Source: Candidatus Gottesmanbacteria bacterium (lineage in GTDB: Bacteria; Patescibacteriota; Microgenomatia; JACPZF01). From it: a DNA stretch of 53,651 nucleotides. Where the stretch lies: contig JACPZF010000015.1 in the NCBI GenBank assembly GCA_016195615.1, forward strand, positions 1 through 53,651. The letters run 5' to 3'. Of this stretch, positions 1 through 53,651 are shown one piece after another. The notes beneath the pieces are model-generated. The model saw only the letters and a list, made by a program, of their open reading frames with translations. It made no database searches and had not been told where the DNA came from. The position numbers and the translations under genes were made by a program. Every line of letters begins with the position of its first letter. The stretch's first letter is position 1.

Positions 1-623
1 CCTTTTCGGATATAACCAAGATCTAACCCCGAAATTGCATTACAGGCTATTTCAAGAGCATTTATGCCTTTCTCTGGTTCGCTCACATGTGCAGTTTTTC
101 CTGTAATTTTTATAAGTACTCGACAAAAAGAAGGTGCTTTTACGACCACCTGAGTACATGGTCCATTTTCATCAAGAACCAAACCTTCTTTGGCGGTAAG
201 TAGGGAAAAGTCTAAGTTTTTCGCACCAACGAGACCTTTTTCTTCACTTTTGGTAAAAACGAATTCTAACGGCCTTGTTGTTATTTTTCTATCCTTAATG
301 TATCTGACAAATTCCAATAAAACGGTAAGCCCGCTTTTAGGGTCAGCACCGAGAATAGATTTCCCGTTGGCTAGAATAACATCTTCTTTGATTTTATAAT
401 CAAAGTTTTTCATCGGCTCTGGTATGTCCAAGTGGGTGTTAAGTAGCAGTGGTTTGCCGACGCCCGGTAATTGGGCAATAATATTGCCGAATTTGTCGGA
501 CTTTATTTTAAGGTCAAGTTTCTGTAAATATTTTTTGACATAATCGACTATTTCTTTTTCCTGACCCGAAGTTTCATTAATTTTAATTAACTCCAAAAAA
601 GTTTTTAACAATCTTTTTTTCAT
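1..623 (-). CDS. M20/M42-type metallopeptidase, N-terminal part (gene continues beyond window start)
   Basis: Absent from the ORF track because no stop lies in the window. Reverse-strand ATG at 623-621 is preceded by GGAGG (rc of 631-636). The translation MKKRLLKTFLELIKINETSGQEKEIVDYVKKYL...LLLNTHLDIPEP resembles N-termini of M20/M42 aminopeptidases/tripeptidases. Confidence 0.5.
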   Translation of the reverse strand, partial: MKKRLLKTFLELIKINETSGQEKEIVDYVKKYLQKLDLKIKSDKFGNIIAQLPGVGKPLLLNTHLDIPEPMKNFDYKIKEDVILANGKSILGADPKSGLTVLLEFVRYIKDRKITTRPLEFVFTKSEEKGLVGAKNLDFSLLTAKEGLVLDENGPCTQVVVKAPSFCRVLIKITGKTAHVSEPEKGINALEIACNAISGLDLGYIRK

Positions 624-823
624 TTTTCTTCCTCCTGAAAAATAATCGGCGCTTCCACGGAATTGGTGCTGCCGTGTACGGCCGTAAAATTTTGTATATC
701 CGTGGATTTAACCGTGATCGTTGCTAAACCCGATGCCGTTTGTACTACCAAATTTCCATTTATGTCTTGATATGAAAAAGTAAAGGGACTTACGCGCGCA
801 ACAGCTGTTTGTGTCGGAAGTAT

Positions 824-3472
824 TTATTGATAGTAGATACTGCCGGGATCTCTGACAAAAATACCAATTCGTTGTGCGTTGTCATCTCTAATTACCTGTT
901 GAGTTTTATTTATCCTTGTTTTGGTAAATGGAGTATTGGGAACTTTTTTTTGAAGAACAAAAGGTAGGGAACTTTTTCTGGCCAGTTCTATTTTTTCTCT
1001 AGTTACGTCAGTAATTGTTCCTCTGCCGCCCCAATCCAATTGGCCTAAAATCGGATCGGCGACGACTTTTAATATCCATTGCTGGGGATTTTGAAGGGCA
1101 ATTTCAATTTCTTGATCCACATAAGATTGTATTTCTCCATCATAATATAGTTCGGTGGCATAACCCTTTAAAGATAGGAGTGGTATAGTTTTTGCGAAAT
1201 TGGCATTTAGCATATTAATAAATTGGTCTGCTTTTTCTGAAGAAAAGCCATAAATTTTAATAAGGTAATTGCGGTAGTATTCTTGAAAGAAAGGTAGAGT
1301 GAAAATAGCTAAATCATTTTTTCCGTTAATGATTAAACCCGATGCGGGATCGTTAAAAATAAATAAATCCTTATTTTGGCGCCGGTAAATTGCTGTCGCA
1401 GTTTTTGCCATCCTTTCGGCTTGGTTTCTTGCGATATCTTTGATAGTTAAACCCTTATAGCGCGGGTTTGTTGATTTAACACCGACAATATCTGTTATGT
1501 ATAAAGCTCTAAGAAGATTATTTTCTAATATTTCTTCCGGAGAAACAGAAGGGTCCCGACGAAAATTATTAACAAGTGTTTCTAGATTGGTTCTTACCAT
1601 TGATGTCATTTGCTCTTCGTCTACGATTAAGATCTTATTAAGGTTTTTACCTAACAACTTGGCTGCCTGGCGCGGATTTTGCATGAGATTTAAATAATAA
1701 TTCATCGGGTCTTTATAAAAGTTTCCGAGGTATGCAAAATTATAGACAAAACCGTTTTCGATCACTCTAGCGTCTCTGTATTGTTCGGCGAGATCTTCCA
1801 TGGTGACGATTTTTACCTTAATTCCAAATTTTTCCAATTCGTAAGCAAATATTTTGGCATCCTTGATATATTCGCTCCATTCACGAGTAGTAAGGATAGT
1901 TAATCTTTTACGATTGGTAGAAGTGTTTTCAGGTAGGGCAACATTTTGCATGAAATTATTAAATTTACTGGCTAAATCCGAAACACAACCCTCGTAACCG
2001 GCAAATCCGACAAAGGAAATACCAATTGCTCCCGGAGAATCTTCCAACTCTGTTGCGATGTAGGAAACTTGCCCATCTTTTAATACTCTCGTAAAATCTC
2101 CGCGTTCAAAAACGACGGGCGATATAAGTGATGTTGGCAGGACTTCCAGATCTGGTACTGCTTGAGACTTTTTATTTAAAATAATGGCTTTGACACGCCT
2201 TTGTAAATCCGATATTTGATATCCGGTTAGGCCGAGCTTTTCTTTGATAAAAATAAGTTCTACGGGAGGGAAAATTAATTGTTGCAAAACCTGACGGGCT
2301 AAAAATAAGTTTTGGCTAAATTCCCGGAAAAAAGTTTCTTGTGTACAAAAGTACGGTGCTTCGGCAAAAAATTTCCATGGTAGTCCCGCACTTTTATCTC
2401 CCATTTCATCTGCTAACTCTTCGCTTTCGGGGGTCCGATAGAGAACTTCCTCAATACCGTATTTTCGAAGAGCCCATAATTGCCTGTTTTCAATATCTCC
2501 ATAAGTCCATTTACTAACGGTTAGTCCGGTTTCCACGGAGGACATTTTTTCGATACGATCAATTATTTGCGGAATAAGAGTTTCTTCGGATTTGCTCAAA
2601 GGATCAGAGGAAAAAAGCATAGCAGCAGAAAGCATATTGTTCTCTTTTAATATGGCAAACATCGCCGGTGTTAATGCTTTTTCGATAATTTGTCGATAAT
2701 TCTTTTGGGCAAGTAACGATATTTTATCTTCGTTTGTGATACCTTTTCTCAGATTGTTTCTGATCATCGCGTCGGCTTTATCAATAACAACTCGTTTCAG
2801 ATAAGCTAACTTTTTCAAATCTAAATCTGTTAAATTTGCTAAAGTGATTTGGTCGGTTTCTAAAGCTACGCTAGCAAATTCCTGAAGACTCTGATCAGAT
2901 TCTAATAATTTAATTAATGATTTCTTCATAAAGGGAGAAAGTGGTTTATTCAAATATTCTTCATATTTTTTCTTTCCTTTGGAAGTTTTAATTTCTCGTT
3001 TGGCCTGTTGTAAAAATTCATTTCCGTAAAGAGTTAGCGTAGCGTTTAGAGTCTGGTCGTAATTTGCTTGGTTGTTCCTGAGCTGGGCAAATTTTTGTTC
3101 AACTAACTCGTTTTCTAAGGAGATAATCCAGTCCGGTTTTTCTTTTAAGATTCGGGCTTTTCTTAAAGCAGCTTTTGCCCTTTCCATAGCTAAAAACATG
3201 ATTTTTTCCGATGGTTGATAATTTAAAAATGTTTCGGTGTTGTTTTGAAGATTACTAACGGTTTTTAATAAAGCGATTGAGCCTTCTTTCGGCCATTCTA
3301 TAGTTTTGGGTTCCATAAATTTTTTCGCAACCTTTTTTGTTCTGTCAAAAATCCTCATGGTTGGCGGAGGAGTAATTCCCAAGAAAGGCAGAAACAAATT
3401 CGCCTTACTTAAATTATCACAATTAGCGATTGACCAAAAAACCAATTCCAATCTGGCTTGACATGCCAGCAT
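824..3472 (-). CDS. large hypothetical protein (up to 882 aa; start uncertain)
   Basis: Longest ORF in this region, with no family recognised with certainty. The C-terminal third (..QQWILKVVADPILGQLDWGGRG..) is weakly reminiscent of ATP-grasp/glutathionylspermidine-synthase-like folds. An alternative ATG lies at 3358 (MRIFDR..). Confidence 0.6.
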   Translation of the reverse strand: MLACQARLELVFWSIANCDNLSKANLFLPFLGITPPPTMRIFDRTKKVAKKFMEPKTIEWPKEGSIALLKTVSNLQNNTETFLNYQPSEKIMFLAMERAKAALRKARILKEKPDWIISLENELVEQKFAQLRNNQANYDQTLNATLTLYGNEFLQQAKREIKTSKGKKKYEEYLNKPLSPFMKKSLIKLLESDQSLQEFASVALETDQITLANLTDLDLKKLAYLKRVVIDKADAMIRNNLRKGITNEDKISLLAQKNYRQIIEKALTPAMFAILKENNMLSAAMLFSSDPLSKSEETLIPQIIDRIEKMSSVETGLTVSKWTYGDIENRQLWALRKYGIEEVLYRTPESEELADEMGDKSAGLPWKFFAEAPYFCTQETFFREFSQNLFLARQVLQQLIFPPVELIFIKEKLGLTGYQISDLQRRVKAIILNKKSQAVPDLEVLPTSLISPVVFERGDFTRVLKDGQVSYIATELEDSPGAIGISFVGFAGYEGCVSDLASKFNNFMQNVALPENTSTNRKRLTILTTREWSEYIKDAKIFAYELEKFGIKVKIVTMEDLAEQYRDARVIENGFVYNFAYLGNFYKDPMNYYLNLMQNPRQAAKLLGKNLNKILIVDEEQMTSMVRTNLETLVNNFRRDPSVSPEEILENNLLRALYITDIVGVKSTNPRYKGLTIKDIARNQAERMAKTATAIYRRQNKDLFIFNDPASGLIINGKNDLAIFTLPFFQEYYRNYLIKIYGFSSEKADQFINMLNANFAKTIPLLSLKGYATELYYDGEIQSYVDQEIEIALQNPQQWILKVVADPILGQLDWGGRGTITDVTREKIELARKSSLPFVLQKKVPNTPFTKTRINKTQQVIRDDNAQRIGIFVRDPGSIYYQ

Positions 3473-3614
3473 CTCGGTAGAAGTTATTTGCGCCTCTCTC
3501 TGTTACTGTGGATATAGAAGCTGTAGTAATGAAATTACTTTCAACCACTATCGGTATTGCCGGTAACCCAGCATTTAAAAGAACCCTATTTCGAAATTCA
3601 TTTTCTATTGCCAT
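3423..3614 (-). CDS. small hypothetical ORF overlapping the 5' end of the 882-aa ORF
   Basis: 63-aa ORF with a purine-rich SD-like aaggggaa upstream of its ATG. It overlaps the next ORF by 50 nt in another frame, so it is either a coupled small gene or the true N-terminus separated by a frameshift. Confidence 0.25.
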   Translation of the reverse strand: MAIENEFRNRVLLNAGLPAIPIVVESNFITTASISTVTERGANNFYRDAGMSSQIGIGFLVNR

Positions 3615-3630
3615 AATTTCCCCTTTTCCA

Positions 3631-3656
3631 TAAAAAAACCAGCCGTTTTGGCTGGT
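3631..3656 (-). terminator. rho-independent terminator (minus strand)
   Basis: ACCAGCC-aaaac-GGCTGGT stem-loop followed by a T-run on the minus strand, downstream of the 3964-4201 gene. Confidence 0.55.
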
Positions 3657-3826
3657 AGTAATGGATGTTAGATATTAGAGATTAGATGTTAGATTTTAGC
3701 TTTTGCCACTACAATCACCAGCCGTTAGACAGCTGGATGATGATGTAATGAAACAAAAGATAAATTTGTCATGTTTTTCGATTCAAATAGACTTGTAGTG
3801 AAATAAGGTTTTAAAATGCATATTTA

Positions 3827-3912
3827 CGTCATTCTGGTAAGCCGAAATTTATTTCGGCGCATCCAGAATCAGTCCAATTTATTTTAGCGATTCTGGACAA
3901 GCCAGAATGACG
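3827..3912. repeat. nested-palindrome MITE-like element, intergenic copy
   Basis: CGTCATTCTGG..(GCCGAAAT/TTTCGGC hairpin)..TCCAGAATC..GATTCTGGAcaagCCAGAATGACG. The same termini and core recur at 16467-16605, 46069-46125 and 51482-51548. Confidence 0.8.
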
Positions 3913-3963
3913 ATTAAGAATGTTATTTCGCAACAAGTTTAATAAACAGCAGAAATTTTTGAC

Positions 3964-4201
3964 TCATCCCCACAAATCTTGTGATTCTCCAAGTTTTTCA
4001 TCTCCAAATGCTCTTGCAGCGTCATGCGCATCATGCCACGAAGACTCCCCTTCTAATCCGATAGCATCTGCACCAGCGGCATCAGCTGGGGTTTCATGAG
4101 CTACTTTAGCAAGGGCCTCAGCACTATAACGATTACTCACTCCCCCCAATGTCTTCAATTTTTTCGATTATTGCCCTCATCCATTCTGGTGTCATAGTCA
4201 T
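3964..4201 (-). pseudogene. small hypothetical gene split by a G6 tract (22-aa and 64-aa frames)
   Basis: ATG at 4201 sits 9 nt after an extended -10 (TGgTATACT, rc of 4211-4219). It reads MTMTPEWMRAIIEKIEDIGGSE-stop. One G fewer in the G6 run (4142-4147) would join it to the 64-aa track ORF (3964-4158), whose only start is TTG. Confidence 0.35.
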
Positions 4202-4252
4202 AGTAATAGAAGTATACCACACTTGGGTTCTAGATACAAATGCTGTACTTTG

Positions 4253-4645
4253 TCAAAGCGAACTTGTCAGCTTTTTGAAATCTTTATCAAAGCTTAAAAT
4301 CTCAGCATTTCTACTTACTGCCTGACAAAAAAGAAAAGCATCAACGAGATCGATATTCTCAAGCTGATAAATATCTAAGGCCTCTAAAAGGTTTTCCCTT
4401 TCTTCCACTTCAAAATAGGGAACAGAAACGAGTGTTTTTAGATGATGATAAACTTCTAACCTGGGAAGTTCATAATACTTTTCCAAGGCGAAGCAAATTT
4501 CAAAAATGACAATCTGGCACACAACAATGACGATTTCTTTCTTCCTTGCGCCTATAAAATACTTTTCGGCCTGACTCTTTTGTCTGGTGTTTTCCGGAAG
4601 AATAAAGCGTAAAAAAATGTTGGTATCGGCGAAATAAACCTTCAT
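4253..4645 (-). CDS. vapC: PIN-domain toxin (VapC-like)
   Basis: N-terminal MKVYFADTNIFLRF and C-terminal ILSFDKDF are typical PIN acidic motifs. It overlaps the upstream antitoxin gene by 4 nt. Confidence 0.8.
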   Translation of the reverse strand: MKVYFADTNIFLRFILPENTRQKSQAEKYFIGARKKEIVIVVCQIVIFEICFALEKYYELPRLEVYHHLKTLVSVPYFEVEERENLLEALDIYQLENIDLVDAFLFCQAVSRNAEILSFDKDFKKLTSSL

Positions 4646-4887
4646 ATTAGATGACGGGTAGCAAGATGTTTTTCAAATTGCTCTCTGATTTTTTTGGCGG
4701 AGAATTTTTTCTTAGTCTTAATAACTCCTTTAAGAGATAAAAAATCAGCAACCGGTTCAACAATAATTCTTCCGGCATCTCCGGCCCTAACGATTGCCTT
4801 TTGCACGTTGCCGAAGTTGTACTGATTAAGCAGTTTTTTAGGAATGCTTATTTGTCCTTGAGAAGTAATCGATACTAAATAATTCAT
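4642..4887 (-). CDS. vapB: AbrB/SpoVT-type antitoxin (VapB-like)
   Basis: ITSQGQISIPKKL is an AbrB/MazE looped-hinge-helix signature. The gene is 81 aa and translationally coupled to the PIN gene. Confidence 0.75.
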   Translation of the reverse strand: MNYLVSITSQGQISIPKKLLNQYNFGNVQKAIVRAGDAGRIIVEPVADFLSLKGVIKTKKKFSAKKIREQFEKHLATRHLI

Positions 4888-4896
4888 AGTACATTA

Positions 4897-4925
4897 AAAA
4901 TAGCAGTTTGCATTACTTTTGTCAA
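4897..4925 (-). promoter_or_regulatory. sigma70-like promoter of the vapBC pair
   Basis: Minus strand TTGACA (rc 4920-4925), a 17-nt spacer and TATTTT (rc 4897-4902), 9 nt before the ATG at 4887. Confidence 0.5.
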
Positions 4926-4931
4926 GTTCCA

Positions 4932-5657
4932 TTATTTTGCTTTTGTGGGCGTTGGGGTTAGAGATGGAGTAGGAGATGGTGCTTCGGCAAGAATTAAAAT
5001 GCGGCCGGCGGGAAGCAGTTCTTTTCCTTCTTTGGTGACGGTGAGAAAACCATAAACATAAACCAATTGGCCGGCGCTGAATTTGGAGAAGCCGCTTCTG
5101 GTTAATCCTTTTGCTTGATTATAGAGAGAAGTTCTGGTGGTTTGATCAATATCCACGAGATAGTCTTTACTGGAGCTGGAAACCGTGATTTGAAAGTTTT
5201 TTTTGTCGACGTTTTTGATTTTGCCTATTAGGCCCAAGGGAAGCTTCATGGCAACCACCGCTTTGGCTGTCAGAGTATTAGTTGTTGCGTTAAAAGTGCC
5301 CCAAATATAGACCGTTTGACCCAACTTCAAATCGTCGAGCTGAATTTTAGTTTTTTGGAAATCAGAATCAATTTGAGAAAGAGCAGTATTGTCATCTAGA
5401 CTAGCGGTAACTTCATTAGCGCCGGCGCTAAAAATAATTTTTTGGTCAGAGAGAGTTTTAATTTCACCTTTAAAAACCCTCTGGGAGAGGACGTTTAGCT
5501 CGGCGACGCGGGAAGCGAGTTTTTCTTTAAGCTCTTTTATTTTAAGATTAGACGAAGGTGTGGGCGTCATTTCAGCCGCAAAAATACCAGATGTTATGGC
5601 GACAAAAAAAATAAAGATCGTTGATAGTAAAATCGTTTTATTTGGTTTCATAAACAA
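4932..5657 (-). CDS. secreted/membrane-anchored hypothetical protein
   Basis: N-terminal hydrophobic segment (ILLSTIFIFFVAITSGIFA) and a Pro/Thr/Ser-rich C-terminus. No family recognised. Confidence 0.6.
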   Translation of the reverse strand: MFMKPNKTILLSTIFIFFVAITSGIFAAEMTPTPSSNLKIKELKEKLASRVAELNVLSQRVFKGEIKTLSDQKIIFSAGANEVTASLDDNTALSQIDSDFQKTKIQLDDLKLGQTVYIWGTFNATTNTLTAKAVVAMKLPLGLIGKIKNVDKKNFQITVSSSSKDYLVDIDQTTRTSLYNQAKGLTRSGFSKFSAGQLVYVYGFLTVTKEGKELLPAGRILILAEAPSPTPSLTPTPTKAK

Positions 5658-6075
5658 CTGCTAAATTGACTTGCTCTGTTTGGCCGATAGCGCTTATTGC
5701 CGTAACCGAGATATAATTTAACCCTTCATTAAGATTAATTAATTTTTGAAAATTTCCCTCGGCGTCCGTTCTTAGAACTTCGTCCCCGTTAGTAAGAGAA
5801 ATAATGATAAGCGTATTAGGACTAGATTTGCCCGAGAGATTAGGGGTAGCAGTATTAACAATACTTAGATCAGAAGGAGAAGAAATTTCCAAGCTAAAAA
5901 GTTTTTCTTTAAGAGGTGTTGGCGTCGTTGTCGTCTTGATATTTATTACTTTGTTAGTAGGAAGCGACAAAGTAAATTTATGATTTTTAAGAAACCAAAA
6001 AGACGAGGCTGCCAAAACTCCCAAAATAACGCCGAGCACCAAGGCAATAACGGTTTCCATCGTGGTTTTTTCCAT
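5638..6075 (-). CDS. membrane-anchored protein with Ig-like beta-rich ectodomain (hypothetical)
   Basis: One TM helix (VIALVLGVILGVLAASSFWF) followed by a beta-rich domain. The track start at 6090 is GTG inside a palindrome, so ATG 6075 or 6060 is more plausible. Confidence 0.55.
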   Translation of the reverse strand: MEKTTMETVIALVLGVILGVLAASSFWFLKNHKFTLSLPTNKVINIKTTTTPTPLKEKLFSLEISSPSDLSIVNTATPNLSGKSSPNTLIIISLTNGDEVLRTDAEGNFQKLINLNEGLNYISVTAISAIGQTEQVNLAVVYETK

Positions 6076-6088
6076 AAAGGCGTTATTC

Positions 6089-6115
6089 ACTACGCGCGTG
6101 TTAACCGCGCGTAGT
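6089..6115. repeat. 10-bp inverted repeat with TGTTAAC loop between divergent genes
   Basis: ACTACGCGCG-tgttaac-CGCGCGTAGT. The same loop with a different perfect 10-bp stem occurs at 13710-13736. Confidence 0.6.
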
Positions 6116-6139
6116 AAACCTTAGCAACTTTTTTTGCCC

Positions 6140-6168
6140 TTGTCAAGGAAACATACCTATGGTATAAA
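6140..6168 (+). promoter_or_regulatory. promoter with extended -10; probably leaderless transcript
   Basis: TTGTCA (6140-6145), a 17-nt spacer and TGgTATAAA (6160-6168). The ATG at 6179 lies only 10 nt after the -10. Confidence 0.55.
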
Positions 6169-6178
6169 CCAGAGTAAT

Positions 6179-6847
6179 ATGGACATCACATATTTAGGTC
6201 ATTCTTCCTTCAAGATTCGCAGTAAAAACATAAACATCGTGACTGATCCTTATGATCCCGAAATGGTCGGTCTAAAATTTCCCAAAACGGAAGCTGATAT
6301 TGTCACCATCAGCCATCAGCACGGGGATCATAACTATTTAGATCTAGTAACAGGCAGGGTTACTGAGCAGGGTACGAGTGAACCTTTCATCGTTGATGGG
6401 CCAGGAGAATATGAAATAAAAGGCGTCAACATTTTGGGGATATCAACTTTTCACGATAATTCCGGCGGGAGCGAAAGAGGTAAAAATACCATTTATGAAT
6501 TTAGAGTCGAAGGTTTAACCTTAATTCACTGCGGTGATCTGGGGCATAAATTAACCGAGGCGCAAAAAGAAAACTTAAGCGAGCCAGATATTCTTTTTAT
6601 CCCCACAGGTGGCAGCTATACTATTGATCCTATTGTCGCGGGTGAAGTTATTACCCAGCTTGAGCCGAAAATTATTATTCCCATGCATTATCAAACCAGC
6701 GGTTTAAATTCTAAGTTGGCTTCGGAATTAGTTCCAGTAACAGAGTTTTTAAAGGTTATGGGAAAAGGTGAGGTGATACCGCAGGACAAGCTAATAATCA
6801 GTAAAGACAAGCTTCCGGAAGAGACCCAGATCGTAATTCTTAATTAG
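6179..6847 (+). CDS. metallo-beta-lactamase-fold hydrolase (UPF0173-like)
   Basis: MDITYLGHSSFKI.., the HQHGDH motif and the ..IHCGDLGH.. and ..IPMHY.. motifs. The track start 6134 is a TTG upstream of the promoter -10. Confidence 0.75.
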   Translation: MDITYLGHSSFKIRSKNINIVTDPYDPEMVGLKFPKTEADIVTISHQHGDHNYLDLVTGRVTEQGTSEPFIVDGPGEYEIKGVNILGISTFHDNSGGSERGKNTIYEFRVEGLTLIHCGDLGHKLTEAQKENLSEPDILFIPTGGSYTIDPIVAGEVITQLEPKIIIPMHYQTSGLNSKLASELVPVTEFLKVMGKGEVIPQDKLIISKDKLPEETQIVILN

Positions 6848-6879
6848 AAATTAGAAATTAATCATTTTAAATTCTCGTT

Positions 6880-8217
6880 ATGCCAGAGCTTAAAGTTCCC
6901 CCGCATTCTGAAGACGCCGAGATGTCGGTTCTGGGCGCGATATTAATTGACAAAGACGCCATCGTCGAAGTGGCCGGGTTTTTACGGCCGGAACATTTTT
7001 ATAGCGACAATCATCGTCAAATCTACGAGGCGATACTTTCTCTTTATGAAAAGAGAACGCCCATTGACCTTGTCACCTTAAGCGAGGCCTTAAAAAAGAA
7101 AAAGGCCCTTTCTGATGTTGGCGGCGTGGCATATTTGACGACGCTGGCCAACTCGGTGCCGACCGCGGGCAACATCGAACACTACGGCAATATTGTTAAA
7201 AATCATTTTACCAAACGCAAATTGATCGGGGCGGCTGGCAAGATTTCACAGGATGCATTTGACGAAGCGGCGGATGTTAAAGAAGTTCTCGATAAAACAG
7301 AGCAAGCGATTTTTTCCATTTCTCAGGAACATCTAACCCAAGGCTTTATTCCTTTACGAGAGGCCTTAGTGGAAAGTTTCGATCGTCTCGACGAGCTGCA
7401 AAAAAAATCAGGGAAGCTTCGCGGTTTGGCCACGGGATTTAAAGATATTGATAATAAACTGGCGGGATTGCAGCCTTCCAACCTAATTATTCTTGCCTCA
7501 AGGCCGGGTATGGGTAAAACTGCGATGGCGGTAAACATAGCTCACTTTGTCGCCGTCCACGAGAAAAAACCAGTCGGCATTTTTTCTTTGGAGATGAGCA
7601 AAGAAGAGTTAGTTGACAGGCTTTTAGTCCAGCAGGCCGAAATCGACGCCTGGCGCTTAAAAACCGGGAAACTGGAAGAGGCGGATTTTGAGAAACTGCA
7701 AGACGCCATGGGTATTTTAGGCGACGCGCCGATTTTTATTGACGACACGCCGGGTCTTTCGATTATGGAAATTAGAACGAAAGCCAGACGACTTCAAGTC
7801 GAGCATAATCTATCGCTTTTAATTGTTGACTATTTGCAGCTGGCTTTTGCCGGAAAGAACATGGAGAATCGGGTTCAGGAAGTTTCCTACATTTCCCAAA
7901 GCCTAAAAAATCTTGCCCGGGAACTGAAAATTCCGGTTTTAGCTGTATCTCAGCTGTCTCGCGCCGTTGAGGCGAGAGGTACTAAAATTCCCCAGCTGGC
8001 GGATCTGCGCGAATCAGGCGGGATTGAACAGGATGCGGACGTGGTGATGTTTCTCTATCGCGCCGAAGAAGAGGGTGAAAAAATTTCCGAGCAGATACCG
8101 ATTAAGCTTTTAATTGCTAAACATCGAAACGGCCCCACGGGAGAAATAGATTTGATTTTTAGGGGAGATAGAATTAAATTTTATGGGATGGAGAAAAGGA
8201 GGGAGACAAAGAATTAA
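6880..8217 (+). CDS. dnaB: replicative DNA helicase DnaB
   Basis: N-terminal PPHSEDAEMSVLGAIL, Walker A SRPGMGKTA, IVDYLQL and the SQLSRAVE and RESGGIEQDAD motifs. Full length at 445 aa with no intein. Confidence 0.95.
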   Translation: MPELKVPPHSEDAEMSVLGAILIDKDAIVEVAGFLRPEHFYSDNHRQIYEAILSLYEKRTPIDLVTLSEALKKKKALSDVGGVAYLTTLANSVPTAGNIEHYGNIVKNHFTKRKLIGAAGKISQDAFDEAADVKEVLDKTEQAIFSISQEHLTQGFIPLREALVESFDRLDELQKKSGKLRGLATGFKDIDNKLAGLQPSNLIILASRPGMGKTAMAVNIAHFVAVHEKKPVGIFSLEMSKEELVDRLLVQQAEIDAWRLKTGKLEEADFEKLQDAMGILGDAPIFIDDTPGLSIMEIRTKARRLQVEHNLSLLIVDYLQLAFAGKNMENRVQEVSYISQSLKNLARELKIPVLAVSQLSRAVEARGTKIPQLADLRESGGIEQDADVVMFLYRAEEEGEKISEQIPIKLLIAKHRNGPTGEIDLIFRGDRIKFYGMEKRRETKN

Positions 8218-8250
8218 AGTATTAAGGAATCAAGGAATTAAAGTATAAAA

Positions 8251-8272
8251 AAGCCAGGAGGCTTATTTTTTT
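8251..8272 (+). terminator. weak rho-independent terminator after dnaB
   Basis: AAGCC-agga-GGCTT followed by aTTTTTTT. Confidence 0.45.
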
Positions 8273-8313
8273 GTTTGAGGGCGTTTTAAGTTATAATTAA
8301 TCGTGGTAAGCAT

Positions 8314-8394
8314 GCCGAGGTGGTGGAATGTTCAACTGACTGTTTACGAATGTAATGAGTAAATACAGTCAGTTAATCCCGACGATAGTTGGGA
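8314..8394 (+). other. tRNA-like 5' fragment plus two hairpins in the tRNA-Leu leader
   Basis: GCCGAGGTGGTGGAAT (8314-8329) matches the acceptor/D-arm start of class II tRNAs, but no anticodon or T arm follows. Hairpins are AACTGACTG/CAGTCAGTT (8334-8374) and TCCCGAC/GTTGGGA (8377-8394). A TATAAT lies at 8292-8297. Confidence 0.3.
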
Positions 8395-8403
8395 GTAAAT
8401 ATT

Positions 8404-8488
8404 GGCGCGGTGTTGGAACGGTAGACAATCTAGTCTCAAAAACTAGTGACTGTAAAAAGTCGTGAGAGTTCGAATCTCTCCCGCGCCA
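8404..8488 (+). tRNA. tRNA-Leu (anticodon CAA)
   Basis: Hand-folded. Acceptor GGCGCGG/CCGCGCC, anticodon stem CTAGT/ACTAG with loop CTCAAAA, and a long variable arm (GACT..AGTC). T arm is GAGAG-TTCGAAT-CTCTC, discriminator A, and no encoded CCA. Confidence 0.85.
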
Positions 8489-8513
8489 CAAATTTCAACG
8501 ATAAAAGCACCAC

Positions 8514-8543
8514 TTGACAACATGTTGCACAACATGTTATAGT
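8514..8543 (+). promoter_or_regulatory. promoter with embedded palindromic operator for the RHH-PIN operon
   Basis: TTGACA (8514-8519), an 18-nt spacer and TATAGT (8538-8543). The spacer holds two copies, 12 nt apart, of the self-complementary CAACATGTT(G/A) (8518-8527 and 8530-8539). The ATG at 8554 is 10 nt after the -10. Confidence 0.6.
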
Positions 8544-8553
8544 ATTAATACTT

Positions 8554-8808
8554 ATGTTAAAAACTTACCTTTATGTTCCAGAGGAACTAAATCGGGAAAT
8601 CGAGCAGCTGGTTAAAATACAAAATGCCAGTAAGGCGGAGGTTATTAGATTGGTTCTAAAAGCAGGTGTTGCCCAAATTAAAAGTCAAAAAACAGGCGGT
8701 GCAGAAGTTCTTCTTAAACTCGCAGAGATAGGCAAAAAAGCAGGTGCCAAAGGCCCAAAAGATCTCTCTCGAAATATCGATAAGTATCTATGGAAGACTT
8801 ATGAATAA
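8554..8808 (+). CDS. ribbon-helix-helix (CopG-like) antitoxin
   Basis: MLKTYLYVPEELNREIEQLVKIQNASKAEVIRLVL is a typical RHH N-terminus. It overlaps the PIN gene start (ATGAATAA). Confidence 0.7.
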   Translation: MLKTYLYVPEELNREIEQLVKIQNASKAEVIRLVLKAGVAQIKSQKTGGAEVLLKLAEIGKKAGAKGPKDLSRNIDKYLWKTYE

Positions 8809-9226
8809 ACCCCCTCTCGTCGTGATAGATGCTGATGCAATCGTAGCCCAAGCATTTCCAAAAGATGCAAATTTTGAGAAAGCAAATAAAATCAGCCAAT
8901 ATTTAACCGCGATAAATGCCAATATGCTTTATCCAGTTACCGCAATTACGGAGGCGGTGACCGTACTACAACGAAAATTAAATAGTTCCGTAACGGCCCT
9001 GGAAACGGCGGCTGTTTTTACCGACCAGAGTCTACAAATCATAGATATTAATAATAAAATCTATAGCCGTGCTGTGAATCATTATTTTCTTCCTTCTACC
9101 AGCAAGAAAAACACTTTATTTGATTGTATTGCGGCCGCAGTGGCTGAAGAATTTAAAGCAGATGCCATTTTCAGTTTTGATAATTTCTATAAGAAAAAAG
9201 GTTTTAAATTGGCAGGCGAATTATGA
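8801..9226 (+). CDS. PIN-domain toxin
   Basis: Starts at ATG 8801 (MNKPPLVVIDADAIVAQ..) and ends ..LFDCIAAAVAEEFKADAIFSFDNFY. The track start 8744 lies inside the antitoxin gene. Confidence 0.7.
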   Translation: MNKPPLVVIDADAIVAQAFPKDANFEKANKISQYLTAINANMLYPVTAITEAVTVLQRKLNSSVTALETAAVFTDQSLQIIDINNKIYSRAVNHYFLPSTSKKNTLFDCIAAAVAEEFKADAIFSFDNFYKKKGFKLAGEL

Positions 9227-9828
9227 TTTCCGTTACCGATTTACGATCAGGCGCGACGTTTACCGAAGAGGGCCAGATTTTTAAGGTGCTTAAATACGAG
9301 CACACAAAAATGGGCCGGGGAACAGCCACCATTAAAGTAAAAATCAAAAATCTTAAAACCGGATCCACCACTGAAAAAAGTTTTATCTCCGGCGCCAGAG
9401 TCCAAGAAACAAATTTAGAAAAAAAAGAAGTCCAGTATTTATATTCCGAAGGTAGAGGGCCTGCCTCGCCGGCAGGCGGGTCGAAGGTAGAAGATAGAAA
9501 ATATATCTTTATGGATCCGAGAACTTTTGAACAATTTACGATTTTCGGAACCCGAATTAGCGACGAGGCCAAATTTTTGCAGGATGGTATTAATGTCCAA
9601 GTGATGTTTTGGAATGGTGAACCGCTTTCCATCGAGCTTCCTATTAAAATGGATTTTAAAGTAGTTGTTTGCGACCCAGGAGTTAAAGGCAATTCGGCGA
9701 CCAATATTTATAAAGATGCCACTTTGGAAAACGGCCTAAGACTCAAGGTTCCGCTTTTTATTCAGGAAGGCCAAGCGGTAAGAATTGATACGAGAACAGG
9801 AGAGTACGTAGAAAGAGTGGGTAAATAA
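9223..9828 (+). CDS. efp: elongation factor P, with a ~14-aa repeat-encoded insert
   Basis: MISVTDLRSGATF..FKVLKYEHTKMGRGTA..KNLKTG..YLYSEG[RGPASPAGGSKVED]RKYIFMDPRTFEQ.. followed by the C-terminal OB domains. Confidence 0.9.
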   Translation: MISVTDLRSGATFTEEGQIFKVLKYEHTKMGRGTATIKVKIKNLKTGSTTEKSFISGARVQETNLEKKEVQYLYSEGRGPASPAGGSKVEDRKYIFMDPRTFEQFTIFGTRISDEAKFLQDGINVQVMFWNGEPLSIELPIKMDFKVVVCDPGVKGNSATNIYKDATLENGLRLKVPLFIQEGQAVRIDTRTGEYVERVGK

Positions 9829-9854
9829 AATTTTTAATTTCTAATTTCTAATTT

Positions 9855-10301
9855 CTAATGAAGAGCAAAGTAGAGTAATGGTAAAACGGTAACAATCTGC
9901 GTGACTATCCCCCAAGGAAGAGCCAATTTACGATGAATTAAATGTTGAATCTGATAGAAAAAAACAAAAGGCTGGACTTTAACATTAAAAAGCACATAGG
10001 GAAGCTCCAGCCAATCGGGAAGTTGCGACAGGAAAGCATTGGCTAAAAGATACACCAAACTGATATGCGGTAAAAACTTCTGCCAGATTAAAAATACTAA
10101 AATATAGCTTACCGCGACGTCGCTTGCGCCTTCTAAAAATAATCTCTTTTTTGATTTTGCTCGCCAACCATAGCCAAAATCCCAATGTGGTATCATATCT
10201 AGCAGATAATTACTAAAAAAAGAGAGAGGAAAAGCAATAATAGGATTAGGGATTTTGGCGGCGATCGAAACGGCTACCAAACTATGCGCAACAGAGATCA
10301 T
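9855..10301 (-). CDS. small polytopic membrane protein (possibly DUF457/YdjM-like metal hydrolase)
   Basis: Four predicted TM segments and a conserved-looking ..MIPHWDFGYGW.. motif. The family call is weak. Confidence 0.45.
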   Translation of the reverse strand: MISVAHSLVAVSIAAKIPNPIIAFPLSFFSNYLLDMIPHWDFGYGWRAKSKKRLFLEGASDVAVSYILVFLIWQKFLPHISLVYLLANAFLSQLPDWLELPYVLFNVKVQPFVFFYQIQHLIHRKLALPWGIVTQIVTVLPLLYFALH

Positions 10302-10320
10302 AGAAAAAAATTATAACATA

Positions 10321-11628
10321 ATGATTAAATTTAATTTACCTCCAGTCGTACAAGTTTTAAAAATCCGTCCCTTTCTTTTCCTCTGGATGGGACAGGTTGC
10401 CTCGCAAATCAGCGTCAATATGATGAATTTCGTACTCCTTTTGCATATTGCGCAAAAGACCAACAGCAACACCGCTGACGCTGTTTTTATTCTCGCCGTG
10501 ACGTTACCCGCGGTAGTCTTCGGGCCGCTCGCTGGCGTTTATGCTGATCGGTCGGAAAAGAAGAGAGTCTTATTCGTTTGCAATCTGCTGCGCGCAGCTT
10601 TGGCGCTAGTTTTTATTATCAGTTCGGAAGAGTTGTTCGTGCTTTATCTTTTGGCGGTTCTAGCATCCATTGTCACCCAATTTTTTGTACCCGCGGAAGC
10701 GCCTTTAATTCCCAATCTGGTGCCTAAAAATTTACTTTTATCCGCCAATGGGCTATTTAATCTGACTTTTTATGCTGCGATTGTCCTTGGTTTCATGTTT
10801 GCCGGCCCGGCGATTGCGGCTTGGGGAGTTAGAAATACTCTGGTTTTAATCTGGCTAATTTTTTTAGCCGCGACTATTTTTATTGGTTTATTGCCGGGAT
10901 CAAACCCTTTGAGAACACTTTTAAATCTCTTTCGTACGAAAATGGCAAGAATCTCTTTTACCAGGCAAAATACGCTGTCCTTAGTGATAAAGGATTATCA
11001 AGAGGGAATTACTTATTTAAGAAATAACCCCCATATTACCGAGGCGCTTTTGCTTCTCGCCATGGCTCAAGTAGCGATTTCGACGCTTTTGGCGCTGGCT
11101 CCGGGCTATGCCGCGACGGTTTTAAGAATTAATATCACCGATTCTTCTTTGGTGATGGTCGCCCCGGCGATTTTAGGCATGGTAGTCGGGTCGTTGGGAA
11201 TTGGCTTCATGGCAAATAAAATTAACAAAAATAAGATTATCAATGGGACCATTCTTCTAGCGGGGGTCGTTCTTTCTTTATTATCATTTCTCAGCCGAGG
11301 CAAGCTTCGGACCGAAATAAATTTTCAGTATATTTTTAAAATTGACATAGTGCATTTGGCAATTATCCTTTTTTTCTTTCTCGGAATTTTAAATTCCTTC
11401 CTGACAGTTTTAGCCAATACTAAGTTGCAAGAGGAGACCGAGGAATCGATACGAAGCCGCATTTATGGTTTTTTGACCGCCGCCTCCGGTATCGGCGGCG
11501 CTCTTCCCGTACTGCTTTCAGGAATCCTCTCGGATATTTTCGGCGTGGTGAAGATAATGTTTGGCATCGGTCTCGTCATCTTGGCGTTTGGCAGCCTAAA
11601 AATTGCCAAGTCCCAAAGACTCATATAA
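10321..11628 (+). CDS. MFS transporter
   Basis: About 12 TM segments, GPLAGVYADRSEKKR (MFS loop 2-3 motif), with start at ATG 10321 (MIKFNLPP..). Confidence 0.8.
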   Translation: MIKFNLPPVVQVLKIRPFLFLWMGQVASQISVNMMNFVLLLHIAQKTNSNTADAVFILAVTLPAVVFGPLAGVYADRSEKKRVLFVCNLLRAALALVFIISSEELFVLYLLAVLASIVTQFFVPAEAPLIPNLVPKNLLLSANGLFNLTFYAAIVLGFMFAGPAIAAWGVRNTLVLIWLIFLAATIFIGLLPGSNPLRTLLNLFRTKMARISFTRQNTLSLVIKDYQEGITYLRNNPHITEALLLLAMAQVAISTLLALAPGYAATVLRINITDSSLVMVAPAILGMVVGSLGIGFMANKINKNKIINGTILLAGVVLSLLSFLSRGKLRTEINFQYIFKIDIVHLAIILFFFLGILNSFLTVLANTKLQEETEESIRSRIYGFLTAASGIGGALPVLLSGILSDIFGVVKIMFGIGLVILAFGSLKIAKSQRLI

Positions 11629-11656
11629 AATAAGTTAAAGGGTTTTAAAGTTTAAA

Positions 11657-12134
11657 ATGATTAATGCTATTACCAGCTTATTCTATGGCTTAAGTATCGC
11701 CTTGGCTTTTATACTGACCAATTTCCTTTTATGGCGAAGTGCCAAAAAGGAAGACAATATTTCTGTGGAAGTTATTTTTGATTGGTCTTTAGTCATGACC
11801 ATTTTTGCCATAGTCGGGGGCAGACTGTTTTTTATTCTTTCTCATTTTAACGCTTTTGCTCCAGATATTTTTCGCTGGATTCATTTCATCCGTAGCCTAT
11901 CTTTTGCTAATCTATCTTTTTAAAAGATCCCCCAGTTTTCGCCAAGGGACCTATTTCCTAAGCTTTCTCGCGGCTTACTTTTTTATAAACCTCGTACTTG
12001 AAAACTTTGTCGTCAATGTCCTATACTGGAGAGGTCTAAATTTAAGGATTCTATTTAATCTATTCGGACTTTTATTTTCCCTTACTTTGCTTATTATTAG
12101 GTTGGGGCCGAAAGGAAAAGTAAAAAATGTTTAA
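11657..12134 (+). pseudogene. Lgt-like (prolipoprotein diacylglyceryl transferase-like) gene split into two overlapping frames
   Basis: ORFs 11657-11923 and 11856-12134 overlap in different frames. The first carries ..IFAIVGGRLFFILSH.. (Lgt-like). The combined length is about 160 aa, much shorter than canonical Lgt, and the GR.GN..N.E motif is not seen. Confidence 0.35.
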
Positions 12135-12492
12135 ATTTCCCAAAAATGTCTTGAGCAACATTAAGAATTATTTAGAAGAAAAGCAAAAACAAACGGAAAA
12201 AAGGTTATCAGAGCTTAAAAAAGAGGATCCTTTTTCAGATCCGACGCGGTTGTCTGATAACGCCGCCTCTGACACCGAAGCCAAAGAAGAGTTTGGCCAC
12301 GACACGATTTCAGCCATTCAGCTCGAACTGAGTCGCGGGTTAGTTAGAATTAGAAAAACCTTAACCAAAATCAAAATCGGCAAATATGGTATTTGCGAAA
12401 ATTGCGGCAAAATGATTGATACGGAACGACTAACCGTTATGCCGACAGCGGAGCTTTGCGTTGATTGCGAAAAGAGAAACGAAAAGAAATAG
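12127..12492 (+). CDS. DksA/TraR-family C4 zinc-finger protein
   Basis: CENCGKMIDTERLTVMPTAELCVDCEK is the C-terminal C4 finger, preceded by a coiled-coil-like N-terminal half. Confidence 0.8.
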   Translation: MFKFPKNVLSNIKNYLEEKQKQTEKRLSELKKEDPFSDPTRLSDNAASDTEAKEEFGHDTISAIQLELSRGLVRIRKTLTKIKIGKYGICENCGKMIDTERLTVMPTAELCVDCEKRNEKK

Positions 12493-12501
12493 AAAGCATC
12501 T

Positions 12502-12909
12502 GTGAACACAAAAAATAGCTTCCTCTTGTTTTTCCTGATAGTTTTTTTTGATCAATTCACCAAGTATCTGGTTAAAGCTTCTAACTTTCCCACCTATTAT
12601 AACTATGGAATTAGCTTTGGGCTTTTGGCAAATAGCAACTTTGCCAAAATTACACAGACCGTAGTATATTTAATTCTCTTAATAGTCGTAGGCTACCTAG
12701 TAGTTAAAAAACCAAAGGCCAAAGTTTTATTAACGGTATTTACTCTACTCTTAGCTGGCGGGGCGGGCAATAGTATCGATCGCTTGTTAAATAATGGAGG
12801 AGTAATAGATTTTATTCGTTTGGGAAAACTCCCGGTTTTTAATGTCGCCGATCTTTCGGTAACAATTGGCGTACTATTATTTAGCTACTATGAATTAAAA
12901 CCAAAATGA
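12502..12909 (+). CDS. lspA: lipoprotein signal peptidase II
   Basis: NYGISFGLL, GGAGNSIDRL and VIDFI..FNVADLSVTIG motifs, GTG start, four TM segments. Confidence 0.85.
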   Translation: MNTKNSFLLFFLIVFFDQFTKYLVKASNFPTYYNYGISFGLLANSNFAKITQTVVYLILLIVVGYLVVKKPKAKVLLTVFTLLLAGGAGNSIDRLLNNGGVIDFIRLGKLPVFNVADLSVTIGVLLFSYYELKPK

Positions 12910-13748
12910 TTTCTTTAGAGCCTAAAATTATTTACGAAGACGAACAACTCTTAGTCATTGCTAAACCGACCGGAATGGTTGTTAACAAGGCAGATACGAC
13001 GAGGAACGAATTTACTTTGCAAGAGTGGCTAGATCGTTATTATTCTTCGACCCGCCAGCAGGCGGGGAGAAGTCAAAAAGATAGTTCTCGTCGAGTCAGA
13101 CTCGACTCGAACAGTAAAGCAGCGGAAACAAACGAGTTTTTTGCAAGAAGTGGCATTGTGCACAGATTGGATAAAGATACGAGCGGCGTACTTATTATTG
13201 CCAAAACAGAAGAAGCTTTTATAAACCTGCAAGGCCAATTTAAAAATAGAGAGGTACAAAAAAAATATCTTGCCCTGGTTCACGGTACTATCGAACCTAA
13301 AAGCGGTACGATTAACATTCCAATTGAAAGAAACCCTTTTAATCGCAAAAGATTTGGCGTTTTTTTAGGAGGTCGGGAGGCGGTGACGGAGTATAACACA
13401 ATGTCAAATTACAAATTACAAATGACAAATGACAAACGACAAACAACTAATAACTATACTCTATTGGAAGTCTTTCCGCACACAGGCAGAACACATCAAA
13501 TTCGTGTCCACCTCATGCATCTTGGGCACCCGATTGTTTCTGATATACTGTATGCAGGAAGGAAAAATATTAAAGCGGATTTAAAATTTTGCCCGCGTCT
13601 ATTTTTGCACGCGGAAAAGATCGAGTTTAAACATCCTAAAACGAGTAAGATAATGGAGTTTAGTTCTAAGTTGCCAAAGGAATTAGAGAAAGTATTACTG
13701 TCATTGCGAGTCACGTTCATGTTAACTGAACGTGACGAAGCAATCTGA
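12906..13748 (+). CDS. RluA-family pseudouridine synthase (RluD-like, no S4 domain) with repeat-encoded inserts
   Basis: HRLDKDTSGVLIIAK catalytic motif and GRTHQIRVHLMHLGHPIVSD. The inserts are encoded at about 13045-13140 and 13397-13450, and a palindrome encodes the last 14 codons. Confidence 0.85.
   Translation: MISLEPKIIYEDEQLLVIAKPTGMVVNKADTTRNEFTLQEWLDRYYSSTRQQAGRSQKDSSRRVRLDSNSKAAETNEFFARSGIVHRLDKDTSGVLIIAKTEEAFINLQGQFKNREVQKKYLALVHGTIEPKSGTINIPIERNPFNRKRFGVFLGGREAVTEYNTMSNYKLQMTNDKRQTTNNYTLLEVFPHTGRTHQIRVHLMHLGHPIVSDILYAGRKNIKADLKFCPRLFLHAEKIEFKHPKTSKIMEFSSKLPKELEKVLLSLRVTFMLTERDEAI
13704..13743. repeat. palindromic element forming the 3' end of the pseudouridine synthase ORF
   Basis: TTGCGA-GTCACGTTCA-tgttaac-TGAACGTGAC-GAAGCAA ends 3 nt before the TGA stop. 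It shares its loop with the hairpin at 6089-6115. Confidence 0.65.
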
Positions 13749-13754
13749 CATTAT

Positions 13755-15485
13755 ATGCAGGATTTTAATCTTTTACGCGATCTCTTAGTCATTTTAATTA
13801 CCGCTTTTGTTTTTGGGCTTTTAGCTAAGCGCCTCAAACAACCGCCTATCACTGGTTATGTCATAGGCGGCGCGCTCATTTCCACTTTCGGAACCAAGTT
13901 GGCGGCCCCAGTCTCGACAACCACCCTGATTGATTTTGGCGTTATTCTTTTAATGTTTACTCTCGGAATTGAGTTTTCTTTCCGCCGGATTTTGCGAGTC
14001 AAAGAGGTCATCTTTTGGGGGGGCATAGTTCAGATTGCGGTTTTTAGTTTGATTTTAAGCGGTTTATTTATCGTCTTTTTAAACTTCCTGCCTTATCAGT
14101 CAATCTATCTGGCTTTGGCTTTGTCCCTTTCGTCTACCGCCATCGTCGCCAAACTGCTTTTTGACCGCGGCGAGATCGACACGCTTTACGGCGAAATTTT
14201 AACGGGGTGGCTGCTGATTCAAGATTTAGCCGTAATTCCTATCTGGGTAGTCATGCCCGTGATTTGGAATAATCTGCATAGCGCTAGTTTTTCTCTCAGT
14301 ACTATTCTTACCTCGCTGGCTTTGGCGCTTCTTAAAACCGGCGCCATTTTATATTTTCTCTATTGGTTGGGTAAAAAAGTCGTGCCTTCATATTTAAACA
14401 AAATTGCCAAGATTAACTCCCGCGAGCTTTTTTTAATCGGCGTGGTTTTGCTGATCTCTTTTCTAGGTATTGCGGCTTCAAGCTTAGGTTTATCACCGGC
14501 AATCGGAGCATTTGTCGCCGGCCTTTTGATTTCGGAAACTTCCCAAAACCATGCCATTTTTGCTGAAATTCGGCCGATTAGAGATATTTTAAGCATCATT
14601 TTTTTTGTTTCCTTGGGACTTTTATTTAATCTCCATTTTCTTCTTCTTAATTTTGGTTTGATTGTCGGCTTAACCATTTTAGTAGTCATTCTTAAACTTT
14701 TAATTTCCGCGCTGATCATGATTTACTTTGGGTTTCACAGCAAAACCGTTTTTTTAACTTCTGTGGGTATTATCAGCGTTGGCGAATTTGCTTTTGTTTT
14801 GGCGCGAGTTGGGGTTGACCGCGGCTATTTAGACGCTTCTTCTTATAATCTTTTATTGTCGATAACCGTTTTAACGATGATTATTGCACCTTGGGCGATT
14901 TCGCTAAGCGCAAATTCTTATCCGGTGGTGAAAAATTTTGTCCATAAGTTTTCTCCTCTTCTTTACGAAAAATTTTTTACGAAAATTGATCAGAATAAAA
15001 ATTTTGACGAAGAACTGCCGTTTACCGACCACGTGGTTATCTGCGGCCATGGTAGAGTAGGAAAGCACATCAGCCAAATTCTGGAACTTGCCAAGATTCC
15101 TTATGTCGTGATCGATTTTAATCAAAAAGTGATAAGCGATCTCAAAAAACACGCTGTTTTCGCGATCTACGGCGATCCTTCGGATCTGGATGTCTTAAAC
15201 TTTGCCAAGGTGGACTTTGCCAAAGTGGTAGTCGTCGCTGTTCCCGATAGACACAGCCAGGAGATGATTATTCAAAACAGCCTGACGTTAAATCGAAATA
15301 TCGTCATTATTTGCCGGTCTCATTTTGACGAAGATAGAGAGCGTTTATACGCTCTGGGGGCGCAAGCGATTGTTCAACCAGAATTTGAAGCCGCCTTACA
15401 TATCTCCGGAGTGCTTCTTAATGTTTATAAATTCCCCCGCGAGGAAATTTTTGAGTTTTTAAACAAAATCCGAAAGTCAGCCTAG
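13755..15485 (+). CDS. CPA2-family cation:proton antiporter with C-terminal RCK/TrkA-N domain (KefB/C-like)
   Basis: About 12 TM segments followed by a Rossmann-type VVICGHGRVGKHISQIL motif. Confidence 0.85.
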   Translation: MQDFNLLRDLLVILITAFVFGLLAKRLKQPPITGYVIGGALISTFGTKLAAPVSTTTLIDFGVILLMFTLGIEFSFRRILRVKEVIFWGGIVQIAVFSLILSGLFIVFLNFLPYQSIYLALALSLSSTAIVAKLLFDRGEIDTLYGEILTGWLLIQDLAVIPIWVVMPVIWNNLHSASFSLSTILTSLALALLKTGAILYFLYWLGKKVVPSYLNKIAKINSRELFLIGVVLLISFLGIAASSLGLSPAIGAFVAGLLISETSQNHAIFAEIRPIRDILSIIFFVSLGLLFNLHFLLLNFGLIVGLTILVVILKLLISALIMIYFGFHSKTVFLTSVGIISVGEFAFVLARVGVDRGYLDASSYNLLLSITVLTMIIAPWAISLSANSYPVVKNFVHKFSPLLYEKFFTKIDQNKNFDEELPFTDHVVICGHGRVGKHISQILELAKIPYVVIDFNQKVISDLKKHAVFAIYGDPSDLDVLNFAKVDFAKVVVVAVPDRHSQEMIIQNSLTLNRNIVIICRSHFDEDRERLYALGAQAIVQPEFEAALHISGVLLNVYKFPREEIFEFLNKIRKSA

Positions 15486-15494
15486 AATTATTAA

Positions 15495-17220
<1,726 letters not shown>

Positions 17221-17224
17221 TATC

Positions 17225-17494
17225 TTAACCTTGAGCAACAGTAACCTGACCTAGCCACATAGGAAATGTTGGGCTATCTTTTATTACATTATTCGCCATA
17301 TTATTTACTAATCCGTCTTTATCCGAAGCCACGCATACAAATATCTCACCTGTATGTTTTCTTAATTCTTCAGCGGCTTCAGCATTAGAAACCGTAATTT
17401 GTCTTACCAGTGAACCTGAAAAGGTTTGTATATTTCCTTTAATCTTTACTTTTGTTTTTTTGCGTCCTTCCCTAAATTCAATACTAGGCGTCAT
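17225..17494 (-). CDS. hypothetical 89-aa protein
   Basis: ORF downstream of a near-consensus minus-strand promoter. No family recognised and no SD. Confidence 0.4.
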   Translation of the reverse strand: MTPSIEFREGRKKTKVKIKGNIQTFSGSLVRQITVSNAEAAEELRKHTGEIFVCVASDKDGLVNNMANNVIKDSPTFPMWLGQVTVAQG

Positions 17495-17522
17495 AAATGT
17501 TTTAAATTAATTAATCTGCGCT

Positions 17523-17554
17523 ATTGTACTTCTTCTTCTTCTTCTTCTTGTCAA
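17523..17554 (-). promoter_or_regulatory. promoter whose spacer is a (CTT)7 trinucleotide repeat
   Basis: Minus strand TTGACA (rc 17549-17554) and TACAAT (rc 17523-17528) are separated by 20 nt made entirely of AAG repeats (plus strand (CTT)7 at 17529-17549). Confidence 0.5.
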
Positions 17555-17602
17555 ATCAAGCCAAAAAGAATCTATCCGAAAAGACAAGATAGAAATTTAA
17601 CT

Positions 17603-17638
17603 TGTCACAAAACACTGCTCGAGCAGTAAGTTGTGACA
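17603..17638. repeat. composite perfect palindrome
   Basis: TGTCACAA..CTGCTCGAGCAG..TTGTGACA: 8-bp outer arms around a 12-bp self-complementary core. Confidence 0.6.
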
Positions 17639-18085
17639 GTTCTGATTAAAGGTATTGGGAAATGATGCAATGTTGCCGCGCCCGTGGAGAAGAAGGTGCT
17701 GAAGGGGTGGCTGGGCTGGTGCCTTAATAGCGTGATAGATAAGAATTAGATCATTAATCCTTGGTAACGCTATGTAATGCTGACCCATTAACACGATATA
17801 TATCTCTATACGATTTACTTTGCCTGTTGTAGAACCATTTTTAGCATTATCAAGAACTATTTCAGTAACTACTTTACTCAGATGTGGATCTAAGTTTTAA
17901 CTGCTTCTTTTACCTGCTCGTCCGTGCCTTCAATTTTAAGATCTACTCCTCCGCAAGGACGAGTTAAGCCAATCTCATGAACAAATACGTTTCCATCTAC
18001 ATGTACACTGCTACCATCAAAAAAATTATATCTGGTGTTATAAATATTATTAAAGGTTAAATGTAAGAAAAAACTATTCTTCTTC

Positions 18086-18115
18086 TTGTCAAATACAACT
18101 GGTTTTATCTATACT
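18086..18115 (+). promoter_or_regulatory. promoter upstream of structured leader and 45-aa ORF
   Basis: TTGTCA (18086-18091), an 18-nt spacer and TATACT (18110-18115). The 16-mer cttcttcttgtcaaat (18079-18094) is identical to 17541-17556. Confidence 0.45.
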
Positions 18116-18135
18116 ATTATTGAAAGACAGTATAG

Positions 18136-18254
18136 TCCGCCAAAACTTACTTCAAGTCTTTTCAGTTCTATTCGAACACGACTTGAAGAGCGTTTTTAGG
18201 CGGACCTAAGAAAGCGTAAATTCTCCGCCGACTGGCGGATCATTAACGCTTTCT
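18136..18254 (+). promoter_or_regulatory. structured 5' leader (two long hairpins with interchangeable TCCGCC/GGCGGA arms)
   Basis: Hairpin 1 (18136-18204) pairs TCCGCC+AAAAC+CTTCAAGTC with GACTTGAAG+GTTTT+GGCGGA. Hairpin 2 (18209-18254) pairs AGAAAGCGT with ACGCTTTCT around an inner TCCGCC-gact-GGCGGA. It ends directly at the SD. Confidence 0.4.
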
Positions 18255-18270
18255 AAGGGGGGTGAAGAAT

Positions 18271-18408
18271 ATGCCAGGATTTGGCGGCGATTTTCGAAAA
18301 AACGAAAAGAAAAAAATCTCGAAAAAAGAGCTCGAGGAAAAAGCCAAAAAAATGACGGCGCAAAAACCCTACGTTTTAGCGCTACCGAAATTGGTAAAAG
18401 AAAAATAA
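18271..18408 (+). CDS. unannotated 45-aa lysine-rich small protein
   Basis: Below the ORF-track size cut-off. Strong SD AAGGGGGGTGA sits 5-6 nt before ATG 18271. It encodes MPGFGGDFRKNEKKKISKKELEEKAKKMTAQKPYVLALPKLVKEK with TAA at 18406-18408. Confidence 0.5.
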   Translation: MPGFGGDFRKNEKKKISKKELEEKAKKMTAQKPYVLALPKLVKEK

Positions 18409-18418
18409 TTCCACTGCC

Positions 18419-19402
18419 ATGACAAATCGACAAAAGAGACCCAAAGTTATTTTTTGGCGGTTTTTCTTAATATTAATTCCGATCTTAGGGATCATGCTTT
18501 TAAAGCTTCTTTTTTTCCGTGGTTTATGGCAAAATCTTGGTAGAACGACGATTGTTTTTAACACCATCCCCATTCTGATTGTCTCTTTAAATCACGAAAA
18601 TAATTCCGCCCAAATCCTTTCTCTGCCTACGACTGCGGAAATCGACGTGGTTGAAGGATACGGAAAATACCGCGCCGGAAAAATTTACAGTTTGGATAAA
18701 CTGGAAAAAAAAGAGGGAAAATTGTTTATTAACTCTTTTTCTAGGGGACTTGGGGTTCCCATAGACGGCTTTGTCTCTTATGCGGACAATACGATAATAA
18801 GCGATGAAAATCAGTTAACAAAAGAAGATATCGCCCGATACAAACAAAAGCTCTTTAGTCCTGATTTTTTTCTTCATCTTTTTTGGCAAAAAGGCTCTTT
18901 AGTTGCTACTAATTTAACGATCGTCGATTATATCAGGAGCTTTATCTTCTTATCCGGAGTGAGGCCAAATAAAATAGATTTTATTAATCTCTTCCGCGAA
19001 GGGGCATTTGCAAATATTACCTTGCCGGATCAAACTAAATCCCTAGCAACCGACTACCAAAAAATCGACGGCATTACCCGCGAAACATTTAACGAACAGC
19101 CAGTAGTTTTTGAAAATCTCAAGGTAGAAGTTTTAAACAGCACCGATTACGAAGGATTAGCAGATGAGGTGGCTAGAATTATTTCTCACCTGGGAGCAGC
19201 GGTTCTAAGTACCGGCAACGATAGCGAAAAAGTAGAGGGATGCAAAATTTATATTGCCAAGACCCTGGCTAAAACCTATACGGTTAAAAGACTGCAAGGT
19301 TTTTTTCACTGCCAACTCTCCCTTGAGAAAAGAGCCGCAACGCGAACCGACCTTAGCCTTATTTTGGGAGAAAAGATAAAGAAGGAATTTAGAACTCACT
19401 AG
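18419..19402 (+). CDS. LytR-CpsA-Psr (LCP) family protein with LytR_C-like C-terminal domain
   Basis: N-terminal TM segment, ..GYGKYRAGKIY.. and ..GVPIDGFV.. segments, and a C-terminal LKVEVLNSTDYEGLADEVARII segment. Confidence 0.65.
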   Translation: MTNRQKRPKVIFWRFFLILIPILGIMLLKLLFFRGLWQNLGRTTIVFNTIPILIVSLNHENNSAQILSLPTTAEIDVVEGYGKYRAGKIYSLDKLEKKEGKLFINSFSRGLGVPIDGFVSYADNTIISDENQLTKEDIARYKQKLFSPDFFLHLFWQKGSLVATNLTIVDYIRSFIFLSGVRPNKIDFINLFREGAFANITLPDQTKSLATDYQKIDGITRETFNEQPVVFENLKVEVLNSTDYEGLADEVARIISHLGAAVLSTGNDSEKVEGCKIYIAKTLAKTYTVKRLQGFFHCQLSLEKRAATRTDLSLILGEKIKKEFRTH

Positions 19403-20176
19403 TTAGTCGTCTTCATCTTCGTTTTCCTCGGTTTCTTCGGAAGTTGCCAATTCCTGGGGTATAAAGCTATCGGGTTTTCCCGATTTAGTAATAGAGGGAA
19501 GTTGACCGACTGTTTCGGTCGGAGCATTAATCACGAGATATTCATGTTCATTGGCTCCGAGCGGAAACGTTGGTTGATTATTTAATCTTTTGCTTCTTTC
19601 TACTTCCCGGATGAGTACGGCAACACTATTCTTTTCCACACTTTTGGCAAAACAATCGTATTTATAACCAGCTTTCATAAATCTGGTGAGACGGTATGAT
19701 AAATCATCAGGTAGGGCGCCGATATAGGCGTTGCGATCAGAAGTAGAGACAAAAACGGCTTTTCTTTTAAGGGATAATTCTAACTTCTGCATCGGCGAGA
19801 CAGAAAGAATCTGGGAAGCGGGAGCTAGATTAATTAAACTGACTAATTTCGTTTTTCCCGGTTCTTCGAGGAAAATATCAATATTAGTGCTTTGAATATT
19901 CGCGGTTGCTGGTTTTTCTTCCAGATGGCGATTTTTTAAGATTTCGACGTTTCTGGCCGCAATAACATTATATTTATCAATCTTTAAGACCTTTTTGTAA
20001 GTGGCGATAGATTTCTTACTGTTGCCCAGTAATTTATGGGCTTGAGCGATACGATTTAAGACTTCGCAGTTCTGATTATCAGTTTTGAGAATTTGGAGGT
20101 TTAACTTTAGGGCATCTTGCCAGTTTCCCGACATTGCCGAAGCTATGGCGGAACTTTTGAGGGCTTGGTTGTCCAT
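19403..20176 (-). CDS. TPR-repeat protein with acidic C-terminus
   Basis: N-terminal TPR-like repeats (..WQDALKLNLQILK..AQAHKLLGNSKKSIATYKKVLKID..) and a C-terminal EETEENEDEDD tail. Confidence 0.6.
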   Translation of the reverse strand: MDNQALKSSAIASAMSGNWQDALKLNLQILKTDNQNCEVLNRIAQAHKLLGNSKKSIATYKKVLKIDKYNVIAARNVEILKNRHLEEKPATANIQSTNIDIFLEEPGKTKLVSLINLAPASQILSVSPMQKLELSLKRKAVFVSTSDRNAYIGALPDDLSYRLTRFMKAGYKYDCFAKSVEKNSVAVLIREVERSKRLNNQPTFPLGANEHEYLVINAPTETVGQLPSITKSGKPDSFIPQELATSEETEENEDEDD

Positions 20177-20295
20177 GGCGGAAGTTTAGAAATATGGCTA
20201 TCAAAAGTCAAGAGGAGGTTTTCCTTTAAGCTGTAAATTTGAATAAGATCGGTATATAATTAGAAATTAGTAATTAGAAATTAAAAATTTTCGTT

Positions 20296-21027
20296 ATGTC
20301 CGGTCATTCCAAGTGGTCGCAAATCAAAAGGCAAAAAGGTCTAGCCGACGCGAAACGAGGGCAAATTTTTACTAAACTTGGCAACGCGTTAACAATTGCT
20401 GTCAAAGAGGGTGGGGGAATTGTTGATCCAGAGAGCAACTTCAAACTTCGTCTGGTCATCGAAATTGCCAAACAGGCCAACATGCCTAAGGAAAATATTC
20501 AAAGGGCCCTAGACCGGGCTTTGGGCAAGGGAGAAGAAGGCGAACTGGAGGAAGTTTTTTACGAAGGTTTCGGACCCCAAAATATCAGCGTCATGGTGGA
20601 AGCCGTCACGGATAACCGTTTGCGTACCCAAGCCGGAGTTAAAAATTTCTTTGATAAATCAGGGGGTAGGCTGGGAAGCTTTGGTTCGGTTTCCTACCTT
20701 TTTCAAAAAAGCGGGCTGATTATAGCGGCTAAGGAGGGCAAAACACCAGAAGAAGTTTTTCTCCTCGCGGCCGATTTGGGCGCAAAAGAGGTGGAGGAGG
20801 GGGAAGAGATTGAAATTTATACCAAGCCTGGTGAACTTCATAATATCAAAAAAGCCCTCGAAGACAAAGGAATTAAAGTTTTATCGGCAGAATTAATCAT
20901 GAAACCAACAACTTTAATAGAAATAACAAATAGAGAACATGCTGATAAGATCATTTCCTTTCTGGCAGGCTTGGAGGATCTGGATGATGTTCAAAAAGTG
21001 TACTCAAATGTGGATATTCTAGTATAG
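20296..21027 (+). CDS. yebC: YebC/PmpR-family transcriptional regulator
   Basis: MSGHSKWSQIKRQKG..AKRGQIFTKL.. is the canonical N-terminus. Length is 243 aa. Confidence 0.9.
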   Translation: MSGHSKWSQIKRQKGLADAKRGQIFTKLGNALTIAVKEGGGIVDPESNFKLRLVIEIAKQANMPKENIQRALDRALGKGEEGELEEVFYEGFGPQNISVMVEAVTDNRLRTQAGVKNFFDKSGGRLGSFGSVSYLFQKSGLIIAAKEGKTPEEVFLLAADLGAKEVEEGEEIEIYTKPGELHNIKKALEDKGIKVLSAELIMKPTTLIEITNREHADKIISFLAGLEDLDDVQKVYSNVDILV

Positions 21028-21059
21028 AAGATTGAAAGTAGAAGGTTGAAGGTAGAAAG

Positions 21060-21866
21060 ATGCGAAAAATCAGATTCAAATTAAGTAATTTTAACTTCTC
21101 TAAAAGACAAATTTTTGTCATATCGACCTTGCTTTTGACATTGGGTTTAATCGCCACGCAACTTCTGCCGACAGCATTTCGTTATCCTTCAGTCCTACTT
21201 CTTGGTTTTTTCTCATTTCTTTTTTCAGCTTTTTGCCTTCGCGAAGACCTGTCTAAACACGAATGGCTAACTCTTTTAACTCTGCCGACGCTCTTTACCC
21301 TTGGTGTTTCTTATTTTTATTTTCTTCTGCCGGTGCGCTGGATTACCAGGCTGCCGGTAGCCGTCTTTTACGCCCTGGGCTACTACGGCGTGCTTTTAAC
21401 GGAAAATATTTTTAACGTTTCCGCGGGCCGGACAATTCAGCTCATTAGGGCAGCCCAAACTGTGGGTTTTTATCTCACCCTGATTACTTGTTTTTTGTTT
21501 TTGGACCTGCTGTTTTCTCTGCATCTTCCTTTTTTTGTTAACTTTTTGCTTGCCTTTATGGCCTTAACACTTCTTTTTGTACAATATTTTTGGTCAGTGC
21601 GCCTGACGGATAAAGTAGAGAGGATGGTTTGGATTTATGCCATAAGTTTGGCTTTTGCCGCCTCGCAAATTGCTTTAGCCATCTCATTTTGGCCAGTGAG
21701 GACGCTTACATCTTCGCTTTTCTTAAGCAGCATCTTCTATGCTTTCTTAGGCATCGGCGGCTATGAATTGCAGGATAGGCTTTTTAAGCGCGTCGCCTTA
21801 GAATTTATTACTGTTCCTGTTTTTGTTTTCATTTTAATGTTCGTGACGACTTCTTGGACGTCATAA
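21060..21866 (+). CDS. polytopic membrane protein (hypothetical)
   Basis: Seven to eight hydrophobic segments. No family recognised. Confidence 0.6.
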   Translation: MRKIRFKLSNFNFSKRQIFVISTLLLTLGLIATQLLPTAFRYPSVLLLGFFSFLFSAFCLREDLSKHEWLTLLTLPTLFTLGVSYFYFLLPVRWITRLPVAVFYALGYYGVLLTENIFNVSAGRTIQLIRAAQTVGFYLTLITCFLFLDLLFSLHLPFFVNFLLAFMALTLLFVQYFWSVRLTDKVERMVWIYAISLAFAASQIALAISFWPVRTLTSSLFLSSIFYAFLGIGGYELQDRLFKRVALEFITVPVFVFILMFVTTSWTS

Positions 21867-22295
21867 TCGAGTCTGACTCGATAAAATTTTTCCGCCAGAC
21901 TAAAAGTAGAGAAGAGGGAAGCTCCAAAAGGCCATAATTGTATCCTATAGTTGATGATACAGTTTGATATATGTCTTGGCCTATAGTTTTCACGAAAATA
22001 TCGTAATTTTTCACGAAAATAAAAATTATCAATGCCAAGGCCTAAGTGCTTCTTCCTTAAATAAAGAGACATAACTCCACGAAGTAGTGTGTAGAGCTTC
22101 AAAAATGAAGGATTAGACTGTCTTTATGCTCCAAAAACATGCTATGCACGTAGCAACATAAAAAACCCGAAAAGATGTCGGTGGATAAATCAAGATACTT
22201 GGCCTTGAAAATAGCGGTTTAGGGCGTATTAATAATCTAAATTAAAGGCACCAGAGACTAACGCGAAAGGAGTGTGATATCTGATGATATTTGTA

Positions 22296-22351
22296 TTTTA
22301 ATACTTTAATACTTTAATTCTTTAATTCGTTAATTCGTTAATTCGTTAATT
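22296..22351. repeat. seven tandem 8-nt units (YYTTAATW)
   Basis: ttttaata ctttaata ctttaatt ctttaatt cgttaatt cgttaatt cgttaatt, in the long non-coding stretch upstream of the recombinase gene. Confidence 0.8.
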
Positions 22352-22687
22352 CTCATACGTGCTGAGGTAGTGGACATCATATCCTCTTATAAAATAACCC
22401 CTTTAGATTTTTGGGAGACAAACCCTTGACAGGGAACGGTAAGTCTGATAAAGTTATCATGTCGCACAAGAATACTTTTGCGACATGTATGGTGGCCGGT
22501 TTCGAGGGAAGTGATGAAATAAAATTTCTAATTACTAATTTCTAATTTCTAAAAAATTTGTGTAAAATATTTAATATGACCAATTTCCTAGCAATTTCTC
22601 TGCTTTTTAGCCATTCCTCCCAAAAGCCGATTTTAGCCTCAAGCGGCTTCTCTAGGCCTTTTTTACTTCCCTGCCACAAGGAGACAT

Positions 22688-24883
22688 ATGGATATTTCTG
22701 ATGGCATCAGGCGCTTTTTGGAATACTTAGAGATCGAACGCAACTGTTCAACTTTGACCATTCGCGACTATGAGCACTACCTAAACACCTTTGACGACTG
22801 GACGAGGGCAAATAGCCAGGTAGAAAAGGTCGAAGACATTGATGACGAACACATACGTCAATTTCGGCTGTTTCTGGCTCGTAAAGCTGACAAGCACGGC
22901 CGTTTTCTGAAACGAATTACGCAAAATTATTACGTCATTGCCTTAAGAGCTTTTTTAAGATATTTAATCAAGCAAGACGTCAAAACATTAGCACCGGAAA
23001 AAATTGATTTACCCAAAACCGAAAGCCGGTCGTTAAAATTTTTAAACGAAGAACAGCTTCATCGTTTACTTACGGCAATTGATATTTCCACCAACTGGGG
23101 TTTAAGAGACAGGACAATGGTCGAAATGCTGTTTTCAACGGGCCTGCGGGTTTCAGAACTGTGTAAGCTTAACCGAAACCAGATAAATTTAGATTCTAGG
23201 GAAATTGGGGTTATTGGTAAAGGTCAAAGGGCCCGCGTGGTATTTTTGTCTGATCAGGCGGTGTTTTGGCTAAATAAGTACTTGGCAAAACGAACCGATG
23301 ATTTCTTCCCTTTATTTATAAGGTATAGTCAAAAAGTTGACGAGACTCCCCATGGCGAGAAAATGAGGTTGACGGCCCGAAGCGTGCAAAGAATGCTGGA
23401 AAAATATGTTTTGAAATCCCGCTTGCCAGTTAAGGCAACGCCGCATACATTGAGACATTGTTTAGAACCAAATACCAGAGTGTTTACCAAAGAGGTTGGT
23501 ATGGTATCTGCCAATGATTTATTTTTTTCTGAAAGTGCAAAAATCGAAGGTGTTAATTTAAAAAACGGAAATCAACAATCAGCAGAAATCACCAAAAAAT
23601 TAAGCCATATATCAGATTTGTATTCTGTTTGGGCCGATGGATACGAGATCGTATGTTCCGGAAAGCACTGGCTTTTTACAGTTGGATTGAACGGGCCCGA
23701 GGAAATATTGGTAAATAATTTAAAGTTAGGAGATTATATTTTAGGTGTTAACAAGGTGAATATTGTTGGTAAAACGTTTGTTGACATAGATATGGCAAGG
23801 TTAATTGGATATATTCTCGGCGACGGTGTTATCAGTGAAAAAAGACGCGGCGTTTTTATATTTGATAAAGATATAGATAACTTAAAATTTTATCAAAAGA
23901 TAATTCTCGATAAGCTGCAGGGTTTTATAACAGTTGCAAAAGCTAAAATCAGCAATAGTTATGTGCTTACTTATTATTCATTACCGTTTGTAAAATTTCT
24001 TATATCGCTTGGTTTGGATAAAAAAGCAAAAGAAAAACGGGTACCGTCCAAAATAGTTAATTCTTCAAATCAAGAAATCGCCTCTTTTTTATCAGGTTTT
24101 TATGATGCAGAGGGCAATTCAACTGGTTCTCCTAGATTTTTTTCATCCTCTAAACATCTTCTCAAAGATGTCCAGATGATGTTATTACGGTTAGGGATAG
24201 ATGCTCATTTAATGGAGCGAAAGAGAACTGTCACACTTCCGTCCGGCAGGCCCTATATCCATTTATTCTATACGCTACAAGTCCTGTCTTTTAATGATCA
24301 AAAGAGATTTATTAAACTAATTCCTACATTAAAAATAAAAACTTTAAAGGTATTTGGTAAGCGCGATTTTGATAAATTACCGGTAAACTTGCTATTAAAA
24401 GAAATTTACGAAGATTTGGAAAAAAACGGGAAAAAAGGTTTTCGTTATGCCTTGCAAATAAATGAAGGGATAAAATCTCCCAGATATTTTAAAGAAATGA
24501 CTCCCCTACGCTCAACCGTTGGAAAATTTATCCGCCAGATAGAGAAATTTAAGTTTAATTCAAAAACTTTTGAAAATTTAAAAATGTTTTATAAATCTCA
24601 AAATATGAAATGGTTAGAGGTGAAAAAGATAATAAGGTGGCCATCGCCACGAAACAGCGTGTTTGATTTCACTGTTTCTGAAATTAGTAATTTAATTACA
24701 GACGGAATTGTCAGTCACAATTCGTTTGCGACTGATCTTTTAATGAAAGGCGCTGATTTACGCAGCGTCCAAGAAATGCTAGGACATAAAAACGTTGGCA
24801 CCACCCAAATCTATACCCACGTCACCAATCCGCAGTTAAAAGAGGTTCATAAGAGATTTCACAGCGGGAACAAAAACAGATAA
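22688..24883 (+). CDS. xerC: XerC/XerD-type tyrosine recombinase interrupted by an intein
   Basis: SD aaggag. N-terminal SAM-like domain ([19 protein letters not shown]), catalytic Arg in TGLRVSEL, then HTLRH|intein|[34 protein letters not shown]. The exteins total 310 aa. Confidence 0.9.
23459..24721 (+). mobile_element. 421-aa intein with LAGLIDADG homing endonuclease
   Basis: Starts with Cys (CLEPNTRVF) and has block B GKHWLFT. LAGLIDADG motifs are [11 protein letters not shown] and [11 protein letters not shown]. It ends ..GIVSHN, followed by the +1 Ser of the C-extein. Confidence 0.85.
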
Positions 24884-24891
24884 AAACGATA

Positions 24892-25802
24892 TTATACTTG
24901 CTGATGAGAAACAGAAATCGGGGTTCTGCCAAAACTTTGAGCAATTCTAAAGGTGAATCCGCTTAACGGTACCGCGAGGACGTTCATTAATGGTTCCCAC
25001 ACAGCCGTATTTAGGGTTTCATCGACTCTATTCCAGGCATCCAGTACTTTTATTTTTAATTCGTGATTTCCACTGCTAAACTTTAGATAATGTTTTAACA
25101 AATCCTGCGTAGCTGACCAACCGCAGCCTAACCCATGAGGTTGCTGGTTTTCTCTTAATGGTGCTTGCTTACCAAGATAGACCTCAGCGCCGGTTTTCAA
25201 GGCGGAAAATTGAGTAATTAAAGCAGAGATGATGGTCGTAGGGACTGTTTTACCGATAAAATATCCGGAAAGAAAATCAGTGGCCACATTGGCTGGCAGA
25301 CCAAAATAGATACCGGCGGCGATTAACTGATTTCCGATAAATGCTCCTCCGTTTAAACCGGCACCGGGTTCTACTCTTTGCTGCAATTCCTCCGCTATTC
25401 GTGGATCAACACATTTTCGATCGATTTCACGTGCCCCATCTGGGGCCATCACATATTGTCCTGACCCATGGAGACGAATTTTTTTTACATCGAGGTGGAT
25501 AAGCGTATCTGCCGCGAGGATGATATTTTGCGCAACACCTGTGACAAAGCCCAATCCCATCGCCGCGGGTCTTAGTGCTTCCGGATTGCTGATAAATTTA
25601 GGTAGATCTTTTAAGGCCTCAGAGGCTAATTGTAATTGTGTTAATGAGAGAGAGAGAGAGAGAGATAAGGCTCTGCCAGGCCCAATTGTTTAGCCACTAT
25701 TAGTGCGGCACCCACTACTGCAGTTTCGCCCAGCCAAATAGCTATATCTTTTAAAGGCAATGTTTTTCCATTTCTTGGTTCAATTTCCGAACGCATACGC
25801 AT
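24892..25802 (-). pseudogene. hypothetical ~300-aa gene interrupted by a (TC)10 dinucleotide tract (phase-variable candidate)
   Basis: ATG 25802 opens a 53-aa frame (MRMRSEIEPRNGK..AEPYLSLSLSH-stop) that ends just after the repeat. The 222-aa track ORF frame is open from 25689 through the repeat. Loss of one TC unit, or gain of two, joins the two frames. Confidence 0.55.
25646..25665. repeat. (GA)10 / (TC)10 simple sequence repeat
   Basis: Counted directly: 20 nt of perfect GA dinucleotides. Confidence 0.95.
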
Positions 25803-25813
25803 ATAAGAAAAGA

Positions 25814-25842
25814 ATGCTACTATTTTTATTAGAAAATGTCAA
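25814..25842 (-). promoter_or_regulatory. promoter of the repeat-interrupted gene
   Basis: Minus strand TTGACA (rc 25837-25842), a 17-nt spacer and TAGCAT (rc 25814-25819), 11 nt before ATG 25802. Confidence 0.5.
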
Positions 25843-25855
25843 TCCAACGCTGTAA

Positions 25856-26425
25856 TCACCACTGTTGTAGGGGAAAAGATTTTAACGTTTTAAGAAATCT
25901 TGTCAATTTTAGCTTTTTTGCCCAAAGAAAAAGATATTTTTGATCAAGATTTTTTTGAATTTGGAAAACCGAAGCGGCATCTTCTAAATGGCGATCGCTA
26001 TGAGATTTTTTATACCAATCAAGCTTAATGAGTATTAAATCCTCCGGGGAAATAAAATAAATTTTTTTTCCTGCAATCGTCTGTTTTATTTTTCTTTGGA
26101 AGCAAATTTTGTCTAAAGGTCTATTTATACCAAACCACAAATCAATCTTGAGGTTTTCTGGCAGGTAAAAGATGTTATGCTGATAATTTTCGGCTGCGGC
26201 TTGTAGCAACGACTCTTTGTCAAAAGAAAAATCGTTAGGCAGATCGTTTAAGAACGAACTAAAATTATCTTTTTTTTGTGGAATTACCACGACCTTAAAG
26301 TCAAAATCATGACTCGAACGCGGTCTGCCATAAACTGAAATCGCCAGCGATCCAGTTACGAAATAATCGATACCCTGTTTTTCTAACAGTCTACCTATAG
26401 TTAAAAGAACGTCTTGGTATTCCAT
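25856..26425 (-). CDS. nucleotidyltransferase-fold protein (MNT/AbiEii-like)
   Basis: N-terminal ..IDYFVTGSLAISVYGRPRSSHDFDF.. matches the GS..(x)n..D.D minimal nucleotidyltransferase signature. Confidence 0.55.
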   Translation of the reverse strand: MEYQDVLLTIGRLLEKQGIDYFVTGSLAISVYGRPRSSHDFDFKVVVIPQKKDNFSSFLNDLPNDFSFDKESLLQAAAENYQHNIFYLPENLKIDLWFGINRPLDKICFQRKIKQTIAGKKIYFISPEDLILIKLDWYKKSHSDRHLEDAASVFQIQKNLDQKYLFLWAKKLKLTRFLKTLKSFPLQQW

Positions 26426-26617
26426 GTCGGTGTAAATTATTAACGAAAACTGTTAGTTTAAAAGCTATTTGAAGTTTTTTTTCTGCAGTCATTTCCGAAA
26501 AACGAAGAAGATAAGCATTAAGCGAGGAGTTTTTATTAACAGGAACTTTTTTTCTCATTTACCTATTCTAACAGAAATTTTACTCCTTTTCCAAACAAAC
26601 ACGCAACCTCCGAGGCT

Positions 26618-27401
26618 ATCCGATTCCGGATCGGATTATATTAGCGATCCGGTAATTATTCGATAATTAAATGTTTTATTTTAGCTAAATCTCGTTGGTA
26701 ATCTTTTCTGGCCATTACAAATTTTTCGTAATCTTTTATCGAGCGAAATTGATCTAAAATTATTGATGGATAAACAAAGTCTAATTTTTCTAAACCAATA
26801 TAGTGTTTGTACGACGAATATGAATAATCTTCAGGTTTATCCACCAAATATGCGGTCACAGGATTTAAATGAATATATCTTGACAAGTGTAAAATTTGTT
26901 CGTCGGTTTCAACATGAACCGCTTCAAAATTTGGTTCAAAAAGTGGACCAGAAGTTTCGTGTTTAATATTAAAATAATGGGCATAGCTATTGGATATTTT
27001 ATGTAGAAACTTATAAATGCCAAAATCTTCAGTTTGTTGCAGAGTGAAATGAAAATGCGTTGGCATTATACAAAAATTTATTATTTTAACTAAACAGTAA
27101 CTAAAGTTTAATAAGTACTTGCTTCTGCATTTACGATAATTTGAAAACTTCGTCGCTGGTTTACTTTGAAGATAATATCTTGAAGATTCTAAAAAAAGAC
27201 TGGTTTCCTTTTCCCGATTAAATACAGGACGCTTATAGATCGATCGGTTAAAAACGTGATAGTATTCACCGGTAACAAATTGTATTTTTCTCAGACTCAC
27301 ATATCTAACATAACTCGATAAATATGATTCGTCAATATGGCAATATGTAAGTTTTAGAGGAAATACCCGGTTCGCGAAGCTATTCCGATCCCGGATCGGA
27401 A
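26618..27401 (-). mobile_element. IS200/IS605-family element (Y1 transposase flanked by matching subterminal hairpins)
   Basis: Hairpins ATCCGAT-tccgg-ATCGGAT (26618-26636) and TTCCGAT-cccgg-ATCGGAA (27383-27401) bracket the transposase ORF. The 784-nt span fits IS200-type size. Confidence 0.6.
26656..27300 (-). CDS. tnpA: IS200-like / REP-associated (RAYT-like) HUH tyrosine transposase
   Basis: YYHVFNRS.., the HUH motif MPTHFHF and the catalytic-Tyr region LSRYIHLNPV. Probable GTG start at 27300. The track N-terminal extension to 27483 runs through the left-end hairpin. Confidence 0.7.
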   Translation of the reverse strand: MSLRKIQFVTGEYYHVFNRSIYKRPVFNREKETSLFLESSRYYLQSKPATKFSNYRKCRSKYLLNFSYCLVKIINFCIMPTHFHFTLQQTEDFGIYKFLHKISNSYAHYFNIKHETSGPLFEPNFEAVHVETDEQILHLSRYIHLNPVTAYLVDKPEDYSYSSYKHYIGLEKLDFVYPSIILDQFRSIKDYEKFVMARKDYQRDLAKIKHLIIE

Positions 27402-27415
27402 GAAGATACTTAATT

Positions 27416-27718
27416 TTAATTATCAACAAATAATCTTGCATGTACTGGAAAATCAATTCTTGCCTGTTCCTTAAGTTGATCAACTAGATCCCAATTTCTC
27501 TCATTGGCAGCTGCTTTCATTTTGGTTCTCCATCCAGCCCAAGGATTATCATCGGTATAATTATCTATAAGTGCTTGACCATGACCATCGTCTTTATATT
27601 GTTTTCTTAATGATTTCACGAGTCTATTTCTTGCTTCTGGTCCCCCCGGATATCCAATTTCGGAAGCGTTTAAGGCCAAAATTGGCCTGTATTTTTCTTT
27701 AGCTAATTTTTCCGACAT
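27416..27718 (-). CDS. hypothetical 100-aa protein
   Basis: ORF directly downstream of gyrA. Its last codons abut or overlap the IS end, so the C-terminus may be altered by the insertion. Confidence 0.4.
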   Translation of the reverse strand: MSEKLAKEKYRPILALNASEIGYPGGPEARNRLVKSLRKQYKDDGHGQALIDNYTDDNPWAGWRTKMKAAANERNWDLVDQLKEQARIDFPVHARLFVDN

Positions 27719-27748
27719 AAGCTAATTATGATAATAAAAATAATTTTA

Positions 27749-30142
27749 TTACTCTTTCTCCAAACACGCAACGGCGGCGACGAAGTCGGACTTATCCGAT
27801 AACCTCATGAGGATCACACCCTGGGTAGCTCTACCCAGCCGGGGAACAGAATCGATTGGGACTTTAATCGTCTGTTTGCCCGATTTAGTTGCTAAAACAA
27901 GCTGACCAATCGTTTCTGACACCATTTGCGCGGTGACAATCGGGCCGGTTTTGGCAGTGACATTAGCCACTTTTACGCCCTGTCCGCCCCGTCTTTGCTT
28001 GGGAAAGGAAGTAACCGGAGTTCTCTTCCCTATTCCTCTTTCCGATACCACCAGAATATCGCGGAAAAATTTTAATCTTTTATCGCTCGGGTGTTCAATT
28101 TTTTGGGGTACACTTTCCATACCAACCACCAAATCATCCTTTTTCATTCGTACGCCGCGGACGCCGATGGTATCTCTACCGGTGGATCTTACTTCTTTTT
28201 CGGAAAATCGGATGGATTTGCCTTGATGGGTAAAAAGCATGATATCTTCATCGCCGGAGGTTATTTTTGCCCAAACCAGCTCATCGCCGGTTTCTAACTT
28301 TATTGCCGTTAGGCCATTTTTTCGGATATTCTCATATTGACTAAGAGTGGTCTTTTTAACCGTTCCCTGTCTTGTAGTCAGAAAAATACACTCACTATGG
28401 GTTTTATCGGCTTCACTGCTATAGGTTAGTAAGGAATTTACTTTTTCATCCTGGGCGATATTAATAAGATTTACCACCGCCTGTCCCTTACTAACTCTTG
28501 AGGACTCTGGGAGATCCCAAACTCTAAGTTGGTAAACTTTTCCTTTATTGGTAAAGAATAAAATATTATCATGGGTGTTGGCACTGACCAGATGATCGAT
28601 TTCATCTTCCTCCTTTGTAATCATTCCGGTGACTCCTTTTCCTCCCCTGGCTTGGGCGCGGTAGGAGGAGGGCGAAAGGCGTTTGACATAACCAGTTTTG
28701 GTTAAGGTTATAATCATTTTTTCATTCGGGATTAAGTCCTCATCGGAAAACTCGCCGACTTTGCTTTTAATAACTTTAGTTTTTCTATCGTCGCCGTATT
28801 TTTCTTTAAGCTGGAGGATTTCCTCTTTTATTACTTTTAAAACTTTTTCCCCGTGCGAAAGCAGATCCTCAAGATAGGCAATCGTTTCCATCACCATCGC
28901 CAGTTCGTCTTCGATTTTTTGCCGCTCCAGAGCCGCCAGCCTTCTTAGCTGCATATCCAAAATGGCAATCGCTTGGATTTCAGTCAGACCAAACTTGGTC
29001 ATTAAGTTCTTTTTGGCTTCGTCGGCGTCTTGGGATTTTTTAATCGTTTGAATAACCTCGTCGATGTGGTCAACCGCTATTTTTAAACCCTCCAAAATAT
29101 GAGCTCGAGCCTTGGCCTGTTTGAGTTCGAACTCGCTTCTTTTAGTAACCACTCTTTGGCGGTGCCTGATGTATTCTTCCAGGATGGTTTTGAGAGTTAA
29201 GGTTTGCGGCGTTCCATCGACGAGAGCTACCATGTTTACGGGAAAGACGCTTTGCAGACTGGTATGCTTATATAAATTATTTAATACCTGTTTGGGCCGA
29301 GCATCTCTTTTAAGTTCAATTACAACTCTGATGCCGTGACGGTCGGATTCATCGCGAAGATCAGATATGCCTTCTAACTTTTTATCCTTAACTAAATCGG
29401 CAATTCTTTCGACCATCTGGGCCTTATTCACCTGATAAGGAAGCTCGGTAATAATAATGGCGGATTTGTTGCCACCCGCTATGTCTTCAATTTCAGCTCT
29501 ACCCCTCATGACCACTTTGCCCTTACCCGTCGAATAGGCATTGGCGATTTCAGCTTTATCAAAAATAATGCCGGCCGTGGGAAAATCCGGGCCGTGGACA
29601 TACTCCATGAGTTCCTCGGTGGTAACAGAAGATAGATTTTTGTTATCTACCTTCAATTCGTGTTCAACTTTATCGATTATGAACACAATAGCATCAATAA
29701 GTTCTGCCAGATTATGGGGCGGAATCTTAGTTGCCATGCCCACGGCGATACCTTCGGAACCTATGAGAAGCAAATTAGGAAGCTTGGCCGGCAGATAGAC
29801 TGGTTCTTTTAAGGTGTTATCAAAATTAGGAGTAAAATCAACCGTTTCTTTTTCCAGATCGAATAACATTTCCGCGGCAATTAACGCGTCATAAACCGGA
29901 ATATCGCCATGGGGGTGGTATTTACCTAAAACTTCACCGACAATTTTAGCGCTTTTGGAAAATTTAGAAGTATGATGCAGGCCCATTTCGTGCATGGCAT
30001 AGAGAATGCGTCTGTGAACTGGTTTTAAACCGTCCTTAACGTCTGGCAAAGCCCGAGCCACAATAACGCTCATCGCATAGTCCAAATAGGACTTTTGCAT
30101 TTCTTCGGTAATTTCTACTGGTAGAAGTTTGCCAATGTTCAT
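27749..30142 (-). CDS. gyrA: DNA gyrase subunit A (ORF lacks the catalytic-tyrosine block)
   Basis: [60 protein letters not shown] and C-terminal beta-pinwheel repeats are present. The segment VRMAQ..GNFGS..AAMRYTE is absent (see findings). Confidence 0.85.
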
Positions 30143-30178
30143 AAATCTAATTTAAAAGTTAAAGGTCAAAAGTCAAAA

Positions 30179-32023
30179 TCATTTTCCAATGACGGCGATG
30201 ACAAAAGGCGCGATTAAAAGAGCAACGATTTGCACGATTTTCATCATCGGATTAAGAGCCGGACCGGCAGTATCTTTTAACGGGTCGCCAACGGTATCAC
30301 CGACGACTGCTGCTTTGTGAGTATCGCTGCCTTTGCCGCCATAGTTGCCATCCTCGATGTATTTTTTGGCGTTATCCCAGGCTCCTCCTGCCGTACACAT
30401 ATACAAAGCCAGAGCTAATCCTGAAACCACGACGCCGGCGAGGAATCCTCCCAAGCTTTCCGCACCTAAAAATCCGACCAAAACTGGGGCGCCGACGACA
30501 ATTATAGCTGGAATAATAAGTTCTCTTTGGGCGGCTGCGGTAACGATTGCGACCGCTTTAGAATAATCAGGCAGAGTTTTGCCTTCCATAATACCTTTAA
30601 TTTCTTTAAATTGACGTCTCACTTCTTGGACTACTTCAAAAGCAGCCTTGCCCACGGAGCCAATAAGCCTCGAGCCAAATAAATATGGTAGACCAGTTCC
30701 AATTAAAAGGCCGGCAAAAACTTTAGGATTGGCGATGTCAATTGATTTTAAACCCGTGACTTCAAAATAAGTGGCAAAGAGCGAACTAGCAGCCACGGCG
30801 GCGCTACCAACAGCAAATCCTTTGGTTAACGCCTTCGTAGTATTGCCGACAGCGTCCAGGCTTTCCGTAACCGCTGCCGCCTTGCCAGGGACGTTGGCCA
30901 TTTGAACCATGCCTTGGGCGTTATCCGAAATCGGACCGAAAGTATCTAGAGACATAATAATACCTGTCGTTGCCAGCATACCCATACCGGCAAGGGAAAT
31001 TCCATAAAAACCCAAAAACCAATAACCGACAAAGATCGTCGCGGTAACAATTAGGATATTAAAAAAGGTTGCTTCCATGCCAATAGCAATGCCGCTAATG
31101 ATCGTAGTTCCCGCCCCGGTTTTAGACGCGGTGGCAATTTGCATCACGGGCTTTTCTCCGGGTCCGGTGTAATACTTGGTAAGAAATAATATTACCAGCA
31201 TGGAAATAATACCAGCCACAGCGGCAAACCCGGCTCGTGGTTCGTTTAAAAGAAAAATCGCCAGTGCCATAAAAATTACCATCGCCGAAATGGCCGAAAT
31301 AATAAAGCCGCGAATTAAAGGTAAAAGAGGATTCTCTTTTTCGTTTTTTGCTTTAACAAAAAAGGTTCCGAGTATGGAAGTTACAATAGCTGCAGCCCGT
31401 GCTAAAAGGGGAAAAACTACGCCTTTTAAGCCAAACATCGCGCCTCCTAGGATCATGGAAGCTACAACCCGCATAAAAAGGGTTAATAATGCCGCCCCAA
31501 AACCATAACCGACCAAAACGTCAGTCGCGTGCTTCGCGACTAGATCAGCCCCTTGCGCAATATAGGAAAAATAAGCCCACATATAAATAAGGGAAACGCC
31601 GAAAAGTCCAAGACCGACCACAAGCATGCCGTTTACGGTTCCGGCGCCAAAGGCAATTTTAAGAGCAGGATTTAAACCATATTGAGCGTTATTGGCAGTT
31701 CGCACATTGGCGCGGACAGCAATCCACATGCCAAAAAAGCCGATCAAAGCACTACCTACTCCTCCGAGGACAAAAGCAACTGCTGTACCAGTTCCAAGGG
31801 TAAAATTTATTAAAACGCTTAAAACCAGCATGATAGGAATCACGACTCGAAATTGTTTTTTAATATAAGTCATCGCGCCCTCGCGGATTGCTTTGGCAAT
31901 CGCTTGCAATTTCGGACTGCCCTCTTCTTCTTTAAGTACTTGTCTTGTTAAATAATAACCATAGCCGATGGCTAAAAGAGCTGTTAATGGAGCTACAAAT
32001 AGTGCTATAAGTTGAATATCCAT
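30179..32023 (-). CDS. hppA: membrane-bound proton/sodium-translocating pyrophosphatase (ORF lacks the central catalytic acidic-motif block)
   Basis: Polytopic. The conserved C-terminal motifs GPISDNAQG, DAVGNTTKA, GGAWDNAKKY and GDTVGDPLKDT are present. The GGG.YTKAADVGADLVGK..DNVGDNVGD block is absent (see findings). Confidence 0.8.
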   Translation of the reverse strand: MDIQLIALFVAPLTALLAIGYGYYLTRQVLKEEEGSPKLQAIAKAIREGAMTYIKKQFRVVIPIMLVLSVLINFTLGTGTAVAFVLGGVGSALIGFFGMWIAVRANVRTANNAQYGLNPALKIAFGAGTVNGMLVVGLGLFGVSLIYMWAYFSYIAQGADLVAKHATDVLVGYGFGAALLTLFMRVVASMILGGAMFGLKGVVFPLLARAAAIVTSILGTFFVKAKNEKENPLLPLIRGFIISAISAMVIFMALAIFLLNEPRAGFAAVAGIISMLVILFLTKYYTGPGEKPVMQIATASKTGAGTTIISGIAIGMEATFFNILIVTATIFVGYWFLGFYGISLAGMGMLATTGIIMSLDTFGPISDNAQGMVQMANVPGKAAAVTESLDAVGNTTKALTKGFAVGSAAVAASSLFATYFEVTGLKSIDIANPKVFAGLLIGTGLPYLFGSRLIGSVGKAAFEVVQEVRRQFKEIKGIMEGKTLPDYSKAVAIVTAAAQRELIIPAIIVVGAPVLVGFLGAESLGGFLAGVVVSGLALALYMCTAGGAWDNAKKYIEDGNYGGKGSDTHKAAVVGDTVGDPLKDTAGPALNPMMKIVQIVALLIAPFVIAVIGK

Positions 32024-32032
32024 ATATCCTTT

Positions 32033-34040
<2,008 letters not shown>

Positions 34041-34100
34041 TTAGGTGACTTAAAATTTAAGCAAAAAAAGGAGCAAAATTACTCTGCTCTTTAGGCTATT

Positions 34101-34787
34101 TTAGCACGAAAGAAATAAATTTTCCAGAGCGAAACGAGGGTTAATGTTGGCGTCAAGATATCTACGAAAAAATATCACCAGGTGTAAAAATTTTACCAAC
34201 TTAGGCTGGGGTTTTTCTTTCAAAAGTTTTTGCCCCACCAAAGAAATTTTGGCTAAAGATGCCTCGGCGCTATTTTTATCCTTGCCAAAAACTTCGGCCC
34301 ACAGAAATTTTTGACCGACATCGCCGTTTAAAATCAAATCTAAAGCCAGCGTCATTTTCTTTTCTTCTTCATTACTTAGTTCGACGTCAACTTTTGCGGG
34401 AAGACTAATAACTTGGCATCTTGATAAAACCGTCGGCAACAAGGCGCTTTTTTTCTCGACTATAAGAATAATCAAACAAAAGACAGGCGGTTCCTCCAAA
34501 GTCTTAAGAAAAGCATTTTGAGCTTGGATAGTTAAACGGTCGGCATTTTCAATCAGGACAATTTTAAGAGGGTACGAATAAGGTTTGAGATGAATCTGAT
34601 ATTCAATTTCCCTTACCTCGGCAATTCCCAAGGAAATAAGAGGTGAAAAAAGAAAAAAATCAGGATGATTCTTAAGAGTTTCCCAGGGCTTATCTTTGGT
34701 CAAATTTAAAACTTTGTAGATTAAATCTTTAGCTAAACTTAGTCTTTCTTCACTTTTGCCGCCGGCAATAATTTTTGCCTGAATCAT
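34101..34787 (-). CDS. holB: DNA polymerase III delta-prime subunit (short form)
   Basis: ..HPDFFLF.., ..IENADRLTIQAQNAFLKTLEEPP.. and ..LLPTVLSRCQ.. are clamp-loader delta-prime motifs. Only 228 aa. Confidence 0.7.
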   Translation of the reverse strand: MIQAKIIAGGKSEERLSLAKDLIYKVLNLTKDKPWETLKNHPDFFLFSPLISLGIAEVREIEYQIHLKPYSYPLKIVLIENADRLTIQAQNAFLKTLEEPPVFCLIILIVEKKSALLPTVLSRCQVISLPAKVDVELSNEEEKKMTLALDLILNGDVGQKFLWAEVFGKDKNSAEASLAKISLVGQKLLKEKPQPKLVKFLHLVIFFRRYLDANINPRFALENLFLSC

Positions 34788-34827
34788 ACATTGACATTAT
34801 ATCTAATTTACCTCTAAGATAATACTA

Positions 34828-36549
34828 GTGAAAAACGACAATAATGATCTTGCTAGAGTGCTTTTGTCGCAAAAGCTTCTTTCCCCCGAGCAAGCGGATT
34901 TAGTTCGTCTGGAAAGTGTTAATAAAGGCCAAAGAATTGAAGAGGTCATCAGGGCCCATAATTTTGTCGCGGAAGAACAACTAGCCAAAGCTAAAGCTGA
35001 GATTTTAGGCGTTTCCTACGTTTCTTTGGCGGCCAAAGGCATTTCCCCTGATATTTTAAATTACATTCCCGAACCAGTTGCCAGACGCTACATGGTATTG
35101 CCCTTTTCTTTTGACCAAAAAACGAGAATTCTTTCGGTAGCGATGAAAGATCCGGTGGACATTTCCGCCATTGAATTTCTAGAAAGCAAATCCGGTCTAG
35201 CCATCGAACCGTATCTGGCCCTAGAAAGCGAGCTTTCGCAAAAGATCGAAGAAGAATATTCCCAAAGTCTAACTTCGGAAGTCACGCAGGCATTAAATGA
35301 ATCAACTATTTCTACTAAAACCGAAGAAGATACCTCTAAATCCCTAGCCCAGACGATCACCGAAGCACCGATTGCCAAAATCGTTTCCACGATATTAGAT
35401 TACGCCGTCAAATCGCGCGCGTCAGATGTTCACATCGAACCCCAAGAAGAAAGAACCAGGGTGCGCTATCGTATCGACGGCATTTTGCACGAAAGATTGG
35501 CCTTGCCGAAAAAGGTCCACGACGCGGTCAGTTCCCGCATCAAAATTCTCGCCGACATGAAAATCGACGAGAGAAGAATTCCCCAGGATGGCCGTTTTTC
35601 CTTCTCCAGCGGTGATCAGGAGGTGGATTTGCGCGTTTCCTCGCTTCCTACCGTTTATGGTGAAAAAATTGTCATGCGGCTTCTGAAAAAAAGCGGCGGC
35701 GTTCCAACCTTGCCTGAACTTGGCTTAAGAGGAACGGCGCTAAAAAACCTGGAAAACGCCACACTTCGGCCCCACGGTATTATTTTAATTACCGGACCAA
35801 CCGGATCGGGAAAAACTACGACTCTCTACTCGATTTTAACCAAATTAAATACGGCGAAAGTCAACATCGTGACTTTGGAGGATCCGGTTGAATATCAAAT
35901 CGGTGGGGTTAATCAGGTCCAAATAAATCCGGCTGCCGGGTTAACTTTTGCTTCTGGGCTGCGTTCCTTTTTGCGTCAAGACCCTAACATTATTATGGTC
36001 GGTGAGATTCGGGACACAGAAACAACTGATTTGGCTATTCAGGCGGCCTTAACAGGGCACTTAGTATTTTCTACTCTTCATACCAACAACGCTTCCGGAG
36101 CTTTGCCCAGGCTTTTGGATATGCATGCAGAGCCTTATTTAGTCGCCTCGGCTCTTAACGCCGTGGTGGGTCAACGCGTAGTCCGACGGATTTGTAATTT
36201 TTGTAAAGAAGAATACGAACCGCCGGAGCCAATTGTCAGCGATCTAAAATTAGTCCTTGGTAAATTATTTCCTGACTCAGCGCAGCAAAAAACTAGCAAA
36301 CTTGTTCTCTATAAAGGTAAAGGCTGCGATGAATGCAGCGCTACCGGGTATCAAGGCCGAATTGGAGTTTATGAAGTATTGCCGATAGACGAAAAAGTGG
36401 GCAGATTGGTATTAGAGCACGCTTCGACCGGCGACATTGAAGCCAAAGCGATCGAGGAGGGTATGATTACGATGAAACAAGATGGGTATTTAAAAATTAT
36501 TGAAGGCATTACGACCGTGGAAGAAGTACTGCGGGTGGCGCAGGATTAA
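34828..36549 (+). CDS. pilB: type IV pilus assembly ATPase PilB (GspE family)
   Basis: N-terminal MshEN-like domain, Walker A GPTGSGKTTT, LEDPVEY, Walker B MVGEIRD, His box GHLVFSTLHTN and a tetracysteine CNFC..CDEC. GTG start. Confidence 0.9.
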   Translation: MKNDNNDLARVLLSQKLLSPEQADLVRLESVNKGQRIEEVIRAHNFVAEEQLAKAKAEILGVSYVSLAAKGISPDILNYIPEPVARRYMVLPFSFDQKTRILSVAMKDPVDISAIEFLESKSGLAIEPYLALESELSQKIEEEYSQSLTSEVTQALNESTISTKTEEDTSKSLAQTITEAPIAKIVSTILDYAVKSRASDVHIEPQEERTRVRYRIDGILHERLALPKKVHDAVSSRIKILADMKIDERRIPQDGRFSFSSGDQEVDLRVSSLPTVYGEKIVMRLLKKSGGVPTLPELGLRGTALKNLENATLRPHGIILITGPTGSGKTTTLYSILTKLNTAKVNIVTLEDPVEYQIGGVNQVQINPAAGLTFASGLRSFLRQDPNIIMVGEIRDTETTDLAIQAALTGHLVFSTLHTNNASGALPRLLDMHAEPYLVASALNAVVGQRVVRRICNFCKEEYEPPEPIVSDLKLVLGKLFPDSAQQKTSKLVLYKGKGCDECSATGYQGRIGVYEVLPIDEKVGRLVLEHASTGDIEAKAIEEGMITMKQDGYLKIIEGITTVEEVLRVAQD

Positions 36550-36590
36550 AAAAATTTTAAGTTTTTAATTCTTAATTTTTAATAAAATCT

Positions 36591-37652
36591 ATGGAACTTG
36601 CAACTTTATTACAAACCATCCTAACTGCGCGGGGTTCGGATCTACATTTATTGGCTAACCTCTTGCCGATGATTAGAGTTGATGGCGATCTAAGCCCCAT
36701 TGCGGGCCAAAACATGATCAGTGCCGACGATGTTAAGACGCTTTTGTTTTCCATTATGAGCGAGGAGCAAAAAGAATTATTTTTAGCTAATAAAGAGATT
36801 GATTTCTCCTATGCTTTTTCCGATGCGGCGCGGTTTCGCGTCAATGTTTATTGCCAAAAAGGGACTTTTGGAGCCGCTTTCCGTCTAATTCCCATGAAGA
36901 TACCATCGCTTACTGATATTAATTTGCCAGATATTACCCATGTCTTTGCCAGCTTAAAGCAGGGATTTATTCTCGTTACCGGGCCGACAGGACACGGCAA
37001 ATCTACTACTCTCGCCGCGATTATTAACGAAATCAACCGAACTAGAAGAACGCATATTGTAACAATTGAAGACCCGATTGAATATATTTTTAAACCCGAG
37101 TTAAGTATTATTTCTCAGCGCGAAATGCATCTCGATACCCATTCTTGGGATCTGGCGCTAAGGAGTGTTTTACGTGAAGATCCTGATGTGGTACTGGTTG
37201 GCGAGATGAGAGATCTCGAAACCATTCGCGCGGCGATGACGGTTGCCGAAACCGGCCATTTAGTTTTAGCAAGCCTGCATACTAACAGTGCGAGTCAGAC
37301 CATCGATCGTATCGTGGGGGTATTTCCAGAAGAGGAACAACAGCAAGTCAGATTGCAACTAGCGAGTACGTTGGAAGGAATAATTTCGCAAAGACTTATT
37401 CCTTTAGTAAGCGGCGGTCGCATCCCGGCGGTGGAAATCTTAACCGCTACGGCAGCGATTAAAACCGTCATTCGCGAGGGGAAAAATCATCTCATCGACA
37501 ACATCATTCAGACTTCGGCGGAATCGGGGATGATTTCTCTAGACAAATCGCTGGCGAGATTAGTACTTAACAATAAAGTTAGTAAAGATGTCGCCATGGC
37601 TTATTCTCTGCACCCCGAAGATTTTGTCAGCATCTTAAGAGAAAAGAAATAA
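36591..37652 (+). CDS. pilT: twitching-motility retraction ATPase PilT
   Basis: GSDLHL, GPTGHGKSTT, IEDPIEY, LVGEMRD and GHLVLASLHTN. Length is 353 aa. Confidence 0.9.
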   Translation: MELATLLQTILTARGSDLHLLANLLPMIRVDGDLSPIAGQNMISADDVKTLLFSIMSEEQKELFLANKEIDFSYAFSDAARFRVNVYCQKGTFGAAFRLIPMKIPSLTDINLPDITHVFASLKQGFILVTGPTGHGKSTTLAAIINEINRTRRTHIVTIEDPIEYIFKPELSIISQREMHLDTHSWDLALRSVLREDPDVVLVGEMRDLETIRAAMTVAETGHLVLASLHTNSASQTIDRIVGVFPEEEQQQVRLQLASTLEGIISQRLIPLVSGGRIPAVEILTATAAIKTVIREGKNHLIDNIIQTSAESGMISLDKSLARLVLNNKVSKDVAMAYSLHPEDFVSILREKK

Positions 37653-37655
37653 ATT

Positions 37656-38861
37656 ATGCCCATTTATCGATACAAAGTACGAGACCACGGGAGTAAAACG
37701 TTGCAAGGAAACATCGAAGCTAAAGACCCTCGGGTGGCGGCGGTGCTACTTCGCGAGCGGGGGCTTTTTATCATTGATATCGGTCTGCCGACAAAATTTA
37801 GCGTCGAAACCGTCAAGAGATATTTAACCAAAGTTTCCTATGGTGATATTGCGACTATGACGAGGCAGTTTGCGACGCTTATTACTTCCGGACTGCCGAT
37901 AATTGACGCGTTGTCTCTGCTTGGCGACCAAATGCAAAACCCCATACTTTCCGCTACGGTCGAAGGCATTAAACACGAAGTTGAAGGCGGATCGAATTTA
38001 GCAACGGCCTTTGAAAAACATCCCAATATTTTTAACCGTTTGTACATCTCACTTTTAAGAACCGGTGAGACTTCGGGAATGTTGGATAAAGTCTTAAGTA
38101 AATTAGCTGACAACATGGAAAAACAACGCGAATTTAATTCCAAAGTTAAAAGCGCTTTGGTCTACCCCATCATTGTTATCGGCGGCATGGGCTTAGTCGC
38201 TTTAATTATGATGATTTTCGTCATTCCCAAACTCACGGCTTTATACAAGGATTTAAACGTCGTTTTGCCCCTGCCGACGCGGATTTTAATCGCTGTCTCC
38301 AATTTTATGATTGGTTTTTGGTGGTTAATGATTTTAGCCATTTTCGGTTTAGGATTTCTTTATTCGGCTTGGCGCAAAACCGATCAGGGGCGCCAAATCA
38401 CCGATAGGCTTAAATTAAAAGTCCCGATCCTGGGACCTATTACGCAAAAAGTAAATCTGGCCCAGATTTGCCGTACCCTTGGCCTTCTCGTTGGCGCCGG
38501 CATTCCCATTATCGACAGCATTAATATTGTGGCTACGGCAACCGATAATGTTTTAATGGAAAAAGCTTTAAATTTTGCTTCCAAACACGTGGAAAAAGGA
38601 TTCCCTTTGGCGCAATCAATTGAACAAAAAGAGGTCTTTCCGCCGATTGTGGCCCAAATGATCAGGGTGGGCGAAGAAACCGGTAAATTAGACGATTCTC
38701 TTCTTAAACTTTCCTACTATTTTGAGAGCGAAAGCGAAGAGTTAATCAAGGGCTTGACAACTGCATTGGAGCCACTTATCATGATTGTATTGGGAGTGGG
38801 AGTTGGCTTTTTAGTCATCTCCATCATTCTTCCCATTTATAAAATTACCAGCGCGATATAA
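37656..38861 (+). CDS. pilC: type IV pilus platform protein PilC (GspF family)
   Basis: Two GspF repeats (..FATLITSGLPIIDAL.. and ..LGLLVGAGIPIIDSI..) and three TM segments. Length is 401 aa. Confidence 0.9.
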   Translation: MPIYRYKVRDHGSKTLQGNIEAKDPRVAAVLLRERGLFIIDIGLPTKFSVETVKRYLTKVSYGDIATMTRQFATLITSGLPIIDALSLLGDQMQNPILSATVEGIKHEVEGGSNLATAFEKHPNIFNRLYISLLRTGETSGMLDKVLSKLADNMEKQREFNSKVKSALVYPIIVIGGMGLVALIMMIFVIPKLTALYKDLNVVLPLPTRILIAVSNFMIGFWWLMILAIFGLGFLYSAWRKTDQGRQITDRLKLKVPILGPITQKVNLAQICRTLGLLVGAGIPIIDSINIVATATDNVLMEKALNFASKHVEKGFPLAQSIEQKEVFPPIVAQMIRVGEETGKLDDSLLKLSYYFESESEELIKGLTTALEPLIMIVLGVGVGFLVISIILPIYKITSAI

Positions 38862-38875
38862 GGAGGTTTAACAAT

Positions 38876-39451
38876 ATGAGGAAAGCCATCCAAAAAGGTT
38901 TTACGATGATCGAGCTTTTGGTGGTTATTGCGGTTATCGGCGTTATGGCCACCGCCGTTCTTTCAGCTATCAATCCTCTGGAACAAATCAATAAAGGCAA
39001 TGACACCGGTTTAAGATCAGATGCGGAGCAAGTCCTGGGTGCAGTAGATCGGTATTATTCATCATTAGCCTATTTCCCTTGGCAAAACGGGGCCAACGAT
39101 AACTTTGTCAACGTAGCCTGGCAAAACGTTATCGATCTAAATACTAATCGTTCGGCTTTAACCAATATGGAAAATACCCAGGAAATTAAACACGGATTTA
39201 CTCTCCGGCTGACAGATGTCAAGCGAACGCCGATTTATTTAATGTATGACAACAGTTCGGCTTCACCAACGATGTATGCTTGTTTTGTGCCCAAGTCAAA
39301 CTCGTTTTTGACAGAGGCATTTAATCGCTGCAAAGGTACAGCAGTTACGGCTGGGACGCCATTTGGAGCAACCGGCGAAGCATGTGCGGGGACTGTTGGA
39401 GCAAGTACAACTTGCAATACGACCAAAAACTGCTACGTTTGTCTGCCGTAA
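38876..39451 (+). CDS. type IV pilin (candidate major pilin)
   Basis: Strong SD aaggagg and the prepilin motif KG|FTMIELLVVIAVIGVMA. First pilin gene after pilBTC, with a Cys-rich C-terminus. Confidence 0.85.
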   Translation: MRKAIQKGFTMIELLVVIAVIGVMATAVLSAINPLEQINKGNDTGLRSDAEQVLGAVDRYYSSLAYFPWQNGANDNFVNVAWQNVIDLNTNRSALTNMENTQEIKHGFTLRLTDVKRTPIYLMYDNSSASPTMYACFVPKSNSFLTEAFNRCKGTAVTAGTPFGATGEACAGTVGASTTCNTTKNCYVCLP

Positions 39452-40437
39452 AAGGTTGGGCGATACAGAGCGCCGCGGCTTGTACCTAATTTTATAAGGA
39501 AACCTTCCTTAAGCAATTGACTTACATCATAATGAAGCGTGCTTTTAGGAATTTTTTGAAAACGGCGTTTGAGAAAATCAAAAGAAACAATTTGGTGATT
39601 TCTGACGATCTCTAAAATTTCCCGTCGCCTGGGAAGAAGCCAGTCCTCTACGGTTTCGGTTTTGGCATTTTTAAGTTTTTCCATGGTCTTATCAGTTTGG
39701 AATTGTAATCCCTCTAAAAAAAATTCCACAAATTCGGTGACGTCTTTTTTATTTAGAGCCAAAAGATCATAGTAAGTTTGCCTTTTTGATTCTAAATATT
39801 CTTCTAAAGATACTAGTCCGCGAAAACCAAACCCGGAATTTTTTAAAATTAAAGTGGCCAAAAGTCTTCCGGTCCGACCGTTTCCGTCTAAAAAGGGATG
39901 AATTTTTTCAAAGGCAAAATGGTAAGTGGCGGCGTTCACCGGACCCTCATCTTCTGAAGAATTTATTTTTGCTACCAAGGTTTTGATTAAGGAAGGTATC
40001 TTTGACGCCGGAGGTGTAAGATAAACTGCAACTTGGGCCTGACTAAAAATCGCGGAAGGTTCGCGGCGCCACTCTCCCGCTTCGGGGGAAAGATTGGCCA
40101 AAACATACCCATGCAGTTTAAGAATTGTCGAATAAGACAATTTTTTTGGTGCCTTGGAATAGACCCAAGTAAGGCCTTTCAGAACGTTGGCCACTTCAAT
40201 TTTAGCGATATTTTTGGCGTTCCTTTGTAAAGAGATAAAACTTAAGTCTTCCAGACGCAATTTGTTGCCCTCAATCCGGGCAGAAAAAAGCGAGCTTTTA
40301 AGAAGTGACTCGCGCCGGAGATTCTCTTCAAGATGAGGCGATGACGGCAGCAAAGCGATAACCCTAGCCATAACTTTCAGCTCTTCCATGGCTTTGGCGA
40401 TGACCTTTGTGCGGCGGTAGTAGTAATCCAATTTCAT
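39433..40437 (-). CDS. Fic-family protein (AMPylase-type) with C-terminal wHTH-like region
   Basis: Fic motif HPFLDGNGRTGRLL. Antisense to the pilus genes, with a convergent 19-nt overlap on the pilin gene 3' end. Confidence 0.85.
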   Translation of the reverse strand: MKLDYYYRRTKVIAKAMEELKVMARVIALLPSSPHLEENLRRESLLKSSLFSARIEGNKLRLEDLSFISLQRNAKNIAKIEVANVLKGLTWVYSKAPKKLSYSTILKLHGYVLANLSPEAGEWRREPSAIFSQAQVAVYLTPPASKIPSLIKTLVAKINSSEDEGPVNAATYHFAFEKIHPFLDGNGRTGRLLATLILKNSGFGFRGLVSLEEYLESKRQTYYDLLALNKKDVTEFVEFFLEGLQFQTDKTMEKLKNAKTETVEDWLLPRRREILEIVRNHQIVSFDFLKRRFQKIPKSTLHYDVSQLLKEGFLIKLGTSRGALYRPTFYGRQT

Positions 40438-40520
40438 ATTAAATAATCTTAGAAGATATTAGAAGTTATTGCAAGATATTGAAGGATTTTTAGAGTCGTC
40501 TCTGTTATAATTCTTTCGTT

Positions 40521-41966
40521 ATGCTCTATCGTTTAGTTGATTTGGTTTTGGCCAAAAAAAATCTGGCGTTTTTTTTAATTCTTTTCATGCTGGGTTTGTT
40601 TGTGGTCTTCCCGACTTACGACCCGGATTTGGGCTGGCATATCGCTTACGGCAATTATTTTTGGCAAAACCATAAACTATTAACAAGCGATATTTTTTCC
40701 TGGACCCTAGCTGATTTTAAGTGGTTTAGCATTTCCTGGCCTTATGATCTTTTAGTAAGTTTGGTTTTTCCTAAAGGAGAATTTTTGGCCTTGTCATTAA
40801 TCGCGGTGGCAGTAATTCTTCTGACTTTTTGCTTTCTCGTCAAACCTTTTAAACTTTCCTTTTTTTGGTTAGTAATGGCATCGTTAGTATTTATTTTTTT
40901 TGTCCAACCACTAGCCAGCCCGGGTTTTAGAGTTCAGCTTTTTGAACTGCTTTTTTTAGCCGTAGCGACAAGTCTTATTTGGTCGTATGAAAAAGGTCAA
41001 AAAGTAGTAGTTTGGTACTTTCCTCTTTTAATGATCGGTTGGATCAATCTTCATGGCTCATTTATCATGGGACTCTTTTTAATCGGTTCTTACGTAGTTG
41101 TTAAAAACTTAAGTTCAACGTTAAACGCGCAGCAAAAAATAGTTTTAAATTTAATTTTACTACTTACTATTCTAGCTGTTTTTATCAATCCTTACGGTCT
41201 GGCGCTTTTTAAACAAATTGTAAATTATGCCCCCATTTTGCGAACTACCGGCGTTAATGAATGGCAGCCGGAAAGCATTTTTTCCGATAAGTGGCTGATG
41301 CTTTTAGTCTGGACGGCCCTCCTCATCGTTATCGTTTTAAAAAACCGCCGCGATCATTTTGGTTTGTATCAAGCTGTTATCGTTTTGCTATTTGCTTTTT
41401 TAGGTTTTAATTCGAGAAGAATGATCACGCCGTATGTGGTTGTTTCTTTACCCCTGGTATTAAATTTTATTCATGGTCTAAATTTTAAAATAAGCAAAAA
41501 AGCAAATTTGATGGCTTTAGTAATTATCATGAGTGCTATCGTCAATGGACTTTTTAATCGACTTCCCTCTTTGCATTTTTTAAAGACCAATCTTAATGAA
41601 TACTGCCAAATTGGACTGCATTGTTCTCCGGAAGCGATGAGCTTTATTAAAAAAAATCCTTTACCGAAAAAAAGTCTAACTTTTTATAACTGGGGCGGTT
41701 ATTTAATTTGGCAAACGGAAAGTCGCGTTTTTGTCGACGGCCGGATGGACCAATGGGAAAAAGAGGGTTTTAGTGCTTTTAGCGATCACGAAAAGATTTT
41801 GCAAAAAGACGATTTAGATCTTTTTAATAAATATAATTTCGACGCCGTCTATATCCCACCTACTTTTCGTTTGGCAGCGTATCTAGAAAAACAAACAGAG
41901 CAAGGGAAATGGGCTAAGGTTTTTGGCGATGATCGCGCGGTCATTTTTGAGAAAAAAAAGTTATGA
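40521..41966 (+). CDS. polytopic membrane protein, GT-C-like glycosyltransferase candidate
   Basis: About 11 TM segments, an acidic motif in the first extracytoplasmic loop (YDPDLGWH) and a soluble C-terminal domain (YNWGGYLIW..FVDGRMDQW). The family assignment is tentative. Confidence 0.4.
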   Translation: MLYRLVDLVLAKKNLAFFLILFMLGLFVVFPTYDPDLGWHIAYGNYFWQNHKLLTSDIFSWTLADFKWFSISWPYDLLVSLVFPKGEFLALSLIAVAVILLTFCFLVKPFKLSFFWLVMASLVFIFFVQPLASPGFRVQLFELLFLAVATSLIWSYEKGQKVVVWYFPLLMIGWINLHGSFIMGLFLIGSYVVVKNLSSTLNAQQKIVLNLILLLTILAVFINPYGLALFKQIVNYAPILRTTGVNEWQPESIFSDKWLMLLVWTALLIVIVLKNRRDHFGLYQAVIVLLFAFLGFNSRRMITPYVVVSLPLVLNFIHGLNFKISKKANLMALVIIMSAIVNGLFNRLPSLHFLKTNLNEYCQIGLHCSPEAMSFIKKNPLPKKSLTFYNWGGYLIWQTESRVFVDGRMDQWEKEGFSAFSDHEKILQKDDLDLFNKYNFDAVYIPPTFRLAAYLEKQTEQGKWAKVFGDDRAVIFEKKKL

Positions 41967-43519
41967 AAAAAACTATTTTACTAGCGATCGCGGTTTACTT
42001 AATAAGCAGTATCGGCCTACTTTATGGTTATCTCCACACGCCTTCCGGGATGATTTTTTTAGGCGGGCATTTGCCCAATTCCGGTGAAATCCTAAATATG
42101 GTTTTACCGCAGCTTCGGGAAGGACATTTGTTAATTAAAAACCTCTTTACCTCTGAACCGCAGCCCAGAATTTTTTTTGCTCCTTCTTATTTACCAATGG
42201 CGTTACTGGGTCAAATTTTGCCTGTCAATAATTTTCTCCTTGTACAGTTAGGACGTTTTTTTTACACGATCTTATTTTTTATTATTGCTTTTAAATTTTT
42301 TAAACTCCTTAAACTTAAAAATATATTTTGGGCGTTTTTGCTTTTAGGTTTTTCCTCGGGGTTTGGCCTTTTTTTAAAATGGGGAATTCCTAATTCGGCG
42401 GATTTATGGATTCCTGAGATCAACACTTTTCATAGTCTTCTTTTTTCTCCCAATATTATTTTTAGCCAAATACTGATGATGTTGTCGCTTATGACTTTTT
42501 TTAAAGGGTATACCTTACAAAAATGGAAATACTTTTTGCTTTCAGGAGCGTTTGCTACTCTTTTAGCGTTTGAACACCAGTTTGACGCCGTAACCGTACT
42601 CCTTACTATTTTGATATTTCTTCTTTTGACCGAAACAAAATTTAAAATTTGGCTTAAAAAAATATTCTCGCTTTGGTCGATTTTTTTCGGACCAATACTC
42701 GTCTTTGGGCTTTATTATTTTCTGATTAAACAAAACTGGTCATCATTGATTTGGACTAACCAAAACCATCTTTACTCCCCACCTCTACTCTCCTACATTT
42801 CGGGATTTGGTCTAATTGGCATCGGTGCTTTTTTGGCAATTATTAAATCTAAGAACAAAAAAAATTCTTCTTATCATCTTATTTTGTCCTGGCTGATAGC
42901 CGTAATAATTGTTATTTATAGTCCTTTGCCTTTTCAAAGAAGATTTGGCGAAGGAATGCATATTCCTCTGGTCATACTAAGTTCTTACTATCTTTGGGAA
43001 TTAGTCCAAAAGTTAAAAAAAATTCCTTTTCGGCTTGGCCTTTTTTTCCTGCTGCTATTTTCAGCAGCAACCAATTTTTATTTGCTTTATCTTGATATCA
43101 AAGCCTACCAACTAAGTCCCAATGAATCACCATTTTATATTTATCAGGAAGACCTAACGGCTCTTTCGTGGTTAAGAAATAACTCCAGCGACAAAGATGT
43201 TATTTTAGCCGATGGGCTCTACAGTCCTCTGATTCCGGGATTAATAGGACGTACGGTTTATTTCGGCCATTCGGTCGGGACTGCACTGACGATTGATCCG
43301 GAAAAAAAGACCGAGCAGGCGAAGAATTTTTTCTTTTATGATTCGGACGAAAAACGTCAGAAATTTTTGGAAAATAATAAAATAACTTTTTTCTTTTTGG
43401 GGAAAAAGGCAGCCGCCGCGGAAGATTTTTCCCTCTGGGAGGGGAAAGATTATTTTAGAAAAGTTTTCGAAAGACAAGACGTTAAAGTTTTTAAGGTAAA
43501 AAATTCTTTGATAATTTGA
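41963..43519 (+). CDS. polytopic membrane protein, ArnT/PMT-like (GT-C) candidate
   Basis: About 12 TM segments plus a C-terminal soluble domain, coupled to the preceding gene by a 4-nt overlap. The family assignment is tentative. Confidence 0.35.
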   Translation: MKKTILLAIAVYLISSIGLLYGYLHTPSGMIFLGGHLPNSGEILNMVLPQLREGHLLIKNLFTSEPQPRIFFAPSYLPMALLGQILPVNNFLLVQLGRFFYTILFFIIAFKFFKLLKLKNIFWAFLLLGFSSGFGLFLKWGIPNSADLWIPEINTFHSLLFSPNIIFSQILMMLSLMTFFKGYTLQKWKYFLLSGAFATLLAFEHQFDAVTVLLTILIFLLLTETKFKIWLKKIFSLWSIFFGPILVFGLYYFLIKQNWSSLIWTNQNHLYSPPLLSYISGFGLIGIGAFLAIIKSKNKKNSSYHLILSWLIAVIIVIYSPLPFQRRFGEGMHIPLVILSSYYLWELVQKLKKIPFRLGLFFLLLFSAATNFYLLYLDIKAYQLSPNESPFYIYQEDLTALSWLRNNSSDKDVILADGLYSPLIPGLIGRTVYFGHSVGTALTIDPEKKTEQAKNFFFYDSDEKRQKFLENNKITFFFLGKKAAAAEDFSLWEGKDYFRKVFERQDVKVFKVKNSLII

Positions 43520-43557
43520 TTGAAAAAATACATCTTTAATGCTAGTATTACTATAGC

Positions 43558-44073
43558 ATGCGTAAATCTGCCTTTACCCTTATCGAACTAATGATTGCCG
43601 TAACCATTGTTGCCATAATTGCTGGAATTTTTGCCTTAAATGTGTCTGGAAATTTAGCTAAGGCCCGAGATGCAAAAAGGAAAAGTGATTTAAGAGCTCT
43701 TAAAACTTCCCTAGATCTTTATTACAATGTTAACAACCTCTACCCTCCTTCGGAATCGAGTTGGCCGCCTTTTTCCGGGGATAATCGCATTAAAGGCTGT
43801 GGGGCTTTAACTACACCTCTTAATTGCAATTGGGGAACGCCATGGGTTCAGGATGGAGTAACCTATATGGGAGTCTTACCTAAAGATCCTCAATCGCAAT
43901 GGTCCTACTATTATCTACGTGCGCCGCAAGGCCGCTTAAGTTATATTATGGTGGCTAAATTGGAAAGAGGTTTTGATCCGGATACTGCCGCGTCGCAAAG
44001 CAATTGTCAGGATACGACTTATGGTTTTGTCTATTCTGACCCATCGTGGTATGTGGTGTGTGATGCGAGGTAG
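43558..44073 (+). CDS. prepilin-type N-terminal cleavage/methylation domain protein (pilin)
   Basis: MRKSA|FTLIELMIAVTIVAIIAG. Extended -10 TGcTAGTAT lies 9 nt upstream of the ATG. Confidence 0.8.
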   Translation: MRKSAFTLIELMIAVTIVAIIAGIFALNVSGNLAKARDAKRKSDLRALKTSLDLYYNVNNLYPPSESSWPPFSGDNRIKGCGALTTPLNCNWGTPWVQDGVTYMGVLPKDPQSQWSYYYLRAPQGRLSYIMVAKLERGFDPDTAASQSNCQDTTYGFVYSDPSWYVVCDAR

Positions 44074-44078
44074 ATAAT

Positions 44079-44537
44079 ATGAAAAGTAAGGCATTTTCGT
44101 TAATTGAACTGTTGGTAGTTATCTCAATTATGGCTATCTTAGGTAGTTTAGCTCTCAGTGCTTTTTCTACCGCCAGAAAAGAAGCACGCGATACGCAAAG
44201 AAAAAATGAATTAACCCAGTATAAAACGGCTCTCGAGTCCTATTATGTTTCCAACAGTACCTACCCTGTTTATTCCGGCAGTCCGGCGATTTCCAATCAG
44301 TTTCAAGGTATTTTTGATCAAAACAGCTCTTTTATTCAAATCTATATGGCCGGAACGACTTTGCAGGGGGTAAACGCCGCTGATAATTACGTTTATTACT
44401 ATTTAAGCGACGGTGTCAAATATAAACTTTGGGGCAAAATTGAATTAAACGATTATTTTGAAATTTGCTCCAATGGTAAAAGCGGAGCGTTAAAATCGAT
44501 AAATTTAAATCTATCCAGTGTTGCTTGCGACTTATGA
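44079..44537 (+). CDS. pilin-like protein
   Basis: MKSKA|FSLIELLVVISIMAILG. Confidence 0.8.
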   Translation: MKSKAFSLIELLVVISIMAILGSLALSAFSTARKEARDTQRKNELTQYKTALESYYVSNSTYPVYSGSPAISNQFQGIFDQNSSFIQIYMAGTTLQGVNAADNYVYYYLSDGVKYKLWGKIELNDYFEICSNGKSGALKSINLNLSSVACDL

Positions 44538-44998
44538 TAAGAAAAAAACGGGGATATACGCTTTTAGAAATTTTAATGGTGATGGGAATAATTGGCATTC
44601 TTCTTGCAGTATCTGCATCGGCTTTTTTGTCAGCTCGATTAACGGCCAGAGACGCCCGAAGAAAAACTGATTTGGAGCAGATAAGAGGTGCAATAGAAAC
44701 ATATAAGGCAGACAAAAATGTCTATCCCGGATCTCAAAGCGTGCCTACTCAAAGCAGTGGCAATGTCAGTTCTCTCGCCACCTTTCTGGTTAGCGGTTCT
44801 AATCAGTATATTTCCGCCATACCCTCGGATCCGATTTCAACCATGCAATATTATTACATTCCTACAGCCACCGGCTATTATTTATGCGCCTCACTGGAAG
44901 GCCTCCCGAATACTGCCTCGACTAATTGCGGCAGCGGTGATTGTGGTGTCAGCAGCAATTTGGCGAAAGTCTGCAATTATGAAGTCAAAAATCCCTAA
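44525..44998 (+). CDS. pilin-like protein
   Basis: ..KKRG|YTLLEILMVMGIIGILLA. Confidence 0.8.
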   Translation: MRLMIRKKRGYTLLEILMVMGIIGILLAVSASAFLSARLTARDARRKTDLEQIRGAIETYKADKNVYPGSQSVPTQSSGNVSSLATFLVSGSNQYISAIPSDPISTMQYYYIPTATGYYLCASLEGLPNTASTNCGSGDCGVSSNLAKVCNYEVKNP

Positions 44999-45584
44999 GT
45001 TTTGGCATTTTGGATTTACCTTAATCGAATTATTAGTGGTTTTTTCTTTGGCGGTAATTTTTGCCGTCGTTACGATTCCGTCTTATATTAATTTTAATAG
45101 AGAACAAGAGGTTAAGCAGTCAGCTTTGTTTCTTAAATCGCAAATAAGAAAGGCGCAAAATAGCAGTTTATCCGGTGAAAAATCTACTACCAGTTGTACT
45201 CAAAGCGATGTTTTGACGGGTTTTTTTGTCGAGCTGGCAGTAAACCAAAAAAGCTTCGTCTATGGCGGCCGCTGCGGCGATATTGATTTTAACAAAACCA
45301 CGCTTAAATTGCCTTCCTCCAATACTAAAATATCGGGTTTTTACGACGCTACATCTTTGCCTACGCCTCCCTGCAGTGCTTTTACTCCCGGCAATGGTTC
45401 TCTACGATTAAATTACCGCCCCGTCGCTAAAGGGATTGATTTTTACGATTGGAATAGCGCCATCGCTAGCGGCTCCAATCTAAATTACGGTAAAATCGCC
45501 ATTAAGATATCCGATGCCAACGCCAACGATTATTTTATTATCATTAGCTCTGGTGGAGAAATTTATGACACGGCAAGCTGTTAA
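44979..45584 (+). CDS. minor pilin-like protein
   Basis: Starts at ATG 44979 (MKSKIPKFWHFG|FTLIELLVVFSLAVIF). The track start 44718 is an out-of-frame overlap with the preceding pilin gene. Confidence 0.7.
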   Translation: MKSKIPKFWHFGFTLIELLVVFSLAVIFAVVTIPSYINFNREQEVKQSALFLKSQIRKAQNSSLSGEKSTTSCTQSDVLTGFFVELAVNQKSFVYGGRCGDIDFNKTTLKLPSSNTKISGFYDATSLPTPPCSAFTPGNGSLRLNYRPVAKGIDFYDWNSAIASGSNLNYGKIAIKISDANANDYFIIISSGGEIYDTASC

Positions 45585-46020
45585 AAAGAAACCTGGTCAA
45601 AGCATGATCGAAACCCTAATCGCTTTGGGAATTGGGGTTTTAATTATTGTGGCGCTGGTCCAAAGCATTGTCACGAGCATTAAAAATTCCCAGTTTGCCA
45701 AAAATCAGACGCTCGCGACCAGATTTAGCCAAGAAGGAATAGAAATTATAAGAAGTGTGCGCGACAGACTAGGCTGGCCAAGCTTTTATAATAGTTATAA
45801 CACTAAGACCAAATGTTTAGGCTCCAACGATTATACAACTTGGGGCGATACTCTTCCCTGTACGATAAATACCGGCGACATCTTTTCCCGACAGGCAAGT
45901 TTTTCTGATCCCAGCGGATCGGGCAATCAAATCTTAGTCAATGTTACTACTGCTTGGACCGATACGACAGGAAGTCACAAATCCGAACAACAGACGTACT
46001 TAACAAAATGGCAGCAATAA
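45565..46020 (+). CDS. minor pilin-like protein (PilV-like)
   Basis: ATG 45565 follows SD ggtggag (MTRQAVKKKPGQS|MIETLIALGIGVLII). Confidence 0.7.
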   Translation: MTRQAVKKKPGQSMIETLIALGIGVLIIVALVQSIVTSIKNSQFAKNQTLATRFSQEGIEIIRSVRDRLGWPSFYNSYNTKTKCLGSNDYTTWGDTLPCTINTGDIFSRQASFSDPSGSGNQILVNVTTAWTDTTGSHKSEQQTYLTKWQQ

Positions 46021-46023
46021 AAT

Positions 46024-46638
46024 ATGTCGATACGAGTTTTGCACTTAAATATGTTACTTTGCTCTAATCGTCATTCTGGTAAGCGAAGCGCATCCAGAAT
46101 CAGATTCTGGACAAGCCAGAATGACAGTAGAAAAGCCCCAGGTTACACTTTAATCGAAATTTTAATTGTTTTTAGTATCATCGGCTTGGTTTCGGTTTTT
46201 GGTTTGAATTTTTTAACAACAATTCTTCGGGGTAATTCCAAAACTGCCGTCACCACGGAAATAAAACAAAACGGCAATTACGCGCTCGATATTATCAGCT
46301 ACTTCATTAGAAACGCCCTAAGTATTGATAATTGCTCAGCGTCTTCGCTTTCACTTCGGCAATGGGATAATTCCATCGTAACTTTTTTGCTCCTTCCCCA
46401 GGTGGATGCAGTATCAAGCAGATTAAACGCCAGAATAGCGAGCAATTCCTCGGTTTTAACTAACGCCGACGCGACTAACGGCGTTAGCGTGTCGGGTTTA
46501 AGTTTTACTTGCACGAACACCTCTCCTCCCGTTGTCTCGATTGGTTTTCAAGTTAGCCAGTCAGCTTTTTTGCCCGATCGACCGGAACTAAAAGGCATGG
46601 TCAATTTTCAAACCAGCGTGTCTTTACGGACCTATTAA
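46024..46638 (+). CDS. minor pilin-like protein whose leader peptide is encoded by a MITE copy
   Basis: Prepilin motif ..KAPG|YTLIEILIVFSIIGLV. No start codon lies between the repeat element and the motif, so translation must begin at 46024 or 46051 and read through the element. Confidence 0.65.
   Translation: MSIRVLHLNMLLCSNRHSGKRSASRIRFWTSQNDSRKAPGYTLIEILIVFSIIGLVSVFGLNFLTTILRGNSKTAVTTEIKQNGNYALDIISYFIRNALSIDNCSASSLSLRQWDNSIVTFLLLPQVDAVSSRLNARIASNSSVLTNADATNGVSVSGLSFTCTNTSPPVVSIGFQVSQSAFLPDRPELKGMVNFQTSVSLRTY
46069..46125. repeat. nested-palindrome MITE-like element, shortest copy
   Basis: CGTCATTCTGGtaagcgaagcgcATCCAGAATCaGATTCTGGAcaagCCAGAATGAC, 57 nt or exactly 19 codons. Confidence 0.8.
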
Positions 46639-46672
46639 ACATTGATTTTATTTTAGATACTTTATAGAATAA

Positions 46673-47587
46673 ATTGAGGGAGTAAATCTGTCAAAAAAAC
46701 AAAACGGTCAAGTTATTATTATTATTCTTCTAATTTTAGTCGTAGTGCTTACGGTGGGTCTGTCAATTGCTACGAGAACCGTAACTGACATCAAACTGGC
46801 CCAGCAAACAGAACTTTCCAGTCGGGCCTTTAATGCCGCAGAAGCAGGAATAGAATCAGTTCTTTCGGGCCAAAGTCCGATCGGCTCGGTTACGGTCGGT
46901 TTGGGGGGAAATACTTCCACTTACAATGTCACGGTGCAAACAGTTGGTGGATCAAGCGGTCAAGCGTTTGTATTTAATAAAGCCATCGGCAAGGATGACA
47001 CTCAGCAAATCTGGTTTATTGGTCATAATACAGATAACAGTTTAAATTTAAACGATCCGAAGAATTTTAACGCTAGTAGTCTTTGGGTTTTTTGGGGTAA
47101 TACCGGACAGCCGGCGGGAAATACGTCTCCACCAATTACTCCCGCCCTGGAGGCAACTGCCATCTATAAGGATGCTTCGGGTTTTAAGTTGGCCAGAGCT
47201 GTTTATGATCCCAACGCCAGCCGCGCCGCCAGCAATAATTTTATTTCCTCTGGTATTGAAAGTGGCGGCGGTTATACCAACAGTAAAATTCAGTTTCGAA
47301 GACAGATTGATTTATCAACTTCCCCGTTTTCCATTAGCGGTATTGGTACGACGAGTACCCTCTATGCATTACGATTGCGCTTATTATATAACGATTCACC
47401 GCAGCTTCTTGGAGCGCAACCATACGGAGTCAACGATACTTTTCCAGTACAAGGCCGTTTGATTTCCTCAACCGGCAGTTCAGGTGATGTTTTTCGGAAA
47501 GTTGAAGTTTTGGAGTCATTTCCGGCGCTTCCTCCTATTTTTGACTACGTTTTATTCAACGGGTCGTCAAATTCACTTTCAAAATGA
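46673..47587 (+). CDS. PilX-like minor pilin / pilus-associated protein (non-canonical start likely)
   Basis: The frame is open from 46673 and encodes ..KKQNGQVIIIILLILVVVLTVGLSIATR.. (PilX-type N-terminal helix). SD gagggag lies at 46676-46682. The only in-frame candidates before the helix are ATT 46673 and CTG 46688, and the track GTG 46745 would truncate the helix. Confidence 0.55.
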   Translation: MEGVNLSKKQNGQVIIIILLILVVVLTVGLSIATRTVTDIKLAQQTELSSRAFNAAEAGIESVLSGQSPIGSVTVGLGGNTSTYNVTVQTVGGSSGQAFVFNKAIGKDDTQQIWFIGHNTDNSLNLNDPKNFNASSLWVFWGNTGQPAGNTSPPITPALEATAIYKDASGFKLARAVYDPNASRAASNNFISSGIESGGGYTNSKIQFRRQIDLSTSPFSISGIGTTSTLYALRLRLLYNDSPQLLGAQPYGVNDTFPVQGRLISSTGSSGDVFRKVEVLESFPALPPIFDYVLFNGSSNSLSK

Positions 47588-47688
47588 AAAATGAGAATAA
47601 AATTCTTCTTGCCATTATTGGTATATCGGCAATAATTGTTCCCCTAATACTTTGGTTTTTTTCAAGTGTCTTTAATAGCCCCCATTAA
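47584..47688 (+). CDS. unannotated 34-aa single-pass membrane peptide
   Basis: ATGA start/stop overlap with the preceding gene. It encodes MKNENKILLAIIGISAIIVPLILWFFSSVFNSPH with TAA at 47686-47688, below the ORF-track cut-off. Confidence 0.4.
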   Translation: MKNENKILLAIIGISAIIVPLILWFFSSVFNSPH

Positions 47689-47694
47689 GTTCTT

Positions 47695-48510
47695 ATGAAA
47701 GCTGAAAAAATAATCATCGCCATCTTGGCTGTTTTAATACTAACGCTGGATTTTTTCGGCTCCTTTTATTTTATAGCCGGGATTAAGCCAAGCGACTTAA
47801 TAGCGAGAATTAATCCTCAACAAGTCGTCAATAAGCTTTTAATAAACCCTCACCTATCTGACGATAAGGTTACAGAAACAGAAACAAATAGCGGCTCAAA
47901 CCTACAATTGATAAGCGATGATTTAATAAAAGATAAGATGATTCCCGTTATTAATTCGCGGAAATTATCGCTAAAATTAAGAAGCAGTCAGGAGTACTTA
48001 AATCTTACTCCCAAAGTTAAGATTAAGGCCCCGGATTTTAAAAACGAAAGGATATATTGGGAGAGAGATTTTGATTTAGTAAGTGTTAAAGGAAACAATA
48101 ATAATTTGTACGAGTTCGATATCAGTGATTTTTTTCAGAAAGGCACGTTTCTTTTGGATATAAATTTTTATGACGAAAAAGGAACTAGCGTTTTTTCGCT
48201 TTTGGATCAGGAAGTAATTTTGGGACCAAGAGCAAAAATTACCAATGCGACGGTTAAAACTTTAAATAATAAAGATTTTGTTTTAAATGTTTCCGTGGAT
48301 GATGAACAGCTCCCGCCGGATCCGAGTTGGGAAATAATCGCCGTGGTTTGCAGCAAAGATCAATGTGCGTTTGCCAAAAAAGATCTGGCAGAAGGATGGC
48401 CAAAAGAGCTGAAGCTTGATAGGAAAATAGAAGGTAGAAATTTGACTATTACTTTAATTATCAAGGCCAAGGAGTTAAAAGGCTATGTTAACTCTTATAT
48501 CAGTCATTAA
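47695..48510 (+). CDS. membrane-anchored hypothetical protein of the pilus locus
   Basis: N-terminal TM segment (IIIAILAVLILTLDFFGSFYFIA) and a beta-rich ectodomain. No family recognised. Confidence 0.55.
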   Translation: MKAEKIIIAILAVLILTLDFFGSFYFIAGIKPSDLIARINPQQVVNKLLINPHLSDDKVTETETNSGSNLQLISDDLIKDKMIPVINSRKLSLKLRSSQEYLNLTPKVKIKAPDFKNERIYWERDFDLVSVKGNNNNLYEFDISDFFQKGTFLLDINFYDEKGTSVFSLLDQEVILGPRAKITNATVKTLNNKDFVLNVSVDDEQLPPDPSWEIIAVVCSKDQCAFAKKDLAEGWPKELKLDRKIEGRNLTITLIIKAKELKGYVNSYISH

Positions 48511-49855
48511 GCGAATATTTTTTCTGGCTTTAATTTTTGGCATAGGAATATTTACGCTTGTAAACACGAAGCCTCGTCCAGCTTTTGCAGAATGTAATTG
48601 TCCCGGCAATGATTGTGATCATTGCGGCGGCGAGGGTGTAAATTGGGGAAGAAACAGCGGCTGTGGAGATTTTTGCAGTCAAAATCCTGATTCTTGCGGT
48701 ACGCCTGGAACTTGCAATAGTGGTAGCGGTGGTGATTCTGGAGGCGGTAACGGTGGTGGGTGTAACCCTGGGCCTACTAATTGCGGTTCATGTTCGGTTT
48801 CCTGTGATGGTGGCATACAAACCTGTAGTGATGGTTGTAACACGACCACGCAACCATGCAACACTCAAACCTGTTGCAATTCCAACGATTGGAGTGCGTG
48901 GAGCCCGGTTTGCACCTCGGAAAACTGCGACAAGGCGACTCAGTCAAGAACAAATGCCTGTGGGACAACAGGGACGAGGAAATGCAGCTGCACCATTACC
49001 TATCCCTCGACGACACCAACGCCGCCGGTTTCAACCGCTCCAACGCCATCGGACACTACGCCGACCCCCTCCCCGGCCACGACTGGGTTTATCAGTTGGT
49101 TTAAAACCAAAGGCGGTGATGTTCATAGCAATAAAGATATCATCGTTTCTTTGCCTTCACTTTTAGAACGTTTTGCCAGTTTTCTCGTCACCGTAAACGG
49201 CTTGTCTTCGTTTGCTGCTGGGAGTGAATACGATGCCCGGCCAGATTTGGCAAGCGAACGAAAATGGTATTGGTACTCGCCGCCTTACGGCAAAGTGACT
49301 TTTTCGGAATTAGAAGGATTTTTTGAATACTACACGCATTTTAAGCCGGTGACAAAAAAAATAGCGATTAATGAGATAACCAATGGTTTTTTGGCCACCG
49401 AGGCGGGAAATGGCAAGACTATACCTATTATAGAGATAGATCCCAGCACCAGTGCTGTTAGCCTTGCCGAGGATTTATCTCTGACGGGAAACCGTCAGCT
49501 GGTTTTGTATATAAATGGCGATCTAGAAATTAAAAATAACATCTTTTTTAAAGACGACGCCGGGGTAATATTTGTGGTCAAAGGAAATCTCAACATCAGT
49601 TCCTCGCCGATTGAGGTTGACGGAATGTTTCTGGTTGATAAAAATGTTAATACCACGGACAAAAATGTTGATACGCCGCTTCTTATAAAAGGAGCAATCA
49701 TGTCAAGCAGTAGAGGTAAAATTTTTGCGCAGTCGAGAAAAGTAAGTAATGTTCTGGTTCCTTCGGAATATATTATTTTTGAACCAAAATATTTGATTAA
49801 ATTTAGCCAAGTTCTCGGTAGAACGTCTTTAATGTGGAAAGAAGTGGCTCCGTAA
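48485..49855 (+). CDS. Cys-rich secreted/anchored protein with thrombospondin type-1-repeat-like motifs (adhesin candidate)
   Basis: N-terminal TM/signal, CSVSCDGGIQTC and DWSAWSPVCTSENCDKATQSRTNAC (WSxWS..C..C....R...C pattern). A Pro/Thr linker TTPTPPVSTAPTPSDTTPTPSP precedes a ~270-aa C-terminal domain. Confidence 0.6.
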   Translation: MLTLISVIKRIFFLALIFGIGIFTLVNTKPRPAFAECNCPGNDCDHCGGEGVNWGRNSGCGDFCSQNPDSCGTPGTCNSGSGGDSGGGNGGGCNPGPTNCGSCSVSCDGGIQTCSDGCNTTTQPCNTQTCCNSNDWSAWSPVCTSENCDKATQSRTNACGTTGTRKCSCTITYPSTTPTPPVSTAPTPSDTTPTPSPATTGFISWFKTKGGDVHSNKDIIVSLPSLLERFASFLVTVNGLSSFAAGSEYDARPDLASERKWYWYSPPYGKVTFSELEGFFEYYTHFKPVTKKIAINEITNGFLATEAGNGKTIPIIEIDPSTSAVSLAEDLSLTGNRQLVLYINGDLEIKNNIFFKDDAGVIFVVKGNLNISSSPIEVDGMFLVDKNVNTTDKNVDTPLLIKGAIMSSSRGKIFAQSRKVSNVLVPSEYIIFEPKYLIKFSQVLGRTSLMWKEVAP

Positions 49856-49862
49856 TTTTATT

Positions 49863-49902
49863 AAGGTGGAACCTTAACCGCTTCGCGTTAAGGTTCCACC
49901 TT
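49863..49902. terminator. bidirectional hairpin between convergent genes
   Basis: Perfect 16-bp inverted repeat AAGGTGGAACCTTAAC-cgcttcgc-GTTAAGGTTCCACCTT between the stop at 49855 and the argS stop at 49904. Confidence 0.7.
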
Positions 49903-49903
49903 G

Positions 49904-51790
49904 TTACATTTTTTCAGGAGTTTCTATTCCCAATAGTTTCAAACCATTCTTTATCACTTGCGCAACCGCGGCAGTCATTCGTAGTCTTAATGCCCTACTA
50001 TCGTCTTTCGCTTTTAGAATAGGTAATTTATCATAAAAATAATTAAACTTTTGGGCCAAATCGTAGAGATAATTACAGATTAAGTTAGGCGCGTAATTTT
50101 GCGCGGCGCTTAAAACAACCTCGGGGAATTTATAAAGCGAACGAAGAATTGCCATCTCTTCATTTTCTACTTTAATTCCTTTATTCTTTAATTCTTTAAT
50201 TCTTGTACTCTTTGCCAGCACCGACTTCGCGCGGGCAAAGGTGTACTGGAGATAGGGTCCGCTGTTGCCTTCAAAGCTTAACGATTCGTCAAAATCGAAA
50301 GCAATATCTTGCATTCGTCCCACTTTTAAAATACTATATTTAACTGCCCCCACCGCCAACTGCTCGGCTACTTCATCTTTATTATCGCCGCTTGTTAATT
50401 TTGCATATCTCGCATTTTCCATAATATCTTTAATGCGGGCCCTTGCTTCATCCAAAAGATCATCAATGTAAACCACATTTCCCAGACGCGAACTCATTTT
50501 CCCTTTTCCTTTAATACTCATATAGCCATAAGCAATATGGACATAGTCCTCAACTTTTCCATTTCCTAATTGTTCGCATACCGCAAACATTTGTTTTAAA
50601 GCCAGAGATTGTTCCGGACCGATAACCCAATGTAGTTTATCGGGATGAAAAGTATCACGTTTCAATTTGGTAAGGGCTAAGTCTTGGGTGATATAAAGTG
50701 CGGTACCGTCAGATTTAATAACAACCGTGTTTGGTATTTGGTATTTTTCTAGATCAGTTAAAATGGTTCCTTCCGAAGTTATTTTAAAAATGCCTAGCTT
50801 TAATCCTTTATCCACCATGTCTTTTCCCATTTGGTAATGCTCGTGTTCGTGCCAAACTTTATCCCACTTATTTCCAAGTCTTTTTAGAGTTAGTTCTTGT
50901 CCTTGGTAGGAGTAGGCCAAAACTTTTTTCCAAAGCTCCCAATTTTTTGGTTCTTTATTTTCCCAATCAAGGACTAATTTGCGGACGGCATCTTCGGTTT
51001 CCTTTTTGTTTTCAAAATCATCTGCTGCCAGCGTATATAATTCGTCAATAAATTTGTCAGGCCGTAGCTTTCGATCCTGTGAAGATTGCCATTCGGTTTG
51101 ATGGTCGTACCAATAATTAATATCAGTAATTTGCTTATCGTCCTTTTTAGCAAACTTAAGATAGCCCCACATTAATTTAGCAATAGCAATGCCGCGGTTA
51201 TTATCGATACAATCACGAACAGTTTTTAATCCGACAAATTCCCAAGTGTTGGCAATGGCCATTCCCGTGACATTATTTCGCAAATGCCCTAAGTGTAAGG
51301 CCTTATTTGGATTGGGAGAGGTATGTTCTACCAGCCATTTTTTACCAACGCCCCAGTCAGACGAACCAAAATTATTTTTTTGTTCGTCAATATGAGATAG
51401 CTTGGCAAGTAAGAAATTATTGCTCAGCCAAAAATTGATAAAACCCGGGCCTGCGATTTCGATTTTGGAAACAATTCTTTTCGTCATTCTGGGGACCCGC
51501 CAACTGGCGGGGACTCCAGAATCTGATTCTGGACAAGCCAGAATGACGCGTAATTCCTTAACTATTTTTTCCGCGATTTTCCTGGTGTTTTCTTTCTTAA
51601 TACTTAATACTTGATTCTTAATACTTAATGCAATGTTAGTAGCATAGTCCCCATGCGCTTCATCCACTGGATGCTCCAAATGGATATCTTCGATTTTTAA
51701 CCCGCTCTCGGACCACAATTTAGTAACGGCTTTATGTAAAGCCATAATAATTTCATACGAAACAAAATCTTTTGGCGGTAAGTTTGTCAT
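49904..51790 (-). CDS. argS: arginine--tRNA ligase with three repeat-encoded in-frame inserts
   Basis: HIGH region HTSPNPNKALHLGHLRN, KMSKS-like KMSSRLGN and a C-terminal anticodon-binding domain ending ..LGIETPEKM. Length is 628 aa. Confidence 0.9.
   Translation of the reverse strand: MTNLPPKDFVSYEIIMALHKAVTKLWSESGLKIEDIHLEHPVDEAHGDYATNIALSIKNQVLSIKKENTRKIAEKIVKELRVILACPESDSGVPASWRVPRMTKRIVSKIEIAGPGFINFWLSNNFLLAKLSHIDEQKNNFGSSDWGVGKKWLVEHTSPNPNKALHLGHLRNNVTGMAIANTWEFVGLKTVRDCIDNNRGIAIAKLMWGYLKFAKKDDKQITDINYWYDHQTEWQSSQDRKLRPDKFIDELYTLAADDFENKKETEDAVRKLVLDWENKEPKNWELWKKVLAYSYQGQELTLKRLGNKWDKVWHEHEHYQMGKDMVDKGLKLGIFKITSEGTILTDLEKYQIPNTVVIKSDGTALYITQDLALTKLKRDTFHPDKLHWVIGPEQSLALKQMFAVCEQLGNGKVEDYVHIAYGYMSIKGKGKMSSRLGNVVYIDDLLDEARARIKDIMENARYAKLTSGDNKDEVAEQLAVGAVKYSILKVGRMQDIAFDFDESLSFEGNSGPYLQYTFARAKSVLAKSTRIKELKNKGIKVENEEMAILRSLYKFPEVVLSAAQNYAPNLICNYLYDLAQKFNYFYDKLPILKAKDDSRALRLRMTAAVAQVIKNGLKLLGIETPEKM
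51482..51548. repeat. nested-palindrome MITE-like element, copy inside argS
   Basis: CGTCATTCTGGggaCCCGCCaactGGCGGGgaCTCCAGAATCtGATTCTGGAcaagCCAGAATGACG, read on the minus strand as ..RVILACPESDSGVPASWRVPRMTKR.. Confidence 0.8.
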
Positions 51791-51921
51791 ATTTATCCGG
51801 CTCTCGACCCATTAGGTATTGGTTTTTCTATCATAATCTAATTTTTAATTTCCCGCACTGCAGTACAGGTTTTTAAAATCTATTTTAGTAACTCTCACGC
51901 ACTGGAGCGCGGGAGTTACTG

Positions 51922-52602
51922 CTATGTTATATTTACTTCTCTAACATTTTCATTTAAAAGAAAAAAATCTTGGCTGTTAAACTTGTTAAGTAGATCTTTT
52001 AGGCAATTTTCAACCTCGCTGTTTTCAATTTCGTTGGGAGCGTCAATAACGAAAAGGACATTTTTTGTTTTTGTAGTTATCTTGGAACTATCTCGATAGC
52101 CCTGCGAAAAGGAATAAAAAGCTCCTTTCTCATCAGAAAGGGTAAAATCTCTAAGTGGTATTTTAAACGTTTGACCGCCGATGGCAATCATATCTTCATC
52201 TACTGCTGCAACTTCTGCGACCAGGTTCCCCTTTAATAAATCCAAGTCGTACGCCGACAGCGAAAGATTATAAAGTAATTCCAATGCCATGTATTCGTTA
52301 ACGATATTGTTAATATTTCCAATACTTTTACCAGTCAAAACTCTTTTTATTTGTAAATGAGGTAGAAACGCCGATTCTGGATCAATTCCTATTTTTTTCG
52401 CGAAATTTATATAAGCAATAGAATTAGGATTTATTCTTAAAGATTCGATTATATATTTTTCTCTTACCAGCGGGTAAACGTTTTCCAGTATGTTTTTCGT
52501 TTGTTCATTCGGTCCAAAAACATTTACGTTCTTAATAGCGCCAAACGCTAATTTTATATTTCCGTATTTTTTGATTAAATCATCACTTAGAATAAATTTC
52601 AT
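51922..52602 (-). CDS. B3/B4 tRNA-binding-domain protein
   Basis: Starts at ATG 52602 (MKFILSDDLIKKY..). NNIVNEYMALELLYNLSLSAYDLDLLKG resembles the PheT B3_4 domain. Confidence 0.55.
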   Translation of the reverse strand: MKFILSDDLIKKYGNIKLAFGAIKNVNVFGPNEQTKNILENVYPLVREKYIIESLRINPNSIAYINFAKKIGIDPESAFLPHLQIKRVLTGKSIGNINNIVNEYMALELLYNLSLSAYDLDLLKGNLVAEVAAVDEDMIAIGGQTFKIPLRDFTLSDEKGAFYSFSQGYRDSSKITTKTKNVLFVIDAPNEIENSEVENCLKDLLNKFNSQDFFLLNENVREVNIT

Positions 52603-52701
52603 ATTTTTAGCTAACTTTACAATATTACCGCGCACTGTAGCGTGGTAGTATTGTACAAACATACTTCTGATACCTATTTTATCTCACCTATAGGAACTTT
52701 A

Positions 52702-52992
52702 CTAGATGTGGACATGTTTAGTACCACTCCATCCGTGCAGGGCGGCGTAAGTTGTATTAGCTCCCTGTTGCAAAATGGCAATTTCTTTAAGTAATTGCGT
52801 CTCCATTTCGGGAGTGAGTTTTTCCGCAACAAGTGCCGTAGCAAATTCATGCTTTTTAAGAACGAGTTTTGCCTCCACTAGATTATGATCTCTTCTTTTT
52901 TCCAAATCAAAACCGCTCGTTCCCGCGATGCTTTCAAAATGGAAACACGGCTGTGGCGGTAAAAAATTTAAATTCATCTTGCTTTCTAGCAT
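52702..52992 (-). CDS. hypothetical 96-aa protein
   Basis: Strong SD (aaggaggaaaATG). No family recognised. Confidence 0.55.
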   Translation of the reverse strand: MLESKMNLNFLPPQPCFHFESIAGTSGFDLEKRRDHNLVEAKLVLKKHEFATALVAEKLTPEMETQLLKEIAILQQGANTTYAALHGWSGTKHVHI

Positions 52993-53007
52993 TTTCCTCC
53001 TTTCTCT

Positions 53008-53187
53008 CTAAGTAAAATTATTTTGAGTAACTAACGTTACCTTAATTGACGCTTCGACTTTGGGTTTACCCGTAGGAGGCATTGCTTGGACGTCAACTTT
53101 ATGCACTTCAAACGGTTGGTTGCAATCTTGGCACTTTACACTGTCGTGTCGTCCGCCATGTACAAAGACGTGTTCATTTTCTAACAT
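53008..53187 (-). CDS. hypothetical 59-aa protein (possible zinc-binding)
   Basis: Strong SD AAAGGAGGTGA sits 7 nt before ATG 53187 (MLENEHVFVHGGRHDSVKCQDCNQPF..). The track extension to 53262 has no SD and overlaps a divergent promoter. Confidence 0.5.
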   Translation of the reverse strand: MLENEHVFVHGGRHDSVKCQDCNQPFEVHKVDVQAMPPTGKPKVEASIKVTLVTQNNFT

Positions 53188-53208
53188 ACTTCTTTTCACC
53201 TCCTTTCG

Positions 53209-53237
53209 TTGACAAGGTTTAAATAACTTGTTATATT
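53209..53237 (+). promoter_or_regulatory. consensus-like promoter for the candidate small RNA
   Basis: TTGACA (53209-53214), a 17-nt spacer and TATATT (53232-53237). Confidence 0.55.
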
Positions 53238-53244
53238 CCTTTTT

Positions 53245-53327
53245 GGCATAACAAAGGCGCAAGAAAAGCCCTCAAAAGCTTTTTGATCTTCGCAAGAGAT
53301 ACGCTGCCTTAGTTATGCCATTTTTTT
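53245..53327 (+). ncRNA. candidate ~80-nt small RNA of unknown class
   Basis: Starts about 8 nt after the -10. It is closed by GGCATAAC/GTTATGCC plus AAGGC/GCCTT, with internal hairpins including ATCTT-cgcaa-GAGAT, and is followed by aTTTTTTT (53320-53327). Confidence 0.4.
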
Positions 53328-53491
53328 ACAAAAAAAATCGCCTCAAAATATTATTTAAAAGCATAAATAATATCTTGAAGCGACGGGAATTCTGCTCTGC
53401 AGAACCGTGGTGCCACGCTTCTTCACTACAAAATCTCTGTATAAGCCTTAACGGAGATATTGATTGTCTTGTTAGTGTTTCCTACTTTCCC

Positions 53492-53513
53492 GCCTCAGCG
53501 GCGGATTTTTTGG
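53492..53513 (+). terminator. rho-independent terminator
   Basis: CCGCC-tcagc-GGCGG followed by aTTTTTT. It lies inside the 78-aa track ORF, which argues that ORF is not coding. Confidence 0.5.
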
Positions 53514-53651
53514 GAAACTGGCTCGGGAGCTCTAGGTCGCCTCGTCGGTGACTTTCTCCGTCATCGCCTCTTTAATTAAAATATAATATAGCACAAATAT
53601 TCGATAATGTAAATGCCCTATCTAACAACGTATTTTGGCAATTCTACGGTC

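What the first reader, a model, noticed from the sequence alone, without database searches (positions are those of the whole stretch)
3827..3912. Nested-palindrome MITE-like family (CGTCATTCTGG...CCAGAATGACG): four copies in 53 kb, three inside ORFs
Copies lie at 3827-3912 (3' UTR/intergenic), 16467-16605 (tgt), 46069-46125 (minor pilin) and 51482-51548 (argS). All share 10-11-nt terminal inverted repeats, an internal inverted repeat TCCAGAATC/GATTCTGGA and an invariant caag linker. The slot after the left terminus is variable: GCCGAAAT/TTTCGGC, a non-hairpin filler, CCCGCCaactGGCGGG, or CCGCCagttGGCGG. The ATTCTGG/CCAGAAT core therefore occurs four times in alternating orientation, allowing two mutually exclusive folds. 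The three coding copies are read in different frames and orientations, and all stay open. This resembles Rickettsia palindromic elements, which insert in frame into genes, but the modular variable-hairpin design is not something I can assign to a described family.
Basis: partly seen in the sequence, partly recalled or inferred. Interest (0 to 1): 0.75.

Follow-up and report, generated by a model that had tools for sequence, protein, structure and literature searches.

The report
Nuclease-linked hairpin repeats inside essential genes
The four nested palindromes are real: each is a gene-less miniature of a roughly 400-bp cassette (hairpin, small GIY-YIG single-strand DNA nuclease gene, inverted hairpin), and three sit in frame inside essential genes of a tiny candidate-phylum bacterium, which extends a recently characterised repeat/nuclease system to new phyla.

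Summary
Four copies lie at the stated coordinates, and three are in frame in tgt, a prepilin leader and argS. None of the tgt or argS orthologues I aligned (identity down to about 50%) carries the inserts.

Each copy is an inverted pair of one hairpin unit, (C/T)GTC-ATTCTGG-loop-CCAGAAT-C. The left unit has a long, variable loop. The right unit has the loop CTTGT, which reads "acaag" on the + strand.

This unit has the build of the "CGTC-tagged REPs" (Di Nocera 2013: Neisseria dRS3, Rickettsia RPE-4/-6). It also has the build of the NTS/"Ssn-related motifs" that GIY-YIG single-strand nucleases bind and cut (Chenal 2025).

In related genomes and metagenomes the same two units, in the same polarity, bracket a ~100-aa GIY-YIG gene. 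Of 69 such genes, 40 have both units in the expected orientation. The window copies therefore look like nuclease-less derivatives of that cassette.

They show no target-site duplication and no transposase partner, so they are not classical MITEs. They are not tied to the RAYT-like gene in the window. No nuclease gene lies in the window.

How they move is inferred, not shown.

Verdict: a new member of a known kind, moderately interesting.

The parts
3827..3912 (+). Copy 1, intergenic doublet. Left long-loop unit 3827-3870 (loop hairpin GCCGAAAT/TTTCGGC), spacer 3871-3888, right short-loop unit 3889-3912 (GATTCTGGAcaagCCAGAATGACG).
16466..16605 (+). Copy 2, inside tgt. Left unit 16466-16513 (loop hairpin CCGCCagttGGCGG), spacer 16514-16521, right unit 16522-16605. 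The right unit's loop carries a nested ~60-nt module (16535-16594) made of two 15-nt tandem duplications.
46069..46126 (+). Copy 3, inside the leader peptide of a type IV prepilin, upstream of the G|YTLIE cleavage motif. Left unit 46069-46101 (loop taaGCGAAGCgca), 1-nt spacer, right unit 46103-46126.
51482..51548 (+). Copy 4, inside argS and antisense to that gene. Left unit 51482-51523 (loop hairpin CCCGCCaactGGCGGG), 1-nt spacer, right unit 51525-51548.
13699..13745 (+). Single related unit of a different stem type (TGTCATTGCGAG-[TCACGTTCA..TGAACGTGA]-CGAAGCAATC). It supplies the last ~16 codons of the pseudouridine synthase ORF; the stop codon follows directly at 13746-13748. Units of this type flank other GIY-YIG genes in metagenome loci L175, L181, L184 and L188.
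15811..17220 (+). Host gene tgt (469 aa). The insert is about residues 219-264.
46024..46638 (+). Host gene for a minor prepilin. There is no in-frame start codon inside or after the element, so translation must run through it.
49904..51790 (-). Host gene argS (628 aa). The insert RVILACPESDSGVPASWRVPRMT lies in the N-terminal domain.

Best explanation
Each copy is an inverted pair ('doublet') of a CGTC-tagged hairpin repeat of the Ssn-related-motif kind. The copies are nuclease-less miniatures of a ~400-bp cassette: [long-loop hairpin unit] - ssn (a ~100-aa GIY-YIG single-strand DNA nuclease) - [short-loop hairpin unit, inverted].

Proposed mechanism. When DNA is single-stranded (replication, DNA uptake, cruciform extrusion), each unit folds into a 7-bp hairpin with an unpaired 5' (C/T)GTC tag and a 3' C. 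A cognate Ssn enzyme, encoded elsewhere in the genome, would bind this hairpin in one orientation only and nick a few nucleotides 5' of the tag. Because the two units are inverted, the two nick sites fall just outside the two ends of the doublet, on opposite strands. Those nicks delimit the unit that gets copied or moved. Copies that land in genes survive only where the added length keeps the frame and the peptide sits in a tolerant loop or in a leader peptide that is cleaved off.

Shown here: the anatomy; the hairpin-ssn-hairpin architecture in relatives; orientation-specific linkage to ssn; lineage-specific insertion; recurrent in-frame copies in housekeeping genes.

Inferred: that an Ssn acts on these particular units, and that this is what spreads them. 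The joining step is unknown, since GIY-YIG enzymes do not ligate.
For: 1. Unit anatomy equals that of the Neisseria NTS. Compare CGTC-ATTCTGG-CTTGT-CCAGAAT-C with CGTCATTCCCGCGMAVGCGGGAATCYRG.

2. In L038, L065 and L069, and in 12 metagenome loci, a GIY-YIG gene sits exactly between GTCATTCTGG-[long loop]-CCAGAATC and GATTCTGGacaagCCAGAATGAC. The gene is confirmed as GIY-YIG (Pfam PF01541, E 5e-12).

3. Of 69 metagenomic ssn loci with enough flank, 48 have a forward unit upstream, 50 have an inverted unit downstream, and 40 have both. In the opposite orientation the counts are 12 and 11. This parallels the 71% and 42% reported for SsnA homologues.

4. The closest Ssn relatives carry ATTCTGG units. 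More distant ones carry ATTCCCGCGAAAGCGGGAAT, which is NTS-like.

5. The invariant residues Y7, Y17 and E64 of the CPR proteins match the SsnA positions Y6, Y17 and E64 (two GIY-YIG tyrosines and a predicted cofactor site) whose mutation abolished cleavage.

6. The exact 23-mer of the right unit occurs in more than 117 contigs from many phyla, where about 0.02 would be expected by chance (my estimate).

7. Insertion is lineage-specific. The Tgt insert has no counterpart in solved Tgt structures and is modelled as disordered, with pLDDT below 50.

8. 13 of 123 units in other genomes lie deep inside intact housekeeping genes: ArgS, UvrC, TrmD, GuaA, DNA ligase, prepilin peptidase, TatD and others.
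Against: - No GIY-YIG gene is in the window (hmmsearch), and the rest of the genome could not be examined.
- The published degenerate SRM pattern does not match these units: 0 matches in the window.
- Nobody has shown that Ssn enzymes mobilise anything. The only demonstrated role is restriction of transforming ssDNA in Neisseria.
- GIY-YIG nucleases cut but do not join.
- Intragenic copies do not share one length class modulo 3. Either the junctions are imprecise or they were repaired afterwards.
- The closest orthologues available are only 78-79% identical, so no nucleotide-exact empty site was obtained.
- When the whole element is single-stranded, the nested fold is favoured over the two unit hairpins and buries the CGTC tags. 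For copy 3 the values are -17.4 against about -12 kcal/mol.
Confidence: 0.7

Rival explanations
1. The doublets are the primary, older repeat, spread by some other route such as recombination, replication slippage at hairpins or an unidentified enzyme. In this view ssn is a selfish homing-type endonuclease gene that inserts itself into doublet centres, so the short copies are empty homing sites rather than deletion derivatives.
For: Short doublets far outnumber ssn-bearing ones: 6 ssn ORFs in 5 of 117 loci. Some loci have a complete short doublet directly next to ssn (L123, L126, L130). GIY-YIG homing endonucleases are an established class (own knowledge; one search lists PMC12774661). Di Nocera 2013 found no dedicated transposase for CGTC repeats.
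Against: The characterised Ssn enzymes are single-domain ssDNA nickases with no dsDNA activity. That differs from homing enzymes, which make double-strand breaks. The long-loop/short-loop polarity relative to ssn is conserved, which fits one common cassette.
Confidence: 0.18
2. They are REPINs: REP doublets mobilised by the RAYT-like tyrosine (Y1/HUH) transposase encoded in the window at 26656-27483.
For: The architecture is an inverted doublet of hairpins, as in REPINs. A Y1_Tnp/REP-associated transposase-like ORF lies on the same contig (Pfam E 1.3e-6; NCBIfam REP_Tyr_transpos 51.9 bits, below its cut-off of 80).
Against: The tag is CGTC, not GTAG. The RAYT-like gene is flanked by its own unrelated inverted repeat (26619-26657 / 27362-27400) and not by ATTCTGG units. 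In other genomes the units bracket GIY-YIG genes instead. Di Nocera 2013 found no Y1 transposase gene flanked by CGTC units.
Confidence: 0.05
3. It is a classical MITE, cut and pasted through its 11-bp terminal inverted repeats by a DDE transposase encoded elsewhere.
For: There are perfect 10-11-bp terminal inverted repeats, the element is small and it occurs in multiple copies.
Against: 34 doublets show no target-site duplication. The only flank preference is Y at -1 and R at +1, which belong to the hairpin tag. In Nitrospirota the partner unit has a different stem (ATTCCCG), so the 'TIR' shrinks to about 7 nt. No longer element with these ends carrying a transposase was seen.
Confidence: 0.03
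4. It is a functional structured RNA (regulatory element, ribozyme or terminator), or an ancestral protein segment.
For: The predicted folds are strong. The intergenic copy lies between two genes on the same strand.
Against: There is no Rfam match. Copies occur in both orientations relative to host genes and in three reading frames. Orthologues lack the peptides. The same DNA occurs in unrelated genes. Ssn does not act on RNA.
Confidence: 0.03

Closest known systems
NTS / Ssn-related motifs (SRM) with SsnA GIY-YIG ssDNA nucleases (Chenal et al. 2025, Nat Commun, PMC11893778)
   Same: The unit has a CGTCAT head, a palindromic stem and an ATC tail. The units flank a ~95-100-aa single-domain GIY-YIG gene on both sides in inverted orientation. 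The nuclease positions Y, Y and E whose mutation abolished SsnA cleavage are conserved. The repeats occur in multiple copies.
   Different: The stem is ATTCTGG (7 bp) with a 5-nt CTTGT loop, and it fails the published degenerate SRM pattern. The hosts are Patescibacteria and Nitrospirota MAGs rather than RefSeq Pseudomonadati. The left unit carries long, modular loops. Tight doublets lacking ssn sit in frame inside essential genes. No enzyme activity has been tested on these units.
CGTC-tagged REPs (Di Nocera, De Gregorio, Rocco 2013, BMC Genomics, PMC3733652), including Neisseria dRS3 and Rickettsia RPE-4/RPE-6
   Same: There is an unpaired CGTC/TGTC tag. The stem starts with A-T and T-A pairs. 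The loop is short and the tail is short. The units form inverted dimers, including heterodimers with different loops. Some copies are intragenic and in frame, many in replication or repair genes.
   Different: The described families have 8-9-bp stems, 4-5-nt loops and a CCA-like tail, and are mostly alphaproteobacterial. Here the stem is 7 bp, one partner has a 13-25-nt structured loop, and the phyla are different.
Rickettsia palindromic element RPE-1 (in-frame insertions in genes; own knowledge)
   Same: It is a palindromic repeat that inserts in frame into conserved genes and is tolerated in the protein.
   Different: RPE-1 is longer (~100-150 bp). Literature links RPE-4/-6, not RPE-1, to the CGTC superfamily.
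REPINs with RAYT (REP doublets mobilised by Y1/HUH transposases)
   Same: Both are inverted doublets of hairpin repeats, with a single-copy enzyme gene bracketed by the repeats and recognition of hairpins on ssDNA.
   Different: The tag is GTAG rather than CGTC. The enzyme is an HUH tyrosine transposase, which forms a covalent intermediate and rejoins DNA, rather than a GIY-YIG nuclease, which only cuts.
Classical bacterial MITEs (Correia/NEMIS, RUP, ERIC, Nezha)
   Same: They are small, have inverted termini, occur in many copies and can sit in or next to genes.
   Different: Classical MITEs have target-site duplications and a parental IS encoding a DDE transposase. Neither is found here.

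Membership tests
CGTC-tagged REP superfamily | Unpaired CGTC (or TGTC) tag at one end of a short stem-loop | tested here: met
   All 8 units start with CGTC or TGTC. The ssDNA fold leaves the tag unpaired in the single unit.
CGTC-tagged REP superfamily | Stem of 8-9 bp starting with A-T and T-A pairs, loop of 4-5 nt, short unpaired tail (consensus CCA) | tested here: inconclusive
   The stem is 7 bp (ATTCTGG) and does start A-T, T-A. The right unit has a 5-nt loop, but left-unit loops are 13-25 nt. The tail is C followed by variable bases, not CCA.
CGTC-tagged REP superfamily | Frequent inverted dimers, including heterodimers, and some intragenic in-frame copies | tested here: met
   There are 4 doublets in the window. 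In other genomes 71 of 123 units have a partner within 150 nt. 13 of 123 lie inside intact genes.
Ssn-related motif (SRM) | Matches the published degenerate pattern HGTCWYN(0-2)YYVSBRHN(0-5)WNVSBRGN(0-2)RNCYNB | tested here: not met
   There are 0 matches in the window. The ATTCTGG units fail the pattern while an NTS example passes. The pattern was hand-built from 29 genomes, so failing it does not exclude the looser kinship.
Ssn-related motif (SRM) | Flanks an ssn (GIY-YIG) gene on both sides in inverted orientation | tested here: met
   This was met in related loci, not in the window. L038, L065, L069 and L120-L136 show it directly. Of 69 loci, 40 have both units, against 12 and 11 in the opposite orientation.
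Ssn-related motif (SRM) | An ssn homologue is present in the same genome | not testable with these tools
   There is none in the 53.6-kb window. Other contigs of this Gottesmanbacteria MAG could not be fetched.
Ssn-related motif (SRM) | Bound and cut as ssDNA, in one orientation, by the cognate Ssn | not testable with these tools
   This needs a biochemical assay.
Ssn nuclease family (the proteins in the related cassettes) | Single-domain GIY-YIG protein of ~94-100 aa with the two GIY-YIG tyrosines and the predicted cofactor-site glutamate conserved | tested here: met
   Pfam GIY-YIG with E 5e-12 and 3e-11. Y7, Y17 and E64 are invariant, matching SsnA Y6, Y17 and E64. Assignment to CDD cd10448 was not tested because no CDD library was available, and NCBIfam gave no hit.
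Classical MITE | Target-site duplication and a parental IS with the same termini encoding a transposase | tested here: not met
   34 doublets show no duplication. The only longer form carries a GIY-YIG gene.
REPIN/RAYT | GTAG tag, and a RAYT gene bracketed by the repeats | tested here: not met
   The tag is CGTC. The RAYT-like ORF 26656-27483 has its own unrelated inverted repeats.
Rickettsia palindromic elements | Sequence similarity to an RPE consensus | not tested
   No RPE consensus was at hand. The only link is the literature statement that RPE-4/-6 are CGTC repeats.

The most novel reading that the evidence does not exclude
The ~400-bp hairpin-ssn-hairpin cassette would be a self-propagating mobile element of a new mechanistic class, driven by a GIY-YIG single-strand DNA nickase rather than by a DDE, HUH, serine or tyrosine enzyme. 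It would have its own miniature, nuclease-less derivatives. Those derivatives would have crossed phylum boundaries, since an identical 23-mer occurs in Patescibacteria, Nitrospirota, Ignavibacteria and others. They would routinely colonise essential genes of reduced-genome CPR bacteria in frame.
Probability: 0.35. Interest if true: 0.8.

Novelty: new member of a known kind. Interest (0 to 1): 0.5.

Why it matters
In 2013, CGTC-tagged repeats were reported to lack a dedicated transposase. In 2025, the NTS-ssnA-NTS arrangement was noted to look like an insertion sequence, but that idea was left as a hypothesis.

This window and its relatives add the kind of evidence expected of a mobile element:
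- a compact cassette with fixed polarity;
- short derivatives with identical ends;
- lineage-specific insertions in conserved genes;
- spread over many phyla.

The finding also shows that CPR/Patescibacteria proteins, often noted for odd insertions, acquire some of those insertions from translated hairpin repeats. This affects annotation, alignment and structure prediction for these genomes. For example, the peptides DSGQARMT, RHSGLSRI and VILACPES recur in unrelated proteins.

The published SRM search pattern misses this family, so the Ssn-linked repeat universe is larger than reported.

In Neisseria, Ssn limits transformation by DNA that carries the motif. The window encodes a type IV pilus cluster of the kind CPR bacteria use for DNA uptake. 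A role in controlling incoming DNA is therefore a testable idea, but it is speculation at this point.

Tried and rejected
- **Rfam at gathering threshold.** Only a tRNA was found; nothing matched at the elements.
- **Literature search by sequence fragments.** This produced the key lead. Searches for follow-up work linking Ssn to MITEs or RPEs found nothing.
- **NCBIfam on the cassette proteins.** No family was hit.
- **PDB search with the Ssn profile.** It returned only weak matches to UPF0213 GIY-YIG proteins.
- **Covariance model and covariation count for the unit.** I started this (alignment A3) and abandoned it. The sequences had been selected for being hairpins, and I had padded their 3' tails, so any pair statistics would be circular.
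- **Source assembly of the window.** The look-up was not on record, so I could not test whether ssn is present in the same genome.
- **Nucleotide-exact empty sites.** The nearest tgt orthologues are too diverged in that loop.
- **Viral contigs.** Only 3 hits came up, and I did not pursue them.
- **Splicing or excision at the RNA level.** I considered this and rejected it. The copies keep the host frame, and no start codon lies downstream of the pilin copy, which argues for translation through the insert.

Full report
**1. Observation**

The heptamer ATTCTGG/CCAGAAT occurs 24 times in the window, against 7.75 +/- 3.0 in dinucleotide-preserving shuffles. Sixteen of those occurrences are the four-per-copy alternating set. 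The 11-nt termini match exactly or with one mismatch.

Every copy folds far better than shuffled controls, both as RNA and as single-stranded DNA (z -4 to -9). The preferred fold has an outer stem that encloses the variable hairpin and the inner hairpin.

The window is a contig of a 'Candidatus Gottesmanbacteria' MAG, in the Patescibacteria/CPR.

**2. Anatomy re-read**

Each copy is two inverted copies of one unit, (C/T)GTC-ATTCTGG-loop-CCAGAAT-C.
- The right unit always has the loop CTTGT.

Folded alone as ssDNA, a unit is a 7-bp hairpin with an unpaired 5' CGTC tag and a 3' C.

A scan for GTC + perfect 7-bp stem + C finds 13 units in the window, against 2.1 in simulated sequence. It also reveals one extra single unit of another stem type at 13699-13745. 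That unit provides the C-terminus of a pseudouridine synthase ORF, and the stop codon follows it directly.

**3. Distribution**

By my estimate, about 0.02 hits would be expected by chance in 596 Gb.

The hosts are:
- many Patescibacteria classes;
- Nitrospirota/Thermodesulfovibrionia;
- a few MAGs labelled Ignavibacteria, Bacteroidota, Nitrospinota, Desantisbacteria, LCP-89 or Gammaproteobacteria.

In 71 of 123 cases a forward partner unit lies within 150 nt. The partner stem is ATTCCCG 33 times, ATTCTGG 22 times, and another stem type in the rest. The stems differ between families but always pair.

Only three viral contigs carry the 23-mer.

**4. What it belongs to**

A full-text search for sequence fragments led to Chenal et al. 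2025 (PMC11893778). Their main points are as follows.
- The Neisseria NTS, CGTCATTCCCGCGMAVGCGGGAATCYRG, encompasses the dRS3 repeat.
- It is bound as ssDNA, in one orientation, by the 94-aa GIY-YIG nuclease SsnA.
- SsnA cuts a few nucleotides upstream of it.
- Homologous genes across bacteria are flanked by 'Ssn-related motifs'.
- The authors note that NTS-ssnA-NTS looks like an insertion sequence.

Di Nocera et al. 2013 (PMC3733652) had classified such repeats as 'CGTC-tagged REPs'. Their class includes dRS3 and Rickettsia RPE-4/RPE-6. They recorded inverted dimers, heterodimers and intragenic in-frame copies, and found no dedicated transposase.

The window's unit shares the CGTCAT head, the palindromic stem and the ATC tail. 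However, it fails the published degenerate SRM pattern, which gives 0 matches in the window.

**5. The cassette**

Among the 117 genome loci, an HMM built from three candidate ORFs finds six GIY-YIG ORFs in five loci, and none in the window. Pfam confirms the domain (PF01541, E 5e-12).

In L038, L065 and L069 the gene sits exactly between GTCATTCTGG-[long loop]-CCAGAATC and GATTCTGGacaagCCAGAATGAC. The right unit often supplies the stop codon.

A metagenome scan with the protein alignment returned 80 loci. Of the 69 with enough flank:
- 48 have a forward unit within 160 nt upstream;
- 50 have an inverted unit at the 3' end;
- 40 have both;
- only 12 and 11 have a unit in the opposite orientation.

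The closest relatives (L120-L136) carry ATTCTGG units with the long-loop unit upstream and the CTTGT-loop unit downstream. This is the same polarity as the window copies. They even show the same loop variants:
- L125 has CCCGCCagctGGCGGG;
- L121 and L136 have the TCCTTCG...CTCAGGAC module in the right loop, as in the tgt copy.

More distant Ssn homologues carry NTS-like ATTCCCGCGAAAGCGGGAAT units.

The residues Y7, Y17 and E64 are invariant in the CPR proteins. They correspond to Y6, Y17 and E64 of SsnA, the two GIY-YIG tyrosines and a predicted cofactor-binding site whose mutation abolished cleavage.

The window's copies are therefore best read as nuclease-less derivatives of this cassette.

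**6. Insertion in genes**

*tgt.* The 46-residue insert is absent from all 19 aligned orthologues. The two closest, at 78-79% identity, have no extra residues at that site. It falls in a loop that holds unrelated inserts in other lineages. It has no counterpart in solved Tgt structures. In an AlphaFold model it has pLDDT below 50 and lies between a confident helix and a confident strand.

*argS.* About 21 extra residues are absent from 15 orthologues.

*Prepilin.* The element lies in the leader peptide. No in-frame start codon lies inside or after it, so it must be translated. It would then be removed with the leader; this last point is inference from the G|YTLIE motif.

*Other genomes.* 13 of 123 units lie at least 60 codons inside long open frames. 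Pfam domains span the insertion points in ArgS (at a different site from the window's), UvrC (three units), TrmD, FemAB, GuaA, ATP-dependent DNA ligase, prepilin peptidase and TatD.

**7. Rivals**

*Classical MITE.* 34 doublets show no target-site duplication. The only flank signal is Y at -1 and R at +1, which belong to the tag. No transposase-bearing parent was seen.

*REPIN/RAYT.* The window does encode a RAYT-like Y1 protein at 26656-27483. That gene is bracketed by its own unrelated inverted repeat and not by these units. The tag is also CGTC rather than GTAG.

*Structured RNA or ancestral peptide.* These are excluded by the orientation and frame diversity, the lack of Rfam matches and the orthologue comparisons.

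*Homing endonuclease.* The serious rival is that ssn is a homing-type selfish gene using pre-existing doublets as landing sites. My data cannot separate this from 'the short copies are deletion derivatives'.

**8. Limits**

- Mobility through Ssn is an inference. The enzyme family is only known to cut ssDNA, and the joining step is unexplained.
- Intragenic copies fall into different length classes modulo 3. Junctions are therefore either imprecise or later adjusted under selection.

**9. Verdict**

The 'MITE' label and the statement that it cannot be assigned to a family are not right.

It is a new member of the CGTC-tagged REP / Ssn-related-motif kind. It has a new stem type, occurs in new phyla and is missed by the published search pattern. 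The cassette/miniature relationship is unusually clear, and there is frequent in-frame colonisation of essential genes.

Noticed in passing
window 22688-24883 (+): A XerC/D-type tyrosine recombinase (731 aa) is interrupted by an intein carrying a LAGLIDADG homing endonuclease domain (Pfam Phage_integrase, Intein_splicing, LAGLIDADG_3).
   Followed up: no
window 26619-27483 (-): A RAYT-like Y1/IS200-type transposase ORF (Pfam Y1_Tnp; NCBIfam REP-associated tyrosine transposase, below cut-off) is bracketed by its own 39-nt inverted repeat containing TCCGATCCCGGATCGGA (26619-26657 / 27362-27400). This repeat is unrelated to the ATTCTGG units.
   Followed up: partly
window 13699-13748 (+): A single hairpin unit of a second stem type (GTCATTGCGAG...GAAGCAATC) has a 9-bp nested hairpin in its loop. 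It encodes the last ~16 residues of the RluD-like ORF, and the stop codon follows at 13746-13748. The same unit type flanks other GIY-YIG genes in metagenome loci L175, L181, L184 and L188.
   Followed up: partly
window 3827-3912, 16466-16605, 46069-46126, 51482-51548: All four doublets have the same orientation on the + strand, with the long-loop unit first, regardless of host gene strand. Cumulative GC skew rises over most of the window. With only four copies this is not significant, but for an ssDNA-dependent system a replication-strand bias would be worth testing genome-wide.
   Followed up: no
window 46083-46089 and many loci (e.g. L078, L111, L120, L121): The basic left-unit loop contains GCGAAGC. 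This is the sequence known (own knowledge) as an exceptionally stable DNA mini-hairpin, which fits a function at the single-stranded DNA level.
   Followed up: no
window 16533-16595: The extra module in the right-unit loop of the tgt copy consists of two adjacent 15-nt tandem duplications. They give the peptide [20 protein letters not shown] related TCCTTCG...CTCAGGAC module sits at the same loop position in cassettes L121 and L136, which suggests nested insertion of a second hairpin family.
   Followed up: partly
alignment A1 (tgt orthologues), columns ~240-290: The same Tgt loop carries unrelated, lineage-specific inserts in other CPR and Acetothermia orthologues (P0004, P0008, P0013, P0105). 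The annotated N-terminus of P0003 (MLRRYAPRND...) looks like read-through of another hairpin repeat. This loop seems to be a recurrent landing site.
   Followed up: no
L011 4130-5689 (a MAG labelled only 'bacterium', contig of 636 kb): One UvrC gene carries three separate in-frame units (peptide DSGQARMT, or YGQARMT, three times) and still has intact GIY-YIG, UVR, RNase H and HhH domains.
   Followed up: partly
one search hit list: Many close Ssn homologues sit on contigs of only ~0.7-1.5 kb. That pattern is expected if the cassette is multi-copy and breaks assemblies.
   Followed up: no
window 34828-47587: A large type IV pilus cluster is present: PilB/PilT/PilC-like ATPases and platform protein, plus at least six pilin genes with short leaders. 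One of these pilin genes hosts copy 3 (my reading of the translations). This may matter if Ssn-linked repeats modulate DNA uptake as they do in Neisseria.
   Followed up: no
window Tgt residues 97-142: A second low-confidence stretch in the Tgt model (pLDDT below 50) corresponds to a segment present in the CPR orthologues but absent from Z. mobilis Tgt. It is not a hairpin repeat.
   Followed up: no

Follow-up and report, generated by a model that had tools for sequence, protein, structure and literature searches.

A putative full-size LAGLIDADG intein within the catalytic motif of a Xer-type tyrosine recombinase in Patescibacteria

Introduction

Known intein hosts are mostly ATP-binding enzymes of replication and repair, and the ATP-binding P-loop is the usual intein niche. 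The locus described here suggests a host of another kind. In a chromosomal stretch of 53,651 nucleotides from a Patescibacteria (CPR) bacterium (the window), the reading frame of a Xer-type tyrosine recombinase contains a 421-residue element at HxxRH|S, one residue after the catalytic arginine Arg-II; this is among the most conserved motifs of the whole superfamily. What the element is, whether it moves between genomes and what it would mean for the recombinase are the questions addressed below.

The element interrupts a Xer-type recombinase beside a catalytic arginine

The host gene and its parts are as follows:

22688..24883, plus strand: Xer-type recombinase ORF, one unbroken frame encoding a 731-aa precursor
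22688..23458, plus strand: N-extein, aa 1-257 (Pfam Phage_int_SAM_1 and Phage_integrase; XerD 1a0p alignment)
23459..24721, plus strand: predicted full-size class-1 intein, Cys1 to His420-Asn421, 421 aa (Pfam Intein_splicing and LAGLIDADG_3; AlphaFold2; Foldseek)
24722..24883, plus strand: C-extein, 53 aa and stop, starting with Ser+1 (SFATDLL; XerD alignment)

The N-extein comprises the SAM-like N-domain and the first portion of the catalytic domain and ends in H253-T-L-R256-H257, while the histidine of LGH and the nucleophilic tyrosine of IYTHV are found in the C-extein. The element lies between HTLRH and SFATDLL, one residue past the arginine of HxxR: the last residue of HTLRH is aa 257, Cys1 follows as aa 258 (nt 23459), the terminal His-Asn pair is aa 677-678 (ending at nt 24721) and Ser+1 is aa 679. 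An earlier note on this DNA had placed a 421-aa element at 23459-24721, leaving 310 aa of joined exteins, and translation of the ORF showed these values to be correct to the base. With the intein removed, the DNA of the fused exteins at the junction reads GTTAAGGCAACGCCGCATACATTGAGACAT|TCGTTTGCGACTGATCTTTTAATGAAAGGC.

The note had also proposed that the spliced protein and the intein be searched separately. When the exteins were joined in silico, the 310-aa product gave a single continuous match to Phage_integrase (PF00589, 142 bits) and a match to the SAM_1 N-domain (PF02899, 49.7 bits), and the intein scored above the cut-off for Intein_splicing. The spliced product is colinear with E. coli XerD (1a0p) and with XerA (4a8e), with all catalytic motifs aligned. 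Its GLRVSEL, GKG, HTLRH, LGH and IYTHV motifs align to those of XerD 1a0p, where HTLRH falls on HVLRH, and the catalytic R-K-H-R-H-Y set is complete. The split of HTLRH|SFATDLL in a Xer-type recombinase is borne out, and intein-free alleles run colinear over the junction.

None of the NCBIfam equivalog cut-offs was reached by the window protein (XerC 251.2 against 335; XerD 246 against 329.6; XerA_Arch 217.7 against 220), and we therefore refer to it as Xer-like, without a subfamily. It is the only Xer-type tyrosine recombinase gene seen in the window, where custom HMMs found no second Xer. The 820-bp spacer upstream of xer, searched for a dif-like site or RNA element, yielded no dif site and no Rfam match; it contains two short tandem arrays and one palindrome (22458-22487), which is not conserved across 87 related loci and was dropped as a candidate dif-like site.

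Blocks and predicted fold point to a full-size class-1 intein

The following features were assigned within the element, with conservation scored over 111 full-length homologues:

23459..23482, plus strand: block A (CLEPNTRV), with Cys1 as first nucleophile (C in 111/111)
23657..23668, plus strand: block B, S67-G-K-H70 ([S/T]xxH), with Cys66 just before it (H70 invariant)
23786..24319, plus strand: LAGLIDADG endonuclease core, intein residues ~110-287 (secondary structure of the model; boundaries approximate)
23801..23836, plus strand: LAGLIDADG motif 1, intein residues 115-126, catalytic Asp122 (D122 in 109/111)
24086..24121, plus strand: LAGLIDADG motif 2, intein residues 210-221, catalytic Glu218 (D-A-E columns at least 99% conserved)
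24386..24595, plus strand: extra helical subdomain of five helices, intein residues ~310-379 (AlphaFold2; boundaries approximate)
24659..24679, plus strand: block F (VFDFTVS; D403 and F404 invariant)
24689..24721, plus strand: block G, ending in His420-Asn421 (H420 and N421 invariant; TIGR01443)

The hallmarks listed in the earlier note (Cys1, two LAGLIDADG motifs, a terminal HN and a +1 Ser) are all present, and the residues were checked in the 111 homologues. Block B had been given as T..H; here it is SxxH, and at position 67 Ser occurs in 81/111 homologues and Thr in 30/111. Loss of conserved block residues on alignment, named in the note, together with a failure to splice, as grounds for rejection, was not found: C1, the block B H70, H420, N421 and S+1 are kept at the same junction in 111/111. 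The two LAGLIDADG motifs are ~95 residues apart and each ends in a catalytic acidic residue, with E218 invariant. C1 and C66 are the only cysteines of the window intein, and C66 is retained in 95/111 homologues.

Family profiles gave 47.7 bits for Intein_splicing (cut-off 35.8) and 59.9 bits for LAGLIDADG_3 (cut-off 22.5), and TIGR01443 (intein_Cterm) scored 18.2 with the intein alone and 19.8 with the whole protein against a cut-off of 15.6. The NCBIfam N-terminal model TIGR01445 was the sole class-1 profile to fall below its cut-off (14.7 against 24.5). No intein family matched dnaB (6880..8217), gyrB (32073..34037, minus strand) or gyrA (27749..30142, minus strand), in line with the statement that dnaB and gyrB are intein-free, and a custom intein HMM run on the six-frame translation of the window found only the Xer copy. 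We conclude that the element has the sequence features of a canonical class-1 intein in which a LAGLIDADG endonuclease with two motifs is nested. Three other readings, namely a bacterial intein-like (BIL) domain, fusion to a free-standing homing endonuclease gene and an assembly chimera, were rejected in view of the canonical blocks, the unbroken frame and the occurrence of the identical junction in more than 100 independent assemblies.

The AlphaFold2 model of the intein (pLDDT 87, pTM 0.88) contains a predicted Hint fold, matched to solved inteins with Foldseek probability 1.0, and a nuclease core made of two pseudo-symmetric alpha-beta-beta-alpha-beta-beta-alpha halves; matches to I-DmoI had a target TM of ~0.7. 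The helices of the extra subdomain, at model positions 322-391 (offset 12), follow the nuclease core, precede block F and presumably extend DNA binding. The best PDB fold matches were all full-size homing inteins (TliVMA 7qss, PI-PfuI 1dq3, PhoVMA 7qst, PI-TkoII 2cw7 and PI-SceI), headed by TliVMA with an E-value of 2.5e-25 and a TM of 0.69/0.71. TliVMA, PhoVMA and PI-PfuI, an RNR intein, gave the strongest structural matches (E 2.5e-25 to 6.5e-19, TM 0.57-0.71) and the only PDB sequence matches. They have the class-1 residues in common with the Xer intein, and likewise combine a split Hint domain with a LAGLIDADG core of two motifs and a further region that is helical or binds DNA. However, they are only 16-20% identical to it, sit in V-ATPase or ribonucleotide reductase and come from hyperthermophilic archaea, whereas the Xer family is found chiefly in CPR bacteria. 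PI-SceI, the yeast VMA1 intein, is the reference bifunctional intein and homing endonuclease. The Xer intein resembles it (Foldseek probability 1.0, TM ~0.48) in its presumed splicing followed by homing at an empty allele, but the two are only ~10% identical, and PI-SceI has a eukaryotic host and a distinct DNA-recognition region in its Hint domain.

The same site is occupied in many Patescibacteria and some archaea

An intein at the identical site was found in at least 111 protein clusters from ~65 GTDB species, mostly Patescibacteria/CPR together with archaeal XerA genes, and also in short divergent integrases. The allele is widespread in public Patescibacteria assemblies, back to the 'GW2011' assemblies, and in some archaeal ones; it is common in tiny uncultured bacteria and not peculiar to the window genome. 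The inteins of the 111 homologues span 405-430 aa; among 28 representatives at 50% identity, the 16 that were measured have inteins of 404-427 aa, and neither set contained a mini- or degenerate intein. Cys replaces Ser at +1 in loci L025 and L054, and a frameshift lies inside the intein of the related locus L034. In a search with the intein only, the best 28 representatives were all in Phage_integrase hosts; below these came a gap, then inteins of RadA, RNR, MCM and others at ~30% identity. Outside Xer, the closest relatives by sequence include inteins of RadA, RNR, MCM and DnaB.

That archaea host the allele appears from the XerA_Arch scores of L064 and L022, both above the cut-off, and, for L064, from an adjoining archaeal-type GluRS gene. 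The neighbours on the DPANN-titled contigs L022 and L044 (RadC, HAD hydrolase) do not settle the domain. On a 94-kb IMG/VR contig (L083) the intein-containing Xer lies beside replication-like genes, and its neighbours, inspected for a viral vehicle, gave no diagnostic phage matches.

The earlier note had further suggested a survey for intein-less alleles, and this recovered 120 intein-free Xer proteins (64-78% identity), colinear over the junction, with Ser (111) or Thr (7) as the usual +1-equivalent residue. Empty-site DNA was seen in L001 and L002, the natural empty site of L001 reading …CTGCGGCAT|AGTTTTGCC….

Homing elements of another type are known from the same organisms. The rRNA genes of CPR bacteria carry LAGLIDADG endonucleases, most of them single-domain, in intervening sequences that are excised from the RNA, so homing elements are evidently tolerated and spread by CPR genomes (PMC11270868). 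The Xer intein shares the organisms and the nuclease superfamily with these elements but differs in that it would act at the protein level and has two motifs; that paper describes no Xer intein.

Discordance between intein and host suggests horizontal homing

The closest relatives of the window extein (76-78% identity) are intein-free. Intein-bearing hosts with the closest exteins (65-67%) have inteins only 38-39% identical to that of the window, and the closest inteins (58-59%) sit in exteins that are 58% identical. Likewise, the inteins of L029 and L044 are 75% identical although their N-exteins share only 53%. Archaeal XerA hosts form one extein clade, yet their inteins are scattered among bacterial inteins: median intein identity is 41% for archaeal-bacterial and 39% for bacterial-bacterial pairs, against 34% and 53% for the exteins. 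Parsimony on the extein NJ tree required at least nine intein gains or losses, a count that is indicative only, as the NJ trees are without support values and the intein-free and intein-bearing samples came from different searches.

Composition sets the intein apart from its host. GC3 is 0.29 in the intein, 0.46 in the exteins and 0.32-0.49 in 17 other genes of the window, and the intein is AT-richer than the host extein in 51/55 loci. Low intein GC may partly reflect a composition rich in Lys, Asn and Ile, although GC3 is shifted likewise. Judged from the sequences, the allele has a patchy distribution, discordant with the phylogeny of the host gene, that crosses the boundary between bacteria and archaea. 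Intein-free nearest exteins, discordant similarities, scattered archaeal inteins and AT-richness together point to horizontal homing.

Proposed mechanism

We consider it likely that the element is a standard class-1 intein, nested in the Xer gene, that is both splicing-competent and mobile. As to the parts of this proposal, a genuine splicing-competent intein is very likely, and a nuclease that is active, with homing that is recent or still under way, reasonably so. We infer splicing and DNA cleavage, and also how two alleles would encounter each other within a cell; the steps set out below draw on the established chemistry of the intein family.

Translation would yield an 84-kDa precursor in which Arg-II and the histidine of HTLRH are 421 residues away from the LGH histidine and the IYTHV tyrosine. 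Splicing by the Hint domain would begin with an N-S acyl shift at Cys1. Trans-esterification onto Ser+1 would follow, Asn421 would then cyclise with help from His420, and an O-N shift would finally restore HTLRH-SFATDLL in an active 310-aa Xer. The freed 421-aa intein would be a monomeric double-motif LAGLIDADG endonuclease, expected to cut intein-free xer at the DNA coding for PHTLRH|SFATDLL, and repair off the intein-bearing copy would insert the intein.

Selection and alternative readings

In the closest locus pairs the intein has a dN/dS of ~0.03-0.14, similar to the N-extein, values that can be read only as much less than 1 because dS was saturated in every pair. Over its whole length the intein is conserved as strongly as the N-extein, and it appears to be under purifying selection. 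A nuclease site invariant for so long, with no degenerate or mini forms, is a weaker fit to a homing cycle of invasion, decay and loss, and leaves room for a host-beneficial role.

Such a role could be regulatory: the intein would have been domesticated and retained since conditional splicing (redox, temperature, DNA or substrate) gates active Xer, with homing secondary or extinct. In this it would parallel the RadA and DnaB inteins. Like these and the RecA intein, the Xer intein sits in a catalytic motif of an enzyme of DNA metabolism that would be inactive until splicing; those inteins splice conditionally, but their hosts have an ATP-binding P-loop, which the Xer tyrosine recombinase lacks. 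Besides the conservation just described and the lack of decayed forms, the idea draws on the widely kept C66 next to block B as the only cysteine other than C1, on an insertion in the active site of an enzyme acting once per cell cycle, and on precedents for conditional splicing, as far as the material consulted in PMC5238726, PMC6195587 and PMC11409957 goes. However, the nuclease Asp and Glu would be superfluous to a pure regulator and yet show little or no variation, most close Xer orthologues lack the intein, discordant trees and AT-rich composition argue for ongoing mobility, and the condition-sensing feature is hypothetical. We regard this explanation as unlikely. In a bolder form of it, which seems to us unlikely as well, the intein would serve ultra-small CPR bacteria and some archaea as a conserved switch that acts post-translationally on their chromosome-dimer resolvase; a Cys1-Cys66 redox pair, or DNA, might gate splicing, which would set the timing of active Xer. 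If true, it would explain a full-length, invariant element over dozens of candidate phyla, spread across bacteria and archaea by its nuclease.

An ancient vertical insertion, with a single early entry into Patescibacteria, patchiness through precise deletions and a nuclease that no longer spreads, would account for a large block of intein-bearing hosts that cluster together in the extein NJ tree and for the positive correlation of intein and extein pairwise identities (Pearson 0.71). It would also suit the finding that even the closest intein in the sample shares only 59% identity with that of the window, so that no recent transfer event was caught. It is nevertheless quite improbable: the window extein is nested among intein-free alleles, whereas its intein has its closest relatives in hosts whose exteins are more distant, and the copies in archaeal XerA and short divergent integrases, the L029/L044 pair and the retained nuclease residues would all go unexplained. 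Finally, a dead insertion that does not splice, making xer effectively a pseudogene or a fusion protein with another role, could appeal to the L034 frameshift and to splicing being a prediction from sequence, but is extremely improbable given 731 codons in an intact frame, splicing residues invariant over 111 homologues and strongly constrained exteins (C-extein mean column identity 0.80, low dN/dS).

Discussion

A splicing-competent, mobile intein in Xer would be ordinary in mechanism, and its host and insertion site are apparently undescribed in papers. The view that Xer falls outside the classical intein hosts stands as far as checked: full-text literature searches found no paper on a Xer intein, and the main text of the prokaryotic intein survey of Novikova et al. 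(2016), as far as consulted, does not mention integrases or tyrosine recombinases. The surprise is lowered by the wide distribution of the allele and by the automatic annotation of JGI, which already labels some copies 'XerD/intein/homing endonuclease'. Among the NCBIfam matches were 'exception' models for intein-containing GyrA, RtcB, Tes and Rv2578c, with none for Xer, and ~730-aa proteins of this kind annotated as 'XerC/XerD' or 'hypothetical' merit an intein-containing label.

On this reading, tyrosine site-specific recombinases would join the list of intein hosts. The element is a candidate source of a new, predicted LAGLIDADG specificity, and could also provide a natural recombinase gated by an intein. 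With copies in many Patescibacteria lineages, in archaeal XerA and in short divergent integrases, in shared habitats, it would offer a natural system for cross-phylum and cross-domain homing, and it could reveal why some inteins retain a full nuclease for very long.

A Xer-type recombinase gene is interrupted within its active site

The xer gene of the window is a single unbroken ORF, 22688..24883 (+), encoding 731 aa, and its translation carries an insert directly after the catalytic box HTLRH:

aa 253-257 (+): HTLRH
from nt 23459 (+): Cys258, first residue after HTLRH
to aa 678 = nt 24721 (+): end of the insert, ...GIVSHN, after which SFATDLL follows

The insert comprises 421 aa and the flanks once joined 310 aa; since the ORF and both junctions were measured at these positions, the coordinates and lengths that an earlier note had read from the sequence alone are exact. 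When the insert was removed in silico, the two Phage_integrase halves merged into one 142-bit Pfam match, preceded by a SAM-like N-domain. The nearest NCBIfam models to this spliced protein were XerC (251 bits), XerD (246 bits) and archaeal XerA (217.7 bits, cut-off 220), and as it reached no NCBIfam equivalog threshold we describe it as Xer-like, without a subfamily label. Alignment to E. coli XerD (1a0p) placed HTLRH|S of the window on HVLRH-A of XerD, which is the His-x-x-Arg (Arg-II) box of XerD; the histidine of LGH and the tyrosine of IYTHV fall downstream of the insert. The insert thus divides the active site one residue past Arg-II.

Genomic setting

The xer gene is set among the following housekeeping genes:

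6880..8217: dnaB
20296..21027: YebC
27749..30142 (-): gyrA
30179..32023 (-): H+-pyrophosphatase
32073..34037 (-): gyrB

No intein was found in any of them, as had already been remarked for dnaB and gyrB, and no second Xer or related intein was found elsewhere in the window. The gene-poor 820-bp spacer 5' of xer (21867-22687) gave no Rfam match. It contains a palindrome with 13-nt arms (CATGTCGCACAAG-AATA-CTTTTGCGACATG, 22458-22487), which occurs once in the window and in none of the 87 related loci in which it was sought, along with tandem arrays of 8 bp (TTTAATTC x7, 22297-22353) and 7 bp (AATTTCT x4, 22523-22552). Some 1.8 kb downstream of xer there is a weak match (29 bits) to an IS200-like Y1 transposase, 26656-27483 (-), and close to the window's left edge an ORF of 882 aa, 824-3472 (-), lacks any Pfam match.

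Anatomy and predicted fold of the insert

The insert matched the Pfam families Intein_splicing (47.7 bits, cut-off 35.8) and LAGLIDADG_3 (59.9 bits, cut-off 22.5), and the following blocks were located:

nt 23459-23482: block A, CLEPNTRV
nt 23657-23668: block B, S67-G-K-H70
nt 23801-23836: LAGLIDADG motif 1, with Asp122
nt 24086-24121: LAGLIDADG motif 2, with Glu218
nt 24659-24679: block F, VFDFTVS
nt 24689-24721: block G

The hallmarks are as the earlier note described them except in block B, where the expected T..H begins with Ser. AlphaFold2 modelled the intein and short flanking segments with confidence (mean pLDDT 87, pTM 0.88). The model divides into four parts, namely a beta-rich N-terminal lobe, the two-fold alpha/beta core of the nuclease, a subdomain of five helices and a C-terminal beta lobe. 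Full-size homing inteins ranked first when the model was compared with the PDB; the likeness to I-DmoI was confined to the nuclease core.

Foldseek matches of the modelled intein in the PDB
TliVMA intein (7qss): E 2.5e-25 (TM 0.69/0.71)
PI-PfuI (1dq3): E 5.8e-22
PhoVMA intein (7qst): E 6.5e-19
PI-TkoII (2cw7): E 1.5e-14
PI-SceI (several PDB entries): E 5.6e-12 and weaker

A sequence search of the PDB detected only the archaeal TliVMA intein (7qsu, 7qss) and PI-PfuI. Judged from its sequence and predicted fold, the window element is a class-1 intein with a nested, putative double-motif LAGLIDADG nuclease by every criterion tested except one, the TIGR01445 N-terminal intein model.

The Xer intein is a widespread allele family

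A full-length search with the 731-aa protein listed at least 120 clusters, with source names that include Woesebacteria ('GW2011' assemblies), Roizmanbacteria and Parcubacteria. Of those listed, 111 were at least 700 aa long, with identical four-domain Pfam content and 43-59% identity. In the alignment of these 111, C1, H70, H420, N421 and S+1 were invariant, and the junction was constant (H-x-x-R-H|C...H-N|S-[FY]-A-T). Among the nuclease residues Asp122 was present in 109/111 and the DAE of motif 2 was invariant; mean column identities were 0.58 (intein), 0.62 (N-extein) and 0.80 (C-extein).

When the intein alone was used as query, an exhaustive HMMER search of 1.84 billion representatives gave 27 matches at E <= 1e-30. 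With multi-intein proteins set aside, the best 28 intein-only matches (one with E 5.7e-25) were scanned with Pfam and all had a Phage_integrase host; RadA, RNR, MCM, terminase, DnaB and other hosts appeared only in the next tier (E ~1e-20, ~30% identity). We conclude that the Xer intein is an allele family of its own. In the 16 of these 28 representatives for which both junctions could be located, the intein was full-size (404-427 aa), both nuclease motifs were recognisable in most, and no mini-intein was seen.

A species-level scan, with one genome per GTDB species, yielded 83 relatives, including 57 complete copies with the same junction. Their record titles name Woese-, Roizman-, Nealson-, Nomura-, Yanofsky-, Kaiser-, Lipton- and Taylor-bacteria, Peregrinibacteria, Kazan, Saccharibacteria and Paceibacteria, and several contigs are titled archaea. 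Two of the 57 copies (L025, L054), as well as protein P0251, have Cys instead of Ser at +1 (...SHN|CFATDLL), so that the mature recombinase has HxxRH-C. One intein-bearing copy (L034, 4001-5318) has lost its frame over the final third of its intein, where several stops occur; this reflects either decay or an assembly error. Several contigs with this CPR-type gene (L003-L005, L011, L017, L019, L036, L049 and L078; protein P0058) have public records headed 'uncultured Gammaproteobacteria', 'Pseudomonadales' or 'Nevskiaceae', probably through taxonomic mislabelling of Patescibacteria MAGs.

Archaeal, divergent and viral-contig hosts

Archaeal XerA genes carry the intein at the identical site in L064 (3341-5437), L067, L016, L022, L029, L032 and L044, and six loci show an archaeal-style C-extein, S[FM]ATHLLE, with a shorter N-extein. 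The L064 gene, on a 114-kb contig, adjoins an archaeal-type glutamate-tRNA ligase (TIGR00463, 501 bits, cut-off 402), and the others have DPANN or Thermoproteota record titles. The spliced exteins of L064 (271.7) and L022 (237) passed the XerA_Arch equivalog cut-off of 220.

Short divergent tyrosine recombinases are interrupted at the homologous HxxRH|S site in L061 (about 2237-3541; protein P0256, junction HTYRH|SFAINW), P0259 and P0264; their exteins are ~190 aa, lack the SAM-like N-domain and have C-exteins that start SFAINWIK, SYAVHRVQ or SFAVQFIQ. An intein-containing Xer-like gene (L083, 3302-5461) lies on a 94-kb contig classed as viral by IMG/VR, beside genes for a KaiC/RecA-like ATPase and an HTH_36/DnaD-like protein; the intein may have a mobile element as its vehicle here, unless the contig is CPR sequence that was misclassified. 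A viral contig of 89 kb (L084, about 4001-5089) has a RecA-like ATPase interrupted by a related intein with 32% identity (junctions ...HMYD|CLGADT and ...SHN|SRIEF), which is one of the nearest relatives outside Xer. An SMC-like protein on an archaeal-titled contig (L074, about 1944-2498) carries an unrelated LAGLIDADG intein after its GPNGSGKS P-loop.

Evidence for mobility

The closest relatives of the window extein (P0121 to P0124; 310 aa, 76-78% identity) are intein-free, and the uninterrupted site could be read in the DNA of the genes for P0123 (...CAT|AGT...) and P0122 (...CAT|ACA...). Names on the nearest exteins are Curtissbacteria, Levybacteria and Microgenomates, which makes a CPR bacterium of the Microgenomates group the most likely source of the window. 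Intein similarity does not follow extein similarity. Among intein-bearing hosts, P0060, P0063 and P0064 are nearest by extein (65-67%), with inteins only 38-39% identical to that of the window, and the closest inteins (P0002, P0003, P0007; 58-59%) sit in exteins with 58% identity to those of the window. In the neighbour-joining (NJ) extein tree the window gene is embedded among intein-free alleles and parsimony gives at least nine state changes, on trees that carry no support values and with intein-free and intein-bearing samples drawn from different searches.

In the extein tree the archaeal hosts group into a single clade, yet their inteins are dispersed among bacterial inteins in the NJ tree. 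Between archaeal and bacterial inteins the median identity is 41% (maximum 49%), at or above the median of 39% among bacterial inteins; the corresponding extein medians are 34% and 53%. The inteins of L029 and L044 are 75% identical, their exteins only 53% and 61%. GC3 is 0.29 in the window intein, 0.46 in its exteins and 0.32-0.49 in 17 further long ORFs of the window. Of 55 related loci, 51 have an intein richer in AT than the extein around it; the mean gap is 7.4 GC points (9.6 at third codon positions). Intein dN/dS was 0.03-0.14, values that are only qualitative because dS was saturated in every pair. No recent transfer of the intein was captured among the sampled loci.

Probable splicing and homing, and the alternative of a regulatory switch

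Textbook splicing and homing is the best-supported account of the anatomy, predicted fold, conservation and distribution documented here; for the window intein, splicing chemistry and DNA cleavage would be expected by analogy with the established behaviour of these families. The precursor would be translated with its active site disrupted. Class-1 splicing would then proceed through a Cys1 thioester, transfer to Ser+1, cyclisation of Asn421 helped by His420, and an O-N shift, giving a 310-aa Xer. The freed intein would act as a LAGLIDADG endonuclease that cuts empty xer alleles, leading to homing. The target PHTLRH|SFATDLL ranks with the best-conserved motifs across tyrosine recombinases as a whole, which plausibly explains how a single intein lineage can settle in the Xer of bacteria, the XerA of archaea and further integrases; the flanking-DNA consensus at the insertion site, from 56 copies, is CCnCAtannnTnaGnCAt|TCnTTtGCnACnGAt.

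The main rival explanation is that the intein is kept as a conditional-splicing switch, which would suit an element that is unusually uniform and always full-length. The only cysteines of the window intein are the catalytic C1 (23459-23461) and C66 (23654-23656), the latter directly before block-B Ser67 and kept in 95/111 homologues (86%), and they are a possible redox pair controlling splicing. However, the nuclease residues are retained and many intein-free orthologues exist, and we therefore argue that mobility is the primary driver.

Our literature search found no paper describing an intein in Xer or a tyrosine recombinase, in keeping with the earlier view that Xer is not a classical intein host, and the 'intein-containing' NCBIfam models matched here were for GyrA, RtcB, Tes and Rv2578c, with none for Xer. 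The sequences themselves have been public since the 'GW2011' assemblies, and the JGI pipeline already labels some copies correctly as 'site-specific recombinase XerD/intein/homing endonuclease'. What is new here is the host and insertion site of the intein, and the mechanism is unsurprising. The breadth, persistence and cross-domain distribution of the Xer intein would make it the subject of a worthwhile and testable small study.

Follow-up and report, generated by a model that had tools for sequence, protein, structure and literature searches.

A TC repeat of variable length splits an orphan gene on a Patescibacteria chromosome: a candidate for slipped-strand phase variation

An orphan gene on the chromosome of an uncultured, ultra-small Patescibacteria (CPR) bacterium is split by a (TC)10 tract, and a same-strain assembly carries this tract with one further unit between identical flanks. 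The gene (24892..25802, minus strand) lies in the 53,651-nucleotide stretch of DNA analysed here (the window), a chromosomal stretch from a bacterium close to Microgenomates. Slipped-strand translational phase variation of an accessory gene, caught in the OFF state, is the best reading of the locus, and we give it about an even chance of being correct.

The putative slippage site, (TC)10 on the minus strand and (GA)10 on the plus strand, occupies positions 25646..25665, in the minus-strand context ...GCAGAGCCTTA(TC)10ATTAACACAATT.... It runs from the last base of codon 46 (Tyr) through codons 47–52 to the first base of codon 53. The N-terminal fragment, ORF1 (25641..25802, minus strand; 53 aa), includes hydrophobic helix 1 (residues 19–37) and ends in ...AEPYLSLSLSH; its stop codon TAA (25643–25641) is separated from the tract by 2 nt. 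Open through the tract is the frame of ORF2 (24892..25689, minus strand), the first start of which, ATG 25560, gives a product of 222 aa (24892..25560). A preceding interpretation of this DNA, referred to here as the sequence-only reading, had described a gene split by (GA)10 into a 53-codon frame and a 222-aa ORF open through the repeat, and these coordinates are confirmed. It had also expected a continuous protein of about 300 aa at 9 or 12 units, in agreement with the products predicted when the unit number was rebuilt in silico from 3 to 18: 302 aa at 9 units and 304 aa at 12, against 53 aa at 10 and 61 aa at 11. Multiples of three (3, 6, 9, 12 and 15 units) gave one ORF in this series, and tract lengths that are not a multiple of three led to truncation at 49–65 aa. 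Relative to the ancestral-length 9-unit allele (302 aa), the gene in the window carries a +2-nt frameshift. Outside the tract there is no further stop or frameshift across 900 nt, and the seven residues that are invariant in a 23-member alignment of the family are all retained, all of them in the ORF2 half.

The tract is an extreme outlier and no chance feature. It is the only dinucleotide run of more than 5 units in the 53.6-kb window, the next longest having 5 units, and the longest such run in 245 kb of other CPR-like loci has 6 units. Under a first-order Markov model, 3e-8 GA/TC runs of 20 nt are expected per window.

Homology searches point to a single gene. With the 9-unit fusion as the query, the window's 222-aa ORF was returned together with four relatives of 286–305 aa at 93–95% query coverage; a profile search added P0006 (275 aa) and a shorter copy, P0007 (193 aa), from a contig of 1.9 kb, and a metagenome scan added an ORF at positions 4263–5165 of locus L003. 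All seven relatives have one continuous gene, six of them intact (P0002–P0006 and the L003 ORF; 275–305 aa) and P0007 shorter. For the five nearest (P0002–P0005 being those named in the alignment), the alignment with the 9-unit fusion runs through the junction without a gap; there, AEPY-LSLSLS-LTQLQLASEALKDLPK of the window faces AEPY-YALAQS-LAGIKAATDALKDLPK of P0002; within the repeat-encoded LSLSLS region, Y46, L49 and S52 are invariant between P0002–P0005 and the fusion. Since the relatives have a single ORF and the junction is ungapped, the comparison supports ORF1 and ORF2 as halves of one gene. At the junction, the DNA of the orthologues is free of the repeat (in L001, for example, the site reads TACTATGCGTTGGCACAATCTCTTGCA). 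The tract is therefore specific to the window lineage, yet the ancestral length falls exactly at 9 units, so that an in-frame (TC)9 allele probably once worked as a gene.

The sequence-only reading had set a split gene against two genuinely separate genes. Two such genes, or a product made regardless of tract length (by programmed ribosomal frameshifting, by transcriptional slippage or by a new start of translation at ATG 25560), would be compatible with the invariance of this ATG (M81) among close orthologues, with the presence of every invariant residue in ORF2 alone and with a weak promoter-like site at 25547..25520. That site, however, lies downstream of ATG 25560, and in all orthologues one ORF extends across both halves. 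There is no evident frameshift-stimulating motif, and neither a Shine–Dalgarno sequence nor an alternative start is found upstream of M81 in frame. Transcriptional slippage has, to our knowledge, been described for homopolymer runs and not for dinucleotide runs. Explanations of this kind seem highly improbable.

Upstream of the whole gene is a sigma-70-like promoter, TTGACA-17-TAGCAT (25814..25842, minus strand), 11 nt from the ATG. The sequence-only reading had judged it a good promoter; the consensus match is real (10 of 12 positions), but by itself it carries little weight, because nine promoter-like sites were seen in the surrounding 2 kb of AT-rich DNA where 4.4 are expected. A sigma-70-like promoter with a short leader also precedes four of the five orthologues inspected. 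None of these five has a Shine–Dalgarno motif, and such motifs are rare throughout the window. Given the 11-nt distance, the candidate promoter would produce a nearly leaderless mRNA.

Evidence that the tract varies came from a 61-aa protein, P0032, which falls within the 90% cluster of ORF1, ends in ...PYLSLSLSLINTITISL before its stop and equals the predicted 11-unit product. It is encoded on L087, a 972-nt Logan contig from run SRR12113414 that carries (TC)11; all 970 of 970 flanking bases are identical to the window, and the contig has one extra TC unit. The strain is also represented by three more Logan contigs, drawn from SRR12113414 and its neighbour SRR12113409, which match the window at 4,374 of 4,374 bases and leave the unit count of the TC repeat as the sole difference across 5.3 kb between independent assemblies. 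With 10 versus 11 units between identical flanks, the length of the tract varies against an isogenic background. The two observations come from assemblies, and both alleles are out of frame and hence OFF. The locus had been proposed as a phase-variation candidate: its variation in length is borne out by an independent assembly with 100% identical flanks, but reversible ON/OFF switching is not, both alleles being out of frame. The sequence-only reading had named two findings that together would speak against it, a tract without variation and orthologues with two separate genes; neither was obtained. Neither the ON products (6, 9, 12 or 15 units) nor the other OFF products (7, 8, 13 or 14 units) had an exact match in a collection of 15 billion proteins, and the homology search returned no in-frame allele of the window strain. 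As the strain has been sampled thinly (one NCBI MAG and two runs, amounting to two or three assemblies), the missing ON allele is absence of evidence.

The two lengths could be technical if a single true length, maybe in frame, were reported as 10 or 11 units through PCR stutter, sequencing error or assembler choice. Runs of about 10 dinucleotide units stutter in PCR-amplified libraries, and the Logan contigs of the strain are only about 1–2 kb long, which suggests low coverage. A further reason for caution is found on the MAG contig itself. The gyrA gene (27749–30142, minus strand) has a precise in-frame deletion of 120 nt, with its junction near 29884, which costs the protein 40 aa, among them the catalytic-tyrosine motif (AAMRYTE) that L005, L006, L007 and L010 have. 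Either this essential gene has a real but defective allele or the assembly collapsed here; the deletion matters for the trustworthiness of the contig and could mean assembly problems. Against an artefact, both independent assemblies exceed the in-frame 9 units, and stutter generally favours contraction. Logan drops k-mers seen once, and the 11-unit path would then need at least two concordant reads. The rest of the 5.3 kb also agrees perfectly between the assemblies, and the tract itself is no artefact. A technical origin of the length difference seems unlikely.

Another account of the locus is a recent pseudogene, in which a slip of +1 unit in an accidental repeat knocked the gene out and the tract now drifts without selection. 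Both alleles seen are out of frame, with no ON allele on record, and the gene belongs to a rare, patchy family and sits beside a transposase-like ORF in the variable stretch between gyrA and xerC. A Tajima-type relative-rate test of unique changes in the window lineage and in P0002 gave 26 versus 20 with P0003 as the outgroup (p=0.38), 26 versus 11 with P0004 (p=0.014) and 28 versus 8 with P0005 (p=0.001). This mild, outgroup-dependent acceleration of the protein in the window lineage, seen with two of the three outgroups, is in keeping with a pseudogene; it fits either frequent OFF periods or early decay and relaxed constraint. Set against decay, however, are the absence of a second lesion in 900 nt and the intact family-invariant residues. 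Nine units are, moreover, the exact ancestral length, so the repeat coexisted with a functional frame, and a dinucleotide run of 9 units would already switch at high frequency. The pseudogene and phase variation consequently differ by selection and not by mechanism. We regard the pseudogene as possible, if somewhat doubtful.

Under slipped-strand phase variation, one accessory gene of a CPR chromosome would encode an orphan protein of ~300 aa, with its translation gated by (TC)n at codons 47–53, between two N-terminal hydrophobic helices. Nine units would be the ancestral length and frame, that is, the ON state. Slipped-strand mispairing at replication would gain or lose one unit and move the frame, the OFF frame stopping 2 nt (10 units) or 26 nt (11 units) past the tract; the MAG contig would represent a 10-unit OFF allele and the sister sample an 11-unit OFF allele. 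We infer that the length changes arise in vivo by slippage, that ON alleles (9 or 12 units) are still present in the population and that the switch has been kept because it is useful. A point against a switch is that the product cannot be recognised as a surface protein, an adhesin or a restriction-modification protein.

The surroundings of the gene are those of a chromosome, with dnaB, gyrB, gyrA, a H+-pyrophosphatase, a type IV pilus cluster, argS, tgt and a DUF5656 protein in the window. The window GyrA shares 84% and 77% identity with the GyrA of two MAGs, one of them a Candidatus Microgenomates from groundwater. The split gene occupies a variable stretch that extends from gyrA to a convergent xerC/D. 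Upstream of it is a nucleotidyltransferase-like ORF of 189 aa (25856..26425, minus strand) with sub-threshold Pfam matches, followed by an ORF resembling an IS200/Y1 transposase or a REP-associated tyrosine transposase (26656..27483, minus strand; PF01797, 29 bits against a cut-off of 23); the nucleotidyltransferase gene and IS200-like element placed here by the sequence-only reading are thus both found. At the other edge of the stretch is the convergent gene of a XerC/D-type tyrosine recombinase (22688..24883, plus strand; 731 aa), which is interrupted by a LAGLIDADG homing-endonuclease intein; its orthologue in L007 has 311 aa and no intein. In the closest relative, L005, a 50%-identical nucleotidyltransferase-like homologue directly follows gyrA, and in L007 gyrA and the intein-less xerC flank two different ORFs.

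That the split gene is more GC-rich than its neighbours also holds (44.6% against 31–35%; window 40.2%). The AT-rich outliers, however, are the intein, the nucleotidyltransferase-like ORF and the IS200-like ORF, and since the GC content of the split gene resembles that of the core gene gyrA (43–48%), its higher value is no mark of foreign origin. Elsewhere in the window, overlapping pilin ORFs that seemed frameshifted, a possible sign of poor sequence quality, proved to be start-codon artefacts and not frameshifts. The H+-pyrophosphatase gene (30179–32023, minus strand) aligns with L005 971–2995 in two pieces that overlap at query residues 186–235, which suggests an insertion or duplication in either the window gene or the L005 gene.

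The sequence-only reading had found no recognisable family for the product. This remains true of curated libraries, with no match for the fused protein or its relatives in Pfam, NCBIfam, PHROGs or PADLOC, none for any of 23 family members in Pfam at E<=1 and none for the family in the PDB by sequence profile; a small orphan family does exist, however. When 1.84 billion representatives were searched exhaustively with HMMER, only 25 proteins came up at E<=1e-3; a pattern scan across 185,579 GTDB species genomes yielded no close relative, and JGI metagenomes contributed only two. On homology, the split gene is thus assigned to a rare, patchily distributed orphan family of about 25 representatives. 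The neighbourhoods of family members L001–L003, L085 and L086 are mutually different and give no functional clue. Invariant among 23 members are C130, D132, R134, H222, C226, K240 and D254 in the numbering of the fusion, corresponding to C123, D125, R127, H214, C218, K232 and D246 in P0002.

Structure prediction, which the sequence-only reading had proposed for the fused protein, gave a confident AlphaFold model for P0002, the 69%-identical orthologue (pLDDT of 92.9 and pTM of 0.88 with an alignment of 23 sequences; pLDDT of 39 with 5 sequences). The model is composed of long helices and a small β-sheet. Foldseek searches with it found no match in the PDB (best E of 0.99, TM of 0.19) or in BFVD, and the family may represent an undescribed fold or metal site. 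In the model, the tract maps onto a short helix (P0002 residues 38–48) between two hydrophobic helices; the hydropathy of these two N-terminal helices is borderline for transmembrane spans (KD of 1.75 and 1.57). The invariant CxDxR and HxxxCG motifs each stand just after a predicted β-strand. The zinc site of β-carbonic anhydrases has the form CxDxR ... HxxCG, which these motifs recall, although the spacing between His and Cys differs here. A Pro_CA_2 (PF20393) gene neighbours the family gene in L002 and L003. Membership of the β-carbonic anhydrases (Pro_CA or Pro_CA_2) was rejected on an hhalign probability of 0.3% against the Pro_CA_2 neighbours and the lack of a Pfam, PDB or Foldseek match, and the resemblance serves as a lead and not as an assignment.

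One further long SSR, (CTT)7, is present in the 53.6 kb. The perfect repeat (17529–17549) fills the 20-nt spacer between TTGACA (17554..17549) and TACAAT (17528..17523) on the minus strand, a promoter-like pair that precedes by 28 nt the ATG of an 89-aa orphan ORF (17225–17494, minus strand); six CTT units would give the optimal 17-nt spacer. Promoter spacers are the other classical position for a slippage switch, and the arrangement hints that the (TC)10 locus may not be alone. An 18-nt string from the (CTT)7 region, TTCTTCTTCTTGTCAAAT, is repeated at 18077–18094. No convincing ORF is found in the approximately 1.2 kb that separate tgt from the LytR_C gene. One frame on the minus strand at 17560–18100 reads ...FDGSSVHVDGNVFVHEIGLTRPCGGVDLKIEGTDEQVKEAVKT before a stop but lacks ATG, GTG and TTG as starts; an unusual start codon may be in use, or the frame may be what remains of a gene. 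A G7 homopolymer (14017–14023) inside a Na+/H+ exchanger gene (13755–15485) is unusual at 40% GC, yet short.

Contingency loci that work by strand slippage are characteristic of bacteria with small genomes that depend on a host, among them Haemophilus, Neisseria, Helicobacter, Campylobacter and Mycoplasma. The genomes of CPR bacteria, or Patescibacteria, are small as well, and a life attached to other cells is presumed for them. Full-text literature searches found no report of SSR switches or phase variation in Patescibacteria, CPR or Saccharibacteria; the mechanism is a textbook one, and the host group appears to be new for such loci. A confirmed switch would mean that CPR bacteria produce heritable, reversible heterogeneity, and would single out a protein family that the cell needs only part of the time, an orphan family modelled with confidence but unmatched in the PDB. 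More tentatively, ultra-small environmental CPR or Patescibacteria may, like host-adapted pathogens, run sets of SSR contingency loci, here (TC)n on an orphan, possibly membrane-anchored protein of unmatched fold together with a promoter-spacer (CTT)n on a second orphan gene. Were this so, presumed episymbionts would gain stochastic variation in host- or phage-facing functions, and the CPR would have a first documented case of SSR phase variation.

Among known systems, Haemophilus influenzae and Campylobacter jejuni carry tetranucleotide or poly-G tracts in lic, mod and capsule or flagellar modification genes. The window locus shares with these a hypermutable repeat in an accessory ORF and length polymorphism among otherwise identical genomes. 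It differs in scale, those species having tens of loci with ON and OFF subpopulations shown, against one locus with two OFF alleles here, plus the candidate (CTT)7. The opa genes of Neisseria have CTCTT pentamer repeats in the region coding for the signal peptide. There, as here, a pyrimidine-rich coding repeat gives Leu/Ser-rich hydrophobic residues near the N-terminus, with frame switching by slipped strands; unlike the window gene, opa has a pentamer unit, belongs to a multigene family, has an established function as an outer-membrane adhesin and has had its switching measured experimentally. In Helicobacter pylori, CT repeats in the 5′ coding (signal-peptide) region of oipA (hopH) and of sabA/sabB set the genes ON or OFF. 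Here, by contrast, an environmental CPR bacterium takes the place of a host-adapted pathogen, no surface role is known for the orphan product, and the two alleles known, both OFF, come from assemblies. The H. pylori genes nevertheless resemble the window gene in the CT/TC unit itself, in its early position in the ORF, at or near an N-terminal hydrophobic segment, and in the logic of the switch, whereby the number of units sets the frame and the OFF state truncates the product just past the tract.

Follow-up and report, generated by a model that had tools for sequence, protein, structure and literature searches.

Two in-frame gaps in the adjacent gyrA and membrane pyrophosphatase genes of a Candidatus Gottesmanbacteria contig are probably local assembly errors

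Results

The analyzed window is the whole contig of a draft metagenome-assembled genome (MAG) of Candidatus Gottesmanbacteria, 53,651 nt long, with 40.2% G+C and not a single N. Three genes of interest follow each other on its reverse strand in the order gyrB-PPase-gyrA that is also found in relatives: an intact gyrB (32073..34037), which supplies the gyrase partner, an ORF of 614 aa for a membrane-bound H+/Na+ pyrophosphatase (PPase; 30179..32023, MBI3384742.1) immediately upstream of gyrA, and a gyrA ORF of 797 aa (27749..30142) whose product is identical to MBI3384741.1. The gyrA ORF is complete except for a block of 40 codons, and the PPase ORF lacks a block of 60 codons. The closest relative locus (L001/L006, contig CAYJSC010000044.1 of GCA_964372475.1; 82% nucleotide identity) has the same gene order. 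The two junctions delimit a stretch of 1,587 nt (29882..31468, reverse strand) that runs from the 3' part of the PPase gene across a 36-nt spacer through gyrA codons 1–87, and that matches L001 at 82% identity, as do its flanks.

Several other features were noted along the contig. An IS200/IS605-type Y1 transposase-like ORF (275 aa, TTG start; 26656..27718, reverse strand) and an overlapping ORF of 100 aa separate gyrA from the next conserved gene, forming an insert of approximately 1.3 kb that L001 does not have. Tgt (15811..17220, forward strand) is 469 aa long against a model of 368 positions and gives a split match, i.e., it carries roughly 100 aa of insertions. A XerC/XerD-like tyrosine recombinase (22688..24883, forward strand) holds a class-1 intein of 419 aa (23465..24721, CLEPNT...IVSHN|S) with a LAGLIDADG endonuclease domain, inserted within the catalytic HTLRH|SFAT motif, and the orthologue in a second relative (L002, 17703-18641) is intein-free. 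A type IV pilus-like cluster (34828..46638) encodes several small proteins carrying N-terminal methylation motifs besides a PilB-like ATPase, PilT and a PilC-like platform protein, and it includes two large ORFs (40521..43519) that had no Pfam match. Two PIN-domain ORFs and one Fic/DOC-family ORF are scattered at 4253..4645 (reverse), 8744..9226 (forward) and 39433..40437 (reverse), and could possibly belong to toxin-antitoxin or addiction modules.

The gyrA product is a GyrA by all family-level measures. It scored 1024.3 bits against NF004043 (cut-off 902) and 969.2 bits against TIGR01063 (cut-off 877), each in two stretches, and matched PF00521 with E = 1.9e-129, while the parC models remained under their own cut-offs. 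The C-terminal six-bladed beta-pinwheel is present (six PF03989 stretches), with the GyrA box QARGGKG in blade 1, the feature that sets GyrA apart from ParC. A normal Microgenomates GyrA (P0002, GCA_964372475.1) shares with it 90% identity over the aligned residues, the gyrB-PPase-gyrA order, the six-bladed C-terminal domain, the GyrA box and the equivalog-level score; unlike that protein, the one in the window is without 40 residues that include Arg121 and Tyr122.

The absence of this block had been proposed in a preliminary description of the sequence, as a loss of about 40 codons around the active-site tyrosine, and relatives' alignments, structures and HMMs agree that exactly 40 codons are gone. 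In the alignment with the 10 closest relatives (812–872 aa, 70–90% identical), exactly 40 columns were gapped in the window GyrA only, and these read VRLAQxFSMRYxLVxGQGNFGSxDGDxxAAMRYTExxLSx. All of the further gyrA genes taken from related reference genomes (22 of 22) carry the block, and the window shows the same 40-column gap against them. A spacing of about 40 residues between the two conserved blocks that abut here had been stated for E. coli and B. subtilis GyrA, and the sequence search against solved structures showed it for E. coli: residues 1–87 of the query pair with E. coli GyrA up to approximately residue 89, and the pairing resumes from query residue 86/88 at E. coli residue 128/130. 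Alignment to curated profiles had been named as a route by which the gap might be disproved, and there too the tyrosine block was absent: the matches to PF00521, NF004043 and TIGR01063 are each split, with the second stretch starting at residue 88 and model position 123-124. From the alignment and the known E. coli sequence, we take the gap to correspond to V90-K129 of E. coli GyrA, including Arg121 and the catalytic Tyr122. The position of these two residues, in the AAMRYTE motif of the winged-helix domain, fell into a gap in every alignment, and the absent segment also takes in the wing of that domain and the last part of its recognition helix. Judged from its sequence, the window GyrA as written cannot cleave DNA, because the 40 residues with Arg121 and Tyr122 are missing.

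At the DNA level, the break is clean. Compared with L001, the gyrA gene is exactly 120 nt short, and these 120 nt are absent relative to all relatives; the junction TTA|ATT (29879..29884, reverse strand; Leu87|Ile88) lies at 29882|29881, and the junction word in the contig is GGTTTATGACGCGTTAATTGCCGCGGAAATG. The upstream flank ends in ...GACGCGTTA, where a VRLAQ-type codon series would continue the full-length gene. The junction had initially been placed at ttaatt|gccgcg and called in frame; the frame holds, and the position is one codon off, within the ambiguity of the alignment.

The second gap, in the neighboring PPase gene, was not part of the preliminary description, which covered gyrA only. 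It is likewise in frame and measures exactly 60 codons (180 nt) against L001, with the junction CGG|GTTG at 31465..31469 (reverse strand) showing a microhomology of 4 nt, as GTTG stands at both ends of the missing 180-nt stretch in L001. The junction word in the contig is CCCTTTTTATGCGGGTTGTAGCTTCCATGATCC; the flank ends in ...TTTATGCGG, and the full-length continuation would be GTTGGnGGnGGn. Orthologues in the same gyrB-PPase-gyrA arrangement have 674 and 681 aa vs. 614 aa here. The PF03030 match splits in two, residue 186 pairing with profile position 224, and the alignment with the Vigna PPase 4A01 skips from approximately residue 245 to 305. Comparison with L001, L002 and 4A01 places the GGG(I/V)(Y/F)-type and DNVGDNVGD motifs within the 60 missing residues, and most of one transmembrane helix is lost with them. 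The acidic motifs in this stretch bind PPi and Mg in the Vigna radiata H+-PPase structure. The protein passes the family score (PF03030, 654 bits; NF001960, 644.7 bits vs. a cut-off of 546), and the cytoplasmic catalytic motifs expected of the family are not there, both of them lying inside the gap.

The missing blocks were not found elsewhere on the contig. Searches of the whole window for the GyrA and PPase blocks with tblastn and blastn, and for the GyrA motif in all six frames, returned chance-level matches only, in agreement with the earlier statement that no GNFGS- or AMRYTE-like string occurs in any frame. The suggested check for a second gyrA or parC, made on the window, revealed none, as the GyrA relatives match one locus only. 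Pfam scans of the other contig ORFs of at least 120 aa detected no comparable internal gaps, and tblastn of the genes syntenic with L001 and L002 detected none beyond those in gyrA and the PPase gene.

What remains of both genes bears the mark of purifying selection. The dN/dS ratios vs. L001 (Nei-Gojobori; dS of about 1) were 0.058 for gyrA, 0.030 for the PPase gene and 0.024 for gyrB, and in gyrA and the PPase gene they were low both upstream and downstream of each junction; the rest of GyrA is thus indeed very well conserved, as had been noted at first sight. Ratios this low imply that both genes were functional and strongly constrained across essentially the whole divergence from L001, and hence that the gaps are either unreal or extremely recent.

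Both gaps are, in addition, unique to this record. The best 120 GyrA homologues among 5.8 billion clustered proteins are 812–872 aa long, with the window's own record as the sole exception. A degenerate DNA pattern for the gyrA junction ('HPHGD...YD..' directly before '[ILV][AS]xE'), which matched the window as a positive control, had 0 matches in 241 million JGI metagenome records and in 0 of 86 fetched loci. Exact DNA words of the strain had 0 matches in the GTDB representative genomes and the JGI metagenomes, i.e., the species is absent from both. Exact look-up of the truncated GyrA and PPase in other assemblies, where the same-strain contigs are short, found neither. No same-strain GyrA fragment that spans the gap was among the protein matches listed, which comprised targets no longer than about 1.75 query lengths and N-terminal fragments outside the size ranges of approximately 152–190 aa and 440–590 aa.

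The strain itself was located by exact look-ups of PilT and holB in the Logan assemblies of two read sets, SRR12113414 and SRR12113409. A contig of 1.9 kb from the former (L004) is 100% identical to window positions 35974-37888, and one of 1.1 kb from the latter (L005), also 100% identical, covers holB and the beginning of gyrB; both end short of the two junctions, and the 6.5-kb contig of a related species ends within gyrB. As these Logan contigs reach only 1.1–1.9 kb, the 53.6-kb scaffold bridges many points at which a conservative assembler stopped. The organism name, together with the protein accession (MBI33...) and the numbering of the runs (SRR121134xx), leads us to infer that the MAG belongs to PRJNA640378, a project that includes several Gottesmanbacteria MAGs with 40–41% G+C and 10–17x coverage. 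In that study, each sample was assembled with MEGAHIT and the IDBA-UD scaffolder was run on the contigs, and correction of local errors was not reported (PMC7906910). The contig thus probably comes from a MEGAHIT pipeline with IDBA-UD scaffolding and without local-error curation.

Discussion

The gaps in gyrA and the PPase gene exist in the published consensus, are found in this record only, and each of them removes indispensable catalytic residues from a gene whose remainder is under purifying selection. We consider it likely that they are two local assembly or scaffolding errors and not features of the genome. A living lineage with both null alleles is unlikely because two adjacent, otherwise intact genes would each have lost their catalytic core, and the second gap, in the PPase gene, makes the problem read as one of local sequence reconstruction and not as one odd gene. 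In the real genome, both proteins would then be normal, GyrA with about 837 aa and its catalytic tyrosine in place and the pyrophosphatase with about 674 aa, and the published consensus would skip 120 and 180 nt at two points 1.6 kb apart. The joins would have been made by the assembler or scaffolder, which would have linked contig ends in a probably uncurated, low-coverage MAG; IDBA-UD scaffolding of MEGAHIT contigs may have fused the flanks without Ns, the 1,587-nt stretch between the junctions may have been assembled separately and then joined at either end, and neither junction may have any supporting read.

Errors of this kind have been described before. Chen et al. 2020 reported that consensus stretches backed by no read are common in such assemblies, counted 13 local assembly errors in one CPR genome of 1.13 Mb, and suspected IDBA-UD assemblies to be especially prone to them (PMC7111523). 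At that rate, approximately 0.6 errors would be expected per 53 kb, so two on this contig are unremarkable. The present case resembles theirs in that a short wrong consensus would lie inside an otherwise correct scaffold, and in that it concerns a CPR genome that probably comes, uncurated, from a short-read assembler with IDBA-UD involved (PMC7111523). It differs in that their errors were defined by zero read support, whereas the gaps seen here are known from the consensus, and in that in-frame lengths in multiples of 60 nt are no hallmark described there. Several points speak against an artefact: both gaps are in frame, which for random lengths would occur by chance in 1 of 9 cases, their lengths of 120 and 180 nt divide evenly by 60 nt, a regularity that would not be expected from a generic assembly error, and the clean junctions with the 4-nt microhomology in the PPase gene would also suit a real slippage deletion. 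Nevertheless, a real deletion explains the multiples of 60 nt and the in-frame coincidences equally little, and the balance of the hypotheses is therefore not shifted by them.

As a trigger for assembly errors, k-mers shared with co-occurring relatives inside the gyrA block were considered and found to lack specific support. Among the 22 related gyrA genes, the missing block has a mean pairwise nucleotide identity of 0.72 vs. 0.64 gene-wide, and identical runs of at least 17 nt concentrate at residues 60–79 and 160–179, so that the block is no hotspot of identical runs.

The strongest alternative, which we nevertheless regard as unlikely, is that a groundwater haplotype carries two recent in-frame deletions that inactivated GyrA and the PPase, in a defective or decaying lineage or as relic DNA, and that the assembler reported this haplotype. 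Clean, in-frame junctions with microhomologies of 4 nt (GTTG) in the PPase gene and 0–3 nt in gyrA are what slippage deletions would give, a de Bruijn contig normally requires the junction k-mers to be present in the reads, and low dN/dS ratios are compatible with a very recent event. On the other side, gyrase is an essential enzyme for which the window offers no second copy, it would be very improbable for adjacent genes to suffer one null deletion each, independently, while everything else stayed undamaged, and a comparable junction occurred in no other assembly or metagenome record that was searched. With the strain present in two read sets, the truncated proteins might have turned up in other assemblies, and they did not, a weak argument given how short those contigs are. 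It seems improbable that both gaps are real on a single haplotype, that is, that there is a Gottesmanbacteria lineage with a tyrosine-less GyrA and a PPase without its catalytic loop. In one version of this reading, a defective subpopulation would be kept beside wild-type cells; a more exotic one would invoke a regulated, codon-exact excision of catalytic cassettes from two neighboring genes. Should the junctions be real, a CPR lineage whose gyrase and PPase alleles are both catalytically dead would be a genuine curiosity.

A further explanation, and in our view a very improbable one, is that inteins, fixed or polymorphic, occupy the tyrosine site of GyrA and the catalytic loop of the PPase, and that the assembler skipped them together with extein codons. 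The missing GyrA block contains the classical mycobacterial intein insertion point beside the tyrosine, so that the gap lies where an intein would be looked for, and the organism does have a LAGLIDADG-endonuclease intein, in its XerC-like recombinase; that intein, however, came through the assembly intact. We know of no intein site in the missing PPase block. Neither junction retains intein residues, Pfam finds no intein domain in the gyrA ORF, and the model for intein-containing GyrA (NF038098) scores 828 against a cut-off of 1850, matching the extein parts only. A bubble caused by the presence or absence of an intein would break at the intein boundary, from which the edges of the gap are 34 and 6 codons away, and the best 120 GyrA homologues show no intein-sized extra length. 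The case thus shares with mycobacterial intein-containing GyrA the affected catalytic-tyrosine block and the classical insertion point, and differs from it in that sequence is lost here, not gained, and in that intein motifs are absent. No intein or intron remnant was seen at the junction with Pfam or NCBIfam.

Damage to the file after assembly, either by the loss of 60-column lines or because masked or N stretches were taken out before submission, is hardly credible either. In its favor are the two gap lengths, both exact multiples of 60 nt, the gyrA junction (29880|29881) at 498 x 60 and the window without a single N. Against it stands the PPase junction (31464-31469) at 524 x 60 + 24 to 29, which is no line boundary of the same 60-column file, and taking out N-runs would give no reason for lengths in multiples of 60. 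That whole lines of a 60-column FASTA or GenBank file were lost is ruled out, as the two junctions are not congruent modulo 60. Among the three options initially listed for the gyrA gap, then, an assembly artefact is the one that we favor, a recent deletion is less likely, and an intervening element finds no support.

The biological significance of the two gaps is probably nil; they are no biological novelty, and their value lies in the warning that they give about database quality. The records 'DNA gyrase subunit A' (MBI3384741.1) and 'sodium/proton-translocating pyrophosphatase' (MBI3384742.1) look complete, yet each is without its catalytic core. Since the truncated proteins pass the NCBI HMM cut-offs (1024 vs. 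902 for GyrA; 645 vs. 546 for the PPase), the annotation raised no flag, and in-frame gaps slip past checks for frameshifts and pseudogenes. Such records can find their way into alignments, active-site surveys and training sets and contaminate them; a check for gaps in profiles, i.e., for an HMM match that is split with model positions missing, would detect them. Chen et al. 2020 have warned that, through errors left uncorrected, databases acquire wrong protein sequences (PMC7111523).

A separate point of record quality concerns the closest relative, L001, which is deposited as 'uncultured Gammaproteobacteria bacterium'. This name, which several other Patescibacteria loci in that TPA MAG series also bear, looks like a wrong organism label.

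What the first reader, a model, noticed from the sequence alone, without database searches (positions are those of the whole stretch)
31455..31480. The H+/Na+-pyrophosphatase gene next to gyrA also lacks its central catalytic block, in frame
The translation reads ..GYGFGAALLTLFMRV|VASMILGGAMFG... In membrane PPases such as Thermotoga and Vigna, as I remember them, the equivalents of these segments are separated by about 55-60 residues. That stretch (GGG.YTKAADVGADLVGK....PEDDPRNPA.IADNVGDNVGD.AG.GADLFES) holds most of the PPi/Mg-binding acidic residues. The C-terminal motifs are intact. Two neighbouring, otherwise well-conserved genes each missing exactly their most conserved block is unlikely to be coincidence. 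It points to a common cause, such as an assembly or polishing artefact at ultra-conserved sequence, or a shared biological process. The gene order gyrB-hppA-gyrA is itself unusual.
Basis: partly seen in the sequence, partly recalled or inferred. Interest (0 to 1): 0.65.

Follow-up and report, generated by a model that had tools for sequence, protein, structure and literature searches.

The report
Catalytic cores deleted from hppA, gyrA
In this one public contig, the membrane pyrophosphatase gene and the neighbouring gyrase A gene each lack exactly the stretch that carries their catalytic residues; no relative shares the loss, so it is probably an error in the record or a very recent lethal lesion, not new biology.

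Summary
The hppA ORF (30179-32023, minus strand, 614 aa) lacks exactly 180 nt (60 codons) present in all 119 nearest homologs, which are 669-676 aa. The lost block is VGGGIFTKAADVGADLVGK..EDDPRNPA..DNVGDNVGD..FESYEVT, equivalent to Vigna PPase residues ~243-302. It covers the end of helix 5, loop 5-6 and the start of helix 6. The adjacent gyrA (797 aa) lacks exactly 120 nt (40 codons), including the catalytic tyrosine (AAMRYTE); 33 of 33 related loci keep this block.

Both truncated proteins are singletons in the public collection and occur exactly in NCBI nr, so the lesions are in the public record. The remainder of both genes is under strong purifying selection (dN/dS 0.03-0.06, like gyrB). 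Divergence is even across the junctions, and no other gene in the window has a comparable loss.

The blocks are not uniquely conserved at nucleotide level, so "artefact at ultra-conserved sequence" has no specific support. The order gyrB-hppA-gyrA is conserved in 29 of 29 Microgenomates/WWE3 loci where both neighbours could be seen, so it is normal for this clade.

Best reading: contig-specific, inactivating lesions, most likely introduced after or during assembly. Real recent deletions cannot be excluded without the reads. Interest is low.

The parts
30179..32023 (-). hppA ORF, 614 aa. It is a membrane-integral pyrophosphatase gene with an internal 60-codon in-frame deletion.
   Evidence: Pfam H_PPase E=3.9e-196 in two stretches. 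PDB alignments. Homologs are 669-676 aa.
31464..31469 (-). hppA deletion junction (FMR|VVASM). 180 nt are absent relative to L001. The position is ambiguous by the 4-nt microhomology GTTG.
   Evidence: DNA alignment to L001 shows one gap of 180 nt at gene position 555|556. The lost block corresponds to VrPPase ~243-302, TmPPase (4AV3) chain positions ~201-260 and PaPPase (8B37) ~192-251.
30248..30301 (-). Retained C-terminal catalytic motif GDTVGDPLKDTAGPALNP (helices 15-16).
   Evidence: Motif location. Invariant in the alignment.
30818..30847 (-). Retained GNTTKALTKG motif. A Lys/Thr version of this motif marks K+-independent M-PPases (my own knowledge).
   Evidence: Motif location. The block of the close relative matches the K+-insensitive Pyrobaculum PPase 8B37 best.
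27749..30142 (-). gyrA ORF, 797 aa, with an internal 40-codon in-frame deletion that removes the catalytic-tyrosine block.
   Evidence: Pfam DNA_topoisoIV in two stretches plus six DNA_gyraseA_C repeats. Alignments to E. coli and L001. The gap is seen against 33 of 33 loci. Homologs are 812-872 aa.
29881..29882 (-). gyrA deletion junction (YDAL|IAAEM). 120 nt are absent. It lies at a codon boundary and shows no microhomology relative to L001.
   Evidence: DNA alignment gap at gene position 261|262. Protein columns.
32073..34037 (-). gyrB ORF, 654 aa, intact. It is the first gene of the conserved gyrB-hppA-gyrA array and was used as the internal control.
   Evidence: Four complete Pfam domains. 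No consistent gap against 32 loci. dN/dS 0.024 against L001.

Best explanation
hppA and gyrA on this contig each carry one clean, in-frame internal deletion, of 60 and 40 codons.

In hppA the deletion removes the cytoplasmic end of helix 5, loop 5-6 and the first half of helix 6. That takes out K5.58, the Asp residues of the AAD/GAD and DNVGDNVGD motifs including the water-activating D6.43, and the ion-gate residues D6.50, E6.53 and S6.54. The product cannot bind Mg2-PPi, hydrolyse it or pump ions.

In gyrA the deletion removes the active-site tyrosine, so the product cannot cleave DNA.

The lesions are peculiar to this single public contig. I think they were most likely introduced when the record was made. 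Possible routes are two nearby scaffold or assembly breaks joined without a marked gap, or some other post-assembly edit. On this view they do not reflect the genome of a living cell.

Shown: the deletions, their exact extent, their uniqueness, and the loss of catalytic residues. Inferred: the non-biological origin.
For: 1. Exact extent: 180 nt and 120 nt, in frame.

2. Uniqueness. All 119 nearest M-PPases and all 119 nearest GyrAs keep the blocks, as do 33 of 33 related loci. Both truncated proteins are singleton 90% clusters seen on one contig only. The junction peptide pattern is absent from 241 million JGI contigs.

3. No relaxed selection. dN/dS against the closest relative is 0.030 for hppA and 0.058 for gyrA, compared with 0.024 for intact gyrB. 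The 150 nt on each side of each junction are equally constrained. The lesions are therefore at most extremely recent.

4. Both genes encode functions the cell should need, and no second copy or relocated block is present in the window.

5. Lost residues map onto the hydrolytic centre, loop 5-6 and ion gate of solved M-PPases (PMC5150537).

6. The sizes are exactly 40 and 60 codons, and the gyrA cut sits on a codon boundary. This is odd for spontaneous deletions. There are no flanking repeats beyond 4 nt and no end-pairing hairpins.

7. Precedent. Related public MAGs have scaffold gaps inside gyrA: L027 has 16 N replacing ~35 aa, and L022 has 100 N.
Against: - No mechanism is demonstrated. The window contains no N.
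- A plain de Bruijn graph assembly cannot create a junction that is absent from the reads. If the contig is an unedited MEGAHIT or SPAdes contig, the junctions must exist in sequenced molecules.
- Dropped FASTA or flat-file lines do not fit. The two junctions have different phases modulo 60.
- The blocks are not uniquely conserved at nucleotide level, so cross-species graph tangling is not specifically indicated.
- An unmarked gap would be in frame in both genes only 1 time in 9.
- The deletions hit functional cores rather than nucleotide-conservation maxima. This hints at selection on function rather than at an assembly cause.
Confidence: 0.6

Rival explanations
1. The deletions are real in the sequenced DNA. 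They are very recent, inactivating deletions in a cell line or DNA population that dominated the sample. Possible settings are a lineage with another functional gyrA/hppA elsewhere in the genome, damaged or relic DNA, or molecules altered during amplification or cloning. The genes would be fresh pseudogenes.
For: - Graph assemblers only output junctions that are present in reads (my own knowledge of assemblers).
- The window has no N and no frameshifts elsewhere, so the contig looks like a clean primary assembly.
- hppA has a 4-nt GTTG microhomology at the junction, as in slippage or microhomology-mediated deletion.
- The deletions remove functional cores rather than nucleotide-conservation maxima.
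Against: - A cell without the gyrase catalytic tyrosine should not replicate, so clonal dominance is hard to explain.
- There is no second copy in the window.
- There is no sign of relaxed selection, and there are no further lesions.
- Two independent clean in-frame deletions of 40 and 60 codons in adjacent genes are improbable.
- gyrA shows no microhomology.
Confidence: 0.3
2. The truncated proteins are functional variants (pseudoenzymes). For example, a catalytically dead GyrA or M-PPase scaffold could have a regulatory or structural role in this CPR bacterium.
For: - Both ORFs stay open and in frame, and their flanks are perfectly conserved.
- The hppA cut removes roughly a helix-loop-helix unit.
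Against: - No other sequence among billions shares either deletion.
- There is no adaptive divergence around the junctions.
- Nothing in the window replaces the lost essential activities.
- The structure prediction of the truncated PPase was uninformative (mean pLDDT 39).
Confidence: 0.04
3. The lesions share a targeted biological cause. Homing-endonuclease or intein-associated cleavage at conserved catalytic sites, followed by imprecise repair, would have removed the blocks.
For: - This genome does carry an intein with a LAGLIDADG endonuclease in a tyrosine recombinase, 3 kb from gyrA.
- A relative (L006) has a ~1.2-kb insertion in gyrB.
- The classical GyrA intein site next to the catalytic tyrosine (my own knowledge) lies inside the deleted block.
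Against: - None of the 120 nearest hppA or gyrA homologs carries an intein; their lengths are 669-676 aa and 812-872 aa.
- The result would still be lethal.
- The known gyrA intein site would be off-centre in the deletion: 33 residues from one end and 7 from the other.
- This does not explain the exact 40- and 60-codon sizes.
Confidence: 0.03

Closest known systems
K+-independent membrane-integral pyrophosphatases (Pfam PF03030; solved examples: Pyrobaculum aerophilum 8B37, Thermotoga maritima 4AV3, Vigna radiata 4A01)
   Same: The gene is clearly of this family (E=3.9e-196). It is 95% identical outside the gap to a full-length 674-aa ortholog. The C-terminal helix 15-16 motifs and the GNTTKA motif are retained.
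   Different: It lacks the 60 residues equivalent to VrPPase ~243-302, which are the helix 5 end, loop 5-6 and helix 6 start. It therefore lacks K5.58, D6.43, D6.50, E6.53 and S6.54, which PMC5150537 describes as substrate-binding, water-activating and ion-gate residues.
DNA gyrase subunit A (Pfam PF00521 plus PF03989)
   Same: The N-terminal breakage-reunion domain and six C-terminal beta-pinwheel repeats are recognised. Amino-acid differences from the L001 GyrA outside the gaps are few (pN 0.06).
   Different: It lacks 40 residues, including the GQGNFGS and AAMRYTE motifs with the active-site tyrosine.
Scaffold gaps and local assembly errors inside conserved genes of public CPR MAGs
   Same: Related MAG loci lose parts of gyrA at assembly gaps: L027 (16 N for ~35 aa) and L022 (100 N).
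   Different: Here there are no N at all, both losses are in frame, and both are exact multiples of 60 nt.

Membership tests
Membrane-integral pyrophosphatase (H_PPase, PF03030) | Significant full-length match to the family profile | tested here: met
   E=3.9e-196, 654 bits. The match is split into two stretches, and the second runs from residue 186 at profile position 224.
Membrane-integral pyrophosphatase (H_PPase, PF03030) | Helix 5 / loop 5-6 / helix 6 catalytic block (GGG.YTKAAD..ADLVGK, EDDPRNPA, DNVGDNVGD, ion-gate D/E/S) | tested here: not met
   The block is absent, as an exact 60-codon gap against all homologs. The role of these residues is taken from PMC5150537.
Membrane-integral pyrophosphatase (H_PPase, PF03030) | C-terminal acidic motifs of helices 15-16 (GDTVGDPxKDTxGP) and helix 12 GNTT motif | tested here: met
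   Both are present and invariant in the alignment.
Membrane-integral pyrophosphatase (H_PPase, PF03030) | PPi hydrolysis coupled to H+/Na+ pumping | not testable with these tools
   This needs biochemistry. Loss of the hydrolytic-centre residues predicts no activity (inference).
DNA gyrase subunit A | Breakage-reunion domain plus C-terminal beta-pinwheel repeats | tested here: met
   PF00521 E=1.9e-129 in two stretches. PF03989 matches six times.
DNA gyrase subunit A | Active-site tyrosine in the AAMRYTE motif | tested here: not met
   The motif is absent. There is a 40-codon gap against E. coli, L001 and 33 of 33 loci.
Conserved gyrB-hppA-gyrA gene array of Microgenomates/WWE3 | hppA lies between gyrB and gyrA on the same strand | tested here: met
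   The window has this order, as do all 29 related loci where both sides were visible. About half of them have intergenic gaps under 150 nt.

The most novel reading that the evidence does not exclude
The two deletions are real and share a biological cause. Some process in this CPR bacterium would excise, in frame, the catalytic blocks of two co-transcribed housekeeping genes. Examples are endonuclease-targeted damage at conserved sites, or deliberate production of catalytically dead GyrA and PPase scaffolds while intact copies sit elsewhere in the genome.
Probability: 0.05. Interest if true: 0.6.

Novelty: not a real feature. Interest (0 to 1): 0.15.

Why it matters
If the lesions are an artefact, the value is practical. 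A public NCBI contig, and two nr protein entries derived from it, carry silent, unmarked in-frame losses of catalytic cores. These would mislead motif surveys, structure modelling or claims of "degenerate" CPR enzymes. The case shows that such errors need not be flagged by N runs or frameshifts.

If the lesions were real, a gyrase without its tyrosine in a dominant population would require a second gyrase or some unknown rescue. That would be interesting, but nothing here points that way.

The one positive biological result is small. hppA sits between gyrB and gyrA throughout Microgenomates/WWE3.

Tried and rejected
1. Missing blocks relocated elsewhere in the window. tblastn with the Vigna, Thermotoga and E. 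coli blocks found nothing.

2. Dropped 60-column FASTA or flat-file lines. This is tempting because 120 and 180 are multiples of 60. It is rejected because the junctions lie at 29881|29882 and 31464-31469, phases 1 and 24-28 modulo 60. A 1-nt shift at gyrA would need Ile where 23 of 25 relatives have Val and none have Ile.

3. Chimeric strain switch at the junctions. Synonymous divergence from L001 is similar on both sides (pS 0.50-0.62).

4. Repeat-mediated collapse. hppA has only a 4-nt GTTG and gyrA has nothing.

5. Hairpin-mediated slippage. Fold z-scores were -1.9 and -1.2, and the ends do not pair.

6. Nucleotide ultra-conservation as the trigger. The blocks are not uniquely conserved.

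7. Genome-wide loss of conserved motifs. The other genes are intact.

8. Deletions planted in the test window. The exact 614-aa and 797-aa proteins are in NCBI and NCBI nr.

9. Independent occurrences or same-species full-length alleles. There were 0 hits in JGI metagenome contigs for the junction pattern and for a flanking 22-mer. The closest relative anywhere is only 84% identical in DNA.

10. A protein search with a 57-aa junction peptide. The word index returned nothing usable, and the search was wasted.

11. AlphaFold model of the truncated PPase from a 7-sequence alignment. Mean pLDDT was 39, which is uninformative.

12. Literature search for this gene order or for in-frame MAG artefacts. 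Nothing directly relevant was found.

Full report
**What is in the sequence**

The ORF at 30179-32023 (minus strand, 614 aa) is a membrane-integral pyrophosphatase gene (Pfam H_PPase, E=3.9e-196). The profile match is broken into two stretches, and the larger one starts at residue 186, which corresponds to profile position 224 of 645. Alignment to the Vigna radiata H+-PPase structure 4A01 covers Vigna 142-249 and then resumes at Vigna 305.

A search of 5.8 billion proteins returned 119 close homologs of 669-676 aa. The window's 614-aa protein was the only short one. In an alignment with six of these homologs the window protein has a single 60-column gap between perfectly conserved flanks. Only the window protein lacks all of DNVGDNVGD, EDDPRNP and GGGIFTK.

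The closest relative is L001 (GCA_964372475.1; 95% amino-acid and 84% nucleotide identity). Against it, the DNA gap is exactly 180 nt at gene position 555|556, which is window 31469|31468. The position can slide by the 4-nt microhomology GTTG.

**The neighbouring gene**

gyrA (27749-30142, minus strand, 797 aa) lacks exactly 120 nt (40 codons) at gene position 261|262, which is window 29882|29881. The cut is on a codon boundary. It removes [40 protein letters not shown], which includes the active-site tyrosine motif. The same 40-residue gap appears against 33 of 33 related loci. All 119 nearest GyrA homologs are 812-872 aa, and none but the window protein lacks both motifs. A further 13-codon difference from L001 lies in a length-variable region and looks natural. 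Neither missing block is encoded elsewhere in the window.

**What is lost functionally**

The block from the close relative aligns without gaps to Pyrobaculum PPase 8B37 (best hit), Thermotoga PPase 4AV3 and Vigna PPase. The deleted 60 residues equal Vigna ~243-302. They cover the cytoplasmic end of helix 5, loop 5-6 and the first half of helix 6.

Li et al. 2016 (PMC5150537) describe the roles of this region:
- The hydrolytic centre is lined by conserved aspartates and lysines that bind Mg2+ and substrate.
- K5.58 coordinates phosphate.
- Closure by loop 5-6 is necessary for directional pumping.
- D6.43 (with D16.39) activates the nucleophilic water.
- D6.50, E6.53 and S6.54 form part of the ion gate.

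All of these lie in the missing block. The product cannot be an active pump, and a GyrA without the tyrosine cannot cleave DNA (established enzymology). An AlphaFold model of the truncated PPase from a 7-sequence alignment was too poor to use (mean pLDDT 39).

**Is it biology shared with anything else?**

No. Both truncated proteins are singleton clusters at 90% identity and are seen on a single 53,651-bp contig, which is the window itself. Their exact sequences are held by NCBI and NCBI nr, so the lesions are in the public record and were not introduced for this exercise. A degenerate DNA pattern for the junction peptide FMRVVASMILGG has no match in 241 million JGI metagenome records. A 22-mer flanking the junction, shared with L001, has none either. 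No same-species sequence exists in the collections. The nearest relatives are at 84% DNA identity, and the nearest DnaB is 92% identical.

**Selection and chimerism tests**

| Gene or segment | dN/dS against L001 |
|---|---|
| hppA | 0.030 |
| gyrA | 0.058 |
| gyrB (intact control) | 0.024 |
| hppA, 150 nt on each side of the junction | 0.033 |
| gyrA, 150 nt on each side of the junction | 0.024 |

Synonymous divergence is similar on both sides of each junction (pS 0.50-0.62). There is no sign that the 1.6-kb segment between the junctions comes from another strain. The genes were under full constraint until, at most, very recently.

**Is it a general property of the contig?**

No. gyrB, the delta-prime-like gene, pilB, pilT, pilC and the recombinase show no consistent internal gap against up to 32 related loci. 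Pfam coverage is complete for DnaB, ArgRS, PilB, the Na+/H+ exchanger and others. DnaB aligns end to end, with no gap, to a 92% identical homolog. The window has no N, no terminal overlap and no frameshifted genes.

The first explanation was an artefact at ultra-conserved sequence. In a codon alignment of 28 relatives, the hppA block has mean pairwise nucleotide identity of 0.76-0.79. That is the same as retained blocks at aligned positions ~1200-1260 and ~1800-1950. The gyrA block scores 0.645 and ranks 76th of 765 windows of 120 nt. At about 65-79% identity, long exact k-mers shared between species are not expected. The blocks are special for their function, not for exceptional nucleotide conservation.

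The second claim was that the gene order is unusual. In the 29 Microgenomates/WWE3 loci where both sides were visible, gyrB lies upstream and gyrA downstream of hppA on the same strand. In about half of them the spacers are under 150 nt. Distant CPR and proteobacterial hppA loci lack this arrangement. The order is a clade-wide synteny.

**Possible causes**

- *Repeat collapse.* There are no long direct repeats at the deletion ends: 4 nt in hppA and none in gyrA.
- *Hairpin-mediated slippage.* No hairpin brings the ends together (z = -1.9 and -1.2).
- *Lost text lines.* Both sizes are exact multiples of 60 nt (40 and 60 codons). That is about a 1-in-400 coincidence given that both are in frame, and I noticed it post hoc. 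It suggested lost 60-column lines, but the two junctions have different phases modulo 60, and the 1-nt shift needed at gyrA is not supported by the relatives. I reject this route.
- *Unmarked scaffold gaps.* Related public MAGs do lose parts of gyrA at scaffold gaps, but those are marked by N: L027 has 16 N in place of ~35 residues, and L022 has 100 N. This shows that the locus is prone to assembly breaks. An unmarked version of such gaps, or another post-assembly edit, is my favoured route.
- *Against the artefact view.* A plain de Bruijn graph contig cannot contain a junction that is absent from the reads. If this contig is unedited assembler output, the deleted molecules must have existed in the library.

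**Verdict**

The finding is a correct observation of two contig-specific, inactivating, in-frame deletions. They are not a conserved or functional feature.

| Explanation | Probability |
|---|---|
| Record-level artefact | ~0.6 |
| Real but very recent, non-functional deletions in the sequenced DNA | ~0.3 |
| Biologically meaningful process | under 0.1 |

The raw reads would settle the question in minutes. Interest is low. The practical lesson is that two nr proteins and a public contig silently lack catalytic cores.

Noticed in passing
window 27749-34037; loci L003-L033, L071, L078: gyrB-hppA-gyrA lie on one strand, often with spacers under 150 nt. This order is conserved in all 29 Microgenomates/WWE3 loci where both sides were visible. 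It is absent around hppA in Parcubacteria, Gracilibacteria, Peregrinibacteria, archaea and proteobacteria. A membrane pyrophosphatase embedded in the gyrase operon is an unexplained clade-wide synteny.
   Followed up: yes
window 22688-24883 (+): A 731-aa tyrosine recombinase (Phage_integrase plus SAM-like N-domain) is interrupted by an intein with a LAGLIDADG endonuclease: Intein_splicing at residues 273-678 and LAGLIDADG_3 at 464-545. It lies 3 kb from gyrA. Eighteen related loci hit this protein.
   Followed up: partly
window 29881|29882 and 31464-31469: Both deletions are exact multiples of 60 nt (120 and 180 nt, or 40 and 60 codons). Given that both are in frame, this is about a 1-in-400 coincidence. 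It is not explained by line loss, repeats or hairpins.
   Followed up: yes
window 26656-27718 (-): An IS200-like Y1 transposase ORF (275 aa; Pfam Y1_Tnp, E=1.3e-6) overlaps a 100-aa ORF with no family match. The pair lies directly downstream of gyrA. It is a mobile element next to the damaged locus, but no link to the deletions was shown.
   Followed up: no
L006 7825-9059: In the Woesebacteria MAG GW2011_GWA1_44_23, gyrB is interrupted by about 1.2 kb between residues ~462 and ~448 of the query. This is probably an intein; it was not examined.
   Followed up: no
L027 13441-13456; L022 14167-14266; L003 ~12940: Related public MAGs have assembly defects inside gyrA: a 16-N gap replacing ~35 residues (L027), a 100-N gap with duplicated flanks (L022), and a frameshift in a long-contig MAG (L003).
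   Followed up: partly
window 15811-17220 (+): The queuine tRNA-ribosyltransferase homolog is 469 aa and matches Pfam TGT in two stretches (142-468 against profile 90-352). This suggests an insertion relative to typical TGT.
   Followed up: no
window 34828-47587: A large type IV pilus cluster holds pilB (573 aa), pilT (353 aa), pilC (401 aa) and at least six ORFs with the N-terminal methylation (prepilin) motif. A Fic-domain gene sits on the opposite strand at 39433-40437, and two large ORFs with no family match lie at 40521-43519.
   Followed up: no
window 824-3472 (-): An 882-aa ORF has only a weak, sub-threshold match to solute-binding protein family 5 and no hit in the related loci. Its function is unknown.
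   Followed up: no

Follow-up and report, generated by a model that had tools for sequence, protein, structure and literature searches.

Introduction

The locus described here raises the question of what kind of protein closes a type IV pilus locus in an ultra-small, Microgenomates-like bacterium of the Patescibacteria/CPR, and whether that protein could be part of how such cells stick to a host. Type IV pili (T4P) have been implicated in host attachment by CPR/Patescibacteria (PMC11623550).

The window (the whole stretch of DNA that was analysed, 53,651 nucleotides) holds the one type IV pilus locus that the genome has, and the last gene of this locus encodes a Cys-rich protein in which we recognise genuine but degenerate thrombospondin type-1 repeats (TSRs) followed by a conserved C-terminal domain (CTD). 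Extracellular adhesion in eukaryotes has TSRs as one of its hallmarks, and a literature search returned no paper that links them with Patescibacteria. The CTD defines a large unannotated family of more than 2000 clusters, found in about one third of the sampled genomes; how its members are built and which genes they are paired with single them out as candidates for surface adhesins. Two candidate interactions are framed below, one of the CTD tail with a PilX-like pilin and the other with a coupled single-pass membrane protein, and we propose the TSR/CTD protein as a candidate for how Patescibacteria stick to host cells.

Results

The gene that ends the pilus locus does not encode a prepilin

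On re-reading, the open reading frame, its Cys-rich motifs and the local rise in GC that a sequence-only reading had described were all borne out, and so was its terminal position in the locus: on the 5' side of the TSR/CTD gene are the genes of PilB, PilT and PilC and seven prepilin genes, and on its 3' side is a convergent argS (Table 1). A genome-wide scan with a calibrated regular expression, which recovered 7/7 pilins with zero false positives in 849 kb, placed all seven prepilin genes of the genome within this locus. The TSR/CTD protein is not one of them. It has no G|FxxxE motif and no N_methyl match, was passed over by the prepilin detector, and does not carry the class III signal peptide of type IV prepilins (G/A|F-T-L-I-E plus an N-terminal hydrophobic helix). 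Upstream are a PilX-like gene, whose homologues carry PilX_N in loci L001 and L003, and the gene of a membrane partner that overlaps the start of the TSR/CTD gene by 26 nt and had zero matches in Pfam or NCBIfam. A polytopic membrane protein is encoded at 41963-43516, and a PDB sequence search returned nothing informative for it.

Table 1. Features of the pilus locus and of the TSR/CTD protein, in window coordinates.
Feature	Position	Strand	Remarks
Seventh prepilin gene	38876-39451		Pilus locus
Six prepilin genes with N_methyl motifs	43558..46638	+	Pfam N_methyl and NCBIfam matches
PilX-like minor pilin, AFNAAEAG motif	46673..47587	+	Sequence reading; needs an ATT or CTG start
Upstream partner, 271 aa, single-pass membrane protein (N-terminal TM)	47695..48510	+	Translationally coupled to the TSR/CTD gene
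TSR/CTD gene, ORF	48485..49855	+	456 aa
Putative signal peptide, residues 1-35	48485..48589	+	K9/R10, hydrophobic core 11-27, cleavage-type site A33-F34-A35|E36
Variable Cys/Gly-rich N-terminal segment, residues 36-98	48590..48778	+	pLDDT <50
CxCPGxxCDHC motif	48593-48628		Inside the segment of residues 36-98
TSR-derived module 1, residues 99-131	48779..48877	+	WxxW strand and Arg residues lost; collinear with P0003
TSR-derived module 2, residues 132-173	48878..49003	+	W136-S-A-W139, C143, C148, Q154-S-R156-T-N-A-C159, shortened C-terminal half
Pro/Thr-rich linker, residues 172-201	48998..49087	+	pLDDT <50
CTD, residues 202-456	49088..49852	+	Opens W-F-K-T-x-G-G-D-V-H-S-N; beta-solenoid-like core ~290-430
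Invariant C-terminal tail L-M-W-K-E-V-A-P, residues 449-456	49829..49852	+	Consensus W-x-E-V-A-P

N-terminus, linker and base composition

The N-terminus had been taken for a hydrophobic anchor. AF2 predicted a helix at residues 2-27, an AxA-type site before the first Cys motif is conserved in the homologues, and Sec-type N-termini are found across the CTD superfamily. Because the conserved AxA (AFA|E in the window protein) directly precedes the first Cys motif, we read the N-terminus as a Sec signal peptide, more likely cleaved than retained, and do not favour the anchor. The segment that follows is poorly conserved except for CxCPG..CDHC, a motif present in 6/15 homologues (alignment A1). 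All 22 Cys of the protein fall in its N-terminal part and none in the CTD, and the Pro/Thr linker that had been described was confirmed.

GC reaches 0.51-0.56 at 48650-49250 compared with ~0.40 for the window, a shift that had been thought to raise the possibility of horizontal acquisition. The amino-acid content together with background codon usage predicts a GC of 0.536, against 0.516 observed; the excess is located at codon position 2, and GC3 equals the background. The local peak arises because GC at codon position 2 of the linker is 0.87. The amino-acid composition fully accounts for the rise, and composition therefore provides no evidence of horizontal transfer, an idea that the codon-position analysis led us to discard.

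The Cys-rich region contains two degenerate TSRs

The TSR pattern had been recognised in CSVSCDGGIQTC (residues 103-114, 48791-48826) and DWSAWSPVCTSENCDKATQSRTNAC (residues 135-159, 48887-48961), which belong to the two tandem modules of Table 1. The Cys of the modules (100, 103, 107, 114, 118, 125 and 130 in the first; 131, 143, 148, 159, 167 and 169 in the second) could form three disulfides per module, as in the six-Cys TSR framework. Direct searches did not detect this relationship. Pfam TSP_1 (PF00090) gave zero matches at E ≤ 10 to the window protein, both over its full length and with the Cys-rich piece on its own, so the first of the outcomes that the sequence-only reading had listed as speaking against TSRs, the lack of a profile match, is formally what was found. 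A six-frame scan of the genome with PF00090 gave 0 matches at E ≤ 1e-3, neither the protein nor its pieces matched any family in Pfam or NCBIfam, and in direct comparison with TSRs the window protein (P0001) matched semaphorin-5A alone, at E=0.58.

The homology was reached transitively. The two-module region of P0001 is collinear with that of the homologue P0003 (61% identity, E=6e-27), and the P0003 module is canonical, matching the TSRs of human thrombospondin-1 at E=1.1e-16 and covering positions 2-49 of the 49 in the Pfam TSP_1 profile with 21.5 bits (cut-off 21.6 bits). A second path leads from module 2 of P0001 to the canonical module of P0012 (BLASTP, E=2e-5), which in turn matched thrombospondin-1 (E=7.5e-9) and TSP1_ADAMTS (E=3.8e-4). 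The chain from P0001 through P0003 and P0012 to thrombospondin-1 supports TSR homology of the window protein, as judged from these alignments; the TSR reading thus stands by way of homologues, without a direct profile match. Across the phylum, TSP_1 was found in 8/401 genomes of Patescibacteria and in 0/14 control genomes.

In this Cys/Gly-rich, low-complexity region the resemblance might instead have arisen by chance, in a segment that is unstructured or forms an unrelated disulfide knot. Such a reading would agree with the zero TSP_1 matches, with the 24% probability that hhalign assigned to the derived-module profile against thrombospondin-1 TSRs (aligned in register, P=8.2e-4), and with the module-only profile (A2, 12 homologues), which found nothing among PDB sequences at E ≤ 1; the derived variant dominates that profile. 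It is countered by the canonical TSR of the close homologue P0003 and by the rarity of the motif: a whole-genome search of 462,088 six-frame ORF residues with the TSR-like regular expression gave a single match, at the module site, and the expression was matched by 15/20,000 composition-preserving shuffles of residues 36-176 (0.075%).

Structure prediction speaks against chance as well. A region-only AF2 model of the Cys-rich part had a pLDDT of 82.3, with module 2 at 83-92, and contained two beta-hairpins, one of them at model residues 19-34, in module 1. The best PDB match of this model in Foldseek was complement C6 (E=0.052, probability 0.94), and the other leading matches were midkine and Unc5A. 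The AlphaFold modelling that had been proposed as a check therefore returned a fold that is not TSR-unrelated, with TSR proteins at the top, but no match at E ≤ 1e-3. Taken with the homologues and the shuffles, these data largely refute chance resemblance, which we now hold to be very improbable.

The CTD defines a large family with an invariant tail

The sequence-only reading had noted a domain of unknown type of ~270 aa after the linker; the domain is present, and its length is 255 aa. Its family comprises 2073 cluster representatives at E ≤ 1e-3 and was found in 130/401 sampled genomes of Patescibacteria. In 147 of the 159 representatives examined the CTD ends exactly at the C-terminus of the protein, and in other members it is preceded by Laminin_G_3, F5/8-C, PKD, CARDB, Big_2, fn3 or TSP1_CCN modules. 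Variable modules followed by a constant CTD are an architecture typical of adhesins.

The CTD is predicted with a pLDDT above 90 at residues 290-390 (AF2). In Foldseek it resembled the DUF3494 ice-binding beta-solenoids (E=0.15, probability 0.96), and its sequence profile matched the DUF3494 structures 4NU2 and 4NU3 at E=0.2-0.5; searching a viral fold library gave one compact match, again to a DUF3494 protein (E=1.7), and nothing significant. Whole-family and CTD profiles compared with the PDB yielded a spurious match to the Pro/Thr linker and sub-threshold matches to ice-binding proteins only. DUF7305 (PF23981), a family that a literature search did not find mentioned in any paper, matched 10 of 25 diverse CTDs at E ≤ 1 (best E=4.3e-5). 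The window protein scored 10.8 bits against it (E=0.16), below the 27-bit gathering cut-off, which indicates a distant relative of DUF7305 and not a member. These weak but concordant matches suggest that the CTD core is a beta-solenoid distantly related to DUF7305 and DUF3494. The Thermus ComZ-type beta-solenoid tip protein was considered as a relative and rejected, being absent from every sequence and fold search.

Among the 159 representatives no other block of the CTD reaches the mean information content of the tail (2.55 bits), and G403, R418, E428, P434 and E453 are nearly invariant. In the monomer model the tail lies within a segment (445-456) with pLDDT <50. High conservation together with low pLDDT has also been reported for the tails of PilC1/PilC2 (PMC13711793); the low pLDDT could instead stem from the shallow alignment of 15 sequences.

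A solenoid of this kind could be an enzyme or a surface-active domain, for instance a polysaccharide lyase or a hydrolase-like beta-helix directed at the host cell wall, or it could present a DUF3494-type ice- or surface-binding face, with the TSRs as targeting or spacer elements. The matches to DUF3494 solenoids, the far weaker ones to PL6 alginate lyase and pectate lyase in the fold search (E=2-9) and the nearly invariant residues are compatible with such activities. Each of these matches, however, has E>0.1, Pfam and NCBIfam recognise no catalytic family, and the conserved positions cluster near the C-terminus, within the final 60 residues and the tail, and not along a solenoid face. Moreover, an arrangement in which the binding modules vary and the C-terminal module stays constant is more typical of anchoring or docking, and we consider an enzymatic or surface-active CTD improbable.

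Gene neighbourhood across the family

A locus search with the close-family alignment gave only five loci. In all loci of the subfamily (5/5) the CTD gene comes after 5-7 prepilin genes and the genes of a PilX-like and a bitopic protein; identity is 40-68%, and gene overlaps range from -25 to +3 nt. The PilX-like gene is two genes upstream and the single-pass membrane protein directly upstream in each of the five. PilX-like genes are also found directly upstream of CTD genes in loci L052, L071 and L080.

Outside the subfamily, linkage to a prepilin operon was found in 3/40 sampled CTD loci. In the same genome, a CTD paralogue (contig C55, 712 aa) has the genes of two small TM proteins ahead of it and no pilin genes. 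Because of the 3/40 loci and of this paralogue, docking on the pilus should not be taken for granted as the role of the CTD, and the idea that CTDs are pilus-linked in general was discarded. The pilus-associated adhesin of the sequence-only reading is thus backed by synteny within the subfamily, while the CTD elsewhere is mostly not pilus-linked, and we keep it as a candidate role only. A different association is widespread: 28/50 CTD genes (56%) have, in tight coupling on their upstream side, the gene of a small bitopic protein, compared with a background of 5.8% among long ORFs genome-wide (odds ratio ~21). Beyond close relatives these partners have no detectable mutual homology.

This pairing points equally to anchoring in the cell envelope. 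The TSR/CTD protein could be a surface protein independent of the pilus, its CTD bound to the ectodomain of the membrane partner, to the wall or to an S-layer, and its place in the operon a matter of co-regulation. The excess of coupled bitopic proteins favours this alternative, as do the 37/40 superfamily loci that lack an upstream prepilin run and the C55 paralogue. Against it, conservation of sequence among the partners could not be detected over the superfamily, and the CTD tail is nearly invariant; therefore the tail probably contacts something conserved. A PilX-like gene also lies upstream of CTD genes in eight loci, and PilC-type adhesins are often encoded apart from pilin genes. In Neisseria and Kingella, pilC is often located away from the pilin genes, so missing synteny is compatible with association with the pilus. 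Overall, we judge anchoring independent of the pilus to be possible but somewhat unlikely.

Discussion

A candidate adhesin linked to the pilus or the cell surface

Most likely, the TSR/CTD protein is secreted and would serve as an adhesin that is linked either to the pilus or to the cell surface. The best explanation as a whole, to which we give about an even chance, is a Sec-exported TSR adhesin held by its CTD and tail, most plausibly on the pilus. The protein would be exported by Sec and lose its signal peptide, and the mature form would consist of a disulfide-rich end with two tandem degenerate TSRs, a flexible Pro/Thr linker and the 255-aa CTD with its tail. It would be produced together with the PilX-like minor pilin and the membrane protein, from co-operonic and translationally coupled genes that close the minor-pilin operon on its 3' side. 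The CTD and tail would then hold it on the surface apparatus of its own cell, most plausibly on the minor-pilin/PilX-like complex, in the manner of PilC/PilY1 tails, or, failing that, on the coupled membrane protein. Its Cys-rich TSR end, which is variable, would point outward and bind a ligand carried by a host cell or by a partner cell. This explanation is favoured by the TSR homology, the leading fold matches, the conserved AxA site, the modules found in front of other CTDs, the subfamily synteny, the confinement of all seven prepilin genes to this locus and the conserved, low-pLDDT tail; the lack of a direct TSP_1 match and of a fold match at E ≤ 1e-3 weighs against it, as do the 3/40 loci and the superfamily-wide pairing with a bitopic protein. 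If docking were true, it would be a second, independently evolved way of attaching non-pilin adhesins to type IV pili.

A bolder extension, which we regard as unlikely, is that the CTD and its W-x-E-V-A-P tail serve as a docking adaptor throughout the phylum. By analogy with PilC/PilY1 and with an unrelated fold, swappable binding "warheads" (TSR, ConA-like lectin, discoidin, PKD, Ig-like) would be mounted on the T4P tip through a PilX-like pilin by beta-strand augmentation, and the TSR subfamily, whose genes have stayed within the minor-pilin operon, would be the ancestral or "resident" adhesin. In that case the host range of each ultra-small episymbiont could be set by a swappable repertoire of tip adhesins.

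Comparison with known systems

TSRs (PF00090; human thrombospondin-1 TSR2-3, PDB 1LSL) are elongated, three-stranded antiparallel folds in which a WxxW(xxW) ladder on strand A stacks with Arg residues (RxR) on strand B, and they occur, for example, in semaphorin-5A, properdin, complement C6 and Plasmodium CSP/TRAP. The modules of P0003 and P0012 conform to this family (WSxWSxCSxxCGGGxQxRxxxC), and in module 2 of the window protein WxxW, the CxxxxC pair and Q-x-R-x-x-x-C are still present and align in register to the thrombospondin-1 TSRs. As in eukaryotic TSR proteins, the modules are part of a putatively secreted protein of adhesion-type architecture. They differ from canonical TSRs in their bacterial host, in the loss of the Trp strand and Arg residues from module 1, and in module 2 by one extra residue between C143 and C148, a single Arg in place of RxR and a truncated third strand. 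Unlike in eukaryotic TSRs, C-mannosylation and O-fucosylation are not expected.

Another parallel may lie in PilC/PilY1 (PilC1/PilC2 of Neisseria and Kingella, PilY1 of Pseudomonas and Myxococcus), which are likewise non-pilin proteins with a Sec-type signal peptide, are encoded with minor pilins and PilX, and combine a variable N-terminal part with a conserved C-terminal part and extreme tail. The tails of PilC1/PilC2 dock on PilX by beta-strand augmentation (PMC13711793). The two groups are unlike in sequence and fold: PilC/PilY1 have a C-terminal beta-propeller and the CTD a predicted beta-solenoid, the PilC/PilY families of Pfam and NCBIfam gave no match to the TSR/CTD protein, and its fold matches included no PilY1 structure. 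At 456 aa the TSR/CTD protein is also far shorter, the genes of the CTD superfamily mostly lie away from pilin genes, and pilus docking is a candidate function only.

The CTD itself is most like DUF7305, which weakly recognises its core (~320-410) in the ten diverse members, and like the DUF3494 solenoids (FfIBP 4NU2, TisAFP 5B5H), to which both Foldseek and a sequence profile point, with all E>0.1. It differs from both in its WFKTxGGDVHSN and EPKYL...W-x-E-V-A-P segments, which have no counterpart there.

Within the same phylum-level group, T4P and PilX-type proteins mediate host binding in Saccharibacteria, where PilX1 and PilX2 of TM7x, large minor pilins whose signal peptides are non-canonical and for which lectin-like binding is predicted, have been proposed to be adhesins of the T4P tip (PMC11623550). 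That work mentions neither a TSR nor a CTD protein. Like the TSR/CTD protein, PilX1 and PilX2 are large accessory-domain proteins at the end of pilin loci. They are themselves pilin-like, joining an N-terminal helix to a jelly-roll or beta-propeller domain; in the locus studied here, by contrast, the PilX-like protein is encoded by a separate gene and the TSR/CTD protein, apparently of Sec type, is encoded two genes downstream of it.

The P0001 gene closes a type IV pilus locus

We confirmed that the gene for P0001, the 456-aa protein under study, is the terminal gene of a type IV pilus locus, as the sequence-only reading had proposed. After the six further prepilins the gene order is a PilX-like gene, a 271-aa single-pass membrane protein, the P0001 gene and a convergent argS. 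With a calibrated prepilin detector, exactly seven prepilin genes were found in this 849-kb, 88%-complete genome, every one in the pilus locus.

Features of the pilus locus in the window
Feature	Position	Strand	Remarks
PilB	34828-36549		
PilT	36591-37652		
PilC	37656-38861		
First pilin gene	38876-39451	+	
Fic-domain gene	39433-40437	-	Convergent to first pilin; Pfam Fic, E=4e-20
Two polytopic membrane proteins	40521-43519		481 and 518 aa; after the Fic gene
Six further prepilins	43558-46638		
P0001 ORF	48485-49855	+	456 aa

The Fic gene and the first pilin gene share about 19 nt at the 3' end of the latter. At 46673-46750, no ATG, GTG or TTG precedes the hydrophobic helix of the PilX-like gene, whose reading frame is bounded upstream by a TAA at 46670; the only candidate starts are ATT at 46673 and CTG at 46688, a GAGGGAG Shine-Dalgarno lies just 5' of them, and the homologues in three related loci (L001, L003 and L009) have a normal ATG start. 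The two polytopic proteins are translationally coupled and have no Pfam matches, and the 518-aa protein has no PDB sequence match either. Comparable unannotated large genes lie ahead of the pilins in L003 and are absent there in L001. These proteins may be pilin or surface-protein glycosyltransferases; linking them to Trp or Ser modification of thrombospondin type-1 repeats (TSRs) is pure speculation.

All 22 cysteines of P0001 lie before residue 170, leaving none in the C-terminal 255 residues, and the TSR-like peptides occupy residues 103-114 and 135-159. The hydrophobic N-terminus had been taken for an anchor. It consists of K9/R10, a 17-residue hydrophobic core and A33-F34-A35 followed by E36, and an AxA-type site directly ahead of the first Cys motif recurs among homologues, which makes a Sec signal peptide that is cleaved off the likelier reading. 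The predicted mature protein starts with a C-x-C-P-G-x-x-C-D-H-C motif (residues 37-48; 48593-48628), common to 6 of 15 homologues (P0001, P0002, P0005, P0006, P0009 and P0012), whose four Cys and one His could form a metal site or a disulfide knot.

The Cys/Gly-rich region is indeed locally GC-rich (0.51-0.56 across 48650-49250), which had raised the possibility of horizontal acquisition. From residue content and background codon usage we expected a GC of 0.536 for residues 36-170 and 0.613 for the linker, against 0.516 and 0.644 observed. The excess sits at codon position 2 (0.70-0.87) and GC3 is at background (0.43). Amino-acid composition thus explains the rise, which is no evidence of horizontal acquisition.

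Two degenerate TSR-derived modules

Direct searches did not identify TSRs: the Pfam TSP_1 profile (PF00090) had no match in P0001 or anywhere in its genome, Pfam and NCBIfam yielded no family at a limit as loose as E<=10, whether for all of P0001 or for its Cys-rich piece alone, and semaphorin-5A (E=0.58) was the sole phmmer match in the PDB. The TSR-like motif occurs only once in the 462,088 six-frame ORF residues of the genome, at P0001, and arises in 15 of 20,000 shuffles of residues 36-176, so it is not a by-product of composition.

The claimed TSR pattern held through homologues. We identified 14, at 40-76% identity, all from metagenomes or Patescibacteria MAGs and none annotated; several carry canonical TSR motifs aligned to the same positions as in P0001. 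The module of homologue P0003 matches human thrombospondin-1 (TSP-1) TSRs at E=1.1e-16 (single-domain i-E as low as 5.9e-8) and the full length of Pfam TSP_1 at 21.5 bits (cut-off 21.6). In homologue P0012, the positional counterpart of the WSAWS module of P0001 matches TSP-1 at E=7.5e-9 and Pfam TSP1_ADAMTS at E=3.8e-4. The two-module region of P0001 is in turn collinear with and 61% identical to that of P0003 (E=6e-27), and its second module matches that of P0012 (E=2e-5). A profile of the derived modules aligned with three TSP-1 TSRs with W..W, C....C and Q.R...C in register (P=8e-4; hhalign probability 24%). Chance as the source of the resemblance is essentially excluded.

The AlphaFold model of residues 92-176 alone (mean pLDDT 82.3) shows two beta-hairpins. 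Its best PDB fold matches are TSR-type, namely complement C6 (E=0.052, probability 0.94), midkine a and b, and Unc5A, but none reaches E<=1e-3; the full-length model matched the same families. We conclude that residues 99-173 form a pair of degenerate modules derived from TSRs, a relationship that is clear through the homologues. In module 1 (residues 99-131) the Trp strand and the arginines have been lost. Module 2 (residues 132-173) retains WxxW, one Arg and the Cys framework, but one residue has been inserted and its C-terminal half is shortened.

That TSRs are uncommon in bacteria agreed with our survey, in which PF00090 matched in 8 of 401 Patescibacteria genomes and 0 of 14 controls, a patchy distribution. 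The matches fall in secreted, Cys-rich proteins other than P0001, whose repeats are fully canonical. Examples are the proteins of L081 (G272:C17), L082 (G350:C14) and L083 (G033:C75), with repeats such as QWSDWSGWSACNTTCGAGTQSRSRSC. At its C-terminus the L081 protein has a diverged form of the C-terminal domain (CTD) of P0001, and the same strand of that genome carries a regular CTD gene at a distance of ~5 kb. The modules of P0001 add new, degenerate members to a known domain family, and their host is unusual. We found no link between TSRs and Patescibacteria in the literature.

A widespread C-terminal domain with an invariant tail

The real core of P0001 is its CTD. At E<=1e-3 an exhaustive profile search recovered 2073 cluster representatives, of which 589 also passed E<=1e-10. 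What they have in common is the last 120-255 residues, and for 147 of the 159 proteins examined the match runs exactly to the final residue. Members span 130-2720 aa, mostly begin with Sec-type signal peptides and carry Laminin_G_3, F5/8-C discoidin, PKD, CARDB, Big_2, fn3 or TSP1_CCN modules N-terminal to the CTD. Of the 401 Patescibacteria genomes sampled, 130 (from 113 of 320 genera) encode the domain, among them nearly all those of the window organism's class, and every annotated member is a "hypothetical protein" of Patescibacteria, Microgenomates, Gottesmanbacteria or Curtissbacteria. One short protein, P0027 (158 aa, on a 2112-bp NCBI contig), joins a PF17827 N-terminus to 75 C-terminal residues nearly identical to the P0001 tail region; the gene call is probably truncated or chimeric.

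AlphaFold predicts a beta-rich core (residues 290-390, pLDDT >90). Two independent methods, Foldseek (E=0.15, probability 0.96) and the sequence profile (E=0.2-0.5), give weak pointers to beta-solenoids of the DUF3494 ice-binding type. A less likely alternative to a tethering role for the CTD is that it is an enzymatic beta-helix. Pfam DUF7305, of which we found no mention in the literature, matches 10 of 25 diverse members (best E=4.3e-5) and P0001 itself at only 10.8 bits. No described family includes the CTD, and its kinship with DUF7305 is only distant.

Conservation within the CTD peaks in its last eight residues, LMWKEVAP (2.55 bits), which have W451, E453 and P456 nearly invariant and fall within a segment of pLDDT<50 (445-456). 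A segment so conserved yet so poorly predicted in the monomer fits a tail that would become ordered on a partner; the low pLDDT could also stem from a shallow alignment.

Synteny and proposed mechanism

In all five subfamily loci with adequate flanks (the window, L001, L003, L007 and L009; 40-68% identity), 5-7 prepilins are followed by a PilX-like gene, a single-pass membrane protein and the P0001-type gene, usually with a convergent argS next, and gene overlaps of -25 to +3 nt. At L007 (7784-9248), which has the homologue closest to P0001 among reference genomes (68% identity), either a frameshift or an assembly error breaks the gene into ORFs of 409 and 101 aa; its MAG is labelled 'uncultured Gammaproteobacteria', probably wrongly, and the locus is a typical Patescibacteria pilin operon.

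Across the wider superfamily, at least two same-strand prepilins lay upstream in just 3 of 40 sampled loci, and a PilX-like gene directly preceded CTD genes in three loci beyond the subfamily. In 28 of 50 cases the CTD gene is tightly coupled to an upstream gene for a small protein with a single N-terminal TM helix, against 5.8% of this genome's long ORFs (odds ratio ~21, Fisher p ~1e-14, from loci that are not fully independent). These partners have architecture and position in common and no detectable sequence similarity. The 712-aa paralogue in the same genome (C55:4780-6918, minus strand) has the same CTD ending in WTEIAP, a Cys-rich N-terminus and an fn3-like middle; its gene comes after those of two small N-terminal-TM proteins and has one for a GT-C-like membrane protein downstream, with no pilins nearby.

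The earlier interpretation of P0001 is partly supported: we give even odds to a secreted TSR-bearing adhesin tethered to the pilus or the surface. The analysis establishes the domain layout, the TSR homology, the spread of the family and the synteny; the mechanism that follows is inferred. P0001 would be exported by Sec and its signal peptide removed; the conserved CTD and tail would keep it attached to surface structures of the cell that makes it, and the Pro/Thr linker would hold out the variable disulfide-rich TSR end, which may bind a ligand on another cell. The main rival has P0001 anchored to its coupled membrane partner or to the envelope, independently of the pilus, and is supported by the superfamily-wide pairing with a single-TM protein. 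For the subfamily we favour tethering to the pilus via the PilX-like/minor-pilin complex. As a precedent, Kingella PilC1/PilC2 use their conserved last ~10 residues to dock on PilX by beta-strand augmentation (PMC13711793). In Saccharibacteria, host binding is mediated by T4P and PilX-type proteins (PMC11623550). The most interesting lead is the CTD family itself, with its invariant tail and coupled membrane partner.

Because it has no beta-propeller, the defining fold of the PilC/PilY1 family, P0001 falls outside that family; in position and layout, however, it resembles a non-pilin adhesin of that type.
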